Of a DNA stretch of 64,000 nt, positions 1 through 64,000 are shown one piece after another. The notes beneath the pieces are model-generated. The model saw nothing but the letters and a program-made list of their open reading frames with translations, ran no database searches and had not been told where the DNA came from. The stretch lies in the NCBI GenBank assembly GCA_032127875.1, contig JAQBHI010000158.1, positions 4,626-68,625 of the forward strand, read 5' to 3'. The translations under genes were made by a program, and so were the position numbers. This stretch comes from Acidobacteriota bacterium (GTDB lineage: Bacteria > Acidobacteriota > Vicinamibacteria > Fen-336). How positions within the stretch are numbered: position 1 is the stretch's first letter; each line of letters starts with the position of its first letter.

Positions 1-475
1 TTTGCCCGTTCGCATCGTTGCCGACAAGCCGGGCCGAGATCAGGATTCGCTGGACGGCGTTGAAGGAGATGCGCTCCGGCACCCGGTAGATGACCTCCGC
101 GATGCCGTCGGCCCCGGTTCGCTCGGTGACCTCGGGTCCACGGTTGTTTGGCACACGGTCGCTGGTGGGTCCGAGCTGCCCGATCGCCGCGGGAGCTCCG
201 CTGGCGTCCGTGATCTGGAAGAAGACCTCATGACCCGAGAGGGGGCCACCGTCGGGTCCACGCAGCCGCGCCCGTACCGAAGCCGTGCTCACGGCGTTGG
301 CTGTGAGCACGTCGGGGCTGATGTTCAGCAGCAGCGACAAGGCCAGTGTCGCGGGCCCGGTCAGTTCGGGGACGCTGACCTTGCCCAGGCCACAGCCCGC
401 GTGGGCGAGCAGCAGGCTGAGCGCAGCCACCGCCACACTGCGCCCGCGCCGGGAGGCGACCTCATGTCTCGTCAT
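1..475 (-). CDS. Partial lipoprotein with a bacterial Ig-like (Big/invasin-type) domain. The N-terminus is in the window and the ORF runs off the left edge.
   Basis: Minus-strand ATG at 475 is followed by a signal peptide with a lipobox-like LAHAGC. Then comes a Big-like segment (TLALSLLLNISPDVLTANAVSTASVRARLRGPDGGP...). The overlapping + ORF 2..508 is judged antisense. Confidence 0.45.
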   Translation of the reverse strand, partial: MTRHEVASRRGRSVAVAALSLLLAHAGCGLGKVSVPELTGPATLALSLLLNISPDVLTANAVSTASVRARLRGPDGGPLSGHEVFFQITDASGAPAAIGQLGPTSDRVPNNRGPEVTERTGADGIAEVIYRVPERISFNAVQRILISARLVGNDANGQ

Positions 476-549
476 AATAGTACCCTCGAGATTCGAATCA
501 GTGCGTGACCGCGGACTCGTGTGGCTGCTCGTAACGCGCATGAGTGCCC

Positions 550-1134
550 CTACTGGTTCGGGCAGGCTGTGTTGGTATCGCCGAAATCGGCGAAGTCGAT
601 CTGGAGGCGCGCCGAGACCGGGTTCGTGACGTCACCCGTCGTGGTGCGCGCGTGCAGCGTGACCTCCGCGAACATCGTGACGATCAGCAGTCCGCCGCCG
701 CCCCTCAGATTGCTGAGCGGGGGTTCCAGCTTGGCCTGCCGGCGCACGACCTCCAGGTTGAGCGTCGCGGCGCTCTCCGTCTGGATTTCATGGGCCAGGT
801 TTCCGCTGATCGGGTAGGGCACGTCCAGGCCGGGCGTGTTCAGCCCGTCGGAACGGAAGTAGCGCACTTCGTATCGCTCCACCGTGAAGTCGTGCCGGAA
901 GCCGGTGTTGGTCACGTTGGGGTTCTTGAAGTGATTCTCCAGGCGCAGCGGGACCAGGTCCGGGCACACGGTGCCGTTGCTGGTCTGGACATCGGAATCC
1001 AGCGGCTCCCCGTTATTGATCCCCGTCATCAGCAGCACGACGTCCGTGGCGCCGTTCTTTGCCCAGGAGGGTGTGCAGCCGCTCAGCACCAAAGCGCCCA
1101 GTGCCACCACCCCACACAGCTTGACTGCCTTCAT
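550..1134 (-). CDS. Hypothetical lipoprotein downstream of pilQ.
   Basis: MKAVKLCGVVALGALVLSGC has a lipobox. GGAGGAAGG sits 5 nt upstream of the ATG at 1134. The track ORF 550..1194 is trimmed to this start. Confidence 0.55.
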   Translation of the reverse strand: MKAVKLCGVVALGALVLSGCTPSWAKNGATDVVLLMTGINNGEPLDSDVQTSNGTVCPDLVPLRLENHFKNPNVTNTGFRHDFTVERYEVRYFRSDGLNTPGLDVPYPISGNLAHEIQTESAATLNLEVVRRQAKLEPPLSNLRGGGGLLIVTMFAEVTLHARTTTGDVTNPVSARLQIDFADFGDTNTACPNQ

Positions 1135-1190
1135 AACCTTCCTCCGCGACTGGTTGAGCTGTGCATCGCGTCCTCTCATGAGCTCACCCC

Positions 1191-3572
1191 TCACTTGATG
1201 ATCCGGGGCGTGATGAACAGCAGCAGTTCGTTGTTGGAGGTCGTGACGAAGCGGTTGCGGAACAGATACCCGAGCAGCGGGATCTTCGAGAGGAACGGCG
1301 TCGATTGCTGAGCGGTCTGCTCGTTGCTCTGGTAGATACCGCCGATCACGGTCGTCGCGCCGTCCCGGACCAGCACGTTGGTCTTGGCGGCCTGCGTGTT
1401 GATCGGCGGGATGCCGTTGACCAGGTTGGCGAAGTCAGCCGTGTTGTTTTGCACGTCGATGTTGAGAATGACGGTATTCGCCTCCGTGATCTGGGGCGTC
1501 ACCTTGAGCGTCAGCGTCGCATTCTTGAACTGGACCGTAACCGTGTTGTTGGCGACGGTCTGGATCGGAATCTGGACGCCCTGCTCGATCGTGGCCTCCT
1601 GGTTGTTCTGAGTGGTGACCTTGGGTGTCGAGAGCAGGCGCCCGCGGCCCTGACGCTCGAGCGCCGTGAGCGCCGCGTCCAGGTTGAAGTTGCCCAGCAG
1701 GTTACCCAGCGACACTCCGATCGCTGAGTTGAAGCCCGTCGCCGGGAGGTTGATCGCGTAACCGCGGCTGGCCGTCCCGATGCCCGCGCTCGAGGCGACG
1801 CCTGCCTGGTTCGCAGGCAGGCCGCCGCCAGGGACACCCTGCCCGTTCAGGACGATCGAGTGCGGGAAACCCTGGGTGGTCGTGGTGGCGAACTGGGGCG
1901 TCTGCTGGTTCAGGAAGCCCCACTGGATGCCGAGATCGCGCGTGAAGTTCCGGTTCGTGACGACGATCCGCGCCTCGATCTCGACCTGGGGCGTGGCGCG
2001 ATCGAGGTCCGCAATGAGGTCCTTCGCCTTCTCGATGTTGGCGGCGAGGTCGGTGATGATCATCGTGTTGGTGCGGGTGTCGAGCGTGATGGTGCCGCGG
2101 GCGGAGAGCGCCACCTTGCGGATCGTCGGTTCCATTTCCGCTGCCTTCGCGTAGGAGAGCGGCTTCCGCCAGACGATCGTTTCGCCGGCCAGCGCCTGCT
2201 CTTCCTTGAGCTTGCGCAGATCGCTCTCTTCCTTCTGGAGGTCGGAGAGGCGTGCGATGCGGATTACGTTGCCGTCGATCGTCTTGCCGAGCCCGTTGGT
2301 CTTCAGGATCAGGTCGAGCGCCTGGTCCCAAGGCAACTCGACCAGTTTGAGCGTCACCTTGCCGCCGACGCCCGGGTTGACGACGACGTTCAGGCCGCTG
2401 ATGTCGGCGAAGAGTCGGAAGATGTCCTGGAGGTCGCCGTCCTTGAAGTCGAGGCTGATCGGATGGCCAGTGTAGACCTTCTCCGCGGGCCCGACGGTGC
2501 GGGCCTCGAAGATCTCTTTCGACGGCATCTGCGGCTCTGGCAGGGGCGGCAGCGCCAGTGCGGGGATGGCCTGGGTGGCGGCCGCCTTCACCGCTGCCAG
2601 CGGGGCGACGATGGCGGGGGCGGACGCGGGGGCCGGCTCGGAAAGGGCCTCGGCGCGCAGCGCGGCCAGCGGAGCCGGGCTGGGCGCGTGGCCCTCGCCG
2701 AACACGATCTTCAGGCCGTCGCGCCCCTCGACCACCCGGTAGGGCGCTCGCGAGGAGAGGTCCAGCACGAGCCGCGCCACCTTGGGCGAGGCCGCGCTGA
2801 ACTGGGCGATCCGCACCCTGCGAACGGGGCCCTGGGCCACGTCCATCTGCTTCAGGGGCACCCGGCTCGTCACGTCCTTGAAATCGACGACCAAGCGGTC
2901 CGGGTTGCCCAGGAAAAAGTCCTGATAGCGGAGCGCGCCGTCGGCCGTGACGGTAATCGCCAGATTGCCATCCTCGTGGCTCTGAGCTACGCCCAGGATG
3001 CGCGTGGCCGGGCGGGAGGCGGTCCGCACTGGCTCCGGTTGGCGAGTGGGCGCTTCGACCACCTCGGCCGACGCTGCCGGCTCGGCCGCTGGCAACGCCG
3101 CCGTCTCCACGACTGGCGCGCTCTCCACGAGCTGCGCGGGGAGCGGTGCCCCGACTGCAAGCTGCGCCGGTCGCTCGAAGACGAGATTCAGGCTCTTGTC
3201 CTTGGAGTAGATCTGATACGGGACCAGGCTGGCGAGCCTCACCTCTATGCGCGTGAGGCTGCGGCCGTCTGCGCGCGCCAGGGCGGTAACGCGCAACGAC
3301 TCGACCTCATGCGAACCCACGTTGATGCGGGACGGAACCTTCGAGGCATCCACCTCTGGGATATCCACCACCAGCGTGAGCGGGTCGGGGCTGTAGTAGG
3401 TGTAAGCCAGGGGTCCGCTCGACTCGATCGAGAGACGAGTCGACCGCTCGGTGGTCTCCTGGCGAATGTCGGAGATCATCGTTGCGGCGCGGTCCTGCGC
3501 TGACGCGGGCGTCCCGGTCGTGGCCAGGACGAAGGCCGTCGCCAGGATCGCCCAAGTGAGCTTGGCCCTCAT
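1191..3572 (-). CDS. pilQ: Type IV pilus secretin PilQ.
   Basis: 793 aa with a signal peptide, AMIN-like N-terminal repeats and a secretin C-terminal domain ending ...NNELLLFITPRIIK. It is the last gene of pilMNOPQ. Confidence 0.9.
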   Translation of the reverse strand: MRAKLTWAILATAFVLATTGTPASAQDRAATMISDIRQETTERSTRLSIESSGPLAYTYYSPDPLTLVVDIPEVDASKVPSRINVGSHEVESLRVTALARADGRSLTRIEVRLASLVPYQIYSKDKSLNLVFERPAQLAVGAPLPAQLVESAPVVETAALPAAEPAASAEVVEAPTRQPEPVRTASRPATRILGVAQSHEDGNLAITVTADGALRYQDFFLGNPDRLVVDFKDVTSRVPLKQMDVAQGPVRRVRIAQFSAASPKVARLVLDLSSRAPYRVVEGRDGLKIVFGEGHAPSPAPLAALRAEALSEPAPASAPAIVAPLAAVKAAATQAIPALALPPLPEPQMPSKEIFEARTVGPAEKVYTGHPISLDFKDGDLQDIFRLFADISGLNVVVNPGVGGKVTLKLVELPWDQALDLILKTNGLGKTIDGNVIRIARLSDLQKEESDLRKLKEEQALAGETIVWRKPLSYAKAAEMEPTIRKVALSARGTITLDTRTNTMIITDLAANIEKAKDLIADLDRATPQVEIEARIVVTNRNFTRDLGIQWGFLNQQTPQFATTTTQGFPHSIVLNGQGVPGGGLPANQAGVASSAGIGTASRGYAINLPATGFNSAIGVSLGNLLGNFNLDAALTALERQGRGRLLSTPKVTTQNNQEATIEQGVQIPIQTVANNTVTVQFKNATLTLKVTPQITEANTVILNIDVQNNTADFANLVNGIPPINTQAAKTNVLVRDGATTVIGGIYQSNEQTAQQSTPFLSKIPLLGYLFRNRFVTTSNNELLLFITPRIIK

Positions 3573-4111
3573 TGCCTAGCCTCCTCGGACTGGTACAGTG
3601 ACTGCTTGATCTCTCGGGTCCTCACCGGAGACAGGGGATCGGTGACCTCCTGCCGGAAGGTGACGTTCGCGGCGTCGATCGCGATGATCTCGCCGTCGAA
3701 CAGGCGCTGCCCAACGTTGACGAAGTAGGATTTTCCATCCGTGCCCAGGAACATCGCGATGTAGCCGGGCTTGTCGCCGGCGCCATAGCCCTGGCCGGTC
3801 TGCTTCACGACGCCCTTGAGCGCGATTTCCTGGATCAGGAACCCGGACATTCCGGGCGGCCTTTGCCCCGGCGTACCCTGAGGACCGACGGGCTTGAGCA
3901 GGCTCACGAACGGGTCGCGGCGTCCCTGGGGGTTGTAGGTGTAGCCACCGGGCGCGGGCTCGAGCTCCTGGTCCAGGATTCGCTTGATGGTGTCCGGTCC
4001 GGCATCGCCAGCGGCCCCGCTGGCTTGGAAGCCGGGCGGCGTTTGAGCCGTCAGGGGCCACGCGATGAGCGCGACCAGCGGCAGGGCGCGAAGCGTCATG
4101 GAGGGCCTCAT
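3569..4111 (-). CDS. pilP: Type IV pilus assembly protein PilP.
   Basis: It sits between pilO and pilQ. The start is set at MRPSMTLRALPLVALIAWPL, where its ATG overlaps the pilO TGA (TGATG). The upstream in-frame extension on the track would overlap pilO and is rejected. Confidence 0.6.
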   Translation of the reverse strand: MRPSMTLRALPLVALIAWPLTAQTPPGFQASGAAGDAGPDTIKRILDQELEPAPGGYTYNPQGRRDPFVSLLKPVGPQGTPGQRPPGMSGFLIQEIALKGVVKQTGQGYGAGDKPGYIAMFLGTDGKSYFVNVGQRLFDGEIIAIDAANVTFRQEVTDPLSPVRTREIKQSLYQSEEARQ

Positions 4112-4776
4112 CACTTCGCTCCCGCAGGCGCCGTGCTGGGCGCGGGCGGGGCCTCGACGTAGACGAAGGTCGTGGCCACGCAGGAGACGTTGATGGTGTT
4201 CGAAGGTCGCGGCGTCGACTGCGCCTTGACGTTCAGGTTGCCCACGTTTACCAGCCGGGACAGGCGTCCGACGCGATCGAAGAAGAGGCCGAGGTTGTGG
4301 TAGGTACCCTCGACGTCGACGTTGATCGGCCATTCCTGGTAGTACTCGTTGCTCGCAGGGGGCTGCTTCGCGGCGCCCGGCTTAGGGGGTGCTTGCCCTT
4401 CCAGCGGGAACTCCTTGCGGACGGTCGCGCCCGGCGTGAACCTGCGGATGATCAGGTTCGACTGGGCGGCCAGGTACTGAACCTTCTTCATCAACTCCGG
4501 GGTTTCCTTGTCCGCCGGCAGGATCCGCTTCAGCGTCTCGAGCTTGGCCTCGCGCAAGGCCACCTCTCGCTGGAATTCCTGCAGCTTGTTGGCGGTCACC
4601 TCGAGGCTGCGAATGTCGCTTTGCAAGGCGCCGAGCTGGTCGGTCCGCTGCTTCTCCTGGATATTCATGTCGTCCCAGAGGAAGTAATAGAAGCCGCCAA
4701 AGATCAAGACCGTCAGGGCTGCCGCCACGCCGAGTTGGCCTAGAATCGGGAGCTTGGTGTAGGGGTTGTCGGCCAT
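4111..4776 (-). CDS. pilO: Type IV pilus assembly protein PilO.
   Basis: N-terminal TM helix then coiled coil (MADNPYTKLPILGQLGVAAALTVLIFGG...). An SD (AAGGGAGAG) precedes the ATG. Position in the operon fits. Confidence 0.8.
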   Translation of the reverse strand: MADNPYTKLPILGQLGVAAALTVLIFGGFYYFLWDDMNIQEKQRTDQLGALQSDIRSLEVTANKLQEFQREVALREAKLETLKRILPADKETPELMKKVQYLAAQSNLIIRRFTPGATVRKEFPLEGQAPPKPGAAKQPPASNEYYQEWPINVDVEGTYHNLGLFFDRVGRLSRLVNVGNLNVKAQSTPRPSNTINVSCVATTFVYVEAPPAPSTAPAGAK

Positions 4777-4789
4777 CGCTCGCTCTCCC

Positions 4790-5383
4790 TTAAGGCTTCT
4801 GGGCGGCTGCGGCCGCTGGATTGGCCTCGGGCGCAGCGTTCTTGAATTCCGCCTGGAGACCGAAGCTGACGACCCCGGCGGGGTTCTGGGTGCTATTCGC
4901 GAGGTCGACCCTTGGGAACCAGCCGCTGCGCTGCAGGTTGCTGATGAGGTCGGCGACGGCGGTGAGGCCGTTGCTCTCGCCTCGGAAATTCAGCACGCTT
5001 CCCTGCTGGGTTAGGTCGGTGAGCCAGACGAAGTCGGGCAGCGCTTTCGAGATTTCGTCGAGCATGTGAACGGGCCCGGACTGCTGGGCCTTCAACTGCT
5101 CGATGAGTTTCACCTTGGCGTCGAGGATCCGCTTCTTCAGCAGGAACTGGTCCACCTGGAGCTTGATCGCCTGCAACTCGGCCTGGCGCTTCTTGCCCGC
5201 CGCGATCTTCTCGTCAAGTTCCTCGATCGAGGCGCTCTTCAGCCACCAGGCGCCGGCACACGCCAAGAGTGCGCCGCCCGCGAAGAGCGCCAGGATCAGA
5301 TAAGCCTGGAACGCGCCCGGCGCTACCCGCGGCCCCTTCTTCACAGTCGGGCGGTCGGCCGCCAGGAGGTTTATGCGGATCAT
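4790..5383 (-). CDS. pilN: Type IV pilus assembly protein PilN.
   Basis: MIRINLL N-terminus, a single TM helix, and a 4-nt overlap with the pilM stop. Confidence 0.8.
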   Translation of the reverse strand: MIRINLLAADRPTVKKGPRVAPGAFQAYLILALFAGGALLACAGAWWLKSASIEELDEKIAAGKKRQAELQAIKLQVDQFLLKKRILDAKVKLIEQLKAQQSGPVHMLDEISKALPDFVWLTDLTQQGSVLNFRGESNGLTAVADLISNLQRSGWFPRVDLANSTQNPAGVVSFGLQAEFKNAAPEANPAAAAAQKP

Positions 5384-6447
5384 CGGTCGCCCATCCTTCT
5401 CACGGCCAGGCCGACGGCGATGGCCGCCGAGGACCCGAACTCACTGATGAAGTCGGGGTCGAAGTCCCGTGGGTTGTAGGTGACGTTGTTGAAGGGGTTC
5501 ATGATCTCCACCCCAGCATCGAAGCGCTCGCCGATGAGATCCTTCAGGCCCTGCACCTTCGAGGTGCCGCCCGAAAGGAAGATCCGGTCGATGCGGTCTT
5601 CGGAGCTCGTGGCCTTGAAGAAGTCGAAGGTCTTCTGGATCTCGAGTGCGATGTTCTCGGAGACGGCCTGCAGGATAGGCTGCAGGTTCTCGACGGCCGC
5701 GCCCTCGACCCGGCCCCCTCGCTTCAGGCTCTCGGCCTGGTCGAAGGAGAGGTTCAGGTCCTTCTGGATCGCGTCGGTGTATTGGTTGCCCCCGACGGCG
5801 ATGTCGCGGTTGAAGATCGAGGTGCCGCCCTTGACGATGTTGATGTTCATGATGGACGCGCCCACGTTGAGCAGCGCAAGCACCCGGCCCGGATCGGAGC
5901 CGTAGTTGACCTCGTAGCAGTTCTGCAAGGCAAACACGTCGACGTCCACGATCTGGGGCGACTTGCCCGCCTGCGTGATCACGGAGGTGTAGTCGCTGAT
6001 CTTGTCCTTCTTGACCGCGACCAGCAGCACGTCCATGTTCCCGCCCGCTCCGCCGCCGTCGATGACCTCGTAGTCGATCGAGACGTCCTGGATGTCGAAC
6101 GGGATGTACTGCTCGGCCTCCCAGTGAATCGATTCCGAGAGTTCCTCGGTGCTCATCTGGGGCAGGCTGATTTTCTTGACGATCACCGCGTTGCCCGAAA
6201 CGCCGGTGCAGACGTCGGGCGTCTTGATCTTCTGCGCCGCGAAGAGCCGCTGGATCCCATCGATGACCGCGCCTGAGTCCATGATGGCGCCGTCCACGAT
6301 GGCTTCCGGCGGAAGCGGCTCGATGCCGATGTTCGTCAACTGGTACTCGGCACCGCCCTTGCCGCCGGCCTTGAGTTCCACGACCTTGATGGCCGAAGAT
6401 CCGATGTCGAGGCCGACCAGACCCTTTTTCTTGCCGAACAAGCCCAC
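5380..6447 (-). CDS. pilM: Type IV pilus assembly ATPase-like protein PilM (actin fold).
   Basis: LFGKKKGLVGLDIGSSAIKVVELK is the canonical PilM N-terminus. The likely start is the GTG at 6447, preceded by GGGAGAGG. The track ORF extends to an ATG at 6543. Confidence 0.85.
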   Translation of the reverse strand: MGLFGKKKGLVGLDIGSSAIKVVELKAGGKGGAEYQLTNIGIEPLPPEAIVDGAIMDSGAVIDGIQRLFAAQKIKTPDVCTGVSGNAVIVKKISLPQMSTEELSESIHWEAEQYIPFDIQDVSIDYEVIDGGGAGGNMDVLLVAVKKDKISDYTSVITQAGKSPQIVDVDVFALQNCYEVNYGSDPGRVLALLNVGASIMNINIVKGGTSIFNRDIAVGGNQYTDAIQKDLNLSFDQAESLKRGGRVEGAAVENLQPILQAVSENIALEIQKTFDFFKATSSEDRIDRIFLSGGTSKVQGLKDLIGERFDAGVEIMNPFNNVTYNPRDFDPDFISEFGSSAAIAVGLAVRRMGDR

Positions 6448-6573
6448 GGGCGCCTCTCCCGGTTTACAAACGGCCCTTGTTCCGACCGCTCCGTCTGCCC
6501 TCTCGCCGCGACCCCCGAATTTCGGAACCGTGGCGAGACCCATACTTACGAAACAGAGTTAAAGTGCTACGTG

Positions 6574-6602
6574 AAGCTAGCAAAGGCGGAGATTGATGTC
6601 AA
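6574..6602 (-). promoter_or_regulatory. Candidate sigma70-type promoter for the pil operon.
   Basis: On the minus strand there is TTGACA, a 17-nt spacer, then TAGCTT, in the lower-GC 6544-6690 gap upstream of pilM. Confidence 0.25.
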
Positions 6603-6689
6603 GAGGAAAATTAGGGGCTTGCGACTAAGTGAGCGTCAACACAGGAGTCCCCTACTTATGGTGCCGTCCGAAAACGCGCACCACATTCC

Positions 6690-7658
6690 CTAGAACCGGA
6701 TCTTGACCCCCGGATCGTCCTTCGCGTGGATCGTGTCGACGAAGCGGACCTGGTGGGGCACGGTCATCATCAAGAGGCTGTGGGTCCGAATCCCGTCGCC
6801 GAAGAAACGCACGCCCTTCAGCAGCGTTCCATCGGTCACTCCGGCCGCGGCGAAGATCACGTTCTTGCCGGGTGCCAGTTCCTCGGTCTGGTACACCTTG
6901 TTGAGGTCGACGATGCCCATCTTCTTGAGCCGATCGGCGTCGGACGGCTTGGTGAGCACCAGCTTCGCCTGGATCTCGCCGTTGAGGCAGCGCATGGCCG
7001 CCGCCGTGAGCACGCCCTCGGGCGCGCCGCCGGTTCCCATCACGGCGTGGACGCCGGTGCCGACGACCGAAGCTGTGATGCCGGCCGAGAGGTCGCCGTC
7101 GCCGATCAGGCGGATGCGCGCACCGCACTTGCGGATCTCGGCGATCAGCCTCTCATGGCGCGGACGATCCAGGACGATCACCACCAGGTCGTGGACGTCG
7201 CGACCGAGGGCCTTCGCGATGGCCTTCAGGTTGTCCTCCACGGGCGCGTTGATGTCGACCTGCCCTTTCGACGAGGGACCGACGACCAGCTTGTCCATGT
7301 AGATGTCCGGGGCGTGAAGCAGGCCGCCTTTTTCCGACGCCGCGAGCACCGCGATGGCATTGGCCGCGCCGGTGGCGCACAGGTTCGTGCCCTCGAGCGG
7401 GTCGACGGCGATATCCACGGGCACGCTGCCCGCCTTGCCGACTTTCTCGCCGATGAACAGCATCGGCGCCTCGTCTCGCTCGCCTTCGCCGATGACGATG
7501 GTGCCGTCGATGTCGACGGTCTCCATTTCCTTGCGCATCGACTCGACGGCCACCTGGTCCGAGTACTTGCGGTCTCCCTGGCCCATGGTGCGGGCGGCGG
7601 CGATGGCCGCCTGTTCCACCACCCTCACGAACTCCATCGACAGGTCGTCACGATGCAT
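6690..7658 (-). CDS. glpX: Fructose-1,6-bisphosphatase class II.
   Basis: Conserved GlpX blocks are present: [35 protein letters not shown] and [10 protein letters not shown]. Confidence 0.9.
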
Positions 7659-7690
7659 CGAGCGGCTCCTCCAGGTTTGTCAGGAAATTC

Positions 7691-8893
7691 CTAGCGGCGA
7701 TATGCGGGAAGCTCCACGCGCCTGGGCCTGTCCTGCCGGAAGCCCAGGGCGTAGTCGGCCTGCATCAGCTTGTGGATCTCCCGGGTGCCCTCGTAGATGA
7801 CGGCGGCCTTGGCGTTGCGAAAGAAACGGCCGGCCGGATACTCGTCGGAGTAGCCGTTGCCGCCGTGGATCTGGACGCAGTCCGACGCCGCGCGCTCGCT
7901 CTTCACGGTGGCAAACCACTTGGCGAGCGAGGTCTCGCGGGTGTTGCGCTTGCCTATGTTCTTGAGCCAGCCGGCGCGCAGCCACAGCAGGCGCGCCGCG
8001 TCGTAGTCGGAGACCATCTCGGCGATCATCTCCTTGACCAGCTGGTGTTCGCCGATCGCGACCCCGAAGGTCTTGCGCTGCTTCGCGTAGGCGACCGAGG
8101 CGTCGAGGCAGGCGCGGATCAAGCCGGTGGCGCCGGCGGCGACCGTGTAGCGGCCGCTCTCCAGGGCGAACATGGCGATGCGGAAACCCTCGCCCTCCTT
8201 GCCTAGCAGGTTCTCGGCTGGAACTTCGAGATCAGCCATGTGGAAGCCCCCCGTGTTGCCGGCGAGGATCCCCCATTTCTCTTTCATCGGGTAGGAACTA
8301 AAGCCCTTGAAGGCGCGCTCCACGATGAAGGCGCTGAGCCCGCTGTGGTCGCGCTTCTTCTTCTTCTCCTGGTCGGTCCAGGCGACCACGAGGAAATTGT
8401 CAGCGACGTCGGCAAGGCTGATCCAGGTCTTTTCCCCGTTCAGCACGTAGCGGTCGCCCTTCTTCAAAGCACTCGTCTGGATCCCGACGGCGTCGGAGCC
8501 GGCGTTTGGCTCGGTCAGGCCGTAGCTCGCGATCTTCTCGCCCCTTGCCTGCGGAGCCAGGTACTTCCGCTTCTGCTCCTCGGAGCCCCAGCACCATAGG
8601 CTCATGCAGTTGAGGCCTACGTGCACCGACATGATCACGCGCAGGTGGGTGTCGACGTACTCGAGCTCCTCGGAGACGAGCCCCAAGCTCAGGTAGTCCA
8701 TGCCCGCCCCGCCGTATTCCTCGGGAATGCAGATCCCGAGCAGCTGCAACTCGGCCATCCCCTTGAGGAATCCGCGCTCGAAGCGATGGGCGCGGTCGAG
8801 CTCGTGGATCTTCGGGGCCACTTCCTTCGCGGCCCAGTCGCGCACCATCTTTTCGACGGCGAGGTGCTCTTCCGACAACTCGAAATCGATCAC
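7691..8893 (-). CDS. Acyl-CoA dehydrogenase.
   Basis: 400 aa. ACAD motifs include [10 protein letters not shown], a YxxxGxK-like region, the FAD-binding middle domain and the C-terminal IYEGT. Confidence 0.9.
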
Positions 8894-8906
8894 TGCAACG
8901 GTCCTT

Positions 8907-9731
8907 TCAACGGTCCTTCCAGTTGGGCTTGCGCTGCTCCATGATGGCCCGGAGCCCCTCCTCAGCGTCCTCGGTGGCCATCAGCTGGTTCAGATACACG
9001 TCCTCGGCGTGGCGCAGGGCCTCCGGGAAGGGCAGATCGACGCCACCCGCGATGCCCTTGCGCGTGTACTGCATCACCGGGGCGCTCGACTCGGCGAAGC
9101 GCTGGATCAGCGCGGCCGCCTCGGCATCGAGCTTGTCGTCGGGAACCGCCCGCGAGATGAGGCCGATGCGCTCGGCGTCGGTGGCGCTCAACACCTGCCC
9201 ACCGAGCAAGAGGTCATAGGTCTTGCGGCGGCCGACGAGGTGCGGCAAGAGCGCCGCGGCCACCGTATTGAAGACCCCGGCACGGATTTCCGGATGCCCG
9301 AACTTGGCATTCTGTGCGCCCGCCAGGACGATGTCGCAAGCCGCAGCCAGGATGCTGCCCGCGCCGGTGGCCGGGCCGGCGACCACGGCCAGGGTTGGCT
9401 TGTCCACCTTGGCCAGACTCTCGATGATGCGACGCAATCCCTCGAGCATCAGATAGGCCCGATCGCCCAGGTGATCGCCGATCTCGAAACCGGCGGAGAA
9501 GTACTTCCCGGCCGCCGTCAGCACCACCAGCTTCACGTCGCGTTCGTACTCGAGGGATTCCAGGACCGAGTTCAGGTCCTCCATCAGCTCCATCGACAAG
9601 ACGTTCGCGGGCGGCCGGTTCAGGGTGATCCGGGCCACGCCCCCCACCGTCGCGAACTGGACGAACTGATAGGTGCGCGCGCTGGTGGGGTAGCTGTCGG
9701 CGTCGTGCGGGTCGTCTTCGAAGTCGGCCAT
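8907..9731 (-). CDS. Enoyl-CoA hydratase/isomerase (crotonase family).
   Basis: Start at [10 protein letters not shown]. Crotonase blocks are present ([35 protein letters not shown]). The upstream in-frame extension on the track is rejected. Confidence 0.85.
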
Positions 9732-9741
9732 CGTCAGTTCC

Positions 9742-10926
9742 TCATGCGATCCGTTCGAAAGCGGCCGCCAGGCCCATGCCGCCACTAATGCACAGCGTGG
9801 CGAGGCCGCGCCTGGCGCCCCGGCGAGCCATCTCGTGGAGCAGCGTGGTCGAGATCCGGGCGCCGGTGGCCCCGATCGGATGGCCGATCGCGATCGCGCC
9901 ACCGTTGACGTTTAGCCTCTCCGGCGCGAAACCCAGCTCGCGGTCGCAGGCGATCACCTGGGCCGCGAAGGCCTCGTTGGCCTCGACAAGGTCGAAGTCC
10001 TCGAGGCACAGCGAGAGGCGGGAGAGCAGCTTGCGGGTGGCCGGAACGACGCCGATGCCCATGACGTGGGGATCCACACCGGCGGCGGCCACGCCCAGAA
10101 GCCGCGCCATGGGCCTCACGCCCAGCGCCGTCGCCTTCTCCTTCGCGATCACGACCATCGCGGCAGCGCCATCGGTAATGCCCGAGGAGTTGCCGGCGGT
10201 CACCGTGCCGGTCTCTTCCTTGAACACCGGCGGCAGCTGCGCGAGGCTTGCCAGGGTGCTGCCGGCGCGAAAGTGCTCGTCCTGGCGGAACTCTGTGTCG
10301 CCCTTCTTGCCCGGGACCTTGACGGCGAAGGTCTCCGCGTCGAAGCGGCCGGCCTTCCAGGCGGATGCGGCGCGCTCCTGGCTGCGCATCGCGAACTCGT
10401 CCTGCTCCTGTCGGCCAATGCCGTGGATCTGGGCGAGTCGCTCGGCGGTCTCGCCCATCAGCATCTCGGCCAGCGGGCACTGGAAGCCGTCTTGATACAT
10501 CGCGTCCACGGCCGGCTGGTGTCCCATGCGGTAGCCCCAGCGGGCGCCTGTGAGCAGGTAGGGCACCCGGCTCATCGACTCGGTGCCACCGGCCACCACG
10601 ACGTCGGCATCGCCGTCGCGGACCGCTCGGAAGGCAAGCTCGATCGCCTTGAGGCCGCTGCCGCAGGCCATGTTGATCGTGAAGGCGGTGACCTCCTGGG
10701 GAATCCCGGCTCGGTAGGAGACCTGGCGCGCCACGTTGGGTCCGCCACCTGCTTGACGCGCGCAGCCGAACACCGTTTCGTCCACCTGGTCCGGGCGCAC
10801 TCCGGCGCGTCGCAGTGTTTCGCCGACGGCGGCGGCGCCCAACTCGGCCGCGGTGAGGCCGGACAAGGACCCGCCGAACTTGCCGATGGGCGTGCGAACA
10901 GCCCCGGCGACGACAACCTCCCTCAT
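9742..10926 (-). CDS. Acetyl-CoA C-acetyltransferase (thiolase).
   Basis: [15 protein letters not shown], an [10 protein letters not shown]-type active-site Cys region and a C-terminal GGMG. Confidence 0.9.
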
Positions 10927-10977
10927 GCAGGATGCCTCAGCGTACCTATGACTTAGAGGCCGAATGATAACACATCG

Positions 10978-11781
10978 TCAGGCCCGCCTGAGCCTCACCG
11001 GGGCGCCTCGGGAGGCGCCCAGAACGCGGCTGGCACTACCCCGGTGAATCGCCACTTCGAGGCGCCGAGCACTGCCGGGAAGCGCACACGCTTCGCCCTC
11101 GGCCACGTCCGAATAGGTACGCGCGAGCGGCATGATGATGCCCTCGACCACGACCAACACCTCGGTCGGATCTCCGCCGAATTCCGCCAGAATCGCCGTG
11201 ACGTCCATCGCGGTGAAGGCCGTGATCAGGTTCCCGAAACGATCCACGTGAACGACCGGCGCCTCCCAGACGCGCTCGCCCACGAGGCGAGGCCTTGCCA
11301 CGGGAAACACGACCGGATCCCCAATCGCGGGGCCCACCTCGGACAGCGGCATGCCCCGGGCGAGCTGCGCCGCCACCGGCCCGAAGACATCGCGCGCGTG
11401 AAACGTCGGCGAGACGTCGGGGCGGAACAGGCCGGCGTTCGTGATCTCGTGAACCACCGCCTGCGGATGCTCGGACAGCACGAGCGTGAAGATGCCATTG
11501 TCGGGTCCGACGAAGAAGTAGCCGCCCGCCGCAAGTGCCAGGGCGCGACGCGACGAGCCGACGCCGGGGTCCACCACGCACAGGAACACGCAGCCGCCCG
11601 GGAAGGCGCGGTAGGCAGCCTCCAGGGCGTAAGCGCCCGCCTGCACGTCGTGCGCCGGTATCTCGTGAACGAGGTCCACGAGTCGAGCCTCCGGCTCGGC
11701 CGCGAGGATCGCGCCCTTCACGGCACCGACGTAGTGATCCCGCGTCCCGAAATCCGTGAGGAGCGCGACGATGGGCCGCAT
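10978..11781 (-). CDS. SAM hydroxide adenosyltransferase (DUF62; fluorinase/chlorinase-like fold).
   Basis: VALLTDFGTRDHYVGAVKGAIL N-terminal signature and a length of about 265 aa. Confidence 0.8.
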   Translation of the reverse strand: MRPIVALLTDFGTRDHYVGAVKGAILAAEPEARLVDLVHEIPAHDVQAGAYALEAAYRAFPGGCVFLCVVDPGVGSSRRALALAAGGYFFVGPDNGIFTLVLSEHPQAVVHEITNAGLFRPDVSPTFHARDVFGPVAAQLARGMPLSEVGPAIGDPVVFPVARPRLVGERVWEAPVVHVDRFGNLITAFTAMDVTAILAEFGGDPTEVLVVVEGIIMPLARTYSDVAEGEACALPGSARRLEVAIHRGSASRVLGASRGAPVRLRRA

Positions 11782-11822
11782 GCTGCGGTCGATTCTAACT
11801 CCAGCCGCCCTACAATGAAGGT

Positions 11823-12980
11823 GTGGAGCGCATCTATCTCGACCACAACGCGACGACGCCGCTCGATCCCCGGGTGCTGGAGGCGATGTTGCCAGTCTTG
11901 CGCGAGGGTTTCGGCAACGCCTCCAGCCTGCACTGGTTCGGTCAGCGAGCCCGCGCTACCGCAGAACAGGCGCGTGCACAAGTGGCCGCGCTGCTCGGCG
12001 CAGCGCCCGCCGAGATCGTCTTCACGGGCAGCGGCACGGAGGCCGACAACATGGCGCTGCGCGGGCTCGTCGCCGGCGCGGCCACAGGGCGACGCAGGTT
12101 GATATACGCGGCGATCGAGCATCACGCCGTCACGAACACGGCGCGGGCGCTCGCGGCCGAGGGCGTGCCGACCGTGAGCGTCCGGGCGACGGCGGATGGC
12201 CGGGTCGACCTCGACGAGCTGAACCGCGTCGTGGACGACGAGACGGCGGTCATCGCGCTGATGCTGGCGAACAACGAGACCGGCGTGATCCAGCCGCTCG
12301 CCGACGCAGTGCGCATCGCTCGCGCGCGCGGGGTGCTCGTCCACTGCGATGGCGTGCAGGCGGCCGGCAAGATTCCGTTGGATGTCGGCAGCCTCGATGT
12401 CGATACGCTGGCCGTCTCGGCCCACAAGCTGTACGGGCCGCAGGGCGTGGGGGCGCTCTACGTGAAGCGGGGTACGCGCCTGACGGCTCTCGTTCGAGGC
12501 GGCTCGCAGGAAAGGAACCGCCGGGCCGGAACCGAGAACGTGGCCGGCATCGCGGGCTTCGGCCGTGCGGCGCAGATCGCTCGAGCGGAACTTGGAAGCG
12601 AAGCGCCGCGGCTCGCCAGCTTGCGCGACCTTTTGGAGACCCGGCTGCTCGCGACACAGGGCTGCCGCCGCAACGGGGAGTTGGCGCGTGTTCCGAACAC
12701 CACCAGTCTCTCCTTCGAGGGCTGCGACGCGGAGAGCCTGCTGATGGCCCTCGATCTGGCCGGGGTCGCGGTCTCGACCGGCGCCGCGTGCGCCGCGGGA
12801 GCCATCGAGCCCTCGCACGTGTTGCGCGGCATGGGCTTGCCAGCGGGCCGTGTCCAGTCGTCGCTGCGCTTCTCGCTCGGACGTGGCACGACTCAAGCCG
12901 AGATCGACCGCGCCGCCCTGCTCGTGGAGGAGGCCGTGGCGCGCCAGCGCCGCCTCCGCGCCGTCAACTCAGCGCGTTGA
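11823..12980 (+). CDS. Cysteine desulfurase (NifS/IscS class V aminotransferase).
   Basis: IYLDHNATTP, SAHKLYGPQGVGALY (PLP Lys) and the catalytic Cys region GAACAAG. The start is a GTG. Confidence 0.9.
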   Translation: MERIYLDHNATTPLDPRVLEAMLPVLREGFGNASSLHWFGQRARATAEQARAQVAALLGAAPAEIVFTGSGTEADNMALRGLVAGAATGRRRLIYAAIEHHAVTNTARALAAEGVPTVSVRATADGRVDLDELNRVVDDETAVIALMLANNETGVIQPLADAVRIARARGVLVHCDGVQAAGKIPLDVGSLDVDTLAVSAHKLYGPQGVGALYVKRGTRLTALVRGGSQERNRRAGTENVAGIAGFGRAAQIARAELGSEAPRLASLRDLLETRLLATQGCRRNGELARVPNTTSLSFEGCDAESLLMALDLAGVAVSTGAACAAGAIEPSHVLRGMGLPAGRVQSSLRFSLGRGTTQAEIDRAALLVEEAVARQRRLRAVNSAR

Positions 12981-13021
12981 TTCGCCGCGCCGCGGGCGCA
13001 TAGAATCCGCGCGTTTCCGAA

Positions 13022-13307
13022 ATGTCCGAACCGGGAGCCGGACGCCGCGACGACGAGCCGTCGCAACGCCTCGGGTACAAGCCCGAGCTGAAGCGCAGCC
13101 TCGGTCTATTGGCCGGCTTCTCGATAGCGTTCTCGTACATCTCCTCTCGTGGGTAGCGCTCGTCTACGGAGTCGGGACGATCGTCAACCTGTGTGCTGGC
13201 CGCGGCCCGCCGACGCGCTGGCTTCCTGGCTCACGCTGGGTTCGGCACTCGCCATCGTGGTCCCGGGCCTGGTCATCGTCTTCACGCGGAAGTTGGACGC
13301 CGCCTGA
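13022..13307 (+). pseudogene. Internally deleted remnant of an APC-family amino-acid permease: N-terminal and C-terminal ends only, in different frames.
   Basis: The ATG at 13022 encodes MSEPGAGRRDDEPSQRLGYKPELKRSLGLLAGFSIAFSYIS and then hits a stop. A different frame encodes a permease-like C-terminus ...WLTLGSALAIVVPGLVIVFTRKLDAA* ending at 13307. Confidence 0.5.
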
Positions 13308-13486
13308 GGCGGGCGGAGTGGTTGGGGGGAGCGGCTCGCGCGCGGGGGGGGTGCGCGGGGCTCCGTTGCCAGAATCCGAGGACACCCAGGGGTAGAATTC
13401 GGGGAGGGCAGAGCAGAGGTTTCGGTACTGCGACCTCCGCATTTTTTCTTGACACACCCCCCCCGGAGCCACACAATTCGCCTACT

Positions 13487-14206
13487 ATGCGTGCCTTTTC
13501 GAAGACGCGAACGGTTATTTGTGCCCTGTCACTGTTTCTCGCTGGAAACGCAAGTCCCGCGCCAGGCAACCCGCCAATCGACTCGGCGACAGTGCTGAGG
13601 GGCGACGCGGTCGTTGGCGTGGATTCCCTTGGGAGAGTCCTCGTCGCGGTTGACGCAAGCCAGTCGGACGATCTCGTGGACTACTTCGCTCTGTTTACCG
13701 CATCGGATCGTCTGACCGGGCCGTGGTCTCGCCACCTGGAGCAGGCCGCGATCGTCGTGCACGGCAGGCGGCTCACCTTAGTATCGCCGCGTTCCTCCTT
13801 TGCCATGTCTCTCGCGTTGAAGGGCTCCGACAGGCCCGGCGAGAACCCGCAGGGTCCCTTCGAGGTCTTCCTTAACCATGACGGAATCGAGCTTGTGCAG
13901 TTCCCGGGTGAGTCGTCCGTACGCTTGGCAGATCTGACTGCAGCGGACATCCATTCCGGGTGGCCCGACGCTTTCTACTACGACGTCCTTTCTCCAGACA
14001 CCAAGTGTCCGCCGGATGACGATTGCAGTGCCGGCTCTTGCCCCTCCACAGGGTGCGGAATAGGTGGTTGTCCCAATATTCCCACGGGCTGCAACGTAGC
14101 ATGTTCCGGCTACACCTACTCCTGCTGCAAGTGCCTCTCGGGGAGCCAAATGTATGCGGTCTGCCGATGCAGGGTGTGTCCCCCCCCCGGCACCTGTCCT
14201 CAATAG
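13487..14206 (+). CDS. Orphan secreted protein with a C-terminal cysteine-rich module.
   Basis: Signal peptide MRAFSKTRTVICALSLFLAGNASPA. The last ~70 aa hold about 17 Cys (CPPDDDCSAGSCPSTGCGIGGCPNIPTGCNVACSGYTYSCCKC...CRCRVCPPPGTCPQ). GC is visibly lower than in flanking genes (codons such as tta, gta, aat, att). The track ORF 13193..14206 is trimmed. Confidence 0.6.
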   Translation: MRAFSKTRTVICALSLFLAGNASPAPGNPPIDSATVLRGDAVVGVDSLGRVLVAVDASQSDDLVDYFALFTASDRLTGPWSRHLEQAAIVVHGRRLTLVSPRSSFAMSLALKGSDRPGENPQGPFEVFLNHDGIELVQFPGESSVRLADLTAADIHSGWPDAFYYDVLSPDTKCPPDDDCSAGSCPSTGCGIGGCPNIPTGCNVACSGYTYSCCKCLSGSQMYAVCRCRVCPPPGTCPQ

Positions 14207-14951
14207 CCGTCAAGCAGGCTCAGGAGCGGGTGGCAGCGGTACACTGGCAGAGCGCCGAGTCCCCGGGGCGCTAAAGGCGTTGCGGCCCGAAGCTTCCCCC
14301 CGATCCTTGGTAAGACTCAGGACGACTCGGCCGCAGGCTTTTCGGCTTGGGCCGGCGGGATGAGGGCGTAAGGTTCGTTAAAGGGCTCGCGTTCCGCCAC
14401 ACGCCCCGTAGGGCGCCAGAGCGCGGAACGTACCCGAGAAACGAGGACACTACCCCGTCTCTTCCGCCCTCTCGCGACGGTCGCATCGTCTCGCATCCGT
14501 CGCGGCGCTCCCCGACCTCCTCACCGCGCGCCACGCGCCGCGACGGCGGTGCGTGCGCCGTGGCTTCCTCGGCGCAGCATCGTCGCGTCGCTTTCGTGAC
14601 GCCGATACGCGCCACCATGTAGCCGTTGGGCTGCTACTACGCTGCTACCAGAACGTGTCGCCGCACGCGGGCGAGACGGTTGTGCTACGCTGCCGTCGCG
14701 GATGAAGTCGCTGTCCTTCCTCGGCTTCGGCTCGCGTGGTCGCGGTCGCGCCCTGCTCCGCGGCTCCAATGAGAACGAGGCCAAGGGCGCGGACCTGGAC
14801 TGAAGCTCAAGATTCCGAGCTCGGAGCCACCTCCGGATTGTACGGCGCGTCACTGACGCGTCACGCCCATCCTTGACTAACACTAAGTACTAAGCCACAA
14901 GGCAGCGAGTGGCGGGATTCACTCCCGACACGAGCGGCGTGGGGGGAGCAC

Positions 14952-15818
14952 CTACGGCACCTGCTCCTCGGCGTGGAACGAGGAGCGCACCAGCGGGCCC
15001 GACTCCACGTGCCCGAAGCCCAGCCCCAGCGCGAACCTGCGCAGCGAGGCGAACTCCTCGGGCGTGTAGTAACGCTGGAGCGGCAGATGCTCGAGGCTGG
15101 GGCGAAGGTACTGTCCCACCGTGAGAATGTCGGCGCCAGAGCTTCGGATCGCACGGATGCAATCCTCGACCTCGCCCCACTCCTCGCCCAGGCCGAGCAT
15201 GATCCCACTCTTGGTCAGCAGGCCAGCCTGCTTGGAACGGCGCAGCAATTCGAGCGAGCGTTCGAAGCGGGCGCCGGGCCGGACCTGGCGGTACAGGCGC
15301 GGCACGGTTTCGGTATTGTGGTTCAGGATCTCGGGCCGCGCGGAGATCACGACAGCGAGCGCCTGCCAGTCGCCCTTGAAGTCAGGGATCAGCACTTCGA
15401 CGGCACACCCCGGAAGTCGGGCCCGGATCTCGCGAATGCAGGCGGCGAAAATGGCCGCGCCACCGTCGCGCTGATCGTCGCGATTCACGGAGGTGATCAC
15501 GGCGTGCCGCAGGCCCATTCGGGCCACGGCGTCGGCGACGCGACCCGGCTCTCCGGCATCGGGCGCCTGGCCGGGCAGTCCGGTCTTGACGGCGCAAAAT
15601 CCGCAGGCGCGCGTGCAGACGTCGCCCAGAATCATGAAAGTGGCCGTGCCCCGGTTCCAGCAATCGCCCAGGTTCGGACACCGCGCCTCCTCGCAAACGG
15701 TGTGGAGGCCCAACTCCCGCATCACGCCGGTGAGCCGGTCGTAGTTGGGGCCGCCGGGGGCTCGAGCCTTGATCCAGGCGGGGCGAGGGAGGAGCGGAAG
15801 CGGAGTCGAGAGGCTCAT
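14952..15818 (-). CDS. lipA: Lipoyl synthase.
   Basis: Radical-SAM CxxxCxxC ([10 protein letters not shown]) plus an N-terminal Cys cluster ([12 protein letters not shown]). About 288 aa. Confidence 0.9.
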
Positions 15819-15831
15819 GCGGCGGCTCTAG

Positions 15832-16125
15832 CTATTCCTCGTCGGTCCCGTCGTCGTCGTCACCATCGTCATCATCGTCATCGTCGTCGTAGTCCTCGGG
15901 CTCGTCCCAGCGAACCTTGTCCGCTTGCTCTTCCTTCTTGCCCTCCGCGTCGTCCTCCTCGTCTTCGTCCGCGTCTTCGCCCTCGTCATCGTCATCGTCA
16001 TCGTCGTCATCGTCGTCGTCTGCCACTGCCGTATCGTCGGCGATGGCGTCGTCGTCAACGACGACGTCGTCTTCCGAGGCGTTCTCGTCGTCATCGACCA
16101 GCCGCAGGGTGCGACCTTCGCTCAC
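15832..16125 (-). CDS. Hyper-acidic poly-Asp/Glu protein.
   Basis: The GTG at 16125 follows AGGAGG after a 4-nt spacer. The 97-aa product is about 60% D/E (…DDDDDDDDDDDDEGEDADEDEEDD…DYDDDDDDDDGDDDDG). It is 14 nt upstream of lipA on the same strand. The track ORF is trimmed. Confidence 0.55.
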   Translation of the reverse strand: MSEGRTLRLVDDDENASEDDVVVDDDAIADDTAVADDDDDDDDDDDDEGEDADEDEEDDAEGKKEEQADKVRWDEPEDYDDDDDDDDGDDDDGTDEE

Positions 16126-16213
16126 GGTGCCTCCTAATCCGTTGTCCGGTTTCAACGTAGCACGAAACTTTCGATTCCGTATTATGCTCTCGGCGCACGG
16201 CAATGGAGAGCGC

Positions 16214-16834
16214 ATGATCATCGTCTGCCCGAGTTGCTCGGCTCGTTACAAGTTCGACGAAACCAAGCTCGGCGACCGGCCCAGCGCCCGCACGAAGTGC
16301 GCCAAATGCGGCAACGCCATCGATATCGACAACCCGCTGCTGGGGGCCATGACCCTGCCGCCCGGCGCGTTGCCGGCAACAGCATCGCCGCCCCCGGCAG
16401 CCGCTCCGGCCGAGCCACCACCAGCGAGCGAGAAGATCAAGACGCAGGCGCGCCGCATCCCCGGTGTCGCCCCGGAAGACGCGACCTCGACCGGCAGGGA
16501 TCTCTTCAAGGCGGGGCTCGTCGAACTGCCCAGGGACAAGCGCTATTCGCTGGCGGTGCTGCAGGGCGTCTCCACCGGCCAGATCTTCCCGCTCACCAAG
16601 GTCCGGAACACGATCGGACGGGCAGGCGCGGACGTCATAATTGACGACGCGGAGGCTTCGCGCGTGCACGCAGCTGTGGAGATCCTGGGCGAGCACGCGA
16701 TTTTGCGCGACCTGGGATCGACGAACGGCACCTTCGTGGAGATGGACCGCATCGAGCAGCACGTGCTCAACAACCACAACGAGTTCCGGATCGGCAGCCA
16801 CGTGCTGATGTTCATCGTCACCGAGGTCGAATAG
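16214..16834 (+). CDS. Zinc-ribbon plus FHA domain protein.
   Basis: MIIVCPSCSARYKF...CAKCGN is an MJ0042-type zinc ribbon. The C-terminal FHA blocks include TIGRAGADVII, SRVHAAV, GSTNGTFV and FRIGSHVLMF. GGAG sits 5 nt before the ATG. Confidence 0.8.
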   Translation: MIIVCPSCSARYKFDETKLGDRPSARTKCAKCGNAIDIDNPLLGAMTLPPGALPATASPPPAAAPAEPPPASEKIKTQARRIPGVAPEDATSTGRDLFKAGLVELPRDKRYSLAVLQGVSTGQIFPLTKVRNTIGRAGADVIIDDAEASRVHAAVEILGEHAILRDLGSTNGTFVEMDRIEQHVLNNHNEFRIGSHVLMFIVTEVE

Positions 16835-16891
16835 CTGGCCGACACCGGCGACGTCGACATCGAGGCCTTCCGAGCCGAGGCGCACCGTTTC

Positions 16892-18268
16892 GTGGACTGG
16901 ATCGCCCGTTACCTCGTCGAGGGCGAGCGACTGCCGGTGTTGTCGCGGGTCCGGCCGGGTGAAGTGCGGGCCGGCTTTCCAAACACACCTCCCGAACAGG
17001 CCGAGCCCCTCCACCAGCTGCTGGGCGACGTCGAGCGGCTGATCGTCCCGGGCCTCACGCACTGGAACCATCCCGGTTTCTTCGCCTACTTCGCCAACTC
17101 CTCTTCCGCTCCCGGGATCCTGGGCGAGATGCTGGCGGCGACCTTCAACGCCAACGCCATGCTCTGGAAGACGTCGCCCGCCGCGACGGAGCTCGAGCTC
17201 GTGGTGCTCGACTGGCTGCGCCAGATGCTGGGGCTTCCGGCCGGGTTGTTCGGCGTGATCCAGGACACGGCGTCGGCATCGACGCTCGTGGCGCTCGCGG
17301 CGGCTCGCGAGGCCGTGCCCGGGCTCGAGGCGCGACGCCGGGGCCTGGTAGGCCAGGCCCGCCTCAGGATGTACGCCTCTGATCAGGCGCACTCGTCCGT
17401 CGAGAAGGCCGGCATCGTGCTCGGCATCGGACAGGACGGCTTCCGCGCGATCTCGAGCGATGCCGCCTTCCGCATGGACCCACGGGCTCTCGCCGCGGCG
17501 ATCGCGCAGGACCGCGCGGCAGGCTTCACGCCTTTCGCCGTCACCGCGACGACCGGCACCACCTCGACAACCAGTATCGACCCCGTTCCCGAAATCGCCG
17601 AGATCTGCGAGCGCGAGAGCCTGTGGCTGCACGTCGACGCCGCGTACGGCGGATCGGCAGCGGTGGCGCCGGAGTTGCGCTTCGTGCTCGCGGGGGCCGA
17701 GCGCGCCGACTCGATCGTGGTGAACCCGCACAAGTGGTTGTTCGTGCCGGTGGATCTCTCCGTCCTCTATACGCCGCGGCCCGAGCTCGTGAGGCGCGCG
17801 TTCAGCCTCGTGCCGGACTACCTGCGCACGGCGGAGGAGGACGTCGCCCCCAATCTCATGGACTACGGCGTGAGCCTGGGCCGGCGCTTCCGCGCCTTGA
17901 AGCTGTGGATGGTGGTTCGCGCCTTCGGCCACGAGGGTCTGGCCGCGCGCATCCGCGAGCACGTGCGCCTGGCGCAGTTGTTTCGCGCCTGGCTCGAGGC
18001 CGATCCGGTGTTCGAGATCCAGGCGCCGTCGCCGCTCTCCGTCGTCTGCTTCAGGGCCCGCTTCGCGGGCGTTTCGGAGCCCGAGGTCGACCGGCGCAAC
18101 GAGGCCGTGATGGAGCGCGTCAACGCCACGGGCGAGGCCTATCTCTCGCACACCCGGCTGGCGGGCCGGACCGTGCTGCGGCTGGCCGTGGGCAACATCC
18201 GCACCGAGCAGCGGCATGTGCGGCGCGCCTACGAGCGGCTGCGCGAGGCAGCGCTCGCGCTCACATGA
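16892..18268 (+). CDS. Pyridoxal-dependent (group II, aromatic-L-amino-acid / DDC-like) decarboxylase.
   Basis: NPHKWLFVPVD is the PLP-Lys motif, and HWNHPGFFAYF and the DDC N-terminal block are present. The conserved N-terminus actually begins at 16835, immediately after the FHA-gene TAG and in the same frame. Confidence 0.85.
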   Translation: MDWIARYLVEGERLPVLSRVRPGEVRAGFPNTPPEQAEPLHQLLGDVERLIVPGLTHWNHPGFFAYFANSSSAPGILGEMLAATFNANAMLWKTSPAATELELVVLDWLRQMLGLPAGLFGVIQDTASASTLVALAAAREAVPGLEARRRGLVGQARLRMYASDQAHSSVEKAGIVLGIGQDGFRAISSDAAFRMDPRALAAAIAQDRAAGFTPFAVTATTGTTSTTSIDPVPEIAEICERESLWLHVDAAYGGSAAVAPELRFVLAGAERADSIVVNPHKWLFVPVDLSVLYTPRPELVRRAFSLVPDYLRTAEEDVAPNLMDYGVSLGRRFRALKLWMVVRAFGHEGLAARIREHVRLAQLFRAWLEADPVFEIQAPSPLSVVCFRARFAGVSEPEVDRRNEAVMERVNATGEAYLSHTRLAGRTVLRLAVGNIRTEQRHVRRAYERLREAALALT

Positions 18269-19035
18269 AGCTCGCCACATGGAACGTCAACTCGATTCGC
18301 GCCCGTGAGCAACGCCTGCTCGCCTGGCTCGCCGCGCACCAGCCGGACGTGCTGTGTCTGCAGGAGTTGAAGGTCGCCGACGAGGCCTTCCCGTACGAGG
18401 CACTTCGCGGCGCGGGCTATCACGCCGCAGTGCATGGCCAGAAGACCTACAACGGCGTCGCGATCCTCTCGCGCGTTCCGGCCGAGGACGTGAGGCGCGG
18501 CCTCGGCGATGGCGGCGACGATGCGCAGTCACGGCTCATCTCGGCGCGTATCTCCGACGTGCGCGTGTTGTCCGCCTACTTCCCAAACGGCGGCGAGGTC
18601 GGCTCGGACAAGTGGCTCTTCAAGCTCGAGTGGATGAAGCGACTCCGCGGCTACATGGACTGCCATGCTCCGAACGAGCGCCTCGCCCTTTGCGGCGATT
18701 TCAACGTGGCCCCCGAGGAGCGCGACGTCCACGACCCCAAGGCCTGGGAGGGCACGGTCCTGTTCCACCCGGAGGTGCGCTCGGCGCTCGAAGCGATTCG
18801 CGCCTGGGGGTTCGTGGACAGCTTCCGCCTGCACCACGCCGAGGCCGGACGCTTTTCCTGGTGGGACTATCGGATGCTGGCGTTTCCGAAGAACAACGGC
18901 CTGCGCATCGACCACATCTTCGCGAGCGCGCCGCTCGCGAAGAGTTGCGTCGCGGCCTCGATCGATCGCGAGCAGCGCAAGGGCAAGCAGCCCTCGGACC
19001 ACGCCCCGGTGCTGGCGGAATTCCAGGCCGCCTGA
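18265..19035 (+). CDS. xthA: Exodeoxyribonuclease III.
   Basis: [12 protein letters not shown]...LCLQE...DHAPV are EEP nuclease motifs. Its ATG overlaps the decarboxylase stop (ATGA). Confidence 0.9.
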
Positions 19036-19073
19036 GATCGGCCGTGTTCCGCGAAGCGCCTTATACTGAAGCC

Positions 19074-20141
19074 GTGCGTGTCGTCGTCGCGATGTCGGGA
19101 GGGGTCGATTCCTCGGTGGCCGCCGCGCTGCTCAAGGACGAGGGCCACGAGGTCGTCGGGATCTCGATGCAGCTCCACGACCAGAGCCAGGGCGTGGGTG
19201 CTTCCTTCGGGCGTTGTTGCGCACTCGACGACCTGCACGACGCCAAGGCCGTGGCGGGGCGCCTGGGGATTCCCCACTACGTGATGAGCCTGGAGCGCTC
19301 GTTCCACGACGGCGTGCTGTCGCCTTTCGTCAAGGACTACCTGGAGGGCCGCACGCCCTTGCCCTGCGCGCACTGCAACACGGAGGTGAAGTTCGAGAGC
19401 CTGGTGGCGCGCACCCGCGAGCTGGGCGTCGCTCACGTCGCGACGGGCCACTACGCGCGCAAGTGCTTCGCTCCCGCGACGGGCCGGAACGTGCTGCTTC
19501 GAGGCCTCGATCACAACAAGGACCAGTCGTACTTCCTGTTCGGGCTGACTCAGGAGCAGCTTGGCACCGCGCTGTTTCCGGTCGGGGGGCTTGAGAAGTC
19601 CGAAGTACGACGCCTCGCCGCAGAGCGCGGCCTGCCGACCGCCGACAAGGCCGAGAGCATGGAGATCTGCTTCGTGCCCGATGGCGACTACGCCGGCTTC
19701 GTCGAGCGGCAGTCGCCTGCCGCCGACCGCTCGGGCCCGATCGTCGACGCCGCGGGCCGCGTCGTCGGCCAGCACCAAGGCATCCATCGCTTCACCGTGG
19801 GCCAGCGCAAGGGGCTCGGGCTCACCACACCCACGCCACGCTACGTCCTGCGCGTGATCCCCGAGTCGCGCACCGTCGTGGTCGGAGAAGAGCCGGAGCT
19901 CGAGGGCACGACACTCGTTGCACGCGGCGTGAACTGGCTCTCGATCGAGGAGCCCGTGGACGAGCTTCGTGCCCAGGTGCGGATCCGCTATCGACATGCC
20001 GAAGCGCCGGCCGCGATCACGCCGCTCGGCGAAGGCCGCGTGCGCGTCGACTTCGATGCGCCGCAACGCGCCATCACGCCAGGCCAGGCGGCAGTCTTCT
20101 ACGACGGCCAGATCTGCCTCGGGGGCGGCTGGATCGAGTAG
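19074..20141 (+). CDS. mnmA: tRNA-specific 2-thiouridylase MnmA.
   Basis: [15 protein letters not shown] is the PP-loop. CAHCN, two catalytic Cys and the length all fit MnmA. The start is set at the GTG at 19074; 19044 is an alternative. Confidence 0.9.
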
Positions 20142-20145
20142 CCGC

Positions 20146-35051: not shown

Positions 35052-37877
35052 ATGCCGGAAGCCGCCACGGCCGCGACGGAGGAGCGGGTTCTCAAGATCG
35101 TCCGAGAGCTGGCGCTCGAGTTGGGCGGCAGCCGGGCAGAGCGCGCTGTCAGCCCCGAGGCCTCGCTGGAACGCGATGTCGGGCTCGGCAGCCTCGAGCG
35201 GGTCGAACTGCTGGTGCGGCTGGAGGCCGCCTTCGGGTGCGCGCTGGGCGAACGCCTTCTGGGCCTGGACACAGCAACGGCGATGGCGCGAGCGGTCGAA
35301 GAGGCCGGCCCCGTCGAACCCGCGCGCTTGGCCCGGCCGGCGTCGAGACTGGCAGACGCAGCCCGCATCGAGACGGCGGCCACGATCCACGAGACGCTCT
35401 GGCGCCGCGCGCTGGCGGAGCCCGACCGGCCTCAGGCGTTCCTCCGCGAGGACGATGGCCGCGAGCAGACCATTACCTACGGGCGGCTGCTGGGCGACGC
35501 GCGGGCGGTGGCCGGTGGGCTTCGGGAACGCGGCGTCAGGCGAGGGGACGCCGTGGCGCTGATGTTGCCAACCGGCTTCGATTTCCTGCGCAGCTTCCAG
35601 GGCATCTTGATCGCCGGCGCGATCCCCGTGCCAATCTACCCCCCAGCGCGGCTCGACCGCCTCGAGGAGTACGCTCGGCGCCAATCCGCGATCCTCGCCG
35701 ACGCCGGCGTCAAGCTCCTCGTCACGATCGCGCGCGCCAAGCCGATCGCGGCCATGCTACGCGCCGGCGTGCCGGGCCTCGCGCTCGTGACGACGGCCGA
35801 CGAGCTGGTGCAGACGGGCGCCAGTTGGCAAGCACCCGAGGGCGCCACGAGCGACCCGGCCTTCATCCAATACACCTCCGGCAGCACGGGTCAGCCGAAG
35901 GGCGTGCTGCTCACGCACGCGAACCTGCTCGCGAATATCCGGGCGATCCGGGCGGGCCTCGAAGCGCGCCCGACCGACGTGGGCGTGAGCTGGCTACCGC
36001 TCTACCACGACATGGGCCTGATCGGCTCCTGGCTGTTTTGCATGGCCGAGGGTCTGCCGATCGCGCTGCTCTCGCCGCTCAGCTTCCTTTCGAAACCTGA
36101 GCGTTGGCTTTGGGCGATCCACGAGCGGCGCGGCTCGCTCTCCGCCGCGCCCAACTTCGCGTACGAACTGTGCGTGAAGCGCATCCCGGAGCAGGCCCTC
36201 GAAGGCCTCGATCTGTCTTCCTGGCGCTGCGCCCTGAATGGCGCCGAGCCCGTCAACCCCGAGACGCTGGAGCGCTTCGCGAAGCGCTTCGCGCCTTATG
36301 GTCTGCGCCGCGAGGCGCTGATGCCTGTGTATGGCCTGGCCGAAAACTCGGTCGGTTTGTGCTTTCCGCCCGTCGGTCGTGGGCCGCGTGTCGATCGGGT
36401 CGCGCGCTCCGCGTTTGCCGGAGCGGGAAGCGCCGAGCCAGCGGGCGCCAGCGATAGCGCTGCGCAGTGCTTCGTCTCGGTAGGACGGGCGCTGCCCGAA
36501 CACGAGGTGCGCATCGTAGACGCGGCTGGCAACGAGCTTCCCGAACGCCGGCTCGGCCGGCTGGTCTTCCGCGGCCCCTCCATGACCCCAGGCTACTTCC
36601 GCAAGCCCGAGGCCACGGCAGCGATGAGCGTGGCCGGCGGCTTTCTGGACAGTGGCGATCTCGCCTACCAGGCAGACGGTGAGGTCTACATCGCGGGGCG
36701 CGAGAAGGACCTGATCATCAAAGCCGGCCGCAACCTGGTTCCGCAGGAGATCGAAGAAGTGGCCGCTTCCGTGCCAGGCATCCGCAAGGGTTGTGTGGTG
36801 GCCTTCGGCGCCCACAACGAGGCGCTCGCGACCGAGTCGCTGGTCGTGGTGGCGGAAACGCGGGAGACCGACGAGGCGGCGCGCGACACGCTGATTGCCT
36901 CGGTCACCGAACGAGTCGCCGACGCCGTGGGCGCGCCCCCCGATAGCGTGGTGCTGGTGCCACCGGGGGCCGTGCCCAAGACATCGTCGGGCAAGCTTCG
37001 ACGGCAGGAGACGAAGCAGCGCTATCTCTCAGGGGCCTTGGGCCCGGGTCGGCGAACGCCGCTGCCCGCGCGCGCGGCCCTGCTCGTCCGCGCAACCCTC
37101 GCCGAGGCCGAGCGACCGCTGCGCGCGCTTCGGCGCGGAGTCTACGGGGCCTGGCTGGTCGTGGCGCTAGGGCTGCTGACGCTGCTTACATGGCCGATCG
37201 CGGCGCTGCTGCCGGGCCGCGGCAGCGCTCTCAGTATCGAGCGCTGGTTCTGCCGAATCGCGCTGCGCCTGGCCGGCTGCCGACTCTCGAGCGAGGGCCT
37301 CGCGAATTTCCCTACAAGCGAGCCGTTCCTGATCGCCTCGAATCACGCCTCGTACGTGGATGTCGCCGCGCTGCTCGCCCTCGTGCCGCGCAACTTCGTA
37401 TTCCTCGCGAAAAAGGAAGTCGCGAACTGGCCGTTCGTCGGGCTCTTCATCAGGCGCGCCCGGCACCTGAGCGTCGATCGCTTCGACGCGCAACAGGGCG
37501 TCGCGGACACGGGCCGCGTCGCGGCCGCCGTGGGCGAGGGCGAATCGGTCCTGGTGTTCCCCGAAGGCACCTTCACGGCAGCCGCCGGACTTCGGCCCTT
37601 CCGCCTCGGGTTGTTCAAGGTCGCGCTGGAGACCGGCGTGCCCATCGTGCCCGTGGCGCTCACGGGAACGCGGCACGCTCTGCGTGACGGCCAGACGCTG
37701 CCGCGCGCCAGCCGGATTCACCTGTGGGTCGGTGCGCCGATCCACGCCGAAGGCGACGGCTTCAAAGCGATCGTCGCGCTGCGCGACCGGGTGGCCGAGG
37801 CGATCGCGAGCCGCTGTGGCGAGCCCCGTCTCGGCCTGGTGGCGGCGGGTCCCGACCGCAGCGCAGCAGACGCCTGA
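35052..37877 (+). CDS. Tri-domain enzyme: acyl-carrier (PP-binding) domain, then a fatty-acyl-AMP ligase / acyl-ACP synthetase domain, then a lysophospholipid acyltransferase (PlsC-like) domain.
   Basis: The N-terminus has DVGLGSLERVELLVRLEAAFG, the PP-binding Ser. AMP-ligase motifs follow (YTSGSTGQPKGV, YGLAEN, GDLAY...KDLIIKAG). Then come about 2 TM helices, the PlsC HxxxxD block (ASNHASYVD) and FPEGTF. 941 aa. Confidence 0.8.
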   Translation: MPEAATAATEERVLKIVRELALELGGSRAERAVSPEASLERDVGLGSLERVELLVRLEAAFGCALGERLLGLDTATAMARAVEEAGPVEPARLARPASRLADAARIETAATIHETLWRRALAEPDRPQAFLREDDGREQTITYGRLLGDARAVAGGLRERGVRRGDAVALMLPTGFDFLRSFQGILIAGAIPVPIYPPARLDRLEEYARRQSAILADAGVKLLVTIARAKPIAAMLRAGVPGLALVTTADELVQTGASWQAPEGATSDPAFIQYTSGSTGQPKGVLLTHANLLANIRAIRAGLEARPTDVGVSWLPLYHDMGLIGSWLFCMAEGLPIALLSPLSFLSKPERWLWAIHERRGSLSAAPNFAYELCVKRIPEQALEGLDLSSWRCALNGAEPVNPETLERFAKRFAPYGLRREALMPVYGLAENSVGLCFPPVGRGPRVDRVARSAFAGAGSAEPAGASDSAAQCFVSVGRALPEHEVRIVDAAGNELPERRLGRLVFRGPSMTPGYFRKPEATAAMSVAGGFLDSGDLAYQADGEVYIAGREKDLIIKAGRNLVPQEIEEVAASVPGIRKGCVVAFGAHNEALATESLVVVAETRETDEAARDTLIASVTERVADAVGAPPDSVVLVPPGAVPKTSSGKLRRQETKQRYLSGALGPGRRTPLPARAALLVRATLAEAERPLRALRRGVYGAWLVVALGLLTLLTWPIAALLPGRGSALSIERWFCRIALRLAGCRLSSEGLANFPTSEPFLIASNHASYVDVAALLALVPRNFVFLAKKEVANWPFVGLFIRRARHLSVDRFDAQQGVADTGRVAAAVGEGESVLVFPEGTFTAAAGLRPFRLGLFKVALETGVPIVPVALTGTRHALRDGQTLPRASRIHLWVGAPIHAEGDGFKAIVALRDRVAEAIASRCGEPRLGLVAAGPDRSAADA

Positions 37878-38833
37878 TGCTGCATCTCGACGACGTACGG
37901 CGTGCCCGGGAGCGGATCGCCCCCTACCTTCCAACCACGCCGCTGCGAGCCTCGTTCGCGGTCCCGGCGCCGCGGACCTTCCTGAAGCTCGAATGCTGGC
38001 AGCCGACCGGCTCGTTCAAGGTGCGCGGCGCCACGAACCACCTCTTGGCACTCGACGCGCAGCAGCAGGCGCGGGGCATCATCGCCGCCTCGGCCGGCAA
38101 CCACGCCCTGGGCGTCGCCTTCGCGGCGGCGGCGCTGGGCGGGCGGGTGCAGACCACACTGGTTGTTCCACGCAGCGCGCCGCGGGCCAAGCTCGAGAAG
38201 CTTCGCAGCTTCCCGGTGACGGTGATCGAGCACGGGGCCAACTACGACGAGGCGTATCCGGAGTCGATGCGCATCGCGCAGCGCAGCGGAGCCACCTACG
38301 TGCATGCCTACGAGCATCCCCTGACGGCGGCCGGGCAGGGCACCGTTGCGCTCGAAATCCTGGAGGCCCTGCCGGAGCTGGGCGCGGTCCTCGTGCCGGT
38401 CGGGGGTGGCGGACTGATCGCCGCCATCGCGACGGTCGTGAAGACGCTCAAGCCCGATGTCCGGATCGTGGCCGTGCAACCCGACGTCTCGCCCTCGCTT
38501 CGCGAATCATTGCGCCTGGGCCACGCGCTCCACGAGTACCCGGCGGGTGAGACGCTGGCCGACGGCATCGCGGGCGGCGTCGGCGACATCGCCTACGAGC
38601 ATCGGCACCTGATCGACGACGTGGTCGAGGTCTCCGAGGAGGCGACGCAAGAGGCGATCGTGGCGCTGCTTACGAACGACCAAGTGGTGGCCGAAGCCTC
38701 GGGGGCGGTCGGGATCGCGGCGCTGCGCTCTGGACGCTGGAAGGCGCTCGACGCCCGGCCCGTGGTCGCGCTCATCACCGGCGCCAACATCGACGCGCGC
38801 GTCCTCGCCCGGCTACTCTCCGCGCGGGCGTGA
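37877..38833 (+). CDS. Threonine / serine dehydratase (PLP fold-type II).
   Basis: The PLP-Lys block is GSFKVRGATN. A Gly-rich loop is present (PVGGGGLIAAI). Its ATG overlaps the upstream stop (TGATG). Confidence 0.85.
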   Translation: MLHLDDVRRARERIAPYLPTTPLRASFAVPAPRTFLKLECWQPTGSFKVRGATNHLLALDAQQQARGIIAASAGNHALGVAFAAAALGGRVQTTLVVPRSAPRAKLEKLRSFPVTVIEHGANYDEAYPESMRIAQRSGATYVHAYEHPLTAAGQGTVALEILEALPELGAVLVPVGGGGLIAAIATVVKTLKPDVRIVAVQPDVSPSLRESLRLGHALHEYPAGETLADGIAGGVGDIAYEHRHLIDDVVEVSEEATQEAIVALLTNDQVVAEASGAVGIAALRSGRWKALDARPVVALITGANIDARVLARLLSARA

Positions 38834-39726
38834 GGGCTGAGCGGCCCCAGGACGCCTGGTTTGCCCAGGCCGGCTCGGGCCTGCTGTTCGTCTGCGGCGC
38901 CGGCCTTGGCGCGCTCCTGCACGGTGTTCCAGGCGCAGCGGGCGGGGCCGCGGCAGCAGCGGCGATCGGCGCGCTCTTGGCCCATCACCTGCACAGCCGG
39001 ACGCGGCAGCGCAGGAAGCTCCTGGCGGCGCCGCTTTCCGCGCGGCATCGCGACTTCCTGCTGGAGCGCTACGACTACTTCGAGCGCCTGCCGGCGCGAC
39101 TTCGCGCACGCTTCGAGGACGATCTGCGCCTGTTCCTGGGCGAGAAGCGCATCACGGGCGTCGGCATCGACGTGAACGACGAACTGCGACTGCTGGTGGC
39201 GGCCTCGGCCGTGACGCTGAGCCTGGGCTGGCCGGAAGCCGAGTGGGACCAGCTCACCGAGGTGCTGCTGTATCCGGAGAATTTCGACCGGGACTACGCG
39301 CACGGCGGACAGGATCTGGCCGGGGAGGCCCACGCATGGGGCACGGTGATCCTGTCGGTCCCGACGCTGCTGGAGAGCTTCGAGTACGACGACGATGGTT
39401 ACCACGTCGGCCTGCACGAGTTCGCTCACCTGCTCGACGTGGAGCAGGCCGAGTTCGACGGCATGCCCAGCGGGCTTGGCCCCCAGGATCGGGGCGCCTG
39501 GGCGAAGCTCGTGCCGCGGGAAATGGGACGCATCCGCGAGGGACGCTCCGAACTCGACGAATATGGCGCCTCGGACCCCGTCGAGTTCTTCCCGGTGGCG
39601 GTCGAGGCCTTCTTCGAGCGACCGCGCGTGATCCGCGAGCACCACCCCGAGATTTACGAGATCCTGGCCCGCTACTTCGTTCAGGATCCGGCCTCCTGGG
39701 ACGACGCGCGTCGGCTTTCGGGGTAG
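38830..39726 (+). CDS. MtfA-like zinc metallopeptidase (M90 family).
   Basis: HEFAHLLD is an HExxH motif. The overall layout is MtfA/DUF462-like. The GTG start overlaps the upstream stop. Confidence 0.7.
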   Translation: MRAERPQDAWFAQAGSGLLFVCGAGLGALLHGVPGAAGGAAAAAAIGALLAHHLHSRTRQRRKLLAAPLSARHRDFLLERYDYFERLPARLRARFEDDLRLFLGEKRITGVGIDVNDELRLLVAASAVTLSLGWPEAEWDQLTEVLLYPENFDRDYAHGGQDLAGEAHAWGTVILSVPTLLESFEYDDDGYHVGLHEFAHLLDVEQAEFDGMPSGLGPQDRGAWAKLVPREMGRIREGRSELDEYGASDPVEFFPVAVEAFFERPRVIREHHPEIYEILARYFVQDPASWDDARRLSG

Positions 39727-39735
39727 GCTCCGGGC

Positions 39736-40740
39736 GTGCGCCTCGACGTTGCGCTGATCGCACTCCATCCCGGACTGTCGCGCCGCAAGGCGCGCGAGGT
39801 GATCGAGAAGGGCCAGGTCTGGGTCGATGGCCGGGCCGTGCGTGAAGCCGGCGAGAGCGTGACCGCAGCTCAGGCGATCACGTGGAACCCCCACCGGAAG
39901 GCACTGCCCCGGGCTCGGCTCTCACTGCCGCTGCTTCACCAGGACGACGCGCTGCTCGTCGTCGACAAGCCCGCCGGCCTGCTCTCCGTGCCCACCTCGC
40001 CCGACGCGCGCCAGCAAGACAGCGTGATCGCGCGCGTACTGGAGTACGCCGAGCGGCTGCGACCGCGCCACGGATTCGCCGGCGCTGTCCACCGTCTGGA
40101 CCGGGACACCTCCGGCGCCCTGGCCGTGGCCCTCCACGATCGAGCTCGGCGCGCGCTGCGCGAGCTGTTCCGGCAGCATCGCGCCGAACGGCGCTACGTG
40201 GCGCTCGTCTGCGGGATGCCACAGACCGAGCAGGGCAGGATCGACGCACCGATCAGCGACCGCTACGCGGGCGGTCGCCGGGGCGTGGCGCGGCCGGGTG
40301 AGGCGGGCTTGCCGGCAGTGACGCGCTATCGAGTCGTCGAGCGCCTCTCAGGCGCGGCTCTGCTCGAGATCGAACTCGAGACCGGCCGCCAGCATCAAAT
40401 CCGCGCCCATCTGGCACATGTGGGCCTGCCGATCCTGGGCGACGCGACCTACGGTTCCGAAGCGGCGGCGGCGGCCCCGCGCCAGATGCTCCACGCGCGG
40501 GTGCTGGGGTTCCTCCACCCGCTCAGCGGCGCTGCGATTCGCGTCGAAAGCCCGCTGCCCGCGGACTTCGAGCGCGTGCTCGCCGCGCTGCGCCGCGGCG
40601 CCGGCAAACAGAATTCACTCCGGCCCGAGCGGTCTGGCCGGGAGCGCAAAGCACGCCGGGAGGTTGCGCCGCTGCGGCACCCGTCCGAACCTAAACCAAA
40701 GCCTCGATCAAGTCCTGCAGGGCGTGGGCATCGGAGCTGA
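39736..40740 (+). CDS. RluA-family 23S rRNA pseudouridine synthase with an S4 domain (RluD-like).
   Basis: The S4-like N-terminus is followed by VVDKPAGLLSV and HRLDRDTSGALAVA, the catalytic Asp block. The C-terminal about 40 aa are low-complexity and overlap the convergent PilZ gene. Confidence 0.85.
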   Translation: MRLDVALIALHPGLSRRKAREVIEKGQVWVDGRAVREAGESVTAAQAITWNPHRKALPRARLSLPLLHQDDALLVVDKPAGLLSVPTSPDARQQDSVIARVLEYAERLRPRHGFAGAVHRLDRDTSGALAVALHDRARRALRELFRQHRAERRYVALVCGMPQTEQGRIDAPISDRYAGGRRGVARPGEAGLPAVTRYRVVERLSGAALLEIELETGRQHQIRAHLAHVGLPILGDATYGSEAAAAAPRQMLHARVLGFLHPLSGAAIRVESPLPADFERVLAALRRGAGKQNSLRPERSGRERKARREVAPLRHPSEPKPKPRSSPAGRGHRS

Positions 40741-41032
40741 ACTGGATCCCGACCTGGTGGGAGAGCCCTTCGAGACGCGACCAGCTCACGGCTCCCTGGA
40801 TCTCGGCATTGAGGGCGGTCGCGCCGTCACGCAAGGGCGTTTCGAACTGGAGCCTGACGGGGGCGCCTCGATCGAGAGCCTGTCCCAACCGTAGCCGGCA
40901 GCCCTGGGTCGACAGGTTGAGAACGGTCGCCGGGTGCCACTGCTTGTCGATCTTGTAGCGAACGATCAAGAGGCAGGCGCGTCGGGCGGTGAGGCGGCGG
41001 TTCTCACGGTGCCTGGCCGCAGGGTTCGTCAT
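40691..41032 (-). CDS. PilZ-domain protein (c-di-GMP binding).
   Basis: RxxxR (ENRRLTARR) followed by NLSTQGCRL, the D/NxSxxG PilZ motif. 113 aa. Confidence 0.7.
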   Translation of the reverse strand: MTNPAARHRENRRLTARRACLLIVRYKIDKQWHPATVLNLSTQGCRLRLGQALDRGAPVRLQFETPLRDGATALNAEIQGAVSWSRLEGLSHQVGIQFSSDAHALQDLIEALV

Positions 41033-41136
41033 CTTTATTTAATAATCTGTCCCGAAGGCACTCACTATAGACCCGAGCCCCCGCAAGGTTCAAGAGGTCG
41101 CGCGCGCGGGGGGTTTGTGCTACTTTTCCTGGGCTC

Positions 41137-42261
41137 GTGCGCCTCCTCCGACCTCTGCTTCAGCTGCCGGCCCTGGTTCTAGCCCTTTTTCTCCCCGGCT
41201 GCGGCGGGGCTTCGCCGCCAGTGACCCCGCCGCCGACGACCCCACCCGAGCTCTTCGATGTGCCCGTGATGGTCTTTTACGACGTGAACGGGAACAGCCT
41301 GGCAGACGGCGACGAGCATGGCGTCGTGCCGGCGGCCACCGTCCAGATCCTGAACGAGAGCGCCGAGACTGCGGCCGCCACCGGTCTCGCGACGCTGCGC
41401 GCTCCCGCCGGCAACCAAACGGCCACCATCAAGAGCCTGCCGGCCTACTACGAGGCGGGCCCATCCGTCGCCGTGAGCACGCCGATCGCGGATGGACAGC
41501 CCGTGAGGCTGCCCGCGACGCTTCCCATCGGAGCGAATCGCCCAGCCGTCTATCTGGCCTTCGGCGACAGCATCACCGATGGGTGCGGTTCGTCCAACCG
41601 CACCGGCTACCGCATGAAGCTGCAAAACAGACTGGGCAGGTGGTTTGACGAAGGCACAGTCGAGAACCAGGGCCTCGACGGCACGCGCAGCAGCGAGGGC
41701 GCCGCGCGCATCAAGAGGAGCCTCTCGAACATCAAGCCTGCCTACGCGCTGATCCTCTACGGCACGAACGATTGGAACGATTCGCGCTGCCGGAGCGCCT
41801 TCCCCTGCTACACCATCGACAGCCTCCGCAGCATGGTCCGCGCGGCCAAGCAGCGGCGAAGCCTGCCGATACTCTCGACGATCATCCCGGTCAACAATGG
41901 CTTCGACGCGCGCGTCCCCGCCTCCAGGAACGACTGGGTCAGGAGCATGAACGCCCTGCTCGTGGAGATGGCCGCGGAAGAAGGCGCCGTCATCGCGGAC
42001 AGCTACACCGCGTTCATGGCCGTGCCCGATTTCCACGCCTTGTTCATCGATCACGTACATCCGAACGACGACGGCTACAGCATCTTGGCGGGCGAGTTCT
42101 TCAGGGCGATCACGCAGCCGATCGCCGCGCCGTCGGCGTCGGGCCCGAGCGTGCCGCCGCTGCTCCCGCCGCCGGGCAGCTTCCCCGAGTTCGTGCCTCC
42201 GGACCCGGCAGACATGCCGCTAGTGCCGCGCGCGGAGCCTCAATCGGAGCGTAGTCCCTGA
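41137..42261 (+). CDS. SGNH/GDSL hydrolase-family lipoprotein.
   Basis: Lipobox LFLPGC. The GDSL block is LAFGDSITDG. Also LYGTNDW and the catalytic DHVHPN. Pro-rich C-terminal tail. Confidence 0.8.
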   Translation: MRLLRPLLQLPALVLALFLPGCGGASPPVTPPPTTPPELFDVPVMVFYDVNGNSLADGDEHGVVPAATVQILNESAETAAATGLATLRAPAGNQTATIKSLPAYYEAGPSVAVSTPIADGQPVRLPATLPIGANRPAVYLAFGDSITDGCGSSNRTGYRMKLQNRLGRWFDEGTVENQGLDGTRSSEGAARIKRSLSNIKPAYALILYGTNDWNDSRCRSAFPCYTIDSLRSMVRAAKQRRSLPILSTIIPVNNGFDARVPASRNDWVRSMNALLVEMAAEEGAVIADSYTAFMAVPDFHALFIDHVHPNDDGYSILAGEFFRAITQPIAAPSASGPSVPPLLPPPGSFPEFVPPDPADMPLVPRAEPQSERSP

Positions 42262-42476
42262 AAACGGGTCGTCTCATCAAGTGGCACCGTCCCGGTGGAG
42301 AGGTTCACGTCTATCTCTACCGCGACGAAGCGCAATACCGGGCTTCGGTCTACCTGATGTCGCCCGAACGCGGCCAGCCGACGGAGCCGCTGCAGCGCTT
42401 CGCGGCCGAGAGCGAGGCGGAGGTCGAAGCCAGCGCTCGCGCCTTCGTCGATCTGAGGTTCCCCAAGGCCGACTAG
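42258..42476 (+). other. Possible small ORF (about 70 aa) with no canonical start codon, directly downstream of the SGNH gene in another frame.
   Basis: The open frame from 42258 to the TAG at 42474-42476 encodes a protein-like sequence (…GEVHVYLYRDEAQYRASVYLMSPERGQPTEPLQRFAAESEAEVEASARAFVDLRFPKAD) with high GC3. The only in-frame candidate starts are a CTG and a late ATG. Confidence 0.3.
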
Positions 42477-42553
42477 CGCAACGCCTGATTGACCAGAAAG
42501 GAGGCGGCTTGTAACCCGGTTCGGGGGCATGCTTTGCGAACCCCCCGAATCGC

Positions 42554-43885
42554 CTACGCCCCCAGCGCCGTCATCGCCTCGTCCAGGATTCGGACTGCGA
42601 TGTCGGCATCTTCGTTGTCGATCGTCAGCGGCGGGGCGAGGCGGATGGTGCTCTTGCCGCAGCCGATCAGGATCAGGCCCCGCTTGTAGGATTCGACGAT
42701 GATCTTGAGCCGGAGGTCGCCGTCCGGCTCACGCGTGCTGCGGTCCTTGACGATGTCGAGGCCGATCATAAGGCCGAGGCCGCGCACCTCGCCGACGCGG
42801 GCGTGGCGCCCGAGCTTGGCGCGGCTCTGGGCCAGCAGGTGCTCTCCCACCTTGGCGGCGTTGTCGATCAAACCGCCCTCGAGCAGGTCGAGTGTCGCGA
42901 GCGCCGCGGCGGCCGAGACCGGGTTGCCCCCGAAGGTGGTGCCATGGCCACCGTCGTTCCACTTCATCACCTCGTCGCGCGCCATCAGCGCGGCCAGCGG
43001 CATGCCCGAGGCGATGCCCTTGGCCAGCGTCACGATGTCGGGCTGCAGGTCGAAGTGCTCGCTGGCGAAGAACTTGCCGGTGCGGCCCATGCCGCACTGC
43101 ACCTCGTCGGCAATCAGCAGGATGCCGTGCTTGCGGGTCACCTCGCGCAGCCGTTTCAGGAAGCCGGCGTGCGGCACGACGTAGCCGCCCTCGCCCTGCA
43201 CCGGTTCCACGATCACCGCCGCCACCTCGTCCGGGTTGATGGTGTGGGCGAACATCGTCTCGGTGAGCAGGTCGAGGCACTGCACGTTGCAGGTCGACGG
43301 TTCGCGGTTCACAGGACAGCGGTAGCAGTTCGCGTAGTGCGAGTGGTAGACCTCGGGCAGGAAGGGCGCGTAGCCACGCTTCTGGACCAGCTTGCTGGCC
43401 GTCAGGCTCATGGCGCCGTAGGTGCGACCGTGGAAGGCCCCATAGAAAGCCACGATCTTCTGGCGGCCCGTCTTGACCCGCGCCAGCTTGATCGCGCCCT
43501 CGACCACCTCGGAGCCGGTGTTCGCGAAGAACACGCGCCAGGGACCCGGCGCGGGTCCGCGCCTCGCGAGTCGTTCGCCCAACTGGATCAGGTTGTCATA
43601 GTAGAAATCCGTGTAGCACATGTGGATGAACTTGTCGGCCTGGTCCTTGATGGCGGCCACTACTTTCGGATGCGAGTGGCCGGTCGAAACCACGGCGATG
43701 CCGGCCCCGAAGTCGAGGAAGCGGTTGCCGTCCACGTCCTCGACCATGGCGCCCGCGCCGCGCGCGGCCACCAGCGGGTAGTCCTTGCCGTAGTTCTGGG
43801 CCATCACCCGCTGGTCGCGGGCAATGATGGCTTGCGCCCGGGGACCCGGAAGCGGCGTCACGAAGTGCGGGTAGCTCTTGGCCAT
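42554..43885 (-). CDS. Class III (GABA/ornithine-type) aminotransferase.
   Basis: GAGIAVVSTGHSHP and the PLP-Lys block (LAKGIASGMP...TFGGNP). 443 aa. Confidence 0.85.
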   Translation of the reverse strand: MAKSYPHFVTPLPGPRAQAIIARDQRVMAQNYGKDYPLVAARGAGAMVEDVDGNRFLDFGAGIAVVSTGHSHPKVVAAIKDQADKFIHMCYTDFYYDNLIQLGERLARRGPAPGPWRVFFANTGSEVVEGAIKLARVKTGRQKIVAFYGAFHGRTYGAMSLTASKLVQKRGYAPFLPEVYHSHYANCYRCPVNREPSTCNVQCLDLLTETMFAHTINPDEVAAVIVEPVQGEGGYVVPHAGFLKRLREVTRKHGILLIADEVQCGMGRTGKFFASEHFDLQPDIVTLAKGIASGMPLAALMARDEVMKWNDGGHGTTFGGNPVSAAAALATLDLLEGGLIDNAAKVGEHLLAQSRAKLGRHARVGEVRGLGLMIGLDIVKDRSTREPDGDLRLKIIVESYKRGLILIGCGKSTIRLAPPLTIDNEDADIAVRILDEAMTALGA

Positions 43886-43895
43886 GGCTGTCTCC

Positions 43896-45224
43896 CTATA
43901 GACCCAGGTCGGTGAGGGCGCGCTCCAGGATGGCCGCGGCCTCCTCCAGTTCCCCGTCGGTAATCACGAAGGGCGGCGCCAGCATCACCACGTCGCCGCC
44001 CAGACCGGCGCCGCCGCCACCCGTGTAGGTCACGAGCCCCAGCTCGAAGCAGCGCGCGGCCAGGATCGCGGAGCGGTGCTCCTCCGATGGAAACGGGGCG
44101 TGGCTGGCCCGGTCTGCGACGATCTCGACGCCGACCATCAGGCCGCGGCCGCGGACGTCGCCCACGTGAGGGTGTGCGATGAGTGGCTGCAGCCGGCGCA
44201 GCAGCTTCTCGCCCTGTACGCGCGAGCGCTCCACGAGATCTTCCCGCTCCAGGATCTGCAGCGTCGCGAGGCAGGCCGCCGCCGTGACGGGGTTGTGGGA
44301 GTACGTGAAGCCGTGGATGAAGCCCCCGGACTGCGCGAGCTTGTCGACGATCTTCTCGCTGACGAGCGCCGCGCCCACGGGCATGTAGCCCCCCGACATG
44401 CCCTTGCCGCAGGTCACGATGTCCGGGCTGACTCCGCTCCACTCGATTCCGAACCAGCGGCCGGTGCGGCCGAACCCGATCATCACCTCGTCGTCGATGT
44501 AGAGGACCCCGTAACGGGTGCAGATCTCCCGAGCGCGGCGTGCGTAGTCCTCGGGCGGGATACCGGCGCCGGCGGAGGCACCCAGGATCGGTTCGGTGAT
44601 GTAGGCCGATATCGTCTCGGGCCCCTCGCGCTGAATCACCGCCTCCAGGTCTTCGACGCAGACGACCTCGCACTCCGGATAGGTCTGGCCGAGCGGGCAA
44701 CGATAGCAAAACGGCGACATCACCTCGGGCTGCGGCCGGATCATCGGCGCGTATGGCAGCCGCAGGCGCGGACGCCCCGACACGGCCAACGTCGCCAGCG
44801 TGTTGCCGTGGTAGGAGATGGAACGCCCTATGATCTTGTGGCGCGACTCCTGGCCGTTCGCGACGTGATACGCGCGCGCCAGCTTGATGGCCGTTTCGTT
44901 GGCCTCGGAGCCGCCTGACACGAGGTACAGGCGATTGCAGTCGCCGGGGGTGTGCTTCGCGAGGCGCGCAGCGTACTCCTCGATCACCTCGCTCGTGAAG
45001 TGCGTGCCGTGGACGTAGGCAGCGCGGCCGGCCTGAAGCGCCATCGCCGAGGCGACCTCGCCGCGGCCGTGGCCGATATTCACGACGACCGCGCCGCCCG
45101 ATCCATCGATGTAGCGCCGCCCGTCGCGGTCCCAGAGGATCGCCCCGACTCCGTGATCGATCGCACGCATCTCGCGCCCGAGCGGGCGGTGAAAGACGTT
45201 CGAGCTGGGGTAAGCGTAAGCCAC
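43896..45224 (-). CDS. Class III aminotransferase (omega-amino acid : pyruvate type).
   Basis: Conserved blocks SNVFHRPL, DGSGGAVVVNIGHG and TCGKGMSGGYMPVGA (PLP Lys). The start is set at the GTG at 45224; the ATG at 45170 is an alternative. The long N-terminal extension on the track overlaps the upstream gene and is rejected. Confidence 0.8.
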   Translation of the reverse strand: MAYAYPSSNVFHRPLGREMRAIDHGVGAILWDRDGRRYIDGSGGAVVVNIGHGRGEVASAMALQAGRAAYVHGTHFTSEVIEEYAARLAKHTPGDCNRLYLVSGGSEANETAIKLARAYHVANGQESRHKIIGRSISYHGNTLATLAVSGRPRLRLPYAPMIRPQPEVMSPFCYRCPLGQTYPECEVVCVEDLEAVIQREGPETISAYITEPILGASAGAGIPPEDYARRAREICTRYGVLYIDDEVMIGFGRTGRWFGIEWSGVSPDIVTCGKGMSGGYMPVGAALVSEKIVDKLAQSGGFIHGFTYSHNPVTAAACLATLQILEREDLVERSRVQGEKLLRRLQPLIAHPHVGDVRGRGLMVGVEIVADRASHAPFPSEEHRSAILAARCFELGLVTYTGGGGAGLGGDVVMLAPPFVITDGELEEAAAILERALTDLGL

Positions 45225-45229
45225 GCTCG

Positions 45230-46798
45230 TCAGTGGACGATGGTTCGCGACTGCTCGCGCATGAACTGCTGGACGTAGTAGAGCCCGCCCGAAGCCTTGC
45301 CCGAGGAGCCGCTGCCCTTCCAGCCGCCAAAGGGCTGCACGCCGGGCCAGGCCCCGGTCGTTGCTCCGGCCTTGCGGTTCACGTAGACGACGCCGGCCTC
45401 GATCCTCTCGAGGAAGCGGTCCACTTCCTTCGCCTCGGCGCTGAAGAAGCCGGCGGTGAGCCCGTACTCCGTGCTGTTGGCGAGCCCCAGGGCTTCGTCG
45501 AGCGTCTCGAACGGGGCGACACAGACCATCGGCACGAACAGCTCGTTCTGGAACAGGAAGTGATCGTGCGGGAGGCCATCGACGATGCTCGGCGCCACGA
45601 AGTAGCCATGGGCCAGATCGCCGTCCGTGAGCGCCTTGCCACCGCTGAGCACCTCGCCGTCCTTCCAGGCCAGCTCGGCGTACTTCGCGTAGTCCTTGTA
45701 GGCGCGCTGGTGGATCAGCGGGCCGAGCCAGACGCCGTGCTGGCTCGGATCGCCGACGCTGATCCCCTGCGTCTTCCGCACCAGCAATTCCAGGAACTGG
45801 TCTTTGGCCGAGCGTTGCACGTAGACCCGCGAGCAGGCACTGCATTTCTGCCCCTGCAGGCCGAAGGCCGACCTCATGACGCCTTCGGCGGCGTCCTCGA
45901 GATTGGCGGAGCTCATCACGATCGCAGGGTTCTTACCGCCCATCTCGGTGATGCAGGGCTTCGGGTAGTTCTGGCTGAAGCGGTGGTAGATGTTCATGCC
46001 CACGGCCTTCGAGCCGGTGAACAGGATCCCGTCTACGGCGGGGTGCGAGGTCAGCGCCTCGCCGGTTTCGGGGCCCGTACCGAAGACGAGGTGGAGCGCA
46101 CCAGCCGGCACGCCCGCCTCGCGGAAGATGTTGTGGAGAGCGAGGGCGGTGAGCGGCGTCTCGTGACTCGGCTTCAGGACCACGGTGTTGCCTGCGACCA
46201 GGGCGCCCGAGACGGGACCTCCGGCCAGCGCAAAGGGAAAGTTGAAGGGGCTGATGATCACCCAGACGCCGTAGGGCCGCAGGACGGAGCGTGTCTCCTC
46301 GTTGGGTGTGAAGCGGGACATCGGCCGGTCGAAGCCGCCGTTCCTTTCCATCTGCTCGCAGTAGTAGCGGGCGAGGTCGGCGGTCTCGGTCACGTCACCC
46401 ATCGCCTCCAGGCGGTTCTTGCCCGCTTCCAGGCTGACCAGGGCGGACAACTCGAAGCCCCGTTCCTCGATCAGGTCGGCGGCCTTGCGGATGATGGCCG
46501 AGCGCTCCTGCCAGGGCCGGCCGCTCCATTCGGGAAAACTCCGCTTCGCGGCCCGGACGGCGCGGTCGACGTCTTCCTTGGCCCCGATCGGGAACGAGCC
46601 GATGACGAGGCGAGTGTCGACGGGGCTGCGGTCCTCGAAGGAGCGCGGACTCATCACTTCCTGGCCATCGATCCGGTGCGGATGCGTGTTGCCGAACGAC
46701 GCACGCACGCGTTCGACGGCCGCGTCGTACTTCTTCCGGAACTCTTCCGTCTGCCCCGCCGCCAGTGTGGCGTAGGTGACCCGCTCAGCAGTGCTCAT
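45230..46798 (-). CDS. L-glutamate gamma-semialdehyde (1-pyrroline-5-carboxylate) dehydrogenase-type aldehyde dehydrogenase.
   Basis: 522 aa. ALDH motifs include ISPFNFPFA, ITEMGGKNP and GQKCSACSR (catalytic Cys). The C-terminal QPFGGWKGSG is typical of RocA/PruA-type enzymes. Confidence 0.8.
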   Translation of the reverse strand: MSTAERVTYATLAAGQTEEFRKKYDAAVERVRASFGNTHPHRIDGQEVMSPRSFEDRSPVDTRLVIGSFPIGAKEDVDRAVRAAKRSFPEWSGRPWQERSAIIRKAADLIEERGFELSALVSLEAGKNRLEAMGDVTETADLARYYCEQMERNGGFDRPMSRFTPNEETRSVLRPYGVWVIISPFNFPFALAGGPVSGALVAGNTVVLKPSHETPLTALALHNIFREAGVPAGALHLVFGTGPETGEALTSHPAVDGILFTGSKAVGMNIYHRFSQNYPKPCITEMGGKNPAIVMSSANLEDAAEGVMRSAFGLQGQKCSACSRVYVQRSAKDQFLELLVRKTQGISVGDPSQHGVWLGPLIHQRAYKDYAKYAELAWKDGEVLSGGKALTDGDLAHGYFVAPSIVDGLPHDHFLFQNELFVPMVCVAPFETLDEALGLANSTEYGLTAGFFSAEAKEVDRFLERIEAGVVYVNRKAGATTGAWPGVQPFGGWKGSGSSGKASGGLYYVQQFMREQSRTIVH

Positions 46799-46870
46799 CG
46801 AGGCTCTTAGCTCCTTGAACCCGGGGCAGCTTTTCCACCAGGGAACTTGGCATTCTACCGCGAGAGAAGA

Positions 46871-47647
46871 CTACTGGCGCCGCGAGCCGGCGCCCACGGG
46901 CGCCATCAGCGCGCCGAAGACGAGCATCAGGCTCGACACGTACGCCCACAGCAGCAGCGCGACCGAGAAGGCGAGCGGGCCGTAGAAGGCCTGCAGGTTC
47001 ATCTGGCCGAGCTTCGCGACGAAAGCGTACTTGACCAGCTCCCAGGTGACGCCGCCCCAGAGCGCCGCGCGCAGGGCGACCCGGGTGCCCACCGTTTTCG
47101 ACGGGATCAGCGTGTAGATCAGGAAGAACAGGCAGTACGTCAGCAGAAACGCGCTGGCCTTGGCGCTGAAGCCGGCGAGCAGCGGCCACGCCTTGCCGTA
47201 GTTCCGAGCCGTGATGGTGAGCCCGACGGACACGAATGCGAGACAGCCGCCGGCGACCGTCATCAGGAAGGCCAGGACGCGGCTCAGCAGGAAATGGCGC
47301 TCCGAGCGCCCGCCCCAGGCGCGGTTCAAGGCCATCTCCACCGGCATGAAGATCCCCGACGAAGCCCAGACGATGACCAGCAGCGAAAACACCTCGAGCC
47401 CCTTCGCGATCCGGGTCAGGTTCTTGAGCGACGAGGCGATCGCCGCGTGACCGAACGGGATCAGCTCTTGCAACAGCAGCAGCAAGGCGGCGCCGGCACG
47501 GCTGCCTTGATAGCGCTGGGAGAATCCGGCCAGGACCAGCAGCAGCGGGAACAGACACAGCAGGAAGTTGAAGGCAATCGCGTTGGTCAGCACGGCGATG
47601 TCGCGGGAGAGCAGCGTCCCGACGGCCGACCACAGGCGCTTCACCAC
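46871..47647 (-). CDS. YihY/BrkB-family inner-membrane protein.
   Basis: A multi-TM YihY-like sequence (…NAIAFNFLLCLFPLLLVLAG…). The GTG start is 5 nt after the permease stop. It forms the C-terminal part of a fused track ORF. Confidence 0.7.
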   Translation of the reverse strand: MVKRLWSAVGTLLSRDIAVLTNAIAFNFLLCLFPLLLVLAGFSQRYQGSRAGAALLLLLQELIPFGHAAIASSLKNLTRIAKGLEVFSLLVIVWASSGIFMPVEMALNRAWGGRSERHFLLSRVLAFLMTVAGGCLAFVSVGLTITARNYGKAWPLLAGFSAKASAFLLTYCLFFLIYTLIPSKTVGTRVALRAALWGGVTWELVKYAFVAKLGQMNLQAFYGPLAFSVALLLWAYVSSLMLVFGALMAPVGAGSRRQ

Positions 47648-47652
47648 CGCGC

Positions 47653-49047
47653 CTACTCCCGCAGGGCGGGCGGCCGGGCGGCACGACGCCAATACGCGTA
47701 CGCCGGCAGGCCCAGGGCCAGGAGCACGAGCCCGATGCCCGATTCCCTCGGCTTTTCCACGAGGGTGTTCACGACCAGAGCCAGGGACGAGAGCACGAAC
47801 AGCAGCGGCACCCAAGGGTAGCCCCAGGTCCGGTAGGGCCGCGCGGCTTGCGGCCGCGTGCGGCGCAGCACCAGCACTGCGGCGCCAGTGGCCGCGTGAG
47901 ACAGCACGACTGCGAACACCACGTAGGTGTAGAGCTGCTCGTAGCTGCCCGAGAACGTGAGCACGATCGCCCACAAGCCCTGGGCCAGGATGCAGGCTGC
48001 CGGCGTGCTGTAGCGGGGATGGATCCTGGCGAGGGCCGGGAAGAACACGCCGTCCTGGGCCATCGGCAGATAGATGCGGGCTGCGTACAGGATCGTGGAG
48101 GAAATGCAGCCGAAGGTGGAGACGAGAACCGCGACCGAGATCAGCCGGCCCCCGATCGAACCGAACAGCGCCGCGGCGGCGGCCTCCCCGATGCGCGGCG
48201 TCTGCGCCATCGCCTCGACCGGAAGGGCGCGCACGTAGACGACGTTCATGAGCAGGTAGAGCAGCGTGACGGCGGCAGTGCCCGCGACCAGGCCGAGCGG
48301 CAGCTCGCGTTCGGGCCGCCGCATCTCGCCCGCCAGGTTGGTCACCGCGTACCACCCGTCGAAGCTCCACAGGACCGCGATCATCGCGACTCCGACCGCC
48401 GCGACGAGGCCGCTCGCGGGCAGCGGGGCCAGCAGCTGCGGAGCGGCTGTCGCGGGAAGCAGCACGCCGAGCACCCCCAGTCCGATGATCGAGCCCACCT
48501 TCACCCAGGTCACGAAATTCTGGAGCCCGACTGCCTCGCGCAGGCCTACGTAATTCACGGCCGTGAGCAGCAGGATCGCCAGCGCCCCGGCGAGCTGGCC
48601 GCCGTTGATCGGGAGCTGCCAGGGCCCGAGCGGAATCTCGACGAGCCGGTGAGCGGTCGAGAAAAACGGCAAGAAGGAGCCCAGGTACTCGCCAAAGCCG
48701 ACTGCCAGCGTCGCGATCCCGCCCGACATGATCACGAAGAACGCAGCCCATCCGAACAGGAAGCCCCACAGCGGCCCGTACGTCTCGCGCAGGAAGTGGT
48801 ACTGGCCGCCCGCCCTGGGGAACATCGCGCCCAGCTCCGCGTAGGTGAGTGCGCCGGCGAGGGTCAACAAGCCGCCCACGAGCCACACCGCCAGGACCAG
48901 GCCCGCGTGCGGCAAGGCACGGGCAATGTCGCCCGTGGTGATGAAGATTCCCGTTCCCAGGATCGAGCCGATCGTGATCAGCGCGGCGTCCAGCGCGCTG
49001 AGCCCACGGACCAACTGCGGCGAGGAACCGGCCTGCCCGTCGTGCAT
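47653..49047 (-). CDS. APC-family amino-acid permease.
   Basis: ITIGSILGTGIFITTG, the N-terminal APC signature. About 12 TM helices. 464 aa. Confidence 0.85.
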   Translation of the reverse strand: MHDGQAGSSPQLVRGLSALDAALITIGSILGTGIFITTGDIARALPHAGLVLAVWLVGGLLTLAGALTYAELGAMFPRAGGQYHFLRETYGPLWGFLFGWAAFFVIMSGGIATLAVGFGEYLGSFLPFFSTAHRLVEIPLGPWQLPINGGQLAGALAILLLTAVNYVGLREAVGLQNFVTWVKVGSIIGLGVLGVLLPATAAPQLLAPLPASGLVAAVGVAMIAVLWSFDGWYAVTNLAGEMRRPERELPLGLVAGTAAVTLLYLLMNVVYVRALPVEAMAQTPRIGEAAAAALFGSIGGRLISVAVLVSTFGCISSTILYAARIYLPMAQDGVFFPALARIHPRYSTPAACILAQGLWAIVLTFSGSYEQLYTYVVFAVVLSHAATGAAVLVLRRTRPQAARPYRTWGYPWVPLLFVLSSLALVVNTLVEKPRESGIGLVLLALGLPAYAYWRRAARPPALRE

Positions 49048-49118
49048 CGGGCCGGCATTCTAACCGCAAGGAGGCCCTCAAGGGGCCGGCGGGGCCGCAT
49101 GCTAAGCTGTTCTTTCCG

Positions 49119-49952
49119 ATGGTCGACGAGATCCGCATCCGGCTCGTGAAAGACCGGGCTGACTTCGATTCCTGCGTCCTGCTTCAGCGAGCGGTCTGGG
49201 GCCTGCTCGATCTCGAGATCACCTCGGCGATCCAGCTGATCGCCACGATTCACGCGGGCGGGATGTTGCACCTCGCGGAGACCGCCTCGGGCCAGGCGAT
49301 TGGCTTCGCCTACGCCTTTCCCGCCTGGAGCGGCGGCGCGGCGCACCTCCATTCGGACATGGTCGCCGTGCTGCCCGAACACCAGAGGCAGGGCGTCGGC
49401 GTGCGCCTGAAGTGGGCCCAGCGCGACGCGGCACTGCGGCGCGGCCTCTCTCTCATCACCTGGACCTACGACCCGCTGCAGTCGCGCAACGCCCACATGA
49501 ACCTGCGTCGCCTCGGCGCCACGGCTGTCGAGTTCCTGGAGGACTTCTACGGGATCACGACCTCGTCGCTCCACCACGGCCTGCCGACCGACCGCCTGCT
49601 CGTGCGTTGGGAGCTCTCGGCCGAGCGCGTGGCCGAGCGTGCGCTCGGCGGCGAGCCCACCCGATCCGTGGCGGCGCCCGGGAGCCCCCGCATCAATGAG
49701 GTCAAGTGGCAGGCTGGCTGGCCCGTGACCTCGGAACCGCGTCTCGACCTGACGGCGCCCGAGCTGCTTCTCGAGATCCCGCCGGACTGGGACGTGCTAT
49801 GCCAGGCCGCGCCGCGCGTAGCGGAGGGTTGGCAGGCCACAGTGCGGCGCGCCCTCCAATCGTACTTTGCGCACGGCTACCAGGCGACCGACTTCGTCCC
49901 GACCGAGGAGGGCGGACGCCGGCGCCCGCTCTACGTGCTTCGCAAGCCCTGA
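49119..49952 (+). CDS. GNAT-family N-acetyltransferase (two-domain).
   Basis: The acetyl-CoA binding block is VLPEHQRQGVGVRLKWAQRD. 277 aa. Confidence 0.65.
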   Translation: MVDEIRIRLVKDRADFDSCVLLQRAVWGLLDLEITSAIQLIATIHAGGMLHLAETASGQAIGFAYAFPAWSGGAAHLHSDMVAVLPEHQRQGVGVRLKWAQRDAALRRGLSLITWTYDPLQSRNAHMNLRRLGATAVEFLEDFYGITTSSLHHGLPTDRLLVRWELSAERVAERALGGEPTRSVAAPGSPRINEVKWQAGWPVTSEPRLDLTAPELLLEIPPDWDVLCQAAPRVAEGWQATVRRALQSYFAHGYQATDFVPTEEGGRRRPLYVLRKP

Positions 49953-50028
49953 GCGCTACTTCGCAGGCTTCGGGTCGTGGGTGGATGTGCACCGCCTTCC
50001 AACGTGACCGCGAGTCATCCCACCGCCC

Positions 50029-50058
50029 TTGACGCCGCGCGCCTCGTCATCTTAGAGT
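50029..50058 (+). promoter_or_regulatory. Candidate promoter upstream of the outer-membrane receptor gene.
   Basis: TTGACG, an 18-nt spacer, then TAGAGT. The downstream SD GGAGG is 9 nt before the ATG at 50135. Confidence 0.25.
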
Positions 50059-50134
50059 GGCGCCATCAGTGTCGTCTGGAATGCTAACCGCCGGGCGCTG
50101 ACGCGGGGCGGCGCCGGCACGGAGGTCCGAAGCC

Positions 50135-52918
50135 ATGCGAAGGAACCTCGTCGCGCTTCTGGGTGTCGCCATGCTCTGGCTGCCCTCACCCGCCGCGGCC
50201 CAGCGCGTCACCGGCAACATCGTCGGGACGGCAAAGGACGACTCCAGCGCGGCCATGCCGGGCGTCACGGTGACGCTGAGCGGGCCGCTGATCAACGGAG
50301 CCCAAACGACCGTGACCAACGGTGAGGGCTTCTACCGCTTCATCGCCTTGCCGCCAGGCGTGTACAACGTCAGCTTCGCGCTTTCGGGCTTCGCAACGCT
50401 CAACCGGCAAGGCGTCAAAGTCGCGGTGGGCGGCACGGAAGAGATCAGCGTGCTGATGAAGGTGAAGCAGCAGGCCGAAGAGATCACCGTGATCGGCGAA
50501 GCGGCCCTGGTGGATACCCACACGAACCAGGTGAGCACCAACTACGACAAAGACTGGGTCCGCAACGCGCCCGTCCCGCGCTTCAGCATGTTCGACCTCC
50601 TCGCAGTCGCGCCCGGCGTCTCCCAGAACCTCCAGGGGGGGACGACGCTCTCGGTCTTCGGCTCCGGAACCGACGAGAACTCGTTCCAGATCGACGGGAC
50701 CAACCTGACGTCGGCCACCACCGGCGAGGCCTGGCCGTATCCCAACACCGACGCGATCGAGGAGATCGAGGTCCTGTCTCTGGGCGCCCCCGCCGAGTAC
50801 GGCAACCTCACCGGCGCTGTCCTGAACGTCGTGACACGCCAGGGAACCAACGACTTCCACGGCGACGTCAACTTCTACTTCCAGGCCGACGGCCTGACGA
50901 GCACCAACACGACGGCGGAGGAGGATGGGGGCTTCCCCTTCCATCGGGAGCACTTCTACGACGCCACCGCCCAGATCCTGGGACCGATCATCAAGGACAA
51001 GCTCCACTTCTTCGCGTCGTATCAGTACCAGACGGACGCCAAGGCGCCGGCGGGCGTCGAGCCTCAATTCTTCACCGACGAGACCGCCCATCGCCCCTTC
51101 TTCAAGCTGAACTGGCAGGTCAGCCCCAAGCACAAGCTGGGCTTCGCCTATCACAACGACTACTACAAGCTGCCGGGAACGCCGGCCGCGAACCTGTCGC
51201 CCAGCAACATCGGATCCGACAACGGCCAGAACCCGACGCCCAATCTCATGTACACGGGCGTGCTGTCGGACAAGACCGTGCTCGAGGCTCGGGCGGCCGG
51301 TTTCTGGGGCCACGATCACCTGGACCCCCTCGTGGGACCCCTCGTCCAGCCCTACTTCTACGACCTCGACTCGGGCCAGGCCAGCGGCGGCCTCTACTCC
51401 TGGTACGACGACCGCACCTACCAGTCCGCCAGCAGCGTCAAGATCTCCCACTTCGCCGACAACTTCCTGGGCGCCAGCCACGACTTCAAGTTCGGTGTGC
51501 AGTACGTCAACGGCGGCGTCAACGACGGACGCTTCGGCTACAACGACCAGATCTTCACCTACGAGTACACCTACACGGACTACTACGGGAACGACAGCAC
51601 GTATCAGCTCGCCTACGGCTACGACTTTCCGATCTACTCCTACGCCGCGAACACCGACGGCGTCGGCCTCTTCTTCGACGACACGGTCCGGGTGAATGAC
51701 AGGCTCACACTGAATCTCGGCCTGCGCTACGACCACAACAGGGCGCGCATTCCCAATCTCGACATCCTCGACGACGCGGGCAATCCGACCGGGGATGTCA
51801 TCCCGAAACGGGATCTCTACACCTGGAACGTCCTGGCGCCGCGCGTCGGCTTCAACCTCAAGCTCACCGGGGACGGGAAGACGGCCCTGAAAGGCCACTA
51901 TGGCCGCTACTATCGGGGCGTCATCACGGCCGAGTACTCGGCGTCGGTGGGCACGTCTCCGGGCATCACTCGCGCGGGCGCCTATGACCTCGAAACCAAC
52001 ACCTTCATCGATCCCGTCGTCACCGGCTCCAGCCAGAACCAGTCCATCGACCCCAATTACAAGAACCCCTACACCGACCAGTTCATCGCCAGCCTGGAGC
52101 GAGAGCTGGGCGGCGACCTGGGGCTCTCGCTCCACTACGTCCACAAGCAGGGCCGGAGGGGCTCCGCCTGGCGGGACACCACGGGCCAGTTCGAAGACGT
52201 GACGATCTTCGACGACACAGGGCCGGGAGCCACGGGGCAGGCGGTCGGGGTCAAGCGCATCTTGACCGACCCCGCGGACAGCCTTTTCGTGCTCTCGAAC
52301 GACGAACGGATCAAGACCGACACGAATGCCTTCACCGCCCAGCTCAACAAGCGCATGTCCAGGGGCTGGCAGTTCACGGCCGCCTATACCTACCTCGACT
52401 CGAAGGGGGTCCTGCCCTCGACCCGCCTCGGCCCAACCGACTCGCAGCGCGCGGCGGCTCGTTTCACGACCTTCGGCCAGAACCCCAACGACTTCGTCAA
52501 CGCGGGGGGAAAGCTCCTCGCGGACCGTCCCCACACCTTCAAGACCCAGTTCGTGGCCGAGCTGCCCCATGGCTTCCTGGTCGGTGCCAACTACCTGTTC
52601 CAGAGCGGGCGGGCCTGGGCCCGGAGGTCGCGCATTGCCGACCTCGGTTACCCGAACCCTGTGGAGATCAACATCGACGAGCGCGACGGCAGCCGGCGCG
52701 TGCCCAACCAGAGCATCCTCGACGTGCGCCTCCAGAAGAGCTTCAAGTTCAGCGACCAGGTGCAATTCCGGGCTTTCGCCGATTTCCTGAACCTGTTCAA
52801 CACGGGCAACCACCAGGGGGTGCTGGGCCGACGCGTGGACGTGCCGGAAACCTTCGGCGTTCCGAGCGACTTCCTGCTCCCGCGGCGGCTCATGCTGGGC
52901 GCCAAGCTGACGTTCTAG
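50135..52918 (+). CDS. TonB-dependent-receptor-like outer-membrane protein with an N-terminal carboxypeptidase-regulatory-like domain.
   Basis: Signal peptide, then a CarbopepD_reg-like block (VTGNIVGTAKDDSSAAMPGVTVTL...TNGEGFYRF), a plug region and a long beta-barrel ending in the aromatic C-terminus ...GAKLTF. Confidence 0.8.
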   Translation: MRRNLVALLGVAMLWLPSPAAAQRVTGNIVGTAKDDSSAAMPGVTVTLSGPLINGAQTTVTNGEGFYRFIALPPGVYNVSFALSGFATLNRQGVKVAVGGTEEISVLMKVKQQAEEITVIGEAALVDTHTNQVSTNYDKDWVRNAPVPRFSMFDLLAVAPGVSQNLQGGTTLSVFGSGTDENSFQIDGTNLTSATTGEAWPYPNTDAIEEIEVLSLGAPAEYGNLTGAVLNVVTRQGTNDFHGDVNFYFQADGLTSTNTTAEEDGGFPFHREHFYDATAQILGPIIKDKLHFFASYQYQTDAKAPAGVEPQFFTDETAHRPFFKLNWQVSPKHKLGFAYHNDYYKLPGTPAANLSPSNIGSDNGQNPTPNLMYTGVLSDKTVLEARAAGFWGHDHLDPLVGPLVQPYFYDLDSGQASGGLYSWYDDRTYQSASSVKISHFADNFLGASHDFKFGVQYVNGGVNDGRFGYNDQIFTYEYTYTDYYGNDSTYQLAYGYDFPIYSYAANTDGVGLFFDDTVRVNDRLTLNLGLRYDHNRARIPNLDILDDAGNPTGDVIPKRDLYTWNVLAPRVGFNLKLTGDGKTALKGHYGRYYRGVITAEYSASVGTSPGITRAGAYDLETNTFIDPVVTGSSQNQSIDPNYKNPYTDQFIASLERELGGDLGLSLHYVHKQGRRGSAWRDTTGQFEDVTIFDDTGPGATGQAVGVKRILTDPADSLFVLSNDERIKTDTNAFTAQLNKRMSRGWQFTAAYTYLDSKGVLPSTRLGPTDSQRAAARFTTFGQNPNDFVNAGGKLLADRPHTFKTQFVAELPHGFLVGANYLFQSGRAWARRSRIADLGYPNPVEINIDERDGSRRVPNQSILDVRLQKSFKFSDQVQFRAFADFLNLFNTGNHQGVLGRRVDVPETFGVPSDFLLPRRLMLGAKLTF

Positions 52919-52951
52919 AGGACCTCCCCGGGCGCGCTTCTGGCCCACCAT

Positions 52952-52976
52952 GCCGCGCGAAGTGAATTCGCGCGGC
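52952..52976. terminator. Perfect 10-bp GC-rich hairpin between convergent genes.
   Basis: GCCGCGCGAA gtgaa TTCGCGCGGC lies in the 63-bp gap between the outer-membrane-receptor and sulfatase stops. Confidence 0.35.
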
Positions 52977-52981
52977 GCCAG

Positions 52982-55090
52982 CTAGCGGCTCGTGGTTTGG
53001 CGCAGCTGCTCGCGTGCGGGAGCGAAGCGCGGGTCGAGCTGCAGGCTCTTCTCGAAGAAGGGCCGCGCGTCGCTGCGACGTCCCTGCCGCAGTATCGCCA
53101 GGCCGAGGTTGTAGGCGTACTGGGCGTTCTCCTTGTCCCGCTCCAGAGCCTGGCGGAACGCCTTCTCCGCCTCGGCCATCTCCTCGTGGGCGCCCAGGAC
53201 CATGCCCAGGGAATTCCAGAAGGAAGCCTGTGCTGCGTCCAGCGCCACGGCCTCGCGCATCAGCTCGATGGAACGGGGCAGATTCCCGGCATCGCGATGC
53301 AGCTCGCCCAGGCGCACACGGGCGAGGGCGTTGGTCGGGGCGACGGGCAGCGCGGCCTCGTACGCGCCGATCGCTTCGTCCCGCTTGCCCATCTTCAGCA
53401 GGACCGCGGCCTCGCGGATCCGGAGGCTTCCGTCCTTCGGCGCCGCCTGCTGTCCCTTCCTGAGCGTGGCGAGAGCGCCGGTCAGGTCGCCCCGAGCCAG
53501 GCGGCACTCGGCCAGCGCTTCGTAGGCCTTGCCATAGGCCGGCTGATAGCGGATCGCGCCCTCGAAATGGGTTTCCGCCTCGCGCAGCCGTTTCAGCCCG
53601 ACCAGCGCCCGGCCGAGGTAGTAGTGGACCTCGAAGCTCTCGATCTTCTTCGCGAGCAGCGCGCGAAAACGCGCAACGCTGGTGGCGTACTGCTTCTCCC
53701 GGAGCGCGATCAGGCCCCCGCGGATCAGCCGGTTCGCGACCTTGAACTCCTCGATCTGGTCCTTCGGATCCGCCCCGGGCGACGAGCCCTGCCCCGGTGC
53801 GCCGGCTCCGAGGTAGCCCAGGGCGCCAAGCTTTTCGAGCAGGTCCTCAGGCACGCTCTCGGCGCCGGCTGCCGCCGGGCCCCGGGCGCGCTCGGCGTCG
53901 AGGATGCGCCCAAGCGCCGCGCGCAGCGCCTCGGCTCGCTGCGGCTGGGCTGCCAGCAGATTGTGCATCTCGCCCGGGTCGTGCTTCAGGTCGTAGAGCT
54001 CGGGGCGGGGCGCCTGAATGTACTTCCAACGTCCCTCGCGCAGGGCCCTGAGATCGCTCCAGCCGAAGTGCAGCAGCGGCAGGAGCGATTCAGCGTAGGT
54101 CGGGGTTTCGGCTGGCGCCGGGAGGCCGCGCAGGGCGTCGGCGAGGCTGCGGCCCGAGAAGCGCGCCTGGGCGGGGCGCACCACGCCGACGAGGTCCAGG
54201 ACCGTCGGGGCGACGTCGATGCTGCGAACCGTCACGCCAAGACGGCCCCCGGCGACGACGCCCGGGCCACGCACGAGCAGCGGCACGCGAAGCGTCGACT
54301 GGTAGACGAAGAAGCCGTGGGCGGATTCCGCGTGCTCCCCGAGGCCTTCACCATGGTCGGCGGTCACGACGAGCAGCGTCTCCTGCCGCATCCCCAGGCG
54401 CTCGAGGGTCGCGTCCAGGCGCCCAATCAGCTCGTCGGCCCAGGCCACCTCCCCGTCGTAGGGACGCCCCGCGTAGCGCGACGCGTACGGCTCCGGCGGC
54501 TCGTAGGGATCATGGGGATCGTACAGGTGGAGCCACAGGAAGACCCGCCCGGAATGATTCGCCTCGAGCCATGCCGTGGCGTCCCCCAGCGTTTCGTCGC
54601 CGCGCTTCTGGATGGTGTTCAGAAAGCGGGCGTCGTCGGTGTCGCCCTGGAAGCGATCCCCGTAGCTGTCGAAACCACGGTTCAGGCCCGACTGCTGCGA
54701 GAGCACGATCGAGGACACGAACGCCCCGGTTTCGAAGCTGGCGGCCTTCATCGCCTCGGCCAGCGTCGGGACGTTCGGCAGCAGCGTCGGGGAGACGTTG
54801 TCACGGATGCCGTGCTCCGAAGGCAGCAGGCCCGTGAGCAAAGACGTGTGCGATGGCCGCGTCAGGGCGACCTGCACCATGGCCTCGGACGCCATCGCTC
54901 CTTCGCGAGAGATCCGGTCGAGGTTCGGCGTCGCGACGTCGCGGCTCCCGTAGCAGCCGAGGCGGTCGGCTCGCAGCGTGTCGATGGTGACCAGCACGAC
55001 ATGGCGTGCGCGCGGCGGCGCTGCCTCGGGTGTCGGGCGCGGCACGCAGGCGGCGAGCGCCGCGATGCCCAGCGCGACGAGCCTACGCAT
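52982..55090 (-). CDS. Sulfatase-family hydrolase with a C-terminal TPR repeat region (lipoprotein).
   Basis: The start MRRLVALGIAALAACV has a lipobox. The sulfatase block is VVLVTIDTLRADRLGCYGS, and LTGLLPSEHG, TADHGEGLGEH and several TPR repeats follow. The track ORF is trimmed. Confidence 0.8.
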   Translation of the reverse strand: MRRLVALGIAALAACVPRPTPEAAPPRARHVVLVTIDTLRADRLGCYGSRDVATPNLDRISREGAMASEAMVQVALTRPSHTSLLTGLLPSEHGIRDNVSPTLLPNVPTLAEAMKAASFETGAFVSSIVLSQQSGLNRGFDSYGDRFQGDTDDARFLNTIQKRGDETLGDATAWLEANHSGRVFLWLHLYDPHDPYEPPEPYASRYAGRPYDGEVAWADELIGRLDATLERLGMRQETLLVVTADHGEGLGEHAESAHGFFVYQSTLRVPLLVRGPGVVAGGRLGVTVRSIDVAPTVLDLVGVVRPAQARFSGRSLADALRGLPAPAETPTYAESLLPLLHFGWSDLRALREGRWKYIQAPRPELYDLKHDPGEMHNLLAAQPQRAEALRAALGRILDAERARGPAAAGAESVPEDLLEKLGALGYLGAGAPGQGSSPGADPKDQIEEFKVANRLIRGGLIALREKQYATSVARFRALLAKKIESFEVHYYLGRALVGLKRLREAETHFEGAIRYQPAYGKAYEALAECRLARGDLTGALATLRKGQQAAPKDGSLRIREAAVLLKMGKRDEAIGAYEAALPVAPTNALARVRLGELHRDAGNLPRSIELMREAVALDAAQASFWNSLGMVLGAHEEMAEAEKAFRQALERDKENAQYAYNLGLAILRQGRRSDARPFFEKSLQLDPRFAPAREQLRQTTSR

Positions 55091-55928
55091 CTCCCGTGGC
55101 CACGGGCAGGCTGGGGTCGGAGCTCCACTCGCTCCAGCTCCCGCCGTAGAGGCGACCTCGCAGGCCGGCGAGATCCAGGGCCAGCAGGTCGTGGCAGGCG
55201 GTGACACCCGAGCCGCAGTAGACGATGGGCTCCTCGCGATCGGCGCCGAGGCTGGCATAGCGGGTGCGAAGCTCCAGAGGCGAACGGAAGACCGGCGAAG
55301 GATCGGCCGTGAGGTTGTCGGAGTACGGCGCGCTGCGCGCGCCGGGAATGTGACCCGCCCGCGGGTCGATCGGCTCGAGCTCCCCACGGTAGCGTTCGGC
55401 CGCACGAGCATCGAGAACCACGGCCCCGGGATCCAGCGCCAGCATCTCGGCCTTGCTGAGCACCGCCCCGGGCCGGGCGCGGGGCGTGAAGGTCGCAGGC
55501 TGGATTGCCGGCGCCCGCGTATCGACGGGACGACCCTCGGCCTGCCACTTCACGATCCCGCCGTCGAGCACGGCCACCGCTTCATGGCCGTAGGCGCGCA
55601 GCAGGAACCACAGCCGCGCGGCCACCGCGCCGGCCTGGTCGTCGTAAGCGACCACCTGCGTCCTATCCCCCACCCCGGCGCCTGTCATGACACGGGCCAC
55701 CTGCGCGGCATTCGGCCAGGGATGTCGACCCAGCGGACCGCCGCGCCGGCCGCCGGGGGCCGCCAGGCCTTCTTCCACGTCGAGGAACAGCGCCCCGGGG
55801 ATGTGGCCGGCCTGCCAGGCATCCCGCCCGCGCCGGGCGGGATCGAGATACCAGCGCACGTCCACGATGCGCAACTCGCCGTCGGCCAGATGCTCGGCGA
55901 GCCAGTCGGTATCGACGAGCGCCCCCAC
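55083..55928 (-). CDS. Thiosulfate / 3-mercaptopyruvate sulfurtransferase (tandem rhodanese).
   Basis: Two rhodanese domains with the active-site loop CGSGVTAC. 281 aa. Confidence 0.85.
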   Translation of the reverse strand: MGALVDTDWLAEHLADGELRIVDVRWYLDPARRGRDAWQAGHIPGALFLDVEEGLAAPGGRRGGPLGRHPWPNAAQVARVMTGAGVGDRTQVVAYDDQAGAVAARLWFLLRAYGHEAVAVLDGGIVKWQAEGRPVDTRAPAIQPATFTPRARPGAVLSKAEMLALDPGAVVLDARAAERYRGELEPIDPRAGHIPGARSAPYSDNLTADPSPVFRSPLELRTRYASLGADREEPIVYCGSGVTACHDLLALDLAGLRGRLYGGSWSEWSSDPSLPVATGDA

Positions 55929-55931
55929 GGC

Positions 55932-56699
55932 CTACTGGATCATCTTCTTCATCGGCGAGTCGCCTCGCTTGAAGCCAGCCGGCACCTCGAACGCGGAAGC
56001 CGGAATCGGGCCCCGCCTGATCTCGGTGACCTCGCTGGTGTTCGTGGAAGACTTGCCCATGACCTTCACCGAACTGCTGTGAAACAGCGGGAAGCCCTGC
56101 ATTGTCTTCATCTTCTCCTGCATTTCCGCGATGCCCTTGCCCATCGGACCCATCGACTGTCCGATCGACGCCAGCGACTCGGACAGCTCCTTGTAACGCG
56201 TCCAGGCCTGGGTGGGAATCGGGACTTCGCTGGAGATGCACTGCTCCGACGACATCATCTCGCCCATCTTCATCGTCCAGCTCTCGCAGGAGTAGCCGGC
56301 GATCTTCCTGGCCACCCCGGTCTTCTGCACGCTGAGCGAGGCGCCCGCGCCGCCCATCATCTTGGCCATCATCTCGCGGGCTTGAGGCGGCATGTTCTTC
56401 ATCTGCTCGTCCATTTTTTTCATCTGTTCCTGAAGCTTCGCTGTCATGGCGGCGAGGTCCTGCGCCGTGATGACGTAGTACTCCTTCTTCTTGGAGTCGA
56501 TCACGGTCATGTTGCCGCTGGCCGCGTCCAGCAGGAATTCCTGACCCTCGGCCTGGGACATGCGGATGTGGTCGTTCGTCAGATAGTTGGTGCTGGTTCC
56601 TGCGGGGGCACCGTCGCGGGTGAGCTTCGAGACGATGGTCAGGTCTTCGGCCGCAGCGCTGGCCACGGCGAAGCACGTCGCAAGTACGAGAGCGCGCAT
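55932..56699 (-). CDS. Secreted Met-rich hypothetical protein (DUF4412-like).
   Basis: The start is at MRALVLATCFAVASAAA, a signal peptide. Met-rich repeats follow (MKKMDEQMKNMPPQAREMMAKMMGG). Confidence 0.55.
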   Translation of the reverse strand: MRALVLATCFAVASAAAEDLTIVSKLTRDGAPAGTSTNYLTNDHIRMSQAEGQEFLLDAASGNMTVIDSKKKEYYVITAQDLAAMTAKLQEQMKKMDEQMKNMPPQAREMMAKMMGGAGASLSVQKTGVARKIAGYSCESWTMKMGEMMSSEQCISSEVPIPTQAWTRYKELSESLASIGQSMGPMGKGIAEMQEKMKTMQGFPLFHSSSVKVMGKSSTNTSEVTEIRRGPIPASAFEVPAGFKRGDSPMKKMIQ

Positions 56700-56776
56700 C
56701 AGAGCAAGCCTCCTTCGAGAAGAGCGAATGAAAAGCATAGCATGGGGCACGCGGCCCGCCCTGCTATACTCGGCCA

Positions 56777-57103
56777 GTGCCCAGGCCGGAGCGTCACGTT
56801 CTCATTTGCCTCAACAGGCGGCCCCCCGGCAACCCGAAAGGCTCGTGCGCGGAGAAGGGCTCCGAGGCGCTCTACGATGCGTTGCGCGACCGGGTCAAGG
56901 CGCGCGGGCTGCGCGGCCGGGTGATCGTGAACCGCACCAGCTGCCTCAAGCACTGCTCTCGCGGGGTCACCGTCGCGGTTTATCCCGACAACGTGTGGTA
57001 CGCAGAGGTCACCGATGCGGACCTCGACGAGATCTGCGTCGCGCACCTCGAGGGCGGCCAGCCTGTCGGACGCCTCGCCATGCCCGACATCCCCTGGGAG
57101 TGA
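56777..57103 (+). CDS. Thioredoxin-like [2Fe-2S] ferredoxin.
   Basis: A four-Cys pattern (C..C...C..C) in about 108 aa, with VLICLNRRPPGNPKGSCAEKG...CLKHCSRG. Confidence 0.7.
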   Translation: MPRPERHVLICLNRRPPGNPKGSCAEKGSEALYDALRDRVKARGLRGRVIVNRTSCLKHCSRGVTVAVYPDNVWYAEVTDADLDEICVAHLEGGQPVGRLAMPDIPWE

Positions 57104-57109
57104 GCGGCG

Positions 57110-57460
57110 CTACTTCCGGGTGGAAAGCTTCCGGCCCACCGCGGGATTGACGCGGGCCAGTTCCTTCAGAAACACCGTGGCGTCGATGGCGCCGTCGCGC
57201 AGGAACTGGCTCACCTCGCGCGCAAACTCGGCCACGACCTCGCGATCGCTCGAGGCTTCCTTGTGGACGACGGTGCGCTTGTGAAGGCGCCCGTCACCGA
57301 TCAGGCGCTTCACGAGGCTCACGCGCGACGAGCTCCACAGCCGGTAGCCTTTCTTGTTACGCGGGGGTTCCGGAACCTTGCCCGCGTACAGCCAGTTCAG
57401 CAGCGTTTGTTTGCTGACCTTCAGCTCGTGAGCCACCTCGAGGGTGGTCAGGTATTTCAT
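57110..57460 (-). CDS. Excisionase/MerR-type helix-turn-helix DNA-binding protein.
   Basis: The start at MKYLTTLEVAHELKVSKQTLLNWLYAGKVP is an HTH_17-like block. The track ORF is trimmed. Confidence 0.65.
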   Translation of the reverse strand: MKYLTTLEVAHELKVSKQTLLNWLYAGKVPEPPRNKKGYRLWSSSRVSLVKRLIGDGRLHKRTVVHKEASSDREVVAEFAREVSQFLRDGAIDATVFLKELARVNPAVGRKLSTRK

Positions 57461-57616
57461 CGGGAGCCAGGCGGCGATTCTCTCCGATCCCATGAGCGCC
57501 CGTCAACGAACCGGCCAAGCCGTGGCACAATCACGCCCTTGTCCGGCACGGCCGGGAATAGGAGGCGGGCGCTCTCGTTCCTGACGTATTGGGGATGCTG
57601 GCGTACCCAAGAACTG

Positions 57617-58111
57617 TTGAATCGAGAAGCAGGTTTCGAAAAGGAAGCGCTTCCCCAGTGGAGAAGCCTGTTCCGCACCGCGTGTCGCCTGACGCGGAAC
57701 GCGCACGATGCCGAGGATCTCGTGCAGGAAACCATGCTCAGGGCCTATCGTGGCTTCGATCGCTACCAGCCGAACACCAACATCCGGGCCTGGCTGTACA
57801 CGATCCTGCACCGGGTCCATCAAGATGGCCTGCGCCGCAAGCGCCGCTCGCCCGGTTTCGACGAGCTCCCCGAGGATGGTCCCGCTGTGAAGCCGGCGCA
57901 GGCCTTCGTGGCCGCGGGCGGCGAGGATCTCGCCCGGGCGCTCGCCCACCTGGCAGAGCCCTATCGTTCGGCGGTGGTGCTGCGCGACCTCGAGGAGCTG
58001 AGCTATCAGGAGATCGCGCACATTCTCGAGGTGCCCGTGGGCACGGTGATGTCGCGGATCCACCGCGGACGCGCGCAGCTGCGCAAGGCCCTGCTCGGGG
58101 ACCAGCCGTGA
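57617..58111 (+). CDS. ECF-family RNA polymerase sigma factor.
   Basis: Region 2 (DAEDLVQETMLRAYRGFDRY) and region 4 (LSYQEIAHILEVPVGTVMSRIHRGR) are both present. A TTG start is assumed; the true start is uncertain. Confidence 0.8.
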   Translation: MNREAGFEKEALPQWRSLFRTACRLTRNAHDAEDLVQETMLRAYRGFDRYQPNTNIRAWLYTILHRVHQDGLRRKRRSPGFDELPEDGPAVKPAQAFVAAGGEDLARALAHLAEPYRSAVVLRDLEELSYQEIAHILEVPVGTVMSRIHRGRAQLRKALLGDQP

Positions 58112-58842
58112 GCTGCAATCCCGAGCTCGTCACCGGCTACGTGGACGCCGCGCTCGACGACGCGGCCCGCGCCGAGGTCGAGGCGCACCTGGCGGAATGT
58201 GCGGTCTGCCGCGAGCAGGCGGAGGCCGAGAGGCAGCTGCGCGCCGCGCTGCGCACGCTGCCCGCGGCCGAGCCCCGCCGGGGCTTCGAGGCCGATTTAC
58301 GCCGGTCGCTGCTGCGCGCTCGACCCTCGCCCCTGCGCATGTTGCTGCCGATCGCTGCAGTGCTGGTCCTGGCTTTCTTCGGGGGCCTGCGGCTGCCGGG
58401 CGTGCTGGCCTGGGAGCTAGCACGCGATCACAAGAACTGCTTTGGTCAGGAATCCCTGCCCGCCGAGGTCTGGGGTGGCGACGCCGCGGTGATCGTCCGC
58501 TGGTTCGAGGCCCATGGCACGAGCCTGCCTCCGATCCCCGACGGCGCCGGTGGCCTGAGCCTGGTGGGCGGGCGTCGCTGCCCGCTCGTCGATCGATCCG
58601 TCGCGCACCTGTTCTATGCCGCGGGCAAGCGGCGCGTTTCGCTCTTCGTAGTACCCGGCTCCGTGGCGCTGAGCGACCGCTACCAGACCACGGCGCGCCA
58701 CGAGGCGGTTCGCATCTTCCAGGTCGCGGGCCAGCTAGTGGGCGTGGTCGGCGAAAATGAAGACGATGTGCGCGCCTTCGAGCGTAGCTTTCGTTCGACC
58801 AGCGCCTCGACGAGCCGCGAGGCTGGCGAGCCGGAGGTTTGA
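58108..58842 (+). CDS. Anti-sigma factor (zinc-finger type, membrane-spanning).
   Basis: The GTG overlaps the sigma-gene TGA. HLAECAVCREQ is an HxxxCxxC motif. One TM helix (LLPIAAVLVLAFFGG). Confidence 0.7.
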   Translation: MSCNPELVTGYVDAALDDAARAEVEAHLAECAVCREQAEAERQLRAALRTLPAAEPRRGFEADLRRSLLRARPSPLRMLLPIAAVLVLAFFGGLRLPGVLAWELARDHKNCFGQESLPAEVWGGDAAVIVRWFEAHGTSLPPIPDGAGGLSLVGGRRCPLVDRSVAHLFYAAGKRRVSLFVVPGSVALSDRYQTTARHEAVRIFQVAGQLVGVVGENEDDVRAFERSFRSTSASTSREAGEPEV

Positions 58843-58882
58843 CCCGCAGCGCGCGCCTTGATAGCATCGCGTTTTCTCGCCG

Positions 58883-58959
58883 TGGGGCTGTAGCGCAGTT
58901 GGGAGCGCGCGTGAATGGCATTCACGAGGTCAGGGGTTCGATCCCCCTCAGCTCCACCA
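58883..58959 (+). tRNA. tRNA-Ala (anticodon GGC).
   Basis: Cloverleaf: acceptor GGGGCTG/CAGCTCC with a G3:U70 pair, D-arm GCGC-AGTTGGGA-GCGC, anticodon stem CGTGA/TCACG with loop ATGGCAT, T-arm AGGGG-TTCGATC-CCCCT, discriminator A then CCA. Confidence 0.9.
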
Positions 58960-59085
58960 ACTCCAGCAATGATTTAGCGAGACAGGGAATCGGCGAGGCG
59001 GCCGATTTGTCCATTTCTTGTCCATCCTGGCGCGAACACCGTGAAACCGTGCGGGACGTCTTGGAATCAAGGGCCTGACTCAAGC

Positions 59086-60528
59086 CTACGCTCGGGGCGT
59101 CTTCAAGCAGCCCGACGCGCACGGGTTACCATCCGCCGGCCGCGACGAGCTACTGCGAGAAGCTCTCGTCAGGTTTGCACTCGGCCTCTCTAGGCCAGAG
59201 TGCGCACATGTACGAGATGCTGGGCCAGAAAGAGCGCGACCAGCTGCACGCACAAGACCGCCGAGGCACTCTGGGAGCGAGCTACACCAGGTCCCAGTCC
59301 TTCGACACACCACGGAGCAGCTTGGCCACGTGGTTTGATCCTCCCAAGCCTCGGGGAGTCTCTCCATGAGCAAGTCGTAAACGCCCACGGGTGGTGGTGG
59401 GGCCTGCACGACCGCGTCTTCGGTCAGGACACCTGCCGGAACGTCTTCGCCGAGCACACTGGCCGGTCCCGCCGTGAGCCACAGGCTTCCTGCCTTCACG
59501 GCCTCACGGAGGGCGCTATCGAGAGCGGCGGCGTCGGCCTTCGGGATGCGGACCGGCTCGTCGTACCCGCCCTTCTTGACCTTCACGATTCGGTCACCGG
59601 AGAAGTAGCTACGAAGGTCCTTCACTCGCAGCTCGGGACCGGCCCAGAGGTCGGGGAGCGCGCCGGGTAGCAGCAGAGCCGGCGCCACATCGGATAGCGT
59701 GGCGGCTTCGGGCAGTACGAACTCGAGCCCGGGGTCCTTCAGGTCGGCCTCATCCGGCTCCTGCCGCCAGAGGGTTCGGACGCTCCGATCGGGCCGGGTC
59801 ACGCGCAGGACAAAGTGGCCCTTCCGGCAGCCCAACACGATCGTGTCGAGGATCGCCGAGCGGCTGAGCATCTTGGGGAGATGCGGGAACTGCGCGAACG
59901 CGCCGACGAGGTCCTTCACGCGCCGCGACGTCTCGCCCTCACGCCACAGGTCGTAAGGACCCCCGGGCAACAACGCGTCGGCACTGACTGCGGTCTCCTG
60001 GATCCGGCTGCGCGCATCCCCCTTGATCGTCGTGAACAGAGGGTAGTCGCCGGCCGTGACCTTGAAGGCCTGCACCTCGTTCTTGTCCGAAACCGTCACC
60101 ACCACGCAGTAAGCTTGCCGGATACCCGCGAACACGCGCTTCCGGGCCGTATCAAGGTTCGCCAGAAGTGTCGCTTCGCGGATCGGATCGAGATCCCCGC
60201 GTTCGAGCTGGCTTCTCACCTCTTCCCAGGCGAGGTAATCGCGGATGGCGCCGCGGGTCACGTCGAGCGCCTCTCGCGAGGGAACAGCCAGGACGACGGC
60301 GTTTCGATAGACGCGCGGCCGATCGGCGCCGGTCGTCTCTTCGAGGAACCGACGAGCCTCGGCGTTGGGCTTGCCCGTCTCCGAGGCCGCCTTCGGCCCA
60401 AGGACGGCGAAGTGGAACTCGCCGTCGTCCTCGATGTTGCGCGGCTTCTCAGGGAGGTTGTGGACTCGGGCTCCCGCCGGGCCTGCTCCCACCGTGAGGC
60501 TCTTGAGCTTCCCGATCTCGTCGAGCAC
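59086..60528 (-). CDS. Uncharacterised 480-aa protein, the first gene of the tRNA-Ala island. A C-terminal frameshift is possible.
   Basis: The GTG start at 60528 has an AT-rich divergent intergenic region upstream. There is no signal peptide and no recognisable motif. The last ~90 aa are low-complexity S/R/C/G. The adjacent frame ends ...HVAKLLRGVSKDWDLV* at 59282, suggesting a frameshift near 59340. Confidence 0.55.
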   Translation of the reverse strand: MLDEIGKLKSLTVGAGPAGARVHNLPEKPRNIEDDGEFHFAVLGPKAASETGKPNAEARRFLEETTGADRPRVYRNAVVLAVPSREALDVTRGAIRDYLAWEEVRSQLERGDLDPIREATLLANLDTARKRVFAGIRQAYCVVVTVSDKNEVQAFKVTAGDYPLFTTIKGDARSRIQETAVSADALLPGGPYDLWREGETSRRVKDLVGAFAQFPHLPKMLSRSAILDTIVLGCRKGHFVLRVTRPDRSVRTLWRQEPDEADLKDPGLEFVLPEAATLSDVAPALLLPGALPDLWAGPELRVKDLRSYFSGDRIVKVKKGGYDEPVRIPKADAAALDSALREAVKAGSLWLTAGPASVLGEDVPAGVLTEDAVVQAPPPPVGVYDLLMERLPEAWEDQTTWPSCSVVCRRTGTWCSSLPECLGGLVRAAGRALSGPASRTCAHSGLERPSANLTRASRSSSSRPADGNPCASGCLKTPRA

Positions 60529-60607
60529 CTTCGCCTCGAGTCGGTCCTACGGGATTTCCTGGACAGGATCATTGTCTGAATATACACTGTTGTCCTGACT
60601 GGGCAAC

Positions 60608-61657
60608 ATGCTATCTAGCGACAACGAACTAGTCCGGCTTGCTGCGGAGGAAATTGGCCGACTCCTGCCGCTAGGCTGGCGAATCGAGGGGAGCGCCATA
60701 GAGCCGCGAAATTCCGCCGTTGACGGACGAGCCTTCATCGTCGCCCCCGACGGCCGACGCGCCATCGTGCTTATCGAAGCGAAACGCAGTCTCGACCCGC
60801 GCGGAGCGAGCGAACTGGCGAGGCGCCTCGGGATAGAACTGCCTGGCGAGGCCGTCATCGTGGTGTCGCCTTACCTGGCTGCCAGCGTTCGTGATCGGCT
60901 CAAAGCGTCCGGCCTCGGCTACGTCGACTTAACCGGCAATGCGCGCCTGACACTCAGCAGCCCTGGCTTACATCTCGAAACCACCGGGGCCGATTCCGAC
61001 CCCAACCCTTCCCTGCGCCCGACCCGTTCCCTACGTGGACCCAAGGCCGGCAGAGTTGTTCGGGTCCTGTGTGACTCGCGGGAGCCGGGCGGCGTCAGAG
61101 ATCTCGCCGCCAAGACTGGCCTTGATCCGGGCTATGTGTCCAGGATCCTCGCGTTGCTCGATCGGGAGGATCTCGTCGAGCGAGACCCGCGAGGTCGCAT
61201 CCTCAAGGTCGAGTGGGAACGGCTCCTTCGGCGCTGGGCGCAAGACGTGCCGTTCGAGAACCGCGGCCAGGCATCCTCATACTTGGAACCCCGCGGCTTG
61301 CCGGCTCTGCTCGAACGACTCCCGCAGAGCCGACTGCGCTACGTCATTACGGGTTCACTCGCCGCCTCCAGGCTGGCGCCAATTGCACCGCCGCGACTGG
61401 CCACCCTTTGCGTGGAGAGCCTCGATCGCGCTGCCGAGGAATGGAGCCTTCGCCCGGCCGAGGCCGGTGGCAACGTCGTGCTCGTCCTGCCGACCGACGA
61501 CTGGGTCTTCGCGGGTGCCGGGGAGGTTGCGGCAATCAAGTATGCCGCTCCGAGTCAGGTGGCGGCCGATCTGCTGACGAGCCCAGGGCGCGGGCCGGCC
61601 GAGGCTGAGGAACTATTCCGCTGGATGACGGCGAACGAGGAGAAGTGGCGTGGATGA
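60608..61657 (+). CDS. AbiEi-like putative antitoxin/regulator: an N-terminal PD-(D/E)xK-like region and a central winged HTH.
   Basis: …VAPDGRRAIVLIEAKRSLD reads as a D..E.K nuclease-like motif. The wHTH is GVRDLAAKTGLDPGYVSRILALLDREDLVERD. Its 3' end overlaps the downstream nucleotidyltransferase gene by 8 nt. Confidence 0.5.
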   Translation: MLSSDNELVRLAAEEIGRLLPLGWRIEGSAIEPRNSAVDGRAFIVAPDGRRAIVLIEAKRSLDPRGASELARRLGIELPGEAVIVVSPYLAASVRDRLKASGLGYVDLTGNARLTLSSPGLHLETTGADSDPNPSLRPTRSLRGPKAGRVVRVLCDSREPGGVRDLAAKTGLDPGYVSRILALLDREDLVERDPRGRILKVEWERLLRRWAQDVPFENRGQASSYLEPRGLPALLERLPQSRLRYVITGSLAASRLAPIAPPRLATLCVESLDRAAEEWSLRPAEAGGNVVLVLPTDDWVFAGAGEVAAIKYAAPSQVAADLLTSPGRGPAEAEELFRWMTANEEKWRG

Positions 61658-62477
61658 ACTTTACGTTCTGGCCAGGAGCGTCCTGCTCGATGCCCTGGAA
61701 GCCTTGGGTCCGCACCGGCAGGCATGCGTGCTTGTCGGAGCCCAGGCTATCTATCTGAGAGTCGGCGAAGCGGACCTCGCCGTAGCGCCATTCACGACGG
61801 ACGGGGATCTCGTCATTGATCCGCGCCGTCTTTCAGACGCGCCGCCCATCGAAAGGGGTCTCCTGGCAGCGGGGTTCGAACTCAGGGGTGGAGACAGCGT
61901 AGGGATTTGGGTGACACGACGGGAGACACACAGCCACGCCGACGTCGAGGTCGCGGTCGACATGCTGGTGCCCGAAGCCGTCAGTCCGGGATCTGGGCGA
62001 AGGGCAGCCAAACTCCAAGGCCATGAGCCACGTGCCGCGAGAATCGCGCGCGGATTGGAGGCGGTCCTTTTCGACGCTGACTTGATGCGGGTAGCTGCCC
62101 TCAGCGATTCGGACGCGCGTGGCTTTGATGTCAGCGTGGCCGGCCCTGCAGCCCTTCTGGTCTCGAAGCTCCACAAGATCGCCGACCGAGCCGGCTCTCC
62201 GCGCGCCAAGGACAAGGACGCCTACGACGTGTTGCGCCTTCTTCGCGGCACGACTGCCGCTGAGATGGCGACCCGAGTTCGCCGGTTTCGCGCTGAGCCG
62301 CTCAGCAAGGCAGTGACAGTCGAAGCGCTGGGTCTTCTGGGCTCTTTCTTCGGACGGGCCGACGGAGTCGGGTCCCAGATGGCCGTCCGAGCCGCGCGCG
62401 GGTTGGCCGACGCGCAGGAAATTGCGGTGTCCTGCGTGGCTCTCGCCGAGGAGATGCTTGACGCGCTTCGTGACTGA
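61650..62477 (+). CDS. AbiEii/DUF1814-family nucleotidyltransferase (putative type IV TA / abortive-infection toxin).
   Basis: The nucleotidyltransferase-fold motif is VGAQAIYLRVGEADLAVAPFTTDGDLVID (G[GS] then DxD). The C-terminal block ...LLVSKLHKIADRAGSPRAKDKDAYDVLRLL matches the family. Confidence 0.65.
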   Translation: MDELYVLARSVLLDALEALGPHRQACVLVGAQAIYLRVGEADLAVAPFTTDGDLVIDPRRLSDAPPIERGLLAAGFELRGGDSVGIWVTRRETHSHADVEVAVDMLVPEAVSPGSGRRAAKLQGHEPRAARIARGLEAVLFDADLMRVAALSDSDARGFDVSVAGPAALLVSKLHKIADRAGSPRAKDKDAYDVLRLLRGTTAAEMATRVRRFRAEPLSKAVTVEALGLLGSFFGRADGVGSQMAVRAARGLADAQEIAVSCVALAEEMLDALRD

Positions 62478-62754
62478 TCTTCCTACCACGCTATGCCTGT
62501 CGCGGCGCCCGACAGCCTTAGCCGGCGCTTCACCGAGGCCGTCTTGGGGACGGGCTCAAGGGCGTCCGCGTCCCGAATGAATCCTCCGGAAGCGGCAGCG
62601 TGACGGACCAGGCCTTGCGCGTCTCCCGGCGCGCCCGGCCCTTCTGGAGGTGTTTACCGCCGTTCGTCAGCCATGCAAGAGCCTGCTCCGGCTTGGCGGC
62701 CGATCGGCTGCTGCTGAAGATGGTCCGTTGGCCACGGCACAGCCCGGGGCCCAA

Positions 62755-62810
62755 GAGAATGGCATTCACGGGATCACGGGTTCATCCCGTCAGCCCTCGG
62801 TGGCTCCAGC
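62755..62810 (+). repeat. Degenerate direct repeat of the tRNA-Ala 3' half (putative decayed att site).
   Basis: GAATGGCATTCACG is identical to tRNA positions about 58914-58927. It is followed by GGATCACGGGTTCATCCCGTCAGC, compared with the tRNA's AGGTCAGGGGTTCGATCCCCCTCAGC. Confidence 0.6.
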
Positions 62811-62851
62811 GGGCCCGCCCGAACGGTGCGGTCGTGGTGGGGCCACGCCAC

Positions 62852-62883
62852 TTGACCCCGGTGGTATGTCGGGGTCATACTAT
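62852..62883 (+). promoter_or_regulatory. Promoter with an overlapping inverted-repeat operator upstream of mazE.
   Basis: TTGACC (62852-62857), a spacer, then CATACT/TACTAT as the -10. A perfect 7-bp inverted repeat GACCCCG…CGGGGTC spans the spacer. The ATG follows about 6 nt after the -10 region. Confidence 0.35.
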
Positions 62884-62887
62884 TTTC

Positions 62888-63124
62888 ATGAAGGTGGCAG
62901 TTTCCATACCCGATCCGATCTTTCGTGAAGCGGAGCGGATCTCCCGCCGCATCCGGGTGCCTCGCAGCCAGTTCTACGCCCATGCCCTCGAGGCCTACGT
63001 GCGCGAGCGATCTGGCGAAGACGTCACGGAGCAGCTCAACGAGGTCTACGCAAGGAGCTCGGCGAAACTCGATCCCGCCACTGAAGCGCTCTCACTCGAG
63101 ATCCTGAGGCGGGAGAAGTGGTAG
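62888..63124 (+). CDS. mazE: MazE/PemI-like antitoxin.
   Basis: 78 aa. MKVAVSIPDPIFREAERISRRIRVPRSQFYAHALEAYV has the SpoVT/AbrB-like antitoxin pattern. It overlaps the mazF start by 7 nt. The track ORF is trimmed. Confidence 0.65.
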   Translation: MKVAVSIPDPIFREAERISRRIRVPRSQFYAHALEAYVRERSGEDVTEQLNEVYARSSAKLDPATEALSLEILRREKW

Positions 63125-63462
63125 CCCGGCGCGGCGAGATCTGGTGGACGGATTTCGGGCAGCCATTTGGATCGGAGCCGGCCTACCGCCGGCCGGCGCT
63201 GCTTATTCAGGCGGACGCGTTCAATCGGAGCTCGATTGCGACGGTTCTCCTGATCCCGCTCACGAGAACCGTCGCCCTGGCCTCAGCGCCGGGCAACGTC
63301 TTGTGCCGTCCCCGCGATACCGGGCTGCCGAAGCCGTCCGTGGTGAACGTCTCACAACTCACCGTCGCGGACCGGCGGAGGCTCATCGAGAAGGCGGGAG
63401 CTTTGCCGGGACGACTCCTGAAACAAGTGGAAGACGGCCTGCGACTCGTGCTCGAGCTCTGA
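63118..63462 (+). CDS. mazF: MazF/PemK-family endoribonuclease toxin.
   Basis: GEIWWTDFGQPFGSEPAYRRPALLIQ...IATVLLIPLT...APGNV...VNVSQLTVADRRRL is the canonical PemK/MazF sequence. 114 aa. Confidence 0.85.
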   Translation: MVARRGEIWWTDFGQPFGSEPAYRRPALLIQADAFNRSSIATVLLIPLTRTVALASAPGNVLCRPRDTGLPKPSVVNVSQLTVADRRRLIEKAGALPGRLLKQVEDGLRLVLEL

Positions 63463-63529
63463 TTCTCCCGCCCGGCGTGGCGAGGCCCACGAAAGCCTCG
63501 TCCACGCCCGCTGGATCCAGGCCCGCGGC

Positions 63530-64000
63530 CGACGCTGTGACCGCCTACGCGGGCTTGATGTTCTGGTTGACCAGCGCGTGTTGCAGCGCGATCCGGCCGG
63601 GGCGTACGCGAGCATGGATTTCCTGAGTCGCGACCGCTACCGCCAGGCCGTGGAGAGCGGACACTCGGCGGATCGCGCCGCCCACGTCGGCCACCACCCT
63701 CATCGGCAAGGGCCGCCCCGACCTCGAGACGGACGTCGCCTATCGTCCTCGCCTGGACCGGCGGGCGCGACGGTTCCTCTTCGCCCATGTGACCGCTGTC
63801 TACCTCGGGTTGATCGGGCTCGTGACGGCCCTCATCCTGAGCCTCGGGGTCAGCTACCTCAACGGGCAGGGCGCATCAGCCTGGGTCTTCGGCCGGCGCC
63901 GCGCTCCTGTTGTTGCTGCCGGCCAGCGAGGTGGCAATCGGCCTCGTCCAGCGCCTGGTTGTCCGTTGGGCACCACCGCGACGCCTCCCCCGCCTCGAGT
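63530..64000 (+). pseudogene. 5'-truncated, frameshifted fragment of a large membrane glycosyltransferase-like gene (possibly cyclic-glucan-synthase/NdvB-like). It runs off the right edge.
   Basis: Protein-like sequence continues across three different frames: …VLVDQRVLQRDPAGAYASMDFLSRDRYRQAVE…, then …RRFLFAHVTAVYLGLIGLVTALILSLGVSYLNGQ…, then …ALLLLLPASEVAIGLVQRLV…. No start codon or N-terminal region is present. Confidence 0.4.

What the first reader, a model, noticed from the sequence alone, without database searches (positions are those of the whole stretch)
13487..14206. Lower-GC orphan secreted protein with a densely Cys-rich C-terminal module.
The ORF has a clear signal peptide. Its C-terminus packs about 17 cysteines into about 70 residues (CPPDDDC…CGIGGCPN…CNVACSGYTYSCCKC…CRCRVCPPPGTCPQ). 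That points to a disulfide-knotted or metal-binding extracellular domain. Its base composition and codon choice (tta, gta, aat, att, tgt) are visibly less GC-biased than the about 70% GC neighbours. It is flanked by a gene ghost and a long non-coding tract. All of this suggests horizontal acquisition. I do not recognise the Cys pattern as a known family. It could be a toxin, adhesin or bacteriocin-like effector.
Basis: partly seen in the sequence, partly recalled or inferred. Interest (0 to 1): 0.6.

Follow-up and report, generated by a model that had tools for sequence, protein, structure and literature searches.

The report
Exported disulfide-knotted protein, undescribed family
This is a real gene for an exported two-domain protein whose tail is a tightly disulfide-bonded mini-domain; it belongs to a rare bacterial family absent from the curated protein-family and solved-structure libraries searched, and its function is still unknown.

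Summary
The ORF at 13487-14206 (+) is real and intact. It encodes 239 aa: a Sec-type signal peptide, an all-beta N-domain and a C-terminal Cys module. The module has 14 Cys in 64 residues, not about 17. GC is 61.4% and GC3 0.70, against a mean GC3 of 0.84 for window ORFs, the lowest in the window. The upstream gene ghost (an amino-acid permease remnant) and the 745-bp non-coding tract are also real.

"Orphan" is wrong. An exhaustive HMMER search found 93 clusters, 56 at E<=1e-10, all unnamed. The genome hits are Acidobacteriota (Thermoanaerobaculia) and Gemmatimonadota MAGs. No Pfam, NCBIfam, PADLOC or PHROGs model matches. No PDB sequence or Foldseek match exists, although the AlphaFold models are confident (pLDDT 88.5 and 84.9).

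Cys counts are even in 64 of 71 members, and the optional cysteines appear or vanish in pairs. The module is therefore fully disulfide-bonded, not a metal cluster. The same module also occurs alone in 80-100-aa exported peptides. One lies next to a DsbA-like gene; others carry NVEALA-like leaders.

No export or immunity partner is conserved. My best reading is a stand-alone, non-enzymatic binding protein of the cell envelope, carried as an accessory gene. A pro-toxin or bacteriocin-like role remains possible.

The parts
13449..13477 (+). Promoter-like site TTGACA-17 nt-CACAAT. The -10 element ends 9 nt before the ATG and there is no Shine-Dalgarno sequence, so the mRNA probably has no leader or a very short one (inferred).
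   Evidence: 10 of 12 consensus matches; 3 sites found against 0.1 expected in shuffles; five of the six homologues compared have GGAGG-like sites before the ATG; this gene does not.
13487..14206 (+). Coding sequence, 239 codons plus TAG. It encodes the exported two-domain protein.
13487..13552 (+). Sec-type signal peptide, residues 1-22. Cleavage is predicted after G-N-A22 (inferred).
   Evidence: Direct reading of the sequence; best 10-residue hydropathy window 2.82; 61 of 71 relatives have an equivalent hydrophobic region.
13583..13906 (+). N-terminal all-beta domain, residues 33-140, with seven predicted strands.
   Evidence: pLDDT 93-98 over residues 31-110 and 86-97 over 111-140; conserved motifs GVDxLGRVLVAVD, LFT, RLxGPWS.
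13652..13681 (+). Conserved acidic loop D56-x4-D61-D62-x2-D65. It is a variant of the DxDxDG-type Ca2+-binding loop; Ca2+ binding is inferred and was not tested.
   Evidence: D56, D61 and D65 conserved in 80-87% of members, and G62 in 78% (the window protein has D); canonical DxDxDGxxD in 17 of 71 members.
13907..14005 (+). Ordered connector, residues 141-173, carrying the conserved W159-P160-x2-F-x-Y-D-x-L-x-P motif.
   Evidence: pLDDT 85-97; conservation of the motif.
14006..14197 (+). Cys module, C174-C237: 14 Cys in 64 residues, predicted as four beta strands. The eight-Cys core shared by the family is C180, C190, C202, C206, C213, C214, C226 and C228. Disulfides inferred from covariation are C195-C216, C174-C231 and C185-C237.
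13023..13307 (+). Gene ghost: a frameshifted, internally deleted remnant of an APC-type amino-acid permease. The N-terminal part (about 45 codons) was tested. The C-terminal part is my reading only.
   Evidence: six-frame translations; tblastn hits to annotated amino-acid permease genes, E 2e-4 to 1e-2. Pfam negative.
14207..14951 (.). 745-bp tract with no detectable gene or RNA family, between the 3' ends of the target gene and the convergent lipoyl synthase gene.

Best explanation
The gene encodes a stand-alone exported protein of a rare, undescribed accessory family.

Steps and their status:
1. It is transcribed from its own promoter abutting the ATG (inferred).
2. The pre-protein is exported by Sec into the periplasm of a diderm host. 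The signal peptide is read from the sequence. The diderm status is shown by the PilQ secretin and TonB-dependent receptor genes in the window.
3. It folds oxidatively there. All 14 cysteines of the C-terminal module form seven disulfides. This is inferred from family-wide even parity and paired gain and loss. Three bonds are proposed: C174-C231, C185-C237 and C195-C216.
4. The result is a rigid unit of two parts. One is a seven-stranded beta N-domain with a conserved acidic, DxDxDG-like loop that probably binds Ca2+. The other is a four-stranded, disulfide-stapled mini-domain.
5. The mini-domain is an autonomous unit. It folds alone in silico and occurs alone in small exported peptides elsewhere.
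6. I propose that the protein is non-enzymatic. It would act in the envelope or at the cell surface as a very stable stoichiometric binder, inhibitor-like or protective, with the Cys module as the recognition surface.

The anatomy and the disulfide state are well supported. The binder function is inference.
For: A real, constrained gene:
- Homologues share 39-55% identity and all core cysteines and motifs are conserved.

Export:
- The N-terminus is signal-like, and 61 of 71 relatives have an equivalent hydrophobic N-terminus.
- The host is a diderm.

Disulfides rather than metal:
- 64 of 71 modules have an even Cys count of 8, 10, 12, 14 or 16 (binomial p=1e-12).
- C195 and C216 co-occur: 49 members have both and 12 have neither.
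- Extra cysteines at the N-terminal and C-terminal ends of the module co-occur: 49 both, 16 neither, 6 single.
- A module-only homologue lies 84 bp downstream of a DsbA/Thioredoxin_4 gene.

Fold:
- The full-length AF2 model has pLDDT 88.5 and pTM 0.83, with an ordered connector.
- The module alone gives pLDDT 84.9 with the same four strands.

Acidic loop:
- It is the most conserved non-Cys feature of the family.

Stand-alone gene:
- Six loci share no conserved neighbour.
- The flanking genes here are housekeeping.

Cell-associated binder rather than diffusible toxin:
- Some relatives have canonical lipoboxes: P0081 LAGC, P0093 VAAC, P0077 ILAC.
- The module has a median net charge of 0, and the mature protein here has -9.
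- No immunity or export gene is linked.

Accessory status:
- GC3 is below the host median in the window, L003, L004 and L009.
- IS elements lie nearby in L003 and in L005/L006.
- The ten closest relatives looked up are all singleton clusters from metagenomes.
Against: - No ligand, partner or phenotype is known. The binder or inhibitor role is argued by exclusion and analogy.
- The module also occurs as short exported peptides with NVEALA-like leaders ending in GG. These sit in clusters that hold other Cys-rich peptides. That looks more like bacteriocin or signalling-peptide biology.
- The window copy lacks a Shine-Dalgarno sequence. It departs from three conserved glycines (G62D, G184S, G186P) and sits between decayed sequences. 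It could be poorly expressed or on the way to decay.
- Enzymatic activity of the N-domain cannot be excluded.
- The parity and covariation statistics are not corrected for phylogeny.
Confidence: 0.4

Rival explanations
1. Pro-toxin or bacteriocin-like effector. The N-domain would be a carrier or pro-domain, and the Cys module a warhead that is released or displayed to antagonise other cells. Precursors of defensins and knottin toxins have the same layout: signal, pro-region, then a C-terminal Cys-rich peptide.
For: - The layout is signal, about 150 aa, then a C-terminal Cys module.
- The module exists alone in 80-100-aa exported peptides.
- P0099 and P0100 carry NVEALA-like leaders ending in GG or NG. 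They lie in clusters with a bona fide NVEALA gene, another Cys-rich NVEALA-leader peptide and 6-bladed propeller genes.
- The distribution is patchy and accessory, and codon usage is atypical.
- Some class-A members have long Ser/Gly linkers before the module: P0017 and P0037.
- The last six cysteines align with an arthropod defensin pattern, and C195-C216 corresponds to the defensin C1-C4 bond.
Against: - No immunity, C39-ABC exporter or maturase gene is linked in any of the six class-A loci.
- The connector is confidently ordered and the two domains pack together (pTM 0.83).
- Lipoprotein variants exist.
- The module is neutral to acidic, and only 2 of 71 reach +3 or more.
- The defensin match is not significant (E=0.5), and the CxxxC segment is predicted as a strand, not a helix.
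- A diderm would need a further secretion step across the outer membrane.
Confidence: 0.25
2. Structural, adhesive or matrix protein of the cell surface. It would be a Ca2+-stabilised beta domain plus a disulfide knob that binds polysaccharide or mineral surfaces.
For: - The conserved acidic DxDxDG-like loop resembles loops in extracellular Ca-binding modules.
- The module is rich in Cys, Gly, Ser and Thr.
- The protein is exported, and some relatives are lipid-anchored.
Against: - The protein is small and monomer-sized, with no repeats, no anchoring or sorting domain and no linked secretion system.
- No carbohydrate-binding family matches.
- The family is very rare.
Confidence: 0.12
3. Metal-binding protein: a metallothionein-like thiolate cluster in the C-terminus.
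For: Dense CC, CxC and CxxC motifs.
Against: - Even Cys parity in 64 of 71 members, and paired gain and loss of cysteines.
- Export to an oxidising compartment.
- A confident beta-sheet fold.
- A DsbA-like neighbour of one homologue.
Confidence: 0.03
4. Spurious ORF or decaying pseudogene in a degraded intergenic region.
For: - GC3 is low and there is no Shine-Dalgarno sequence.
- Pseudogene remnants flank the ORF.
- It departs at three conserved Gly positions.
- A frameshifted relative exists elsewhere: P0096 in L014.
Against: - The reading frame is full-length and intact, with every core Cys, an even Cys count and all family motifs.
- The AF2 model is confident.
- A near-identical strain keeps the gene with a single substitution.
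Confidence: 0.05

Closest known systems
Small exported Cys-module peptides, including NVEALA-like (PF14055-like) leader peptides of low-GC, probably Bacteroidota, metagenome contigs (P0098-P0100). These are themselves uncharacterised.
   Same: They share the core module: C-x-SGGPGS-x-SC ... CSVxC ... YACC ... CxC, with eight Cys. The E-values are 6.5e-5 to 5.2e-4 in a database of 5.8 billion sequences.
   Different: They lack the 140-aa N-domain. They carry a TM or NVEALA-like leader (sub-threshold Pfam hit, 15-17 bits against a cutoff of 27) or a plain signal peptide. They are clustered with DUF5128/TolB-like propeller genes or a DsbA-like gene. The window gene has no such neighbours.
Cysteine-stabilised alpha-beta (cis-)defensins and their pre-pro precursors
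   Same: The precursor layout is the same: signal, pro-region, C-terminal Cys-rich domain. The spacing GC...CxxxC...C...CxC of six cysteines also matches. The covarying pair C195-C216 corresponds to the defensin C1-C4 bond.
   Different: The profile match is not significant (E=0.5). The CxxxC segment is predicted as a beta strand and the module has no helix. There are 8-16 Cys instead of 6-8. The net charge is about 0, not cationic.
Periplasmic or lipoprotein inhibitor proteins of diderm bacteria, such as PliC/MliC, Ivy and ecotin (recalled from my own knowledge, not tested)
   Same: They are small, stand-alone, signal-peptide or lipobox-bearing beta proteins with sporadic distribution and no partner genes.
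   Different: There is no sequence or fold similarity. None of those has a module of 4-8 disulfides. No target is known here.
DxDxDG-type Ca2+-binding loops, as in FG-GAP and thrombospondin type-3 repeats
   Same: A hairpin loop D-x-D-x-D-G-x-x-D sits between hydrophobic strands. It is canonical in 17 of 71 members. One member gives a weak FG-GAP hit (E=0.022).
   Different: There is a single loop, not a repeat array or propeller. The window protein has a one-residue-longer variant with D in place of G. Ca2+ binding was not tested.

Membership tests
CS-alpha-beta (cis-)defensin | Significant sequence or profile similarity to defensin families | tested here: not met
   No Pfam hit. The best PDB sequence hit is 2ru0_A at E=0.5.
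CS-alpha-beta (cis-)defensin | A CxxxC motif on an alpha-helix, disulfide-bonded to a CxC motif on a beta strand | tested here: not met
   The motifs are present (C202-x3-C206, C226-x-C228). However, both AF2 models place 202-206 in a strand, and the only helical turn DSSP marks in the full-length model is residues 177-179, at the module's N-terminal edge. pLDDT is above 90 there.
CS-alpha-beta (cis-)defensin | C1-C4, C2-C5, C3-C6 connectivity | tested here: inconclusive
   Covariation supports only C195-C216, the C1-C4 equivalent. The invariant cysteines cannot be resolved by covariation, and no model coordinates were available.
Metallothionein-like metal-thiolate protein | Cysteines act as metal ligands, so there is no constraint on pairing | tested here: not met
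   Even Cys count in 64 of 71 members and paired gain and loss of cysteines. The protein is exported.
Class II bacteriocin or double-glycine-leader peptide system | A GG leader plus a linked C39-peptidase ABC exporter and an immunity gene | tested here: not met
   The leader is Sec-type. The neighbours are SAM_HAT, cysteine desulfurase, lipoyl synthase and an FHA protein. Six loci share no neighbour.
Radical-SAM-modified Cys-rich RiPP (ranthipeptide/SCIFF type) | A short leader-core precursor next to a peptide-maturase radical SAM enzyme | tested here: not met
   The only radical SAM neighbour is a lipoyl synthase with a LIAS_N domain. It is convergent with the target and 745 bp away. The precursor has a signal peptide and a folded 140-aa domain.
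NVEALA family (PF14055) | Match to the PF14055 profile | tested here: not met
   The window protein has no Pfam hit even at E<=10. Only the module-only relatives P0099 and P0100 give sub-threshold hits.
The undescribed family itself (class A: signal peptide, beta N-domain, Cys module) | The motifs GVDxLGR...D-x(3-4)-DG-x2-D, RLxGPWS and WPxxFxYDxLxP, followed by the eight-Cys core C...C...C-x3-C...CC...C-x-C | tested here: met
   All motifs and all eight core cysteines are present. The phmmer E-values to relatives reach 1.8e-44.
DxDxDG Ca2+-binding loop | Motif D-x-[DN]-x-[DN]-G-x-x-[DE] | tested here: inconclusive
   The window protein has D56-ASQS-D61-D62-LV-D65, which is one residue longer and has D in place of G. 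The motif is canonical in 17 of 71 relatives.
DxDxDG Ca2+-binding loop | Bound Ca2+ | not testable with these tools
   Ca2+ binding needs ITC, DSF or a crystal structure; none of these is possible here.

The most novel reading that the evidence does not exclude
The C-terminal module would be a new, widely dispersed class of bacterial disulfide-knotted effector domain with a fold not yet seen in the PDB. Different lineages would deploy it in two ways. In one it is a free exported peptide, with an NVEALA-like or Sec leader and in one case a dedicated DsbA. In the other it is fused to a Ca-loop beta carrier, as in Acidobacteriota and Gemmatimonadota. It would mediate antagonism or defence between soil bacteria, which would make it a bacterial counterpart of eukaryotic knottin or defensin arsenals.
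Probability: 0.2. Interest if true: 0.75.

Novelty: new variant of a known kind. Interest (0 to 1): 0.45.

Why it matters
Acidobacteriota and Gemmatimonadota are abundant soil phyla that are hard to culture, and their secreted proteins are mostly unannotated. This finding defines a compact exported family with three useful properties. The predicted structure is confident. No match was found in curated family or structure libraries. There is a clear, testable biochemical prediction: four to eight disulfides with three assigned bonds, plus a Ca-type loop.

The Cys module is a portable unit. It also occurs as small exported peptides next to a DsbA-like gene and in NVEALA-type peptide clusters, which are themselves uncharacterised. 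If the module turns out to be an inhibitor or an antagonistic peptide, it would be a new hyper-stable scaffold and would give a first functional handle on those clusters. If it is only a structural envelope protein, the finding is a routine new domain family.

Tried and rejected
- Pfam, NCBIfam, PADLOC and PHROGs scans of the protein, of 71 relatives and of 32 isolated modules found nothing.
- PDB sequence profiles found only noise.
- Foldseek of the full model and of the module model against PDB, and of the full model against BFVD, gave no hit at E<=1e-3.
- A profile query of the word-indexed protein database with 71 sequences was swamped by the candidate cap and returned three hits.
- The metagenome contig scan gave only two short loci.
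- The viral contig scan gave none. The module alignment was too variable to run that scan.
- No paralogue exists in the window.
- dN/dS against the only close copy was impossible, because it is the same strain at 99.9% identity.
- The gene downstream of P0098 looked like a DUF5128-type propeller through a shared G-x-GPGE[FY] motif. The match is only 7.6 bits, fails in a larger ORF set, and no class-A locus contains such a gene.
- Pfam on unknown neighbours in other loci found nothing.
- Repeat and inverted-repeat searches for insertion boundaries around the islet found nothing convincing.
- Literature searches for NVEALA, DUF5128 and Cys-rich secreted proteins of these phyla found nothing relevant.
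- An exact look-up of the neighbouring LipA protein, to trace the source genome, found nothing on record.

Full report
**Observation**

The ORF at 13487-14206 (+) exists and encodes 239 aa. The N-terminus is MRAFSKTRTVICALSLFLAGNA|S. It has three basic residues, a 12-residue hydrophobic core and a small-x-small site, which reads as a Sec signal. No SignalP tool was available, so this is a heuristic.

The C-terminus holds 14 cysteines between C174 and C237, not about 17. One further Cys lies in the signal peptide.

GC is 61.4% against 67.5% for the window. GC3 is 0.70 against a mean of 0.84 (sd 0.06) for 38 coding-like ORFs. That is the lowest in the window, with z about -2.4. 72 of 239 codons end in A or T. 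Even so, the annotated frame has the highest third-position GC over most of the ORF.

**Surroundings**

The flanking genes are core metabolism:
- upstream, in order: glpX, acyl-CoA dehydrogenase, enoyl-CoA hydratase, thiolase, SAM hydroxide adenosyltransferase and class-V aminotransferase (cysteine desulfurase);
- downstream: lipoyl synthase (convergent), a zinc-ribbon/FHA protein, a PLP decarboxylase and RNase III.

Elsewhere the window encodes a PilQ-type secretin with an AMIN domain and a TonB-dependent receptor-like outer-membrane protein. The host is therefore a diderm.

Between the desulfurase and the target lies a remnant of an APC amino-acid permease at 13023-13307. Its first 45 or so codons, read through one frameshift, hit annotated amino-acid permease genes by tblastn at E 2e-4 to 1e-2. 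Pfam did not see it.

Downstream, 745 bp separate the stop codon from the convergent lipA stop. This tract has no Rfam hit, no terminator-like site and no convincing ORF or frame signal.

A promoter-like TTGACA-17-CACAAT site ends 9 nt before the ATG, and there is no Shine-Dalgarno sequence. Five of the six homologues compared have GGAGG-like sites. I infer a leaderless or near-leaderless transcript.

**Not an orphan**

The word-indexed search found only the same gene from a near-identical strain (99.9% DNA identity over 3.67 kb, one amino-acid change) and one 39% relative.

The exhaustive HMMER search found 93 clusters at E<=1e-3, 56 at E<=1e-10 and 14 at E<=1e-30. Most are 200-290 aa and cover both domains. 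The ten closest relatives looked up are all unnamed singleton clusters from metagenomes.

The species-representative genome scan placed members in one Gemmatimonadota MAG and in two Thermoanaerobaculia (Acidobacteriota) MAGs. One of the latter is a Candidatus Multivoradales genome with two copies.

No member matches any Pfam, NCBIfam, PADLOC or PHROGs model. No PDB sequence matches.

**Anatomy of the family**

The conserved features, in order, are:
- a signal peptide, with a hydrophobic N-terminus in 61 of 71 members and canonical lipoboxes in a few (P0081 LAGC, P0093 VAAC, P0077 ILAC);
- an N-domain with the motifs GVDxLGRVLVAVD, LFT and RLxGPWS;
- an acidic loop in which D56, D61 and D65 are conserved in 80-87% of members and G62 in 78%, making it the most conserved non-Cys feature;
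- a connector with W-P-x2-F-x-Y-D-x-L-x-P;
- the Cys module, with consensus C-x-AGG-x-GS-x2-C-S-[IV]-x-G-C ... C-S-V-x-C ... [YF]-A-C-C-x-C ... C-[RK]-C.

The acidic loop is a canonical DxDxDGxxD in 17 of 71 members. The window protein has a longer variant.

**Structure**

AlphaFold2 with the 71-sequence alignment gives pLDDT 88.5 and pTM 0.83. It predicts seven strands in residues 35-140, an ordered connector and four strands in the module.

The module alone gives pLDDT 84.9 with the same four strands and no helix.

**Disulfides, not metal**

Cys counts in the module are even in 64 of 71 members, taking values 8, 10, 12, 14 or 16. The binomial p is 1e-12, not corrected for relatedness.

Eight cysteines are essentially invariant: C180, C190, C202, C206, C213, C214, C226 and C228. 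The optional ones come and go in pairs:
- C195 with C216: 49 members have both, 12 neither, 10 one only;
- an N-terminal extra Cys (C174) with a C-terminal extra Cys (C231 or C229): 49 both, 16 neither, 6 one only;
- the window-type C185 with a second C-terminal Cys (C237).

I therefore propose seven disulfides here. Three can be assigned: C174-C231, C185-C237 and C195-C216.

**The module is portable**

A search with the module alignment found 80-118-aa proteins.
- P0096 is a frameshifted class-A copy.
- P0098 is a signal peptide plus the eight-Cys core. It lies 84 bp downstream of a DsbA/Thioredoxin_4 gene.
- P0099 and P0100 come from contigs of 36-39% GC. They have a TM segment, an NVEALA-like leader ending in GG or NG (sub-threshold PF14055 hit) and then the eight-Cys core.
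- Their clusters also hold a bona fide NVEALA gene, a second leader peptide with a different Cys-rich core, and several DUF5128/TolB-like propeller genes.

No literature on NVEALA or DUF5128 was found in the library.

**Context of the two-domain form**

The six class-A loci are the window, L003, L004, L005, L009 and L011. They share no neighbour within 6 kb except a thiolase in two of them. No DUF5128-like gene is present, and no viral contig carries the family.

In L003 and in L005/L006 the gene lies among IS elements. L005 and L006 are two copies of a 10-kb segment within one MAG.

The family gene has GC3 below the host median in the window (0.70 against 0.85), L003 (0.67 against 0.79), L004 (0.75 against 0.92) and L009 (0.75 against 0.80). 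This is the usual signature of accessory genes.

**Interpretation**

Shown:
- the gene is real and intact;
- the family exists and is uncharacterised;
- the architecture is as described;
- the even and paired Cys pattern holds across the family;
- no partner gene is conserved.

Inferred:
- Sec export to the periplasm;
- Dsb-dependent folding into seven disulfides;
- Ca2+ binding in the acidic loop;
- a non-enzymatic binding function.

I favour an envelope-resident binder or inhibitor-like role, at about 0.4. The reasons are that some relatives are lipoproteins, the module is neutral (median charge 0; the mature window protein is -9), the two domains pack rigidly, and no immunity or export gene is linked.

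The main rival, at about 0.25, is a pro-toxin or bacteriocin-like effector. It rests on the precursor-like layout and on the module-only peptides in peptide-cluster settings.

Metal binding (0.03) and a spurious ORF or pseudogene (0.05) are unlikely.

**Comparison with known families**

The last six cysteines fit the defensin spacing GC...CxxxC...C...CxC, and C195-C216 corresponds to the defensin C1-C4 bond. But the profile match is E=0.5, and the CxxxC segment is a predicted strand, not a helix. The protein is therefore not a CS-alpha-beta defensin.

It is also none of the following:
- a double-glycine bacteriocin system;
- a radical-SAM RiPP, because the adjacent radical SAM gene is lipoyl synthase;
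- an NVEALA protein.

**Verdict**

The cysteine count was too high and 'orphan' is wrong.

The protein is a new, rare, structurally confident family of exported disulfide-knotted proteins. Interest is moderate, because the function remains inferential.

Noticed in passing
window 13023-13307: Remnant of an APC amino-acid permease. About 45 N-terminal codons survive with a frameshift near 13145, followed directly by what reads like the last 50 or so codons. This implies an internal deletion of about 1.2 kb. It is not a copy of the intact permease at 47653-49059.
   Followed up: partly
window 14207-14951: 745 bp lie between two convergent genes with no ORF, Rfam family or terminator. The stretch 14445-14690 shows a weak third-phase GC signal (0.72-0.84) that could be another decayed gene.
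   Followed up: partly
window 15830-16190: A low-complexity tract between lipA and the zinc-ribbon/FHA gene has AT skew about -0.43 and GC about 0.61. It reads as poly-Ser on the + strand and poly-Asp/Glu on the - strand (ORFs 15917-16834 + and 15832-16221 -). The real FHA gene probably starts near the zinc ribbon (MIIVCPSC...), which would leave the tract unexplained.
   Followed up: no
L005 9834-20269 and L006 9834-20277: One Candidatus Multivoradales MAG carries two 98.9%-identical copies of a 10.4-kb segment, on a 1.33-Mb contig and on a 25-kb contig. The segment contains the family gene, an IS110-like transposase gene, an AAA-ATPase-like gene and two large secreted-looking proteins of unknown function. 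It may be a mobile element or an assembly haplotig.
   Followed up: partly
L012 (whole locus; small genes at 5911-6213, 8475-8732, 10441-10767): This low-GC cluster holds at least three peptides that share a TM plus NVEALA-type leader but have different Cys-rich cores. They are interleaved with five DUF5128/TolB-like propeller genes and a 200-aa membrane protein with a CxC/CxxC-like motif; homologues of that protein are in L013 and L016. It looks like an uncharacterised system for exported disulfide-rich peptides.
   Followed up: partly
L015 1395-2386: A membrane-anchored DsbA/Thioredoxin_4 gene sits 84 bp upstream of the 83-aa module-only peptide P0098. This suggests a dedicated oxidase-substrate pair.
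   Followed up: no
L014 about 9650-10357: P0096 is a class-A family gene broken by a frameshift, and it lacks the terminal CxC. It is either a pseudogene or an assembly error.
   Followed up: partly
hits P0008, P0035, P0048, P0056, P0057, P0060-62, P0065, P0067, P0068, P0076, P0082: About 14 relatives end within a few residues of the WPxxFxxD motif and so have the N-domain without the Cys module. These could be genes cut at contig ends, with a detection bias, or true N-domain-only proteins. I could not check their stop codons.
   Followed up: no

Follow-up and report, generated by a model that had tools for sequence, protein, structure and literature searches.

An acyl carrier–fatty acyl-AMP ligase–PlsC-type acyltransferase fusion from an Acidobacteriota bacterium, a candidate enzyme of CoA-independent fatty-acid salvage or lipid re-acylation

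Fatty-acid activation and lipid acylation are joined in one membrane-associated polypeptide in Escherichia coli Aas, which carries an ANL-superfamily, fatty-acid-activating domain and a PlsC-superfamily domain. Aas works as an acyl-ACP synthetase and a lysophospholipid acyltransferase by way of an acyl-ACP thioester intermediate, for which it uses the cell's separate holo-ACP (PMC11416262). [quoted passage not shown] A further multidomain protein acting on fatty acids is ElbD of Myxococcus xanthus (Q1DC43), in which an adenylation domain and a carrier occur together with an AGPAT-like domain (PMC9426513; PMC9131029). Here we describe a gene from a 64,000-nucleotide stretch of Acidobacteriota DNA (the window), the product of which is comparable to each of these in parts of its architecture.

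The gene forms a single open reading frame with an ATG start and a GC3 of 0.85, typical for coding sequence in a window of 68% GC (Table 1). Public data contain a protein 100% identical to its product, and at least 120 full-length homologues. Promoter and terminator scans gave nothing above background. The only match in a tblastn search of the window with the fusion protein was the gene itself, leaving no paralogue; the 939-aa ORF at 50102-52918, considered for that role, was rejected as encoding a TonB-dependent-receptor-like outer-membrane protein. The Pfam scan called for in the initial annotation recovered PP-binding, AMP-binding and Acyltransferase domains, and the motifs quoted there, DVGLGSLERVEL in the carrier and NHASYVD and FPEGTF in the acyltransferase, are all present in the translation. 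Across 39 homologues, down to 35% identity, residues S47, N764, H765, D770 and E838 are invariant. The AF2 model of the protein is of moderate confidence (pLDDT 76.6, pTM 0.69).

Table 1. Features of the fusion gene and its product, in window coordinates.
Feature	Residues	Coordinates	Strand	Basis or remark
Complete CDS, ACP-FAAL-acyltransferase fusion	941 aa plus stop	35052-37877	+	ORF list, translation
Acyl carrier (PP-binding) domain, N-terminal	~9-85	35076-35306	+	Pfam, ACP models, S47 conservation
Carrier-ligase linker, weakly conserved, probably flexible	86-112	35307-35387	+	identity, pLDDT
FAAL domain	~113-664	35388-37043	+	N-terminal subdomain to ~555, C-terminal subdomain 556-664
FAAL-specific insertion	~446-475	36387-36476	+	motif spacing, structure alignments
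Sole strongly hydrophobic segment, likely membrane anchor	696-722	37137-37217	+	Kyte-Doolittle
Basic amphipathic helix, directly N-terminal to acyltransferase fold	723-740	37218-37271	+	AF2
PlsC/AGPAT-type acyltransferase domain	746-919	37287-37808	+	Pfam PF01553, 5kym match
HX4D block, NHASYVD	764-770	37341-37361	+	translation
FPEGT block (FPEGTF, 836-841)	836-840	37557-37571	+	translation

The carrier domain is recognised by Pfam PP-binding (PF00550) at aa 29-82, with 25.2 bits against a gathering cutoff of 20.8 (E 2e-5), and by generic ACP models at E 8e-6. The motif DVGLGSLERVEL spans aa 42-53 and contains the phosphopantetheine-attachment serine, Ser47 (codon 35190-35192), which is invariant in alignments of both 26 and 39 homologues, where the consensus around it is DLGLDSL; a helix of the AF2 model, 47-61, begins at this residue. 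Between carrier and ligase, mean identity falls to 0.38, against 0.67-0.76 in the domains on either side, and pLDDT is below 50 at aa 87-96. A few homologues, P0244 and P0240 among them, apparently have no carrier domain, and loading in cis may thus not be obligatory. No PPTase was found among the neighbouring genes scanned in the window.

To judge from its sequence, the ligase clearly belongs to the FAAL class. Pfam places AMP-binding at aa 118-516 (E 4.6e-68) and the C-terminal subdomain at 556-663, and the top NCBIfam matches of the protein are FAAL families, led by PRK09192 'fatty acyl-AMP ligase' with 457.6 bits, a score below that model's cutoff of 600. The closest PDB entries by both sequence and structure are the FAALs 7r7e/7r7g, 3pbk and 3kxw; in a Foldseek search of the PDB, FAALs filled the first 26 places, 7r7e and 3pbk with target-normalised TM-scores of 0.86-0.88, and acyl-CoA synthetases ranked far lower. 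The initial annotation had proposed an adenylating acyl-AMP ligase and a check of the FAAL-specific insertion against FACL, and the insertion is indeed there: the spacing from YGLxE to S-x-G is 44 residues, compared with 17 in E. coli FadD (~27 extra), and over this stretch the alignments to 3pbk, 7r7g and 3kxw, all FAAL structures, are collinear and contain no gaps. By alignment, the EcFAAL plug residues W224, M231 and F279 correspond to W314, M321 and F369, of which the first and last are invariant and M321 is at least 90% conserved among the 39 homologues. With characterised FAALs (EcFAAL 3pbk, the Synechococcus olefin synthase FAAL 7r7e and mycobacterial FadD32), the ligase thus has in common 34-36% identity, target-normalised TM-scores of 0.82-0.88, the insertion, the W/M/F plug of the CoA pocket and a dedicated carrier domain. 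Those enzymes, however, feed PKS/NRPS and have the carrier, where one is fused, after the ligase, whereas here the carrier precedes it, and what lies downstream is a membrane lipid acyltransferase.

The C-terminal domain bears out the PlsC-type assignment made initially, with all PlsC catalytic blocks present. Pfam PF01553 matches at aa 747-870 with 102.5 bits against a cutoff of 23 (E 2e-29), and the segment is closest to Thermotoga maritima PlsC (5kym; aa 746-919, E 4.9e-19) and to the generic AGPAT model TIGR00530, for which its 100.1 bits fall just under the cutoff of 102.95. The likeness to PlsC includes the HX4D and FPEGT blocks, the same fold region and two helices ahead of the catalytic domain where PlsC has its N-terminal membrane-anchoring motif; the difference is that the domain is joined to a module generating its own acyl donor. 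The first of these helices contains a hydrophobic stretch, the C-terminal part of AF2 helix 671-719, with a Kyte-Doolittle 19-aa mean of up to 2.34 and unique between the ligase and acyltransferase domains. The second (SALSIERWFCRIALRLAGCRL) is arginine-rich and amphipathic, its hydrophobicity too low for a TM helix, and falls in a stretch equivalent to the N-terminal ~64 residues of 5kym. The two TM helices originally predicted therefore become one hydrophobic segment, found as such in 35 of 39 diverse homologues and as overlapping pieces of the same segment in the other four, plus one basic amphipathic helix, and together they resemble the PlsC membrane anchor. A genuine single-pass TM helix at the hydrophobic segment would put the membrane between ligase and acyltransferase; we infer that both are instead on the same, cytoplasmic side of the inner membrane.

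By analogy, the fusion would be functionally Aas-like, but the comparisons indicate that it is not an Aas orthologue. As noted initially, the domain order is reversed and a carrier added: Aas has the acyltransferase (aa ~1-140) before the ligase (~215-719), whereas Pfam orders the fusion as carrier, ligase and acyltransferase. The ligase is 28% identical to that of Aas, and the acyltransferase domain 26%. The Aas ligase, with a YGLxE to SxG spacing similar to that of FadD, is without the FAAL insertion and belongs to a different clade; the carrier used by Aas is a separate holo-ACP rather than one fused in cis; and Aas is a peripheral protein that lacks TM helices, whereas the fusion has a hydrophobic anchor. 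The Aas model PRK08043 gives 27.9 bits on the acyltransferase segment against a cutoff of 886, and on the full protein, the LplT-Aas fusion models PRK08633 and PRK06814 reach 162.9 against 1221 and 159.9 against 1349.

The architecture is far from rare, contrary to what had been implied. Full-length homologues with 40-65% identity occur in more than 10 phyla, including Acidobacteriota, Nitrospirota, Proteobacteria, Desulfobacterota and Planctomycetota, and about 100 distinct clusters among the best 150 50%-identity cluster representatives are collinear over the full length; this combination of collinearity and spread means that the three domains have long been kept together. Database names are generic ('AMP-binding protein', 'fatty-acyl-CoA synthase' or '1-acylglycerol-3-phosphate acyltransferase'). 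Two FAAL surveys had already noted the fusion, one in passing as a 'unique domain organization' (PMC8460268) and the other only as 'LPAT_AGPAT_like' context (PMC12820801); beyond these passing mentions, we found no functional study of the family in the searchable literature. The caution that it might prove a well-known, annotated Aas variant is thus half borne out: the architecture is common and generically annotated, but it is not orthologous to Aas and is uncharacterised in that literature.

Gene context was surveyed by BLAST clustering of 2956 flanking ORFs and by tallying Pfam domains over 144 first-shell neighbours and 117 in the second shell. Clusters 1-4 and 6-7 of the flanking ORFs are antisense shadow ORFs within the fusion gene. 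In Vicinamibacteria, the gene sits within a conserved housekeeping block, DivIC-HU-target-Peptidase_M90-RluD. Immediately downstream in the window, a gene for a threonine/serine-dehydratase-like PLP enzyme has a start overlapping the fusion's stop, but its absence from the syntenic locus L001 and its failure to recur across phyla (2 of 144 immediate neighbours) mean that it is not an obligate partner. A conserved cross-phylum operon was likewise rejected, as in both the ORF clusters and the Pfam tallies, an Atg22-type MFS transporter is the sole recurrent neighbour across phyla, lying within 2.2 kb in 12 of 80 loci and immediately adjacent in nine. The MFS gene and the two diacylglycerol kinase neighbours in the tally are compatible with membrane-lipid turnover, and the former loosely echoes the pairing of lplT with the adjoining aas. 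It is, however, of the Atg22/UMF1 type, with no curated function and no specific LplT similarity, and was rejected as an LplT orthologue; a search of the window with its profile gave no match. At four loci (L020, L048, L057 and L084), an extra stand-alone ANL/FAAL gene adjoins the fusion.

We think it fairly probable that the protein is a CoA-independent, self-contained enzyme of fatty-acid salvage or lipid re-acylation working on the inner membrane's cytoplasmic face. The FAAL domain would use ATP to adenylate a free fatty acid and, because FAALs cannot use CoA, would pass the acyl group to the 4'-phosphopantetheine on Ser47 of its own N-terminal carrier; given the need of FAALs for holo-ACP, a fused carrier with an invariant serine is the obvious acceptor. 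Tethered by its ~27-residue flexible linker, the loaded carrier would then swing to the PlsC-type acyltransferase, which the hydrophobic helix and its amphipathic neighbour would keep at the membrane. At the HX4D site, a lyso-glycerolipid (1-acyl-glycerol-3-phosphate or else a lysophospholipid) would receive the acyl chain on its free hydroxyl. The fatty-acid substrate, the loading and hand-over in cis, the nature of the acceptor lipid and the membrane topology are all our inferences. With all the catalytic and carrier residues conserved, the sequence of activation, loading of the own carrier and transfer to a lysolipid put forward in the initial annotation is still the best explanation.

Alternatively, there may be no closed circuit: the carrier and FAAL could supply loaded fatty acids to a different enzyme, or the acyltransferase could draw on the cell's acyl-ACP or acyl-CoA as a normal PlsC does, the fusion merely placing the ligase at the membrane. 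The homologues seemingly without a carrier, the stand-alone ligase genes beside the fusion at the four loci and the closeness of the acyltransferase to ordinary PlsC would all fit such an arrangement. Nevertheless, the collinearity of the three domains and the invariance of the carrier serine and acyltransferase residues down to 35% identity are hard to explain if the activities were uncoupled, and no conserved partner enzyme is found nearby; we consider the alternative unlikely.

Slightly less weight falls on the idea that the protein is a reductase-less, ElbD-like enzyme that helps to make ether lipids or another specialised kind of glycerolipid, separate proteins providing in trans the steps it lacks. 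Beyond the shared set of adenylation, carrier and AGPAT-like domains, it is favoured by the production of ether lipids in some Acidobacteriota and by the ElbD homologues reported in the phylum, and a review describes the ElbD-like homologues of other phyla as mostly without the FAR domain (PMC9131029). ElbD itself, however, is ordered as an N-terminal fatty-acyl reductase, adenylation domain, carrier and acyltransferase (PMC9426513), whereas the fusion places the carrier first, and the Pfam scan found in it no NAD-binding or reductase domain. ElbD behaves as soluble (PMC9131029), whereas the fusion family keeps its hydrophobic anchor, and of the elbA-E operon, neither elbB (HAD) nor elbE (epimerase) lies beside the gene in the window or at 76 other loci. 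Among the best 150 representatives, the length and layout of ElbD are absent, while PKS/NRPS proteins with a FAAL domain are present. On architecture and context, we therefore rejected membership in the ElbD group, the published description of ElbD being what sets the family apart. As BLAST-based ether-lipid surveys accept ElbD homologues at e<1e-30 and at least 30% identity (PMC11868695), it may be that members of the fusion family are picked up among them.

About equally improbable is an acceptor other than a glycerolipid, for instance a lyso-ornithine or other N-acyl amino-acid lipid, a glycolipid or a protein, in which case the enzyme would build an unusual lipid rather than recycle phospholipids. 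PlsC-family enzymes accept varied acceptors, and OlsA models are the second and third best NCBIfam matches to the acyltransferase segment. Their scores of 80.3 and 72.8 bits are nevertheless far under the cutoffs of 300 and also under the 100.1 bits of the AGPAT model, and among the flanking genes there is no OlsB-type N-acyltransferase or recurrent lipid-biosynthesis partner. The ornithine-lipid reading offered in the initial annotation was rejected on these scores and on gene context, no ols genes lying near the fusion gene in the window, and a lineage-specific lipid would fit the very wide phyletic spread less well than a universal acceptor. Finally, a role in loading starter units for a lipopeptide or polyketide pathway, which would match most characterised FAALs and the nearest solved structures, FAAL domains with a loading role in PKS systems (7r7e), is very hard to sustain with no PKS/NRPS gene, and no reductase, HAD or epimerase gene either, among 261 flanking genes at 76 loci, no PKS/NRPS or elb genes near the fusion in the window, a lipid acyltransferase in place of a condensation or KS domain and a syntenic, housekeeping context in Vicinamibacteria.

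Returning to the self-contained enzyme, we would more tentatively suggest that the family represents a distinct and widespread route by which free fatty acids enter membrane lipids, a closed circuit from an ATP-driven FAAL through a carrier in cis to a PlsC-type acyltransferase, that bypasses acyl-CoA, soluble acyl-ACP and acyl-phosphate and stands beside FadD, Aas/AasS and FakAB as another salvage system, possibly with the Atg22/UMF1-type MFS protein serving as a hitherto unrecognised lysolipid or fatty-acid transporter in some lineages. Several carriers of the fusion, among them Pseudomonas, Mesorhizobium, Methylocystis and Thiocystis, are cultured, making the hypothesis directly testable. 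The family also provides a clear example of FAALs outside PKS/NRPS. If our reading is true, a single protein would let many environmental bacteria recycle fatty acids and mend lysolipids independently of CoA and the general ACP. That would bear on how exogenous fatty acids bypass inhibitors of fatty-acid synthesis and affect both the genome annotation of these generically named proteins and the reading of membrane-lipid signatures in soil and palaeoclimate work.

The open reading frame at 35052-37877 starts with ATG and has a GC3 of 0.85, like the real genes in this window of 64-71% GC (ORF list and translation). The initial annotation had placed a carrier, a ligase and an acyltransferase in its single polypeptide; a Pfam scan backs all three, and the motifs quoted there were found: DVGLGSLERVEL, which contains Ser47, NHASYVD at aa 764-770 and FPEGTF at aa 836-841. 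An AlphaFold2 model covers the whole protein, with mean pLDDT 76.6 and pTM 0.69.

Coordinates and scores of the fusion gene, its domains and neighbouring features (AT, acyltransferase; L numbers, homologous loci in other genomes with their own coordinates)
Feature	Sequence	Position	Detail
Fusion gene	window	35052-37877 (+)	941 aa
PP-binding	protein	aa 29-82	Pfam, 25.2 bits (gathering cutoff 20.8), E 2e-5
AMP-binding	protein	aa 118-516	Pfam, E 4.6e-68
AMP-binding ligase, C-terminal subdomain	protein	aa 556-663	weaker Pfam match
Acyltransferase PF01553	protein	aa 747-870	Pfam, E 2e-29
TIGR00530, generic AGPAT	AT segment		NCBIfam, 100.1 bits (cutoff 102.95)
OlsA, two models	AT segment		NCBIfam, 80.3 and 72.8 bits (cutoff 300)
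PRK08633, LplT-Aas fusion type	AT segment		NCBIfam, 66.9 bits (cutoff 1221)
PRK08043, E. coli Aas	AT segment		NCBIfam, 27.9 bits (cutoff 886)
Small divergent ORF	window	34739-34954 (-)	71 aa
Small ORF counterparts	L001; L003	7702-7944; 7734-7949	
PALP gene	window	37877-38833	overlap with fusion gene, 37875-37879
Peptidase_M90 gene	window	38830-39726	overlap with PALP gene, 38830-38833
GDSL lipase/acylhydrolase gene	window	41137-42261 (+)	
GDSL gene in relatives	L001; L002; L003	17471-18499; 15743-16783; 14035-15093	
Extra ANL/FAAL-like gene	L020; L048; L057; L084	4178-5971; 3904-5766; 599-2257; 238-2223	
MFS neighbour	L023, L028, L035, L038, L050, L052, L056, L059, L071, L075, L080, L082	L082 4700-5992; L028 8826-10088	examples of position
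PAS-GAF-PAS-GGDEF-EAL gene	window	27907-30486 (+)	859 aa
Type IV pilus, then beta-oxidation-type genes	window	1191-6558 (-) and 7691-10977 (-)	
Outer-membrane protein gene	window	50102-52918 (+)	938 aa
Sulfatase-TPR gene	window	52982-55549 (-)	

[quoted passage not shown] The top NCBIfam match of the protein was PRK09192 ('fatty acyl-AMP ligase', 457.6 bits, under its curated cutoff), followed by the MbtM, FadD32, FadD21 and FadD28 models, all below their curated cutoffs, and the closest solved structures by sequence are FAALs from olefin synthase (7r7e/7r7g), E. coli (3pbk) and Legionella (3kxw). The AlphaFold2 model matched 7r7e and 3pbk at target-normalised TM-scores of 0.86-0.88; FAALs filled ranks 1-26 of the structure matches, and the acyl-CoA synthetase FadD13 came no higher than rank 42. 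The YGLxE and S-x-G motifs are spaced by 44 residues in our protein, by 17 in E. coli FadD and by similarly few in the Aas ligase, and the region aligns without gaps with the FAAL structures. By this alignment, the extra residues are the FAAL-specific insertion, which the initial annotation had singled out for a check against acyl-CoA ligases and which both FadD and Aas lack. In EcFAAL, the bulky residues W224, M231 and F279 plug the canonical CoA pocket, and FAALs reject CoA and require a holo-carrier protein as acceptor (Patil et al., PMC8460268). The equivalents in our protein, found via the 3pbk alignment, are W314, M321 and F369. The first and last of these never vary in homologues as distant as 35% identity, and M321 is retained in at least 90% of them.

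The carrier's Ser47 is invariant in 26 of 26 close and 39 of 39 distant homologues, the family consensus around it is the canonical DLGLDSL, and helix 47-61 of the AlphaFold2 model begins at this residue, as it should in a carrier protein. The segment joining carrier and ligase, aa 86-112, is less conserved (mean identity 0.38) than the domains on either side (0.67-0.76), and the model's pLDDT drops below 50 at aa 87-96; both are consistent with a flexible tether.

The architecture is far from unique. A word-indexed search returned an exact copy of the protein along with at least 120 full-length homologues of the same architecture (62-89% identity), labelled as Vicinamibacteria or Acidobacteriota and named nothing more specific than 'AMP-binding protein', '1-acyl-sn-glycerol-3-phosphate acyltransferase' or 'fatty-acyl-CoA synthase'. 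These labels make a Vicinamibacteria member the most likely source of the window. Among the best 150 matches listed from an exhaustive search of 50%-identity cluster representatives, about 100 are some 900-1020 aa long and align in one piece from about residue 10 to about 927 at 36-52% identity; the N-terminal carrier is missing from a few. Two of these, P0244 (825 aa) and P0240 (860 aa), align only from near query residue 115-134 and appear either to lack the carrier or to result from truncated gene calls; true carrier-less versions would depend on a carrier protein supplied in trans. Scanning one genome per GTDB species gave at least 598 relatives (598 of the 600 listed stretches were confirmed). 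The best 80 of these loci, mostly full-length matches at 40-65% identity, span Acidobacteriota, Nitrospirota, Gemmatimonadota, Methylomirabilota, Myxococcota, Desulfobacterota, Planctomycetota, Actinomycetota, Campylobacterota, Bdellovibrionota, Candidatus Entotheonella and Alpha-, Beta- and Gammaproteobacteria, and include the cultured Pseudomonas sp. UM16, Mesorhizobium delmotii STM 462, Methylocystis sp. JAN1, Thiocystis violacea DSM 208, Photobacterium minamisatsumaniensis, Halospina denitrificans DSM 15505, Malikia granosa P1 and Wenzhouxiangella. A collinear architecture across so many phyla argues that the fusion is ancient, broadly spread and under selection as one unit.

The acyltransferase segment, aa 746-919, matches Thermotoga maritima PlsC (5kym) at E 4.9e-19, and its residues N764, H765, D770 and E838 are invariant in homologues; in NCBIfam scans of the full protein and of this segment, no model reached its curated cutoff. 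The two transmembrane helices originally predicted between ligase and acyltransferase had to be given up: only aa 696-722 are strongly hydrophobic (19-residue Kyte-Doolittle mean up to 2.34), and the next helix, aa 723-740 (SALSIERWFCRIALRLAGCRL), is amphipathic with many arginines. Exactly one hydrophobic segment lies in this region in 35 of 39 diverse homologues, the other four showing overlapping pieces of it. As the 5kym alignment begins at PlsC residue 65, the helices at aa 671-740 take the place of the N-terminal segment of PlsC, whose two helices anchor that enzyme in one membrane leaflet, and we infer that they anchor the acyltransferase in the same way. Given the ATP requirement of the ligase and the need for the acyl-carrier to reach the transferase, the two catalytic halves would both have to lie on the cytoplasmic side, and a monotopic or hairpin anchor thus seems more plausible than a single membrane-spanning helix.

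We consider it reasonably likely that the domains work in sequence: a free fatty acid would be adenylated by the FAAL domain, loaded onto the Ser47-bound phosphopantetheine of the fused carrier and brought by the carrier to the membrane-anchored PlsC-type domain, where a lyso-glycerolipid would be esterified at the HX4D site. That the carrier-ligase and acyltransferase halves instead work separately is unlikely; the carrier-less variants and the extra ligase genes adjoining the fusion in a few loci would suit such uncoupling, but the full architecture and Ser47 are kept down to 35% identity, which is hard to reconcile with it. The proposed coupled route has the same two-step chemistry as E. 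coli Aas (PMC11416262). On the other hand, ligase and acyltransferase are only 28% and 26% identical to their Aas counterparts, the Aas ligase has no FAAL insertion, alignment bears out the reversed domain order noted at the outset (carrier, ligase, acyltransferase in our protein), and Aas uses a separate ACP and has no transmembrane helix (PMC11416262), whereas our carrier is fused. By this comparison, the protein would be Aas-like in its working yet outside the Aas family. Similarity to PlsC favours 1-acyl-G3P as acceptor, in which case the enzyme would be a PlsC that salvages fatty acids, while lysophospholipid repair would be favoured by the analogy with Aas and by the MFS and DgkA genes that neighbour the fusion in other genomes.

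Two other roles seem to us improbable, and about equally so. An enzyme of ether-lipid synthesis like ElbD of Myxococcus xanthus (Q1DC43) would have the A, T and AGPAT-like domains in common with our protein, but ElbD, compared by its description, has the order reductase-A-T-AT (PMC9426513), is reported to be soluble (PMC9131029) and lies in the elb operon, none of which holds here. For the ornithine-lipid-like role suggested initially, or another non-glycerolipid acceptor, the sub-threshold OlsA scores are the one point in favour, and the gene context gives no backing. When the 2956 flanking ORFs of the 80 loci were clustered and Pfam domains tallied, no PKS/NRPS, reductase, HAD, epimerase or OlsB-like genes were found among 144 first-shell and 117 second-shell neighbours; the lack of PKS/NRPS genes there contradicts a loading function for a secondary metabolite pathway, which is very improbable.

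Beyond one transporter, no neighbour is conserved across phyla in the 80 loci. The sole recurrent one is an Atg22/UMF1-type MFS transporter (PF11700), adjacent in nine loci and within 2.2 kb in 12, from Alpha-, Beta- and Gammaproteobacteria and Desulfobacterota; it often lies 0-70 nt from the fusion gene, in either orientation, and no Atg22-type gene is present in the window. Its adjacency is suggestive of an echo of the lplT-aas gene pairing (PMC11416262). We rejected its identification with LplT itself, the transporter partner of Aas, as only generic MFS motifs are common and there is no curated family assignment. A diacylglycerol kinase is the immediate neighbour in two loci.

In the window, the fusion gene is preceded by genes for DivIC and HU and a small conserved divergent ORF, and followed by a threonine/serine-dehydratase-like PLP enzyme (PALP), an MtfA-like Peptidase_M90 and an RluD-like pseudouridine synthase. 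The overlapping stops and starts of the fusion (TGATG), PALP and Peptidase_M90 genes suggest a translationally coupled operon. Synteny of the block extends to three relatives at about 65-70% identity; in one, L001, the PLP gene is absent and Peptidase_M90 directly overlaps the stop of the fusion gene, so the PLP enzyme is not an obligate partner. The divergent ORF, between the HU and fusion genes, has counterparts at the same position in L001 and L003, similar as judged by eye from translations and with no Pfam match on record, and may encode a conserved small protein. A GDSL-family protein, extended N-terminally by about 135 aa and weakly matching a TesA/lysophospholipase L1 model (E 9.5e-4), is retained a few genes downstream in all Vicinamibacteria loci examined and could supply the fusion enzyme with free fatty acids or lysolipids. 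Close to the fusion gene, some loci carry an extra ANL/FAAL-like gene that stands alone and encodes 552-661 aa; in L020 and L048 it immediately precedes the fusion on the same strand. It may provide a second fatty-acid specificity for the same carrier.

Farther away, a PAS-GAF-PAS-GGDEF-EAL signalling protein upstream is syntenic in L001 and L003, and genes of the type IV pilus, for PilM and for a secretin that resembles PilQ and has AMIN domains, are followed by genes for an acyl-CoA dehydrogenase and thiolase, from which the organism probably also has a CoA-dependent route of fatty-acid degradation. A CarboxypepD_reg/TonB-dependent-receptor-like outer-membrane protein is nearly equal in length to our protein yet unrelated; beside it lies a sulfatase fused to a long TPR array.

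Full-text literature searches found no functional study of the carrier-FAAL-acyltransferase family. 'A fusion with lysophospholipid acyltransferases' is named among unusual bacterial FAAL architectures (Patil et al. 2021, PMC8460268), and ElbD-like homologues without the reductase domain come up in a review on myxobacterial plasmalogens (PMC9131029). The initial annotation had allowed for a well-known, annotated Aas variant; the family is indeed large and generically annotated, but it lies outside the Aas family and is apparently uncharacterised, and our protein is one of its members rather than a rare oddity. While the domain logic itself would not surprise a specialist, the breadth of the family, its cis-carrier/FAAL solution and the cultured carriers make it a good and directly testable target.

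Follow-up and report, generated by a model that had tools for sequence, protein, structure and literature searches.

A tRNA-Ala(GGC) gene of an acidobacterium followed by a probable accretion array of integrative-element remnants with toxin-antitoxin and defence cargo

In the 64,000-nucleotide stretch of acidobacterial DNA analysed here (the window), the region from 58960 to beyond 64000 very probably represents an accretion array, in which remnants of successive integrative elements lie in the 3' half of an intact tRNA-Ala(GGC) gene. Arrays of this type are a well-documented, ordinary kind of genomic island, encountered here in the genome of one soil acidobacterium (Vicinamibacteria-type). 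A preliminary description of the same DNA had proposed one or two tandem integrations at the tRNA 3' end and a domesticated or decaying element that kept its cargo. Repeated site-specific integration at that end stands, but the number of modules must be raised to at least three; the later loss of the integrase and the retention of toxin and defence genes, mostly of toxin-antitoxin type, are likewise supported. All the elements it listed were found, no more than a few bases away from the positions it gave. Its view of the partial tRNA repeat as the island boundary had to be abandoned, as this repeat is an internal junction and the island extends past 64000.

The following scenario would account for the array. 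Tyrosine integrases would have inserted elements one after another through a crossover in the anticodon stem-loop (about tRNA nt 28-31), and each insertion would have rebuilt the tRNA with an element-borne copy of nt ~30-76 and a trailer arm of ~180 nt, while displacing the previous tRNA copy distally. Later deletions would have removed the integrase and most of the cargo. In this strain module 1 (58960-62756) retains the arm, a DUF499 pseudogene and, intact, the two genes of a nucleotidyltransferase module; the decayed att copy at 62735-62810 separates it from module 2, made of mazEF-1, a stray GH94 fragment and, beyond the window, mazEF-2, and further DNA follows copy 2 and its arm. The repeats and their junction motif, the breakpoints of the modules, the variability of the site in relatives, the integrases at homologous sites and the pseudogene are direct observations, from which we infer the order of events.

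The tRNA gene, its copies and the trailing arm

The tRNA-Ala(GGC) gene, previously placed at 58883-58959, was recovered by ARAGORN and Rfam on the plus strand (Table 1). In related genomes it sits immediately 3' of an anti-sigma gene, in conserved order. The repeated att core corresponds to tRNA nt ~30-76 (58913-58959).

Table 1. Features of the tRNA-Ala locus (window coordinates)
Feature	Position	Strand	Evidence
Promoter-like site TTGACC-17-TAGCAT, with TG, just 5' of the tRNA	58839-58867	+	Consensus scan, pattern match only
tRNA-Ala(GGC), intact	58884-58959	+	ARAGORN; Rfam tRNA 63.3 bits
Conserved P'-type arm after the tRNA	58960-59138	+	Comparison of arms
DUF499 AAA+ ATPase pseudogene, middle part only	59332-60606	-	PADLOC profile, tblastn, alignment
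349-aa partner protein	60608-61657	+	Pfam, AF2, Foldseek
275-aa nucleotidyltransferase, PF12281 'GSU2403' family, putative toxin/effector	61650-62477	+	Pfam, homologs, AF2
Decayed att copy 1: P-arm junction motif and copy of tRNA nt 30-76	62735-62810	+ (same as tRNA)	Alignments, profile
Promoter-like site over a palindrome	62852-62881	+	Consensus scan
mazE-1, 78-aa antitoxin candidate	62888-63124	+	ORF
mazF-1, MazF/PemK toxin, 114 aa	63118-63462	+	Pfam PemK_toxin E = 2.7e-24, full profile covered
GH94 cyclic beta-1,2-glucan-synthase-like internal fragment	63573-64000	+	Nucleotide identity, three-frame translation

Copy 1 opens with a junction motif (62735-62756, ending ..GGGGCCCAAGA), and its tRNA-derived part (62757-62810) has lost single nucleotides at two places and is mutated at its acceptor end. 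The core GAATGGCATTCACG (62757-62770) is identical to the tRNA at 14/14 positions and is followed by a decayed T-arm and then by CTCCAGC (62804-62810), which agrees with the degenerate repeat described earlier at about 62755-62810 (14/14 bases, mutated T-arm). The alignment of tRNA and repeat that had been suggested as a check places it beyond chance, with a local score of 46 against 25 for the next real match in the window; 60 shuffled queries gave best-in-window scores averaging 24.6 +/- 1.8, with a maximum of 30. Furthermore, no match is expected by chance for a 27-mer with up to 3 mismatches, and a profile built from the copies of other genomes finds copy 1 with E = 1.6e-5.

A non-tRNA 5' flank of ~20-100 nt belongs to the copy. 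It reads GGCCCAAGA in the window's decayed copy and GAGRCCAAG as a consensus in the others, and the motif GAGRCCAAG-N-RAATGG is common to all copies. This shared flank sets the identity boundary at tRNA nt ~30, and identity with the tRNA begins at the same tRNA position in every copy. Together with its flank, copy 1 is 85-91% identical to the junction copies of ~60 metagenome loci, and the same junction motif occurs in 74 soil-metagenome contigs, many of them with two or three copies. The sequence 5' of the copies also bears a faint resemblance to a tRNA D-arm.

The arm trailing the intact tRNA contains ACTCCAGCAA..TTAGCG, a hairpin (58988-59007) and a direct repeat of TTGTCCAT (59007-59014 and 59018-59025). 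Over 180 nt it is 85% identical to the arm of L101, which follows a copy adjoining an integrase gene; identity reaches 83% with the arm after the same-strain copy 2 and 78-81% with those of L077, L086, L073 and L019. One pair of the hairpin shows a compensatory change (CG in eight cases, GC in eight), and in 20 distinct arms the variant present in one repeat unit is always present in the other as well. These paired repeats look like arm-type binding sites.

Two contigs of the same strain (L002 and L003), with a 99.96-100% match to the window, continue beyond it through the GH94 fragment and mazEF-2 to a much better copy of the tRNA 3' half. This copy 2 (tRNA nt 30-76 plus arm), located 3' of mazEF-2, is 92% identical and, like its arm, well preserved, at about window-equivalent 64890-65015. 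The homology between the window and contig L001 starts at 62737, at copy 1, and stops 20 nt past copy 2, the breakpoints coinciding with the copies.

Cargo of the modules

The first cargo gene, formerly seen as an uncharacterised 480-aa protein (annotated ORF 59086-60528), is not intact but a pseudogene of a DUF499 ATPase, the kind of protein that forms the core of BREX-related (Hma/MANTIS-type) defence. The ORF matches positions 545-771 of the 941 of the PADLOC HmaC profile (E = 3e-10), its homologs carry PF04465 and match only ~83% of it, and the tblastn homology of the remnant corresponds to aa 264-688 of the 831 of P0005. An internal stop lies at 60547-60549, and the remnant is truncated at both ends, so that the AAA+ domain is missing at one end and ~140 aa at the other, C-terminal one. 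Over ~425 aa it is 55-66% identical to the DUF499 ATPases of DUF499-centred BREX-related systems (PMC12839542), Hma (PADLOC) and MANTIS MtsA (bioRxiv 10.64898/2026.09.23.753747); unlike in those systems, AAA+ and C-terminal domains are missing here, as are methyltransferase and helicase genes.

The adjoining pair, taken earlier for AbiEi-like and AbiEii proteins, is a two-gene nucleotidyltransferase (NTase) module as proposed, but its family labels did not hold: the Pfam scan of the partner matched no AbiEi model, and the NTase remains below the cut-offs for AbiEii (21.1, cut-off 22.5) and NTP_transf_8 (23.2, cut-off 26.3). The homologs of the NTase are annotated as PF12281/GSU2403 family; G30, D51, D53 and D104 are invariant, and the solved folds nearest to its AF2 model (pLDDT 90) include MenT3/Rv1045. 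The partner, whose gene overlaps that of the NTase by 8 nt, is predicted from its AF2 model (pLDDT 95) to combine a PD-(D/E)xK-like N-domain, a central winged helix-turn-helix (Pfam HTH_IclR at aa 146-194) and a minimal NTase-like C-domain, with Foldseek matches to EndoMS/MspJI, IclR/MarR and MenT1/TM1012. Its family comprises ~2700 clusters of ~350-aa proteins, and the pair is also conserved in the defence island of a relative.

These models suggest a likeness to AbiE/MenAT at the level of fold only, short of demonstrated membership. Both arrangements are bicistronic, with overlapping genes for a DNA-binding winged helix-turn-helix protein and then an NTase-fold protein; MenT3 is the second-best solved match of the NTase model, and the partner C-domain resembles MenT1. 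The modules differ in that the NTase here falls in PF12281 and under the AbiEii threshold, and in that the partner joins a PD-(D/E)xK-like N-domain to its central winged helix without any AbiEi Pfam match.

The mazEF module of the preliminary description is borne out by the PemK match and by the 78-aa gene upstream, which overlaps mazF-1 by 7 nt. This mazE-1 candidate appears ribbon-helix-helix-like from its sequence pattern, gave no Pfam or other family match in profile searches, and is 96% identical in L001; the MazF-1 protein is identical in L001-L004. The promoter-like site ahead of the pair covers a palindrome with an 11-bp stem (62853-62877) and probably acts as its promoter and operator.

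The frameshifted, 5'-truncated gene fragment recorded earlier proved to be a GH94 cyclic-glucan-synthase fragment, truncated at both ends, frameshifted, with ~74 nt deleted internally, and extending to about window-equivalent 64213. Its counterparts in L001, at 5645-5727 and 5802-6360, show 94-99% identity and lie inside an intact 2742-aa GH94 gene. Simple integration followed by deletion does not explain this internal fragment, a point against the accretion array.

Related loci, integrases and rival readings

A comparison with orthologous tRNA-Ala loci had also been suggested. In 35 related genomes the upstream genes and the tRNA are kept, while the downstream DNA is different in every genome; none of the 35 GTDB loci compared has the island genes or the gene order of the window, and five of these genomes have tRNA-3'-half copies of their own. 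The tRNA-island-copy structure recurs at the same site in the long-read MAGs L019, L024, L032 and L035 and also in L042, and sites devoid of the arm (L011, L012, L026) are devoid of copies as well. The GC shift is small (65.7% versus 67.7%), which counts against the accretion array; GC3, at 0.70-0.81 in the island genes and 0.837 +/- 0.063 in 31 core ORFs, speaks for it.

In six loci, from relatives or metagenomes, genes for tyrosine integrases or fragments of them lie near the tRNA or a copy (ORFs with a Phage_integrase domain, or tblastn matches, in L051, L101, L116, L083, L059 and L018), and the L116 integrase combines Arm-DNA-bind_3, a P4-type arm-binding domain, with Phage_integrase. As stated earlier, no integrase remains in the window: tblastn with six integrases associated with such loci and Pfam scans of the gaps revealed no trace. 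The absence of an integrase or excisionase from the window counts against the accretion array. An integrase is likewise absent from all four islands in long-contig GTDB MAGs, so that either decay alone is very frequent or modules move in trans.

The latter option defines an alternative that we regard as unlikely, namely that the modules are integrase-less, att-flanked mini-elements (cis-mobilizable, cassette-like), which integrases acting in trans continue to excise, shuffle and transfer. If so, the tRNA-Ala locus would serve as a platform on which toxin-antitoxin and defence genes are exchanged as cassettes. Integrase-less islands with good att copies do recur (L019, L024, L032, L035 and L112, the last being just tRNA, VapBC and copy in 1.4 kb), many loci have toxin-antitoxin genes immediately 5' of the copy (VapC in up to 12, MazEF-2 in ~6), the window/L001 breakpoints fall at att copies, copy 2 is well preserved together with its arm, and genomes with 85% identity in their core flank reach 95-96% in their mazEF modules. 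That contrast could, however, reflect a chimeric metagenome bin. Moreover, copy 1 is decayed and devoid of a P' arm, so that module 1 and mazEF-1 could hardly recombine now; the VapBC modules adjoining copies are related at protein level only, and thus are not one spreading cassette; and circular or empty-site junctions were not observed.

It is quite improbable that the arrangement is partly an assembly artefact, with the true tRNA joined to a wrong module or strains merged. The repetition of the tRNA 3' half and arm makes a mis-join possible: same-strain short-read contigs end at tRNA nt 27 (L005, L006) and resume at nt 65 (L007), assemblies L010, L013, L017 and L020 also break inside the tRNA, and the L001 bin mixes similarity levels of 85% and 96%. 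The join from the tRNA 5' half to the arm and DUF499 is spanned by no independent contig, which also weighs against the accretion array. All other junctions are nevertheless present, with 99.9-100% identity, in assemblies made independently from three runs, L007 covering the DUF499-partner junction and L002-L004 the succession NTase, copy 1, mazEF-1, GH94 fragment, mazEF-2 and copy 2; a mis-join would change the module order only, leaving repeats and cargo.

An ancestral chromosome with a decaying tRNA pseudogene from local duplication, and no mobile element, would fit the lack of an integrase in the window, the small GC shift and the faint D-arm resemblance, but it is highly implausible and already contradicted by the comparative data, given a gene order found in 0/35 related loci, a specific non-tRNA flank common to copies in ~60-74 unrelated contigs, integrases adjoining homologous copies and tRNA identity that always begins at one position.

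Relation to known islands

P4-family tyrosine-integrase islands at tRNA genes, reportedly described by Williams in 2002, are said to use an anticodon-loop sublocation. The accretion array shares with them a regenerated intact tRNA, a direct repeat from the anticodon stem-loop to the 3' end, paired arm repeats and the two-domain architecture of the L116 integrase; it differs in that no integrase is left in the window and in that the integrase-att specificity is putative.

The tandem ssrA-specific islands of Dehalococcoides (PMC3146451) target a tmRNA through the serine recombinase DsiB, with a 20-bp repeat in the T-loop, and accretion and cis-mobilizable remnants have been discussed for them. 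There too, multiple islands are stacked 3' of one small-RNA gene and bounded by 3'-end direct repeats, a conserved non-gene motif just 5' of each repeat marks the insertion point, and some islands are devoid of integration genes. Here, in contrast, the target is tRNA-Ala(GGC), the repeat measures ~47 nt from the anticodon stem with an arm of ~180 nt, the integrases found nearby belong to the tyrosine recombinases, and toxin-antitoxin and defence genes make up most of the cargo. In the tycheposons and tRNA-flanked islands of Prochlorococcus (bioRxiv 10.1101/2020.12.28.424599), successive tRNA integrations similarly push older elements inward, with partial tRNAs between elements, and the island is strewn with degenerated elements and additional partial tRNAs; host phylum and element family are different ones, and at 0.8-4 kb the present remnants are far smaller.

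Cis-mobilizable elements and site-specific accretion (reviewed in PMC5704250) likewise involve att-flanked modules free of recombination genes and stacked at an integration site, whereas copy 1 here is decayed and mobility in trans hypothetical. Lastly, HipAB in CGI48 (PMC8978831) is a case in which a toxin-antitoxin module stabilises a tRNA-borne composite island, a setting that the array here shares. Addiction could plausibly explain why such pairs survive in the array, where they may persist because their loss is counter-selected; the families differ from that of CGI48, being MazEF, VapBC, Phd/Doc and the NTase pair.

The tRNA-Ala(GGC) gene, its displaced copies and the arm

The sole tRNA gene of the window, an intact tRNA-Ala(GGC), is accompanied downstream by a decayed copy of its 3' half (copy 1; see the table). 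This copy holds a core in which 14/14 bases are identical to the tRNA (GAATGGCATTCACG). The T-arm past this core has substitutions as well as two single-base deletions, and after it come an acceptor end that is mutated and, last, the trailer motif CTCCAGC; 280 non-coding bases separate copy 1 from the nucleotidyltransferase (NTase) gene. Its local alignment score of 46 compares with 25 for the next real match in the window and with a best-in-window mean of 24.6 +/- 1.8 (maximum 30) for 60 shuffled queries, and 0 matches are expected for a 27-mer with <=3 mismatches. Furthermore, a profile made solely from the copies of other genomes retrieves copy 1 at E = 1.6e-5. The preliminary description of this DNA, made from the sequence alone, had claimed such a repeat of the tRNA 3' half, and the score confirms it; ORF and Pfam results likewise place all the genes where that description put them.

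Features of the tRNA-Ala(GGC) array in window coordinates
Feature	Position	Strand	Remark
tRNA-Ala(GGC)	58884-58959		ARAGORN; Rfam 63.3 bits
Conserved arm after the tRNA	58960-59138
Arm hairpin	58988-59007
Two direct repeats, TTGTCCAT	59007-59014 and 59018-59025		8 nt each, 11 nt apart, after the arm hairpin
DUF499 ORF	59086-60528	minus	480 aa
Partner gene	60608-61657		overlaps the NTase gene by 8 nt
NTase gene	61650-62477		overlap 61650-61657
Decayed copy 1 with 5' junction motif	62735-62810
tRNA 3'-half copy within copy 1	62757-62810	same as tRNA
Promoter-like site and 11-bp-stem palindrome	62852-62881		directly upstream of mazE-1
mazE-like gene (mazE-1)	62888-63124		78 aa; overlaps mazF by 7 nt
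mazF	63118-63462		PemK; PF02452, E = 2.7e-24, full profile covered
GH94 cyclic-glucan-synthase gene fragment	from 63573, to L003 position 1359		internal, frameshifted

Copy 1 had been taken as the bound of the island, a reading that did not hold. Indeed, short-read contigs of the same strain (L002, L003 and L004, from three runs, 99.9-100% identical to the window) extend past it and contain a second mazEF pair and a second copy, so that copy 1 is an internal junction and the array goes on. Between the mazEF pair of the window (mazEF-1) and a second RHH/PemK pair (mazEF-2) lies the GH94 piece of ~640 nt, which carries a ~74-nt internal deletion and a frameshift and ends at about window-equivalent 64213. 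After mazEF-2 comes copy 2 (tRNA nt 30-76; L003 2036-2082), which is well preserved and has a compensatory T-stem change; together with its arm, which shares 83% identity with the one that follows the real tRNA, it spans L003 2036-2161.

A contig from another metagenome bin, L001, has the order copy 1, mazEF-1, arm remnant, mazEF-2, copy 2, Phd/Doc-like, VapBC, DUF6036 and an intact GH94 gene encoding 2742 aa. At the position of the GH94 fragment L001 holds an arm remnant only; its own GH94 gene, which is intact, is found flanking the array. The homologous stretch of the window and L001 opens at 62737, at copy 1, and closes 20 nt after copy 2. This identifies the copies as module boundaries: module 1 extends from the tRNA to copy 1, and module 2 from copy 1 to copy 2. 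Upstream of copy 1, where the window has the NTase module, L001 86-753 carries ORFs that by eye resemble a small antitoxin and a PIN toxin. In the DUF6036 gene of L001, the first 79 nt show 81% identity to the mazE-2 start (L001 4182-4264 versus L003 1399-1477), which suggests a recombinant gene start.

The tRNA is directly followed by a conserved stretch, the arm, which in the window shares 85% identity across 180 nt with its counterpart next to the integrase of metagenome contig L101. The folding energy of the arm hairpin is no better than that of shuffled sequences and a single compensatory pair is seen, so we regard a terminator role as plausible only. In 20 distinct arms (from the window, L003, L019, L035 and L055-L117), both 8-nt units are always of the same variant, either TTGTCCAT twice or TTGTCTAT twice, and in arms of other types both units are TGTGTCTAC or both are CGTGTCTTGTT. 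Since the two units change in concert, they suggest protein-binding sites, possibly arm-type integrase sites.

Related loci, the att family and its integrases

Related loci were found through homologs of the anti-sigma factor, and a scan of GTDB added 35 from Vicinamibacteria/Acidobacteriota metagenome bins. The upstream block (TonB receptors, sulfatase-TPR, rhodanese, DUF4412, DUF1636, MerR, ECF sigma, anti-sigma, then tRNA-Ala(GGC)) and the tRNA are kept in all 35 GTDB loci and in L008-L012, and the DNA after the tRNA is different in every genome. The island genes of the window occur at none of the related loci examined, and this absence at orthologous sites supports the earlier claim of integration at the tRNA 3' end. 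At five of the related loci (the MAGs L019, L024, L032 and L035, and L042), separate copies of tRNA nt 28/30-76 lie 1.8-9.6 kb downstream. Among the cargo of these loci are sulfatases, a sensor kinase, hydrolases and a Pycsar-type TIR effector. The latter, of CAP12/Pycsar type, lies inside the tRNA-Ala island of another species (L035 13489-14409, minus strand). The three long loci that have no arm (L011, L012 and L026) have no copies.

The shift in base composition that had been proposed as a check is present but small: the island has a GC3 of 0.70-0.81 and the core one of 0.837 +/- 0.063, and overall GC is 65.7% versus 67.7%, which amounts to weak evidence for an island. Short-read assemblies often break inside this tRNA. 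Seven contigs (L005, L006, L007, L010, L013, L017 and L020) end there, several of them at nt 27-29, the point from which the tRNA is repeated; in practice, such breaks signal repeated att copies or strain heterogeneity at the locus. The join of the tRNA 5' half to the arm is supported by one assembly.

All displaced copies share a common non-tRNA 5' flank, GAGRCCAAG-N-RAATGG, and because this flank is foreign to the tRNA, identity to the tRNA starts at nt ~30, in the anticodon stem. The junction was found in 74 soil-metagenome contigs, and in many of these two or three copies occur at distances of 0.3-10 kb; about 60 of the contigs match copy 1 of the window, flank included, at 85-91%. A scan of viral contigs for the junction motif gave 0 matches. 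In two contigs, the att copies are just 324-437 nt apart (L086 577-1455 and L073 1842-2377, oriented coordinates); this spacing is below the length of any gene and therefore points to bare repeat arrays after cargo loss. Another contig holds a complete mini-island of 1.4 kb in all, with tRNA-Ala, arm, VapBC pair and att copy (L112 1063-2616, oriented coordinates). At 12 metagenome loci there is a VapC-family ORF from a single protein cluster, and at most of these loci its end is 50-100 nt upstream of a copy. The VapBC modules beside the copies were considered as a single spreading cassette, which we rejected as they are related at the protein level only.

Neither the window nor L001-L004 yielded an integrase. 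Translated in all frames, the intergenic gaps of the window gave no integrase remnants in a Pfam scan, and six integrases of homologous loci, used as tblastn queries on the window and on L001-L004, returned nothing at E <= 10, in agreement with the preliminary description. Integrases are found at homologous att copies or tRNA genes: tyrosine integrases adjoin copies in L051 and L101, with the gene 3' end 50-100 nt from the copy, others lie near copies in L083, L059 and L116 (Arm-DNA-bind_3 plus Phage_integrase), and that of L018 lies 350 nt after the tRNA. A MerR/HTH_17 gene of excisionase-like appearance (57110-57493, minus strand) was rejected as an excisionase, since it belongs to the core synteny conserved upstream of the tRNA in all relatives and thus lies outside the island. 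An integron was also rejected: the genes 5' of the tRNA are the conserved anti-sigma / ECF sigma / MerR core, without an integrase, and the repeats of the window are tRNA-derived and not attC.

Origin of the array

The array very probably results from serial tyrosine-integrase integration at the tRNA-Ala anticodon stem-loop, followed by deletional decay. Tyrosine-integrase elements would enter the anticodon stem-loop one after another, and deletional decay would then remove the integrases and most of the cargo, leaving toxin-antitoxin pairs and a defence remnant; the pairs may persist through addiction (cf. HipAB in the tRNA-Trp composite island, PMC8978831). As in CIME, att sites flank module 1 (tRNA and copy 1) and module 2 (copies 1 and 2), and recombination genes are absent. 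The closest known systems are the tandem ssrA islands of Dehalococcoides (PMC3146451), the tycheposon-built islands with partial tRNAs (bioRxiv 10.1101/2020.12.28.424599) and accretion and cis-mobilizable elements (PMC5704250).

A comparison with L001 bears on a rival reading, in which the modules are live cis-mobilizable cassettes. The core flank of the L001 bin (contig L015 versus window 55840-58963) is 85% identical to the window, while the mazEF modules and GH94 sequence are 94-99% identical to L001 (window 62737-64000) and the modules 95-96%. This disparity reflects either a recent interspecies transfer of modules or a chimeric bin, and the possibility of the latter weakens the argument for live cassettes that it provides. 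Many islets are indeed integrase-less and att-bounded, but copy 1 is decayed and the VapBC modules are divergent, and we find it rather unlikely that the cassettes are live. Equally unlikely is the broader proposal that the tRNA-Ala(GGC) locus of soil Vicinamibacteria could be a cassette-like accretion platform, where P4-type integrases supplied in trans would capture small integrase-less modules, change their order and pass them from one species to another. If so, each module would have at its end a tRNA 3'-half copy of the element type, an integron-like arrangement on a tRNA att site, and would often be a single toxin-antitoxin or defence pair, including the uncharacterised PD-(D/E)xK-wHTH/GSU2403-nucleotidyltransferase pair. 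An assembly mis-join at the repeat is improbable and would alter the module order only. An ancestral region or a tRNA pseudogene is contradicted by the comparative data and most improbable.

The array is a case of an already-known island type and leaves current genomic-island concepts unchanged; what is new is the host lineage, the definitions of att core, junction and arm, and the remnants dominated by toxin-antitoxin pairs. It documents a conserved integration hotspot in the abundant and poorly studied soil lineage of Vicinamibacteria-type Acidobacteriota, namely the tRNA-Ala(GGC) that directly follows an ECF sigma / anti-sigma pair, and it is a clear example of island erosion to toxin-antitoxin-rich remnants. 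Furthermore, the defined att core, junction motif and arm can be used to locate islands and integrases in metagenomes.

Remaining cargo of the modules

In module 2, the mazE-1 ORF matched none of the antitoxin families, and the palindrome upstream of it is probably an autoregulatory operator.

In module 1, the 480-aa ORF, which had been described as an uncharacterised protein, is not an intact gene. Its homologs are DUF499 (PF04465) proteins that align to its first ~83% only, and it matches positions 545-771 of 941 of the PADLOC HmaC profile. By tblastn, the homology extends over 59332-60606, corresponding to aa 264-688 of P0005, an 831-aa homolog; an in-frame stop (60547-60549) falls within it, and its end coincides exactly with the start of the next gene. 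The remnant has neither the AAA+ domain nor the last ~140 residues, and a full ATPase is not present. Tripartite BREX-related systems, which PADLOC calls Hma and whose type 2 goes by the name MANTIS, have DUF499 ATPases as their core (PMC12839542; bioRxiv 10.64898/2026.09.23.753747). No N6-methyltransferase or helicase gene was found in 58960-64000.

The NTase and its 349-aa partner, encoded upstream, form the overlapping bicistronic operon that had been described as an AbiE pair. The operon stands; the label fares less well. The NTase belongs to PF12281 (NCBI 'GSU2403 family') and its homologs are annotated mainly as PF12281 and rarely as PF08843, although this copy falls below the Pfam cut-offs of both PF12281 (23.2 versus 26.3) and AbiEii (21.1 versus 22.5 bits). 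It keeps the invariant G30, D51, D53 and D104, its catalytic residues being intact, and its model (pLDDT 90) is closest to an NTase-like protein (5uvd), then to MenT3/Rv1045, at a Foldseek TM of about 0.5. The AbiEi-like label of the partner has to be dropped: AbiEi Pfam models do not match it, and its model (pLDDT 95) displays three domains, namely a PD-(D/E)xK-like N-domain (EndoMS, MspJI), a central wHTH (IclR/MarR) and a minimal NTase-like C-domain (MenT1, TM1012). A PDB sequence search with both proteins gave nothing useful, PADLOC does not include the pair and we found no paper on its function. The partner family comprises about 2700 clusters at 50% identity, and there are >2100 NTase homologs; this widespread two-gene nucleotidyltransferase module is flagged here as a candidate AbiE/MenAT-like toxin-antitoxin or defence system. 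The pair is kept in the defence island of a relative, where it lies between type I restriction-modification and AlpA/ImmA/Cap4 genes.

Follow-up and report, generated by a model that had tools for sequence, protein, structure and literature searches.

A probable doubly truncated hmaC relic in a decayed tRNA-Ala cassette

Introduction

Does the 480-aa open reading frame (ORF) at 59086..60528 on the minus strand of the 64-kb window (the whole stretch of DNA analysed here) encode a new phage-defence protein, or is it the remnant of a known one? The first-pass annotation had read it as an uncharacterised defence component leading a system, with a possible C-terminal frameshift or incipient pseudogenisation. 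Its start codon is GTG, and it lies, as described there, next to tRNA-Ala(GGC) and Abi/TA-type genes, here a divergent pair encoding a helix-turn-helix (HTH) protein and a nucleotidyltransferase (Table 1). We conclude that the ORF is very probably a doubly truncated relic of hmaC, most likely inactive, in a decayed tRNA-linked cassette that carries no integrase.

Table 1 Features of the locus and the evidence for each, in window coordinates.
Feature	Position	Strand	Evidence or remark
tRNA-Ala(GGC), integration target and left cassette boundary	58884..58959	+	ARAGORN; Rfam tRNA 63.3 bits
Read-through tail of the ORF, S/R/C/G-rich	59086..59328	-	Unlike the family; GC1/2/3 not coding-like
Terminator-like hairpin with T-rich tail	59234..59251	-	31 nt past the alternate-frame stop
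Alternate frame, 18 codons and stop (SNHVAKLLRGVSKDWDLV)	59282..59338	-	Possible ancestral extreme C-terminus of HmaC
Retained internal hmaC (DUF499 ATPase) segment	59329..60546	-	tblastn, PADLOC, alignments, AF2 pLDDT 92.6, coding-like GC1/2/3
AT-richer junction/spacer where hmaC homology ends	60547..60607	.	GC 0.48; opens with an in-frame TAG
349-aa winged-HTH protein (IclR/MarR-like), first gene of the pair	60608..61657	+	Pfam HTH_IclR E=1.2e-7, residues 146-194
275-aa nucleotidyltransferase-like protein (AbiEii/NTP_transf_8-like)	61650..62477	+	Below Pfam thresholds
Decayed direct repeat of tRNA-Ala positions 30-69, right boundary	62757..62794	+	Repeat search (family D1), alignment

Results

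The ORF belongs by sequence to the HmaC/DUF499 family

Pfam and NCBIfam searches of the ORF returned no match, and PADLOC alone recognised it, its HmaC profile matching at E=3e-10 (ORF residues 20-237 against profile positions 545-771 of 941). The missing Pfam DUF499 match is explained by the profile, the matching part of which falls in the N-terminal half that is absent here. When full-length HmaC was searched against the window by tblastn, only 59329-60546 aligned, with HmaC residues ~552-958, numbered on the 1,104-aa protein of Desulfofundulus thermobenzoicus (L036), at E=1e-151 to 1e-178 and 60-63% identity. Homologues of the ORF were found in the hundreds at 50-66% identity, and residues 1-406 were 60-66% identical to the matching part of many HmaC proteins. 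The similarity to the HmaC/DUF499 family is significant and, judged by its sequence, the ORF is a member of this already known family of the Hma, or Type-1 BREX-related, system. The earlier view of the protein as uncharacterised and novel therefore does not hold, and the PADLOC search proposed in the first-pass annotation leads to a known defence family; the ORF is defence-related by ancestry, but not a new defence component.

HmaC is the family at the centre of the Type-1 DUF499-centred BREX-related system (PADLOC PDLC00662), in which it acts with the SNF2 helicase-nuclease HmaA and the DUF1156 N6-adenine methylase HmaB (PMC12839542; PMC11232893). The protein is a DUF499 (PF04465) AAA+ ATPase of ORC/Cdc6 type and about 1,100 aa (PMC12839542; PMC11232893), and DUF499 proteins of this tripartite system are ordered as AAA+, wHTH/alpha+beta/wHTH, more wHTH and a C-terminal RRM (PMC12839542). 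Accounts of the family, the system and its likely role date from 2021 to 2026 (PADLOC Hma; PMC11232893; PMC12839542; the MANTIS preprint for a sister subtype).

Intact relatives are far longer than the window copy

In the family cluster, which covered 82 loci, 68 of the 85 ORFs were at least 1,085 aa long (median 1,105 aa), and only ~37% of HmaC is present in the window copy. Relative to the part matched in the window, full-length relatives carry ~550-610 extra N-terminal and ~135-155 extra C-terminal residues, and 67 of the 68 have a Walker A motif (GK[ST]H) within the first 200 aa. They matched PADLOC HmaC at 1e-74 to 1e-76 and Pfam DUF499 at 1e-15 to 2e-18. The neighbourhood comparison suggested in the first-pass annotation showed that they occur in hmaA-hmaB-hmaC operons, with hmaB and hmaA usually upstream of hmaC; neighbouring genes matched HmaB at 5e-116 and HmaA at 3e-165 (SNF2 and NOV_C domains), and a methylase cluster of ~1,010 aa was present at 57 loci.

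A natural family of ~560 aa, starting at MHxDAC, was first suggested by a protein homologue search that returned proteins of up to 737 aa, which was the size ceiling of that search (1.75 times the query length). This family was rejected: the contigs show full-length genes that are frameshifted or split by IS elements, and the genome loci give ORFs of ~1,100 aa.

The 3' end is lost and replaced by a read-through tail

Homology with every relative ends at 59329 (...LPEAWEDQTT), and the matches in all of the 80 best genome loci finish at query residues 401-412. About 145 C-terminal family residues are absent from the ORF. The conserved C-terminal wHTH and RRM/ferredoxin-like domain were not found: an HMM of the family C-terminus saw its first 16 positions in the ORF frame and gave zero signal past ...AWEDQTT. 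The following 74-80 codons have the composition of non-coding DNA (GC1/2/3 of 0.56/0.78/0.59), and no homologue keeps such a low-complexity tail in frame. The degenerate ending had been rightly noticed. An in-frame alignment of the tail to the family wHTH, produced by MAFFT and BLAST, was discarded, as neither the HMM search nor the composition supports it. The tail most likely arises from a change of frame.

The alternate frame that had been pointed out is also present, ending in HVAKLLRGVSKDWDLV with a stop at 59282, and its composition is coding-like (GC1/2/3 of 0.63/0.32/0.84). It aligned with positions 145-161 of the 162-position HMM at -2.3 bits only, and with a tail-only HMM it ranked second of three weak matches in the whole window, the two chance matches elsewhere scoring comparably. 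In an end-alignment test, which is non-independent, its best ungapped match coincided exactly with the terminus in 9 of 68 homologues; shuffled peptides averaged 0.5, although one shuffle reached 29. These comparisons are suggestive of the ending LLRGVSKDWDLV being the last 17 codons of the ancestral gene, although they are not statistically significant alone; such an origin would imply an internal out-of-frame deletion of ~400 bp. One terminator-like site was found, with 1.2 expected by chance, and no coding signal was detected in 58960-59281.

The ending bears directly on the proposal that the ORF encodes an entire new defence protein of unknown family, in which a frameshift of one base near 59340 is the sole defect and whose true product of ~415 aa would end in ...DWDLV. 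In favour of it, the alternate-frame ending is present, has a coding-like composition and is similar to the last residues of the family. However, the family is the known HmaC/DUF499, and its members have ~550 residues upstream and ~145 residues between ...AWxxxxTT and the terminal ...LLxxVSxxLxL, so that a correction of one nucleotide fails to restore the protein. We consider this explanation scarcely credible. The 3' end is indeed damaged, as had been suspected, but by the loss of ~145 codons and not by a shift of 1 nt.

The 5' end, the ATPase half and the partner genes are missing

An in-frame TAG at 60547-60549 blocks 5' extension of the ORF, and family homology begins right after it, at ...DRLEAKVLDEI. 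Some tblastn alignments run past the TAG to 60606, but this apparent upstream homology was dismissed as over-extension with almost zero identities. The ORF is also short of ~550 N-terminal residues, so its GTG falls on a Val/Leu codon inside the ancestral gene. The HmaC N-terminus gave no tblastn match at E<0.05 in the 64-kb window, and the ORF contains no GK[ST] motif of a Walker A. Compared with HmaC, the window copy has neither the Walker A ORC/Cdc6-type ATPase nor the first wHTH at one end, and at the other it is missing the final wHTH together with the RRM-like domain.

The partner genes of the Hma system are missing from the window as well: HmaA and HmaB queries from three or four genomes had no tblastn match at E<0.05 in the 64 kb, and neither gene was found in the 1.2-10 kb past the window end or in a related metagenome-assembled genome (MAG; GCA_964442185.1). 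Contrary to what had been supposed, the ORF accordingly does not lead a system here. Since the examined stretch is 64 kb, the genome may carry an intact hmaABC elsewhere.

Between the ORF and the divergent pair lies a spacer of 79 bp (60529-60607) with a GC content of 52%, against 67.5% for the window, in line with the AT-rich region of about 80 bp described earlier. It holds promoter-like divergent hexamers at 60606-60579(-) and 60560-60588(+), promoter-like sites being found three times in the scanned region with 0.2 expected, and an SD-like GAGG stands 5 nt upstream of the GTG. From its sequence, the ORF could be expressed from the site at 60606-60579 and the GAGG.

The two genes of the AbiE-like pair overlap by 8 nt. 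The 349-aa product is a generic IclR/MarR wHTH protein with no AbiEi match; the 275-aa product scored 23.2 bits with Pfam NTP_transf_8 (cut-off 26.3) and 21.1 bits with AbiEii (cut-off 22.5), and had no PADLOC or NCBIfam match. Gene insertions concentrate at hma loci, which are hot spots (PMC11232893). A derivation of the window pair from the AbiE-like pairs or inserts of hma operons (L004, L029) was ruled out, the genes not being homologous.

The retained segment is well preserved

The segment that remains encodes the post-ATPase alpha+beta and winged-helix-like modules, and its conserved body has a coding-like composition (GC1/2/3 of 0.73/0.47/0.81). Its 406 codons show no interruption and no visible degradation. 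Seven of 132 highly conserved positions are broken, with a median of four in intact relatives, and at least seven are broken in 20 of the 68 intact relatives as well. The unbroken codons indicate that either the truncation is recent or the segment is still under constraint. The AF2 model predicts a confident fold for the fragment taken alone.

These features could be those of a functional stand-alone protein, in which the alpha+beta/wHTH sensing or scaffold part of HmaC, expressed from the spacer promoter, could serve as a regulator, as a decoy for phage anti-defence proteins or as a modulator of an Hma/BREX-related system elsewhere. The 406 intact codons, conserved-site changes that are not in excess, the confident predicted fold and the promoter-like and SD-like signals upstream fit such a protein, as does an orphan 3' half in another genome (L002), which starts at residue 531 in a defence-rich neighbourhood. 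However, an orphan half occurs at no locus among the 80 best in the genomes; wherever the flank suffices, the copy is full-length or split. The inspected database proteins of ~550-567 aa represent parts of full-length genes broken by frameshifts or IS elements. The window copy also lacks the conserved C-terminal wHTH and RRM and ends in 74 junk codons, and therefore resembles decay, not domestication. The L002 half retains its C-terminus, and the two are thus different products. We regard a stand-alone function as unlikely, and it is quite improbable that the post-ATPase part of HmaC persists and is expressed alone after Hma loss, with the window and L002 copies as a recurrent, selectable by-product. 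A relic of hmaC remains our preferred reading, and the earlier guess of pseudogenisation was fair as regards the damaged 3' end, but what decays is an internal fragment (residues ~552-958 of ~1,100) and not a near-complete protein.

The probable relic lies in a decayed tRNA-linked cassette

The direct repeat downstream of the AbiE-like pair spans the anticodon loop to the T-arm of tRNA-Ala and is an att-type remnant. Its local alignment score with the tRNA was 46, against a mean of 23.2 (sd 2.4, maximum 36) in 500 shuffles. Rfam found only the intact tRNA over 58700-64000, the repeat being too decayed to score. Homology between the window and a contig of the related MAG (L087) starts at 62737, and sister repeats in L087 and L089 are better preserved, covering tRNA positions 28-76. 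The 3.85-kb cassette contains the hmaC fragment and the HTH/nucleotidyltransferase pair; no integrase or recombinase domain was found in its genes or in the Pfam lists of the neighbouring cassettes.

The arrangement is that of decayed tRNA-integrated islands with tandem att repeats: an intact tRNA-Ala, then cargo, then the tRNA 3' half repeated in direct orientation, with further repeats and different cargo downstream and in the related MAG. The locus differs from such islands in that the 3.85-kb cassette has no integrase, and in that its cassettes, at 2-4 kb, are unusually small and have TA/defence remnants as their sole cargo. The locus is a decayed integrative island in which cassettes accumulated in tandem.

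The contig is derived from a metagenome, and P0001 occurs in Logan and, at NCBI, on a single contig of 68,749 nt, so the break points might be artefacts of assembly or binning (chimera, collapse) in an organism that has an intact hmaC. We find this very improbable. A Logan contig built separately from run ERR5010721 matches 58948-60789 with 100% identity, both junctions and the tail included, and two further Logan contigs (L088 and L089) confirm the AbiE-like/MazEF side. The cassette moreover has a tRNA at one boundary and a repeat derived from it at the other, which is what a natural island would show.

Discussion

From the two break points we infer the following deletion mechanism and order of events for the hmaC relic. 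On the 5' side, the ATPase-encoding half would have been lost at the junction 60541-60549 along with hmaB and hmaA; the AbiE-like divergent pair now abuts this junction. On the 3' side, the last ~145 codons, with the conserved wHTH and the RRM-like domain, are missing, most likely through an internal deletion of ~400 bp that altered the frame. Translation would then pass the old stop at 59282 and continue to 59086. Without the ATPase, the C-terminal sensor domain and the methylase and nuclease partners, the product would be unable to act as HmaC, and the 480-aa protein is most likely inactive.

How intact HmaC may act is best modelled at present by MtsA of the MANTIS system (Gao_RL/Type-2 BR), to which it is likened by architecture and not by sequence. 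MtsA loads a methyltransferase onto DNA and is required for restriction (bioRxiv 10.64898/2026.09.23.753747). MtsA and BrxC of BREX share the DUF499/BrxC-like design with an N-terminal AAA+ domain and a flexible multi-domain tail, and the window fragment would correspond to the 'tail' that the MtsA structure does not resolve. The subtypes differ: a DUF3780/DUF3870-type partner and a PLD helicase-nuclease characterise Type 2, while an SNF2 and NOV_C helicase and a DUF1156 methylase accompany the relatives of the window copy.

For annotation, the 'hypothetical protein' becomes an hmaC pseudogene fragment, to be counted neither as a defence system nor as a candidate novel effector. Were the post-ATPase part a selectable by-product of Hma loss after all, it might serve, for example, as a decoy for phage inhibitors or as a modulator of related BREX-like systems. 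The locus offers an example of turnover, in which defence islands at tRNA genes accrete cassettes between repeats of the tRNA 3' half; the integrases of these cassettes are lost, and pieces of large defence genes remain.

The ORF is a fragment of hmaC

The 480-aa ORF with its GTG start, which the first-pass annotation regarded as uncharacterised and a candidate novel defence component, was present as described, together with the adjacent tRNA-Ala(GGC) (table). Searches with the ORF found no match in Pfam and NCBIfam, and the PADLOC library of defence profiles matched it to HmaC, an AAA+ ATPase (E=3e-10), so that its supposed novelty was not upheld. ORF residues 20-237 aligned to positions 545-771 of the 941-position profile, which showed that the ORF matches the back half of a far longer protein.

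Hundreds of relatives at 50-66% identity were found by protein search. Among the matches listed, none was longer than 737 aa, or 1.75 times the 421-aa query, which suggested that a length filter probably concealed the full-length relatives (~1,100 aa); such a list is enriched in fragments and could mislead on the natural length of the family. A genome scan with one genome per species gave 579 confirmed matches. In the best 80 loci from these matches the homologous reading frame was consistently ~1,100-1,170 aa (68 of the 85 family-cluster ORFs at least 1,085 aa, median 1,105), with ~550-610 residues ahead of the position aligned with ORF residue 1 and ~135-155 beyond the point, at query residues 401-412, where the alignment ends. 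Full-length examples matched PADLOC HmaC at 1e-74 to 1e-76, contained a Pfam DUF499 match at residues ~184-378, and had upstream genes encoding HmaB, a DUF1156 adenine methylase (5e-116), and HmaA, an SNF2 helicase with a NOV_C/DUF3883 nuclease-like end (3e-165). By sequence, the relatives of the ORF belong to the Hma system (Payne et al.), of which HmaA was tested experimentally in Halomonas (PMC11232893), and which a 2026 paper described anew under the name Type-1 'DUF499-centred BREX-related' system (PMC12839542). The ORF is what remains of one gene of this already known defence system.

Features of the window region and of compared contigs
Feature	Source	Coordinates (strand)	Remarks
tRNA-Ala(GGC)	window	58884-58959	
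Integrase-less cassette	window	58960-62794	3.85 kb
ORF	window	59086-60528 (-)	480 aa
Terminator-like hairpin	window	59251-59234	after alternate-frame ending
HmaC homology	window	59329-60546	residues ~552-958 of the 1,104-aa HmaC of Desulfofundulus thermobenzoicus (L036)
Spacer	window	60529-60607	79 bp
In-frame TAG	window	60547-60549	six codons 5' of the GTG
AbiE-like pair	window	60608-62477 (+)	overlapping genes
AbiE-like pair, gene 1	window		349 aa; IclR/MarR-type winged helix (Pfam)
AbiE-like pair, gene 2	window		275 aa; nucleotidyltransferase-like, slightly below Pfam cut-offs for NTP_transf_8 and AbiEii
tRNA-Ala repeat	window	62757-62794	38 nt
MazE-like (RHH/CopG-type)	window	start near 62893	next cassette
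MazF/PemK	window	63118-63462	next cassette; Pfam 2.7e-24
tRNA-Ala repeat copy	L089, same genome	2036-2082	about 0.9 kb past window end; 45/47 identical
tRNA-Ala repeat copies	L087, related MAG GCA_964442185.1	841-877; 2371-2420	
Orphan hmaC half	L002, GCA_964510315.1	9971-11680	residues 531-1103; ATG start at MHHEAC
AbiEii (with DUF6922) pairs and transposases	L083, hma locus	86-772; 1382-3469	pairs between hmaA and hmaB
AbiEii (with DUF6922) pairs and transposases	L084, hma locus	330-1321; 6676-7914	pairs between hmaA and hmaB

Missing parts and break points

When full-length HmaC was compared with the whole window by tblastn, only the segment within and just ahead of the ORF was matched. HmaA, HmaB and the N-terminal half of HmaC had no tblastn match at E<0.05 within the 64-kb window, and none was found directly past the window end or in the related MAG. 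The Walker A motif GK[ST]H was found in 67 of 68 full-length relatives, within their first 200 residues, and not in the ORF.

On the 5' side, real homology starts at ...DRLEAKVLDEI, immediately past an in-frame TAG that allows no further 5' extension of the ORF, and the GTG 'start' is thus a Val/Leu codon from the interior of the ancestral gene. Some alignments seemed to reach 60606, but this extra stretch had almost no identities and was rejected. On the 3' side, homology stops at ...LPEAWEDQTT. Past that point, relatives have a strongly conserved wHTH-like stretch (TTALA..ALS.K.G..LPW.TVR.AIDGA...WPCD) and then end RRM-like (...QDLAD...ELGG...N.LL..VS..L.L*). The in-frame tail of the ORF, low in complexity as had been noticed, contained neither, and only the first 16 positions of an HMM of the family C-terminal region were recovered in its frame. 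Its codon-position GC was 0.56/0.78/0.59, compared with 0.73/0.47/0.81 for the conserved body, which indicated that the tail is not coding-like.

An alternate-frame ending (...HVAKLLRGVSKDWDLV*), also correctly reported before, lies on the same strand as the homology break and starts within a few bases of it. Its 18 codons (SNHVAKLLRGVSKDWDLV*) aligned to positions 145-161 of the 162-position HMM, the family C-terminus, with the stop coinciding with the HMM's end, at only -2.3 bits; a tail-only HMM gave two similarly weak matches elsewhere in the window. In 9 of 68 relatives the best ungapped match had its end exactly aligned, against a shuffled-peptide mean of 0.5; non-independence of the relatives let one shuffle reach 29. 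The codon-position GC of this ending was coding-like (0.63/0.32/0.84), and a terminator-like hairpin follows it. Given its position, end-alignment, GC and hairpin, we prefer a deletion inside the gene, of roughly 130 codons and one or two further bases, to a 3' truncation with unrelated sequence in its place. Such a deletion would put the last ~17 codons directly after ...TT in a different frame, and translation would thereby pass the old stop (59282) and run on to 59086. About 145 residues are lost under either reading, and the single-base frameshift suggested in the first-pass annotation does not hold.

The separately assembled Logan contig L086 (run ERR5010721, 1,842 nt) was 100% identical to window positions 58948-60789, covering both break points, the ORF tail and the first part of the AbiE-like gene, which argues against an assembler-specific chimera. 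Further Logan contigs agreed with the window on the downstream side.

The fragment as a probable relic

Several features could suggest that the fragment keeps a stand-alone function. Its 406 retained codons are uninterrupted, and 7 of 132 highly conserved positions are broken, compared with a median of 4 in intact relatives and at least 7 in 20 of the 68. The retained segment has a high-confidence predicted fold (pLDDT 92.6, pTM 0.82), a promoter-like site lies within the spacer, GAGG is located 5 nt ahead of the GTG, and an orphan hmaC 3' half, starting at residue 531 and with an intact C-terminus, is present in one further genome (L002). However, there was no orphan hmaC half in the best 80 genome loci from the 579 matches, the ~550-567-aa database entries inspected were pieces of split full-length genes, and the window copy additionally lacks the conserved C-terminal domains and ends in junk. 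We therefore consider a retained function very improbable, and the simplest reading is that the fragment is a recent, non-functional relic.

In the predicted secondary structure, a long helical hairpin forms part of an alpha+beta module, and winged-helix-like units come after this module. These modules are consistent with the published DUF499 architecture, in which an N-terminal ORC/Cdc6-type AAA+ ATPase and a wHTH / alpha+beta / wHTH triad are followed by more wHTH domains and a hypervariable C-terminal RRM-like domain (PMC12839542); we infer the domain labels, since Foldseek with the fragment model returned no solved structure at E<0.01.

In L002, no hmaA or hmaB lies near the orphan half. 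The genes on either side of it encode a 585-aa ADP-ribosylglycohydrolase protein and a DUF4365 protein, and HepT/MNT and a serine recombinase also occur in the surroundings.

A cassette array at tRNA-Ala

The spacer, rightly described earlier as AT-rich and divergent (52% GC, and 48% from 60547 onward, vs 67.5% in the window), parts the ORF from the AbiE-like pair. This pair had no PADLOC match, its generic IclR/MarR wHTH partner is without an AbiEi domain, and it showed no detectable homology to the inserts tested from loci L004 and L029. It is a divergent HTH and nucleotidyltransferase module of uncertain family.

Beyond the pair, a short segment is a repeat of tRNA-Ala from position 30, in the anticodon loop, to position 69, in the T-arm (local alignment score 46; 500 shuffles, mean 23.2, maximum 36), and was no longer scored as a tRNA by Rfam. 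The better-preserved copies all begin in the anticodon loop and reach the CCA end. Homology with the related MAG begins at 62737, the edge of the repeat. Upstream of the equivalent point in the MAG, a VapBC-like pair replaces the hmaC fragment and the AbiE-like pair, and an additional 4 kb with PemK, Fic and PIN genes is found farther on; the cassette content thus differs between the two genomes. The repeats and this comparison place the fragment in one of several small cassettes that have accumulated in tandem at tRNA-Ala. The cassettes are 2-4 kb, integrase-less, bounded by tRNA-Ala(GGC) 3'-half repeats, and carry toxin-antitoxin genes or defence remnants. The MazE-like and MazF/PemK genes of the next cassette form a toxin-antitoxin pair, and a second PemK pair was observed past the window end (Logan contigs L088 and L089).

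In such arrays, breakage of large defence genes would be expected. Inserted genes occur in two thirds of hma loci (PMC11232893), and DDE transposases (IS elements) split hmaB in L083 and hmaC in L084. Together with the AbiEii pairs in these loci, this suggested that Hma operons often harbour AbiE-type modules and IS elements. In the 726-aa JGI metagenome protein P0088, the HmaB N-terminal DUF1156 motif runs in frame into the last ~650 aa of HmaC, as if a deletion had fused hmaB with hmaC.

In intact Hma, the DUF1156 methylase marks host DNA and the SNF2 helicase-nuclease restricts unmodified DNA (PMC12839542; PMC11232893). The DUF499 ATPase would act as an ATP-dependent scaffold or switch engaging DNA and methylase, by analogy with the sister protein MtsA of the Type-2 system MANTIS, for which such a role was shown (bioRxiv 10.64898/2026.09.23.753747). 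Without the ATPase machinery and its partners, the window product would be unable to perform this mechanism. The earlier observations were largely accurate, but the interpretation given to them, a new defence component that might carry a frameshift, was not; we suggest annotating the ORF as the remnant of an hmaC pseudogene (DUF499 ATPase) within a decayed island at tRNA-Ala.

Follow-up and report, generated by a model that had tools for sequence, protein, structure and literature searches.

Does a pair of overlapping genes in a 64-kb stretch of Acidobacteriota DNA (64,000 nucleotides, hereafter the window) encode a toxin-antitoxin (TA) system, and what is a nuclease-like domain doing in its upstream member? 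An earlier note on this DNA had read the pair as a module resembling AbiEi/AbiEii, in which gene 1 combines a central winged helix-turn-helix (wHTH) with an N-terminus reminiscent of a nuclease and gene 2 is a nucleotidyltransferase, and had proposed that the nuclease-like part could be an added sensor or effector turning the pair into a variant system. Both open reading frames are found at the positions given there, and they share the 8 nt reported (GTGGATGA), an overlap through which gene 2 is translationally coupled to gene 1. As set out below, the pair belongs to a known branch of the AbiE/MenAT TA systems, of which the nuclease-fold domain is a standard part, and we find a predicted operator that points to autoregulation. 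The coordinates of all features are collected in Table 1.

Table 1. Features of the cassette and its flanks (positions in the window; residues are those of the encoded proteins)
Feature	Position	Strand	Description and basis
tRNA-Ala(GGC)	58884..58959	+	Left flank of the segment; ARAGORN, Rfam tRNA 63.3 bits
Cassette left edge and promoter region	60540..60607	+	Promoter scan; similarity to relative L001
-35 element	60560-60565		TGGACA; sigma-70-like
Predicted operator	60571..60625	+	Four 5-nt half-sites, two-fold symmetric; cross-locus conservation
Half-site A	60571-75		ATTGT
-10 element	60583-60588		TACACT; ~20 nt before the gene-1 ATG
Half-site B	60589-93		GTTGT
Half-site C	60603-07		GCAAC
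Half-site D	60621-25		ACAAC
Gene 1	60608-61657	+	349 aa, ATG start; three-domain COG4861/AbiEi_2-type putative antitoxin and autorepressor
Gene-1 N-domain (aa 1-130)	60608..60997	+	Predicted PD-(D/E)xK (restriction-endonuclease-like) fold; AlphaFold2, Foldseek
Gene-1 wHTH (aa ~143-200)	61034..61207	+	HTH_IclR; recognition helix from ~D173-P-G-Y-V-S-R179
Gene-1 AbiEi_2 C-domain (aa 201-349)	61208..61654	+	Predicted NTase-like fold; presumed antitoxicity domain
Gene 2	61650-62477	+	275 aa, GTG start; DUF1814-superfamily nucleotidyltransferase, PF12281/'GSU2403' clade, putative toxin
Gene-2 catalytic residues			G30, D51xD53, D104; motif III K173/K176; motif IV K189-D-x-x-D193; candidate phospho-acceptor T49
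Decayed partial tRNA-Ala copy	62737..62790	+	Right flank, anticodon arm to T arm; direct repeat

A mobile and strictly linked gene pair

The cassette is a mobile, self-contained two-gene unit (about 60540-62495), with edges set by comparison with a 90%-identical relative (L001), to which similarity starts at ~60540, with none farther upstream. It is carried on a ~3.8-kb segment that lies between a tRNA-Ala gene and a decayed copy of it, the two sharing a 47-nt direct repeat that is 74% identical and includes a perfectly matching core of 14 nt, GAATGGCATTCACG. Rfam makes no tRNA call on the decayed copy, which is probably the relic of an old integration. For the window, the cassette amounts to an ordinary accessory module on a small island linked to a tRNA gene. 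It lies beside a decayed defense ATPase and a MazEF pair, and the neighboring gene at 59086-60528 is a truncated remnant.

Homologs of gene 1 and gene 2 form more than 1,400 and more than 2,100 clusters, respectively, and are found on the same contigs, which shows that the genes are not chance open reading frames. The closest relative is an Acidobacteriota metagenome-assembled genome, with a gene-2 homolog of 90% identity. The two genes are strictly linked across many phyla: among 514 loci in species genomes, gene order is kept in all 77 that have upstream sequence, and a search for a conserved third gene found none, the commonest flanking family occurring in only 7 of 80 loci. The cassettes are spread patchily over about 500 species genomes from more than 10 phyla, with surroundings that are unrelated from almost every genome to the next, and they also occur on plasmids beside defense genes. 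In other loci, restriction and defense genes are among the neighbors; the viral contigs searched held no relatives of the module. High-GC DNA yields many long spurious reading frames on both strands, and the neighbor at 59086-60528 is truncated, so that the pair could in principle be an artefact, either chance reading frames or decayed pseudogenes. This is already refuted by the conservation data—thousands of full-length homologs at 50-93% identity, invariant catalytic residues, confident structure predictions, and a conserved promoter and operator—and we assign it practically no probability.

Assignment to the COG4861/AbiEi_2 branch

The class of the cassette was determined from relatives of its two genes as well as from the genes themselves. 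Against Pfam, the AbiEi_1, AbiEi_3, and AbiEi_4 profiles gave no match to gene 1, and AbiEi_2 (PF09952) only a sub-threshold one (E 0.073; 13.8 bits, below the cut-off of 21); however, PF09952 is matched by 20 of 41 gene-1 relatives (best E 4.7e-6). Moreover, in hhalign the gene-1 family profile aligns (probability 98.6%) over residues 8-336 with an Agrobacterium protein annotated as "type IV toxin-antitoxin system AbiEi family antitoxin", and the proteins aligned in this way are themselves positive for PF09952 (34.2 bits). PF09952 corresponds to COG4861 (PMC7251935), and the COG4861-DUF1814 pairing had earlier been predicted to be AbiE-like (PMC3985639; PMC3968373). The full-length AlphaFold2 model of gene 1 (pLDDT 91.9, pTM 0.81) shows three domains, i.e., the nuclease-fold N-domain, the central wHTH, and the C-terminal AbiEi_2 domain, and this layout of ~350 residues paired with a DUF1814-type enzyme is the one that characterizes the COG4861/AbiEi_2 branch. 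Gene 1 also has the wHTH and C-terminal antitoxicity-type domain of AbiE/MenAT antitoxins, and the pair has their bicistronic order, antitoxin first, with an overlapping toxin gene. Together with matches of gene-2 relatives to PF12281 and PF08843, these results bear out the AbiEi/AbiEii-like reading, and we conclude that the cassette belongs to the known COG4861/AbiEi_2 branch of AbiE/MenAT TA systems. PADLOC defense models, NCBIfam, and PHROGs recognized neither protein, and PDB sequence-profile searches with the gene-1 and gene-2 families returned no significant solved structure.

Gene 2 is, judged by its motifs, a DUF1814-type nucleotidyltransferase with intact active-site residues. DUF1814 proteins carry four motifs, hG[GS], DhD, a lysine-containing motif III, and +DxxD (Dy et al. 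2014, PMC3985639). In gene 2, G30-A31, T49-T50-D51-G52-D53, D104, K173/K176, and K189-D190-A-Y-D193 are unchanged in 80 of 80 relatives and are colinear with those of an annotated Agrobacterium AbiEii/AbiGii toxin. The DxD and KDxYD blocks reported in the earlier note are therefore present; the motif I reported as G[GS] is GA here. Gene 2 itself falls just short of the Pfam thresholds for both PF12281 (23.2 bits, cut-off 26.3) and PF08843 (21.1 bits, cut-off 22.5). PF12281 is matched by 43 of 44 relatives at E <= 0.01, and PF08843, the AbiEii profile, by 10 of 44; several relatives bear the NCBI name "GSU2403 family nucleotidyltransferase fold protein" (PF12281, NTP_transf_8).

Comparison with described systems places the cassette more precisely. 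The Agrobacterium/Bosea plasmid pairs of AbiEi and AbiEii/AbiGii proteins (PF09952 and PF08843) have the same gene order, an overlap, and a similar size (358 and 289 aa), and their three-domain antitoxin aligns over residues 8-336, including the D...ExK arrangement of the N-domain and a Y-x-D-L-x-G-N motif. Yet antitoxin identity is only ~27%, the similarity of the toxin profiles is weak (hhalign E 0.015), and the window toxin is closer to PF12281, whereas theirs belong to PF08843. The classical systems, AbiEi-AbiEii of Streptococcus agalactiae and MenA3/A4-MenT3/T4 (COG5340-COG2253), likewise consist of a wHTH autorepressor-antitoxin followed by a DUF1814 toxin and have repeat operators in the promoter (PMC3985639; PMC7319586). 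Their COG5340 antitoxins, however, are two-domain proteins that start directly with the wHTH and lack a nuclease-fold domain, and COG5340 and COG4861 share no sequence similarity. Gene 1 as a COG5340 AbiEi is ruled out by its three domains, the position of its wHTH (residues 143-200), and the missing match to AbiEi_1/3/4; among the top 50 Foldseek matches of full-length gene 1, the AbiEi structure 6Y8Q and Rv2827c (1ZEL) are absent.

What the two classes do appear to share is the fold of the C-terminal domain. [quoted passage not shown] The domain keeps a conserved T248-G-S250 ("G[GS]") without the DxD carboxylates and looks like a dead, that is, catalytically degenerate, nucleotidyltransferase, as published for classical AbiEi. 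Comparing it with the gene-2 enzyme by hhalign gave no significant homology (E 0.65), so that this interpretation is drawn from predicted fold, topology, and the conserved T-G-S motif.

The nuclease-fold domain of gene 1

Modeled alone, the N-terminal domain yields a confident AlphaFold2 structure (pLDDT 89.6), whose alpha-beta-beta-beta-alpha-beta topology is that of the PD-(D/E)xK core. Its best PDB matches in Foldseek are EndoMS/NucS (E 3.4e-5, prob 1.0), MspJI (TMq 0.52), EcoT38I, BbvCI, and Can2, with modest TM-scores (0.44-0.52) and 15-27% sequence identity to EndoMS/NucS and MspJI; viral REase/Mrr matches agree with a nuclease-like fold. No Pfam family spans the domain in gene 1 and the relatives searched, the nearest hint being the "inactive restriction endonuclease" family NA-iREase1 in one relative. 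A PD-(D/E)xK, restriction-endonuclease-like fold, as suspected in the earlier note, is therefore predicted with high confidence. The D...E-A-K arrangement read there has to be amended in one residue: E57 and K59 hold, and the aspartate is D39 rather than D48. Whereas D48 (in "PDG") sits in the turn of the predicted beta2-beta3 hairpin, D39 takes the canonical position just ahead of beta2, facing E57-x-K59 at the end of beta3. The predicted secondary structure thus makes D39/E57/K59 the putative triad, with Asp and Glu-x-Lys at the places expected from the catalytic domains of EndoMS/NucS and MspJI. In those enzymes, the same core is joined to a DNA-repair or modification-reading domain, while in gene 1 it is fused to wHTH and AbiEi_2 domains, and the triad is not conserved across the gene-1 family.

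Does the domain, then, turn the pair into a variant system as an added part, and does it act as a nuclease? The first idea is not supported. In all 77 related loci with upstream sequence, the N-domain is present upstream of the toxin homolog; plasmid proteins positive for PF09952, at 27-37% identity, match its HMM (E 4.5e-14 to 2.7e-25); and across 1,531 clusters (50% identity) the nuclease-like domain is always N-terminal in proteins of ~350 aa. The statement that the domain is not a standard AbiEi feature accordingly applies to classical COG5340 AbiEi, from which it is absent, but not to the COG4861/AbiEi_2 branch, in which it is constant: the nuclease-fold front end is a standard part of this branch and no added novelty.

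The second idea, in which the N-domain is an active nuclease and gene 1 does more than serve as an antitoxin, being a DNA sensor or effector—it might, say, cleave or recognize invading DNA, with the nucleotidyltransferase as partner or signal generator—is weakened by the pattern of conservation. The triad is intact in the window protein, in the distant Agrobacterium and Rhodococcus homologs, and in 80 of 148 cluster representatives, the fold resembles that of genuine nucleases (NucS, MspJI, and Can2), and the restriction and defense genes beside the cassette in other loci would suit such a role. In the species loci, however, only 22 of 77 keep DEK, and in 43 of 81 sequences the lysine is replaced by arginine; the triad is kept in 29-55% of relatives and lost from 45-70% of those in which the protein is otherwise retained together with its partner. 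The most conserved residues of the domain (W24, D107, G110, N111, and P119; >97%) all lie outside the triad, and the modest TM-scores and the "inactive" NA-iREase1 hint point the same way. Given this limited retention of the triad, nuclease activity is not the core function of the family, and we regard the sensor or effector role of gene 1 as rather unlikely. We are similarly skeptical of the narrower proposal that the N-domain functions as a nuclease or senses nucleic acids in those COG4861-type antitoxins that, like the one in the window, retain the triad. If it did, the "antitoxin" would itself sense or cleave invading DNA and thereby set the nucleotidyltransferase toxin free, as a two-armed defense protein instead of a simple repressor-antitoxin.

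Predicted autoregulation and toxin control

The central wHTH of gene 1 is confirmed by a match above the Pfam threshold (residues 146-194, HTH_IclR, E 1.2e-7, 31.8 bits against a cut-off of 22). Upstream of gene 1, where the promoter scan found 3 sites with 0.2 expected, a sigma-70-like promoter coincides with a predicted operator of four half-sites, separated by gaps of N13, N9, and N13. It overlaps the -10 box and the 5' leader and extends into gene 1 through the start codon as far as codon 6, with half-site C abutting the ATG and half-site D falling on codons D5-N6. The pattern was found via cross-locus k-mer enrichment; a generic inverted-repeat search missed it because its arms are 5 nt long and imperfect in the window. 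A single copy is present in the 64-kb window, compared with 0 in 100 shuffles. Across phyla, its layout is conserved, with a score of at least 13/15 in 40 of 73 related loci, compared to 0 of 1,460 shuffles, and an identical offset (-19) in 38 loci. The half-site sequence, by contrast, differs by clade (GTTGC, GTTCC, and TTGCC), in step with the first residues of the recognition helix: G175/Y176/S178/R179 are near-invariant in the GTTGC clade and switched in the others. This combination of conserved layout and co-variation argues strongly, at the sequence level, that gene 1 autorepresses its operon through the predicted operator, which resembles the Rv2827c operator with its four repeats and 13-bp gaps (PMC7319586).

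Most likely, then, an autoregulated antitoxin restrains a tRNA-modifying toxin. In the mechanism that we propose, gene 1, probably assembled into a dimer of dimers, would bind the operator via the winged helix and repress the operon; we conjecture that the nuclease-fold domain may act mainly as an oligomerization or scaffold module. The C-domain would neutralize the gene-2 enzyme through direct binding and, by analogy, may also trigger auto-phosphorylation of Thr49, two residues ahead of D51xD53. Once freed, for example, when a phage infects or the cassette is lost, the gene-2 enzyme would, by extrapolation from related toxins, add nucleotides to tRNA acceptor ends, so that translation stops. 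T49 is a candidate phospho-acceptor because it is invariant (80 of 80 relatives) and precedes the catalytic D51 by two residues, matching the position of T39 in MenT1, which is adjacent to the catalytic D41xD43 (PMC11375011). A Ser or Thr at this position is also found in COG5340-paired toxins (PMC11375011), the Agrobacterium toxin has a Thr there too, and MenT3 S78 and AbiEii T65 have been called structurally equivalent acceptors (PMC11375011; bioRxiv 10.64898/2026.01.19.700257).

The studied representative of the branch, MenA2-MenT2 of Mycobacterium tuberculosis (Rv0837c-Rv0836c; PMC7450476, PMC3968373), also couples a large COG4861/AbiEi_2-type upstream protein to a downstream DUF1814-type nucleotidyltransferase; its link to the window pair is one of class, via PF09952. 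MenA2 has been called "much larger" than the toxin with which it is paired (PMC7450476), compared to 349 and 275 aa here. As the only COG4861-type pair tested, it was non-toxic in Mycobacterium smegmatis and Escherichia coli (PMC7450476), and no phosphopeptide was found for MenT2 (PMC11375011). The toxicity, tRNA target, and phosphorylation of gene 2 are therefore extrapolated from COG5340-paired toxins and MenT1. MenT2 also offers an argument for a different reading, in which the cassette is no TA system at all but a regulator with a non-toxic nucleotidyltransferase acting on a physiological substrate, gene 1 being only a transcription factor or enzyme partner: although non-toxic, its deletion causes an infection defect (PMC7450476; PMC11375011). 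The lack of a defense-model match and the absence of the module from viral contigs would agree with this. On the other hand, the cassette has unrelated surroundings in almost every genome, is patchy across phyla, occurs on plasmids beside defense genes, and sits here on a tRNA-linked segment beside a decayed defense ATPase and a MazEF pair, and it combines tight predicted autoregulation with translational coupling. Such mobility, context, autoregulation, and coupling are hallmarks of addiction or defense modules, unlike housekeeping enzymes, and we therefore consider a physiological enzyme pair unlikely. Our preferred interpretation, an AbiE/MenAT-class TA system of the COG4861 branch working as proposed above, is probable, with room for doubt.

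Within a toxin family whose members are now recognized as poisoning tRNAs and as being silenced through induced auto-phosphorylation, COG4861-DUF1814 pairs, predicted to be AbiE-like in 2014, form the branch that is understood least. Standard defense-finding models overlook these cassettes despite their presence in about 500 species genomes of more than 10 phyla. Our analysis gives the branch a concrete, predicted anatomy, in which an N-domain of nuclease fold and mosaic active site is followed by a winged helix and a dead-NTase C-domain. New here is the predicted symmetric operator of four half-sites that co-varies with the recognition helix. Two precise predictions follow for the family, namely, that the operator bases co-vary with recognition-helix residues and that Thr49 is the candidate phospho-acceptor.

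Gene pair and nucleotidyltransferase

Gene 1 and gene 2 stand in the six-frame ORF list as the two-gene module that the earlier note had described, and both reading frames and their 8-nt overlap hold as described there: the gene 1 frame ends ...TGG CGT GGA TGA and the gene 2 frame begins GTG GAT GAA. The GTG start is supported by the N-terminus (M/V)DELYV that gene 2 homologues share. Gene 1 has full-length homologues in more than 1,474 clusters and gene 2 in more than 2,116, and those of both genes occur on common contigs (e.g., IT381_32770/32775 and HY744_11660/11665); the genes are real and not high-GC noise. Scanning one genome for each species yielded 514 loci that encode a gene 2 relative; among the best 80 of these, all three gene 1 domains (N-domain, winged helix, and C-domain) lay upstream in each of the 77 loci with upstream sequence.

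Features of the cassette and its surroundings
Feature	Position	Strand	Remarks
tRNA-Ala(GGC)	58884-58959		left bracket of the 3.8-kb segment with the cassette
HmaC-like remnant	59086-60528	-	480-aa ORF, 5'-truncated
Predicted operator	60571-60625		ATTGT-N13-GTTGT-N9-GCAAC-N13-ACAAC
Gene 1	60608-61657	+	ATG start, 349 aa
Gene 2	61650-62477	+	GTG start, 275 aa
Decayed partial tRNA-Ala copy	62737-62790		right bracket; 74% over 47 nt
Small ribbon-helix-helix-like ORF	62888-63124	+	weak RHH_3 match, E 0.059
PemK/MazF toxin	63118-63462	+	clear match, E 2.7e-24

The assignment of the pair as AbiEi/AbiEii-like was right. The residues defining DUF1814 toxins (Dy et al. 2014, PMC3985639) are invariant in 80 of 80 gene 2 relatives from species genomes: G30, D51-x-D53, D104, K173/K176, and K189-D190-x-x-D193, with A31, not G or S, following G30. 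In Pfam, gene 2 itself scores below the cut-offs of both NTP_transf_8 (PF12281; 23.2 bits, cut-off 26.3) and AbiEii (PF08843; 21.1 bits, cut-off 22.5), but 43 of 44 relatives match the former and 10 of 44 the latter. Several relatives carry the NCBI name 'GSU2403 family nucleotidyltransferase fold protein.' The family profile found no solved structure by sequence, and its alignment to the annotated Agrobacterium AbiEii-type toxin is weak (E 0.015), yet co-linear through every motif. Likewise invariant is T49, two residues ahead of D51 and thus at the same distance from the DxD motif as the phospho-acceptor T39 of MenT1, which precedes D41xD43 (PMC11375011); MenT3 S78 and AbiEii T65 have been named as structural equivalents (PMC11375011; bioRxiv 10.64898/2026.01.19.700257).

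Domain architecture of gene 1

The AlphaFold2 model of full-length gene 1, built on a 41-sequence alignment, reached a pLDDT of 91.9 and a pTM of 0.81, and that of the N-domain alone a pLDDT of 89.6. Residues 1-130 are predicted to form a helix, three strands, a helix, a strand, a helix, and three more strands, and Foldseek matched this domain to EndoMS/NucS (E 3.4e-5), MspJI (TMq 0.52, rmsd 3.5-3.9), EcoT38I, BbvCI, BspD6I, and Can2, as well as to viral proteins labeled as Mrr or as a restriction endonuclease; faint NA-iREase1 and NucS_C matches also appeared, each in single relatives of the 41. The nuclease fold that the earlier note had suspected at this N-terminus is therefore correct. The D48 of that note lies in the hairpin turn; by its position in the predicted fold, D39, just ahead of strand 2, is the residue opposite E57-A-K59 at the end of strand 3. 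The candidate D39/E57/K59 triad reads D-E-K in the window protein, and the homologues from Agrobacterium and Rhodococcus share it, as do 80 of 148 cluster representatives; of the 77 species loci, 22 have DEK and 13 have DER, and in the others the triad is degenerate. In contrast to the triad, five residues (W24, D107, G110, N111, and P119) show conservation above 97%. Judged by this pattern of residues, frequent loss of the triad while the rest of the domain is kept, the family can do without this catalytic site, and copies that keep it may have nuclease activity.

Behind the N-domain, Pfam places a winged helix at residues 146-194 (HTH_IclR, E 1.2e-7) and, at residues 203-329, a sub-threshold match to AbiEi_2, a Pfam family matched by 20 of 41 gene 1 relatives (best E 4.7e-6). 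In the full-length model, the C-domain (residues 201-349) resembles the minimal nucleotidyltransferases TM1012 (prob 0.99), MenT1, LnuA 4FO1, and ANT(2''), none of which appeared when the N-domain alone was the Foldseek query. T248-G249-S250 occupies the G[GS] position, and A265 and L267, aliphatic throughout the family, stand at the two catalytic aspartate positions; the C-domain looks like a dead nucleotidyltransferase. No sequence-level relation between this domain and gene 2 was detectable (profile comparison E 0.65). Residues 314-330 of gene 1 (SQVAADLLTSPGRGP) and 101-118 of gene 2 (VAVDMLVPEAVSPGSGRR) resemble each other in a brief stretch of the form V-A-x-D-L-L-(x)-S-P-G-(x)-G-R; since the gene 1 copy is predicted helical, the likeness may be coincidence.

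Plasmid homologues of gene 1 that are 27-29% identical to it, from Agrobacterium, Bosea, Mesorhizobium, and Variovorax, bear the annotation 'type IV toxin-antitoxin system AbiEi family antitoxin.' At the Agrobacterium and Bosea loci inspected, an overlapping 'AbiEii/AbiGii toxin family' gene lies downstream, and both gene 1 homologues pass the threshold of PF09952, which corresponds to COG4861 (PMC7251935). The Agrobacterium protein aligns to the gene 1 profile from residue 8 to 336 (probability 98.6%), and the N-domain HMM alone recovers the proteins of Agrobacterium (E 4.5e-14), Bosea (E 2.4e-13), and Rhodococcus (E 2.7e-25). Searched against 1.84 billion representatives, the N-domain profile matched 1,531 clusters; in the 150 matches listed, the domain lies at or near the N-terminus, and about half of the proteins are 300-400 aa long, the others being shorter. 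COG4861-DUF1814 pairs were predicted as AbiE relatives by Dy et al. (PMC3985639), and the M. tuberculosis pair is MenA2-MenT2, in which expression of MenT2 had no toxic effect (PMC7450476). The searchable open-access literature describes the COG4861 protein only as a large wHTH regulator, and we found no mention there of a nuclease-fold domain in it. The earlier view of an added, non-standard domain holds only relative to classical AbiEi and not within the branch of this pair, where all 77 loci with upstream sequence have the three domains: here the nuclease-fold N-domain is not unusual but the rule.

Predicted operator

Within 130 nt upstream of gene 1, a k-mer count found GCAACA in 43 of 69 loci, compared to about 4 expected. 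Across loci the repeats keep one register (half-site, N13, half-site, N9, inverted half-site, N13, inverted half-site); in blind scoring, this layout reached at least 13 of 15 matches in 40 of 73 loci, against 0 of 1460 shuffles, and its offset is equal in 38 loci. The window pattern is the sole match in 64 kb (0 of 100 shuffles match), and it extends over the -10 box of the promoter-like sequence TGGACA-17-TACACT, the leader and the start codon, through codons 5-6. These codons (GAC AAC or GGC AAC) form half-site D, residue 6 being encoded by 60623-60625, which explains the apparently invariant Asn6 of the family; in the GTTCC-operator clade they are replaced by GGA ACA, and residue 6 is mostly Thr. 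Clades with GTTCC or TTGCC half-sites retain the layout with one gap off by one nucleotide and also differ in the opening residues of the recognition helix (e.g., G-Y to [GAS]-[ST]), a co-variation inflated by kinship of the sequences. Even so, fixed geometry with changed bases and changed helix residues is, at the level of sequence, the classic signature of a cognate repressor and operator. Rv2827c likewise has four repeats with 13-bp gaps.

In nine Myxococcota loci (L007, L008, L013, L014, L018-L020, L027, and L029), a second complete four-half-site array (GTTGC/GCAAC) precedes the main operator by about 65 nt and lies ahead of the -35 region, giving eight half-sites in total and suggesting higher-order repressor assemblies in that clade.

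Genomic setting and standing of the cassette

We found no conserved flanking gene, the commonest family occurring in 7 of 80 loci. Similarity to the closest relative, L001, an Acidobacteriota MAG locus with a 90% identical gene 2 homologue, begins at ~60540 and ends at ~62495, and these limits define the mobile unit as the promoter-operator plus the two genes. The bracketing tRNA-Ala(GGC) and its decayed copy share an exact 14-nt core, GAATGGCATTCACG; no integrase is left, and the segment between them resembles a scar from an old integration event targeted to the tRNA. The HmaC-like ORF aligns only to positions 545-771 of PADLOC's HmaC model, an AAA+ ATPase model with 941 positions (E 3.3e-10), lacks the N-terminal ATPase half, and looks out of frame over its last ~70 residues; it is a decayed defense-type gene, truncated about 15 nt from the left edge of the cassette. 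Just past the tRNA remnant, the ribbon-helix-helix-like ORF overlaps the PemK/MazF gene as a second toxin-antitoxin pair, near which lie a promoter-like site and a hairpin (62852-62881). The segment is a small, eroded accessory island. By eye, translations of 57263-58842 (+), upstream of the tRNA, show a putative ECF-type sigma factor and then a putative anti-sigma factor whose Cys/His motif resembles a zinc finger. In the L001 alignment, the cassette is followed at ~2300-2380 by an apparent opposite-strand tRNA gene, unlike that of the window (also by eye), which suggests that tRNA neighborhoods are recurrent landing sites.

Our data establish the operon structure, an intact nucleotidyltransferase active site, a three-domain antitoxin-like partner, strict linkage, and a conserved operator. 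By analogy with the family literature, gene 1 would repress its own promoter and neutralize the toxin through its C-domain, and gene 2 would modify tRNA 3' ends and be subject to auto-phosphorylation at Thr49; we conjecture that the N-domain could be an oligomerization scaffold that brings four winged helices to the four half-sites. This mechanism is weakened mainly by the sub-threshold family scores, the lack of any defense-model match for the cassette genes (PADLOC), and the negative result for MenT2. The cassette is genuine, well conserved, and of a kind already known and predicted. While no expectation is overturned, its anatomy and predicted operator render an uncharacterized branch directly testable.
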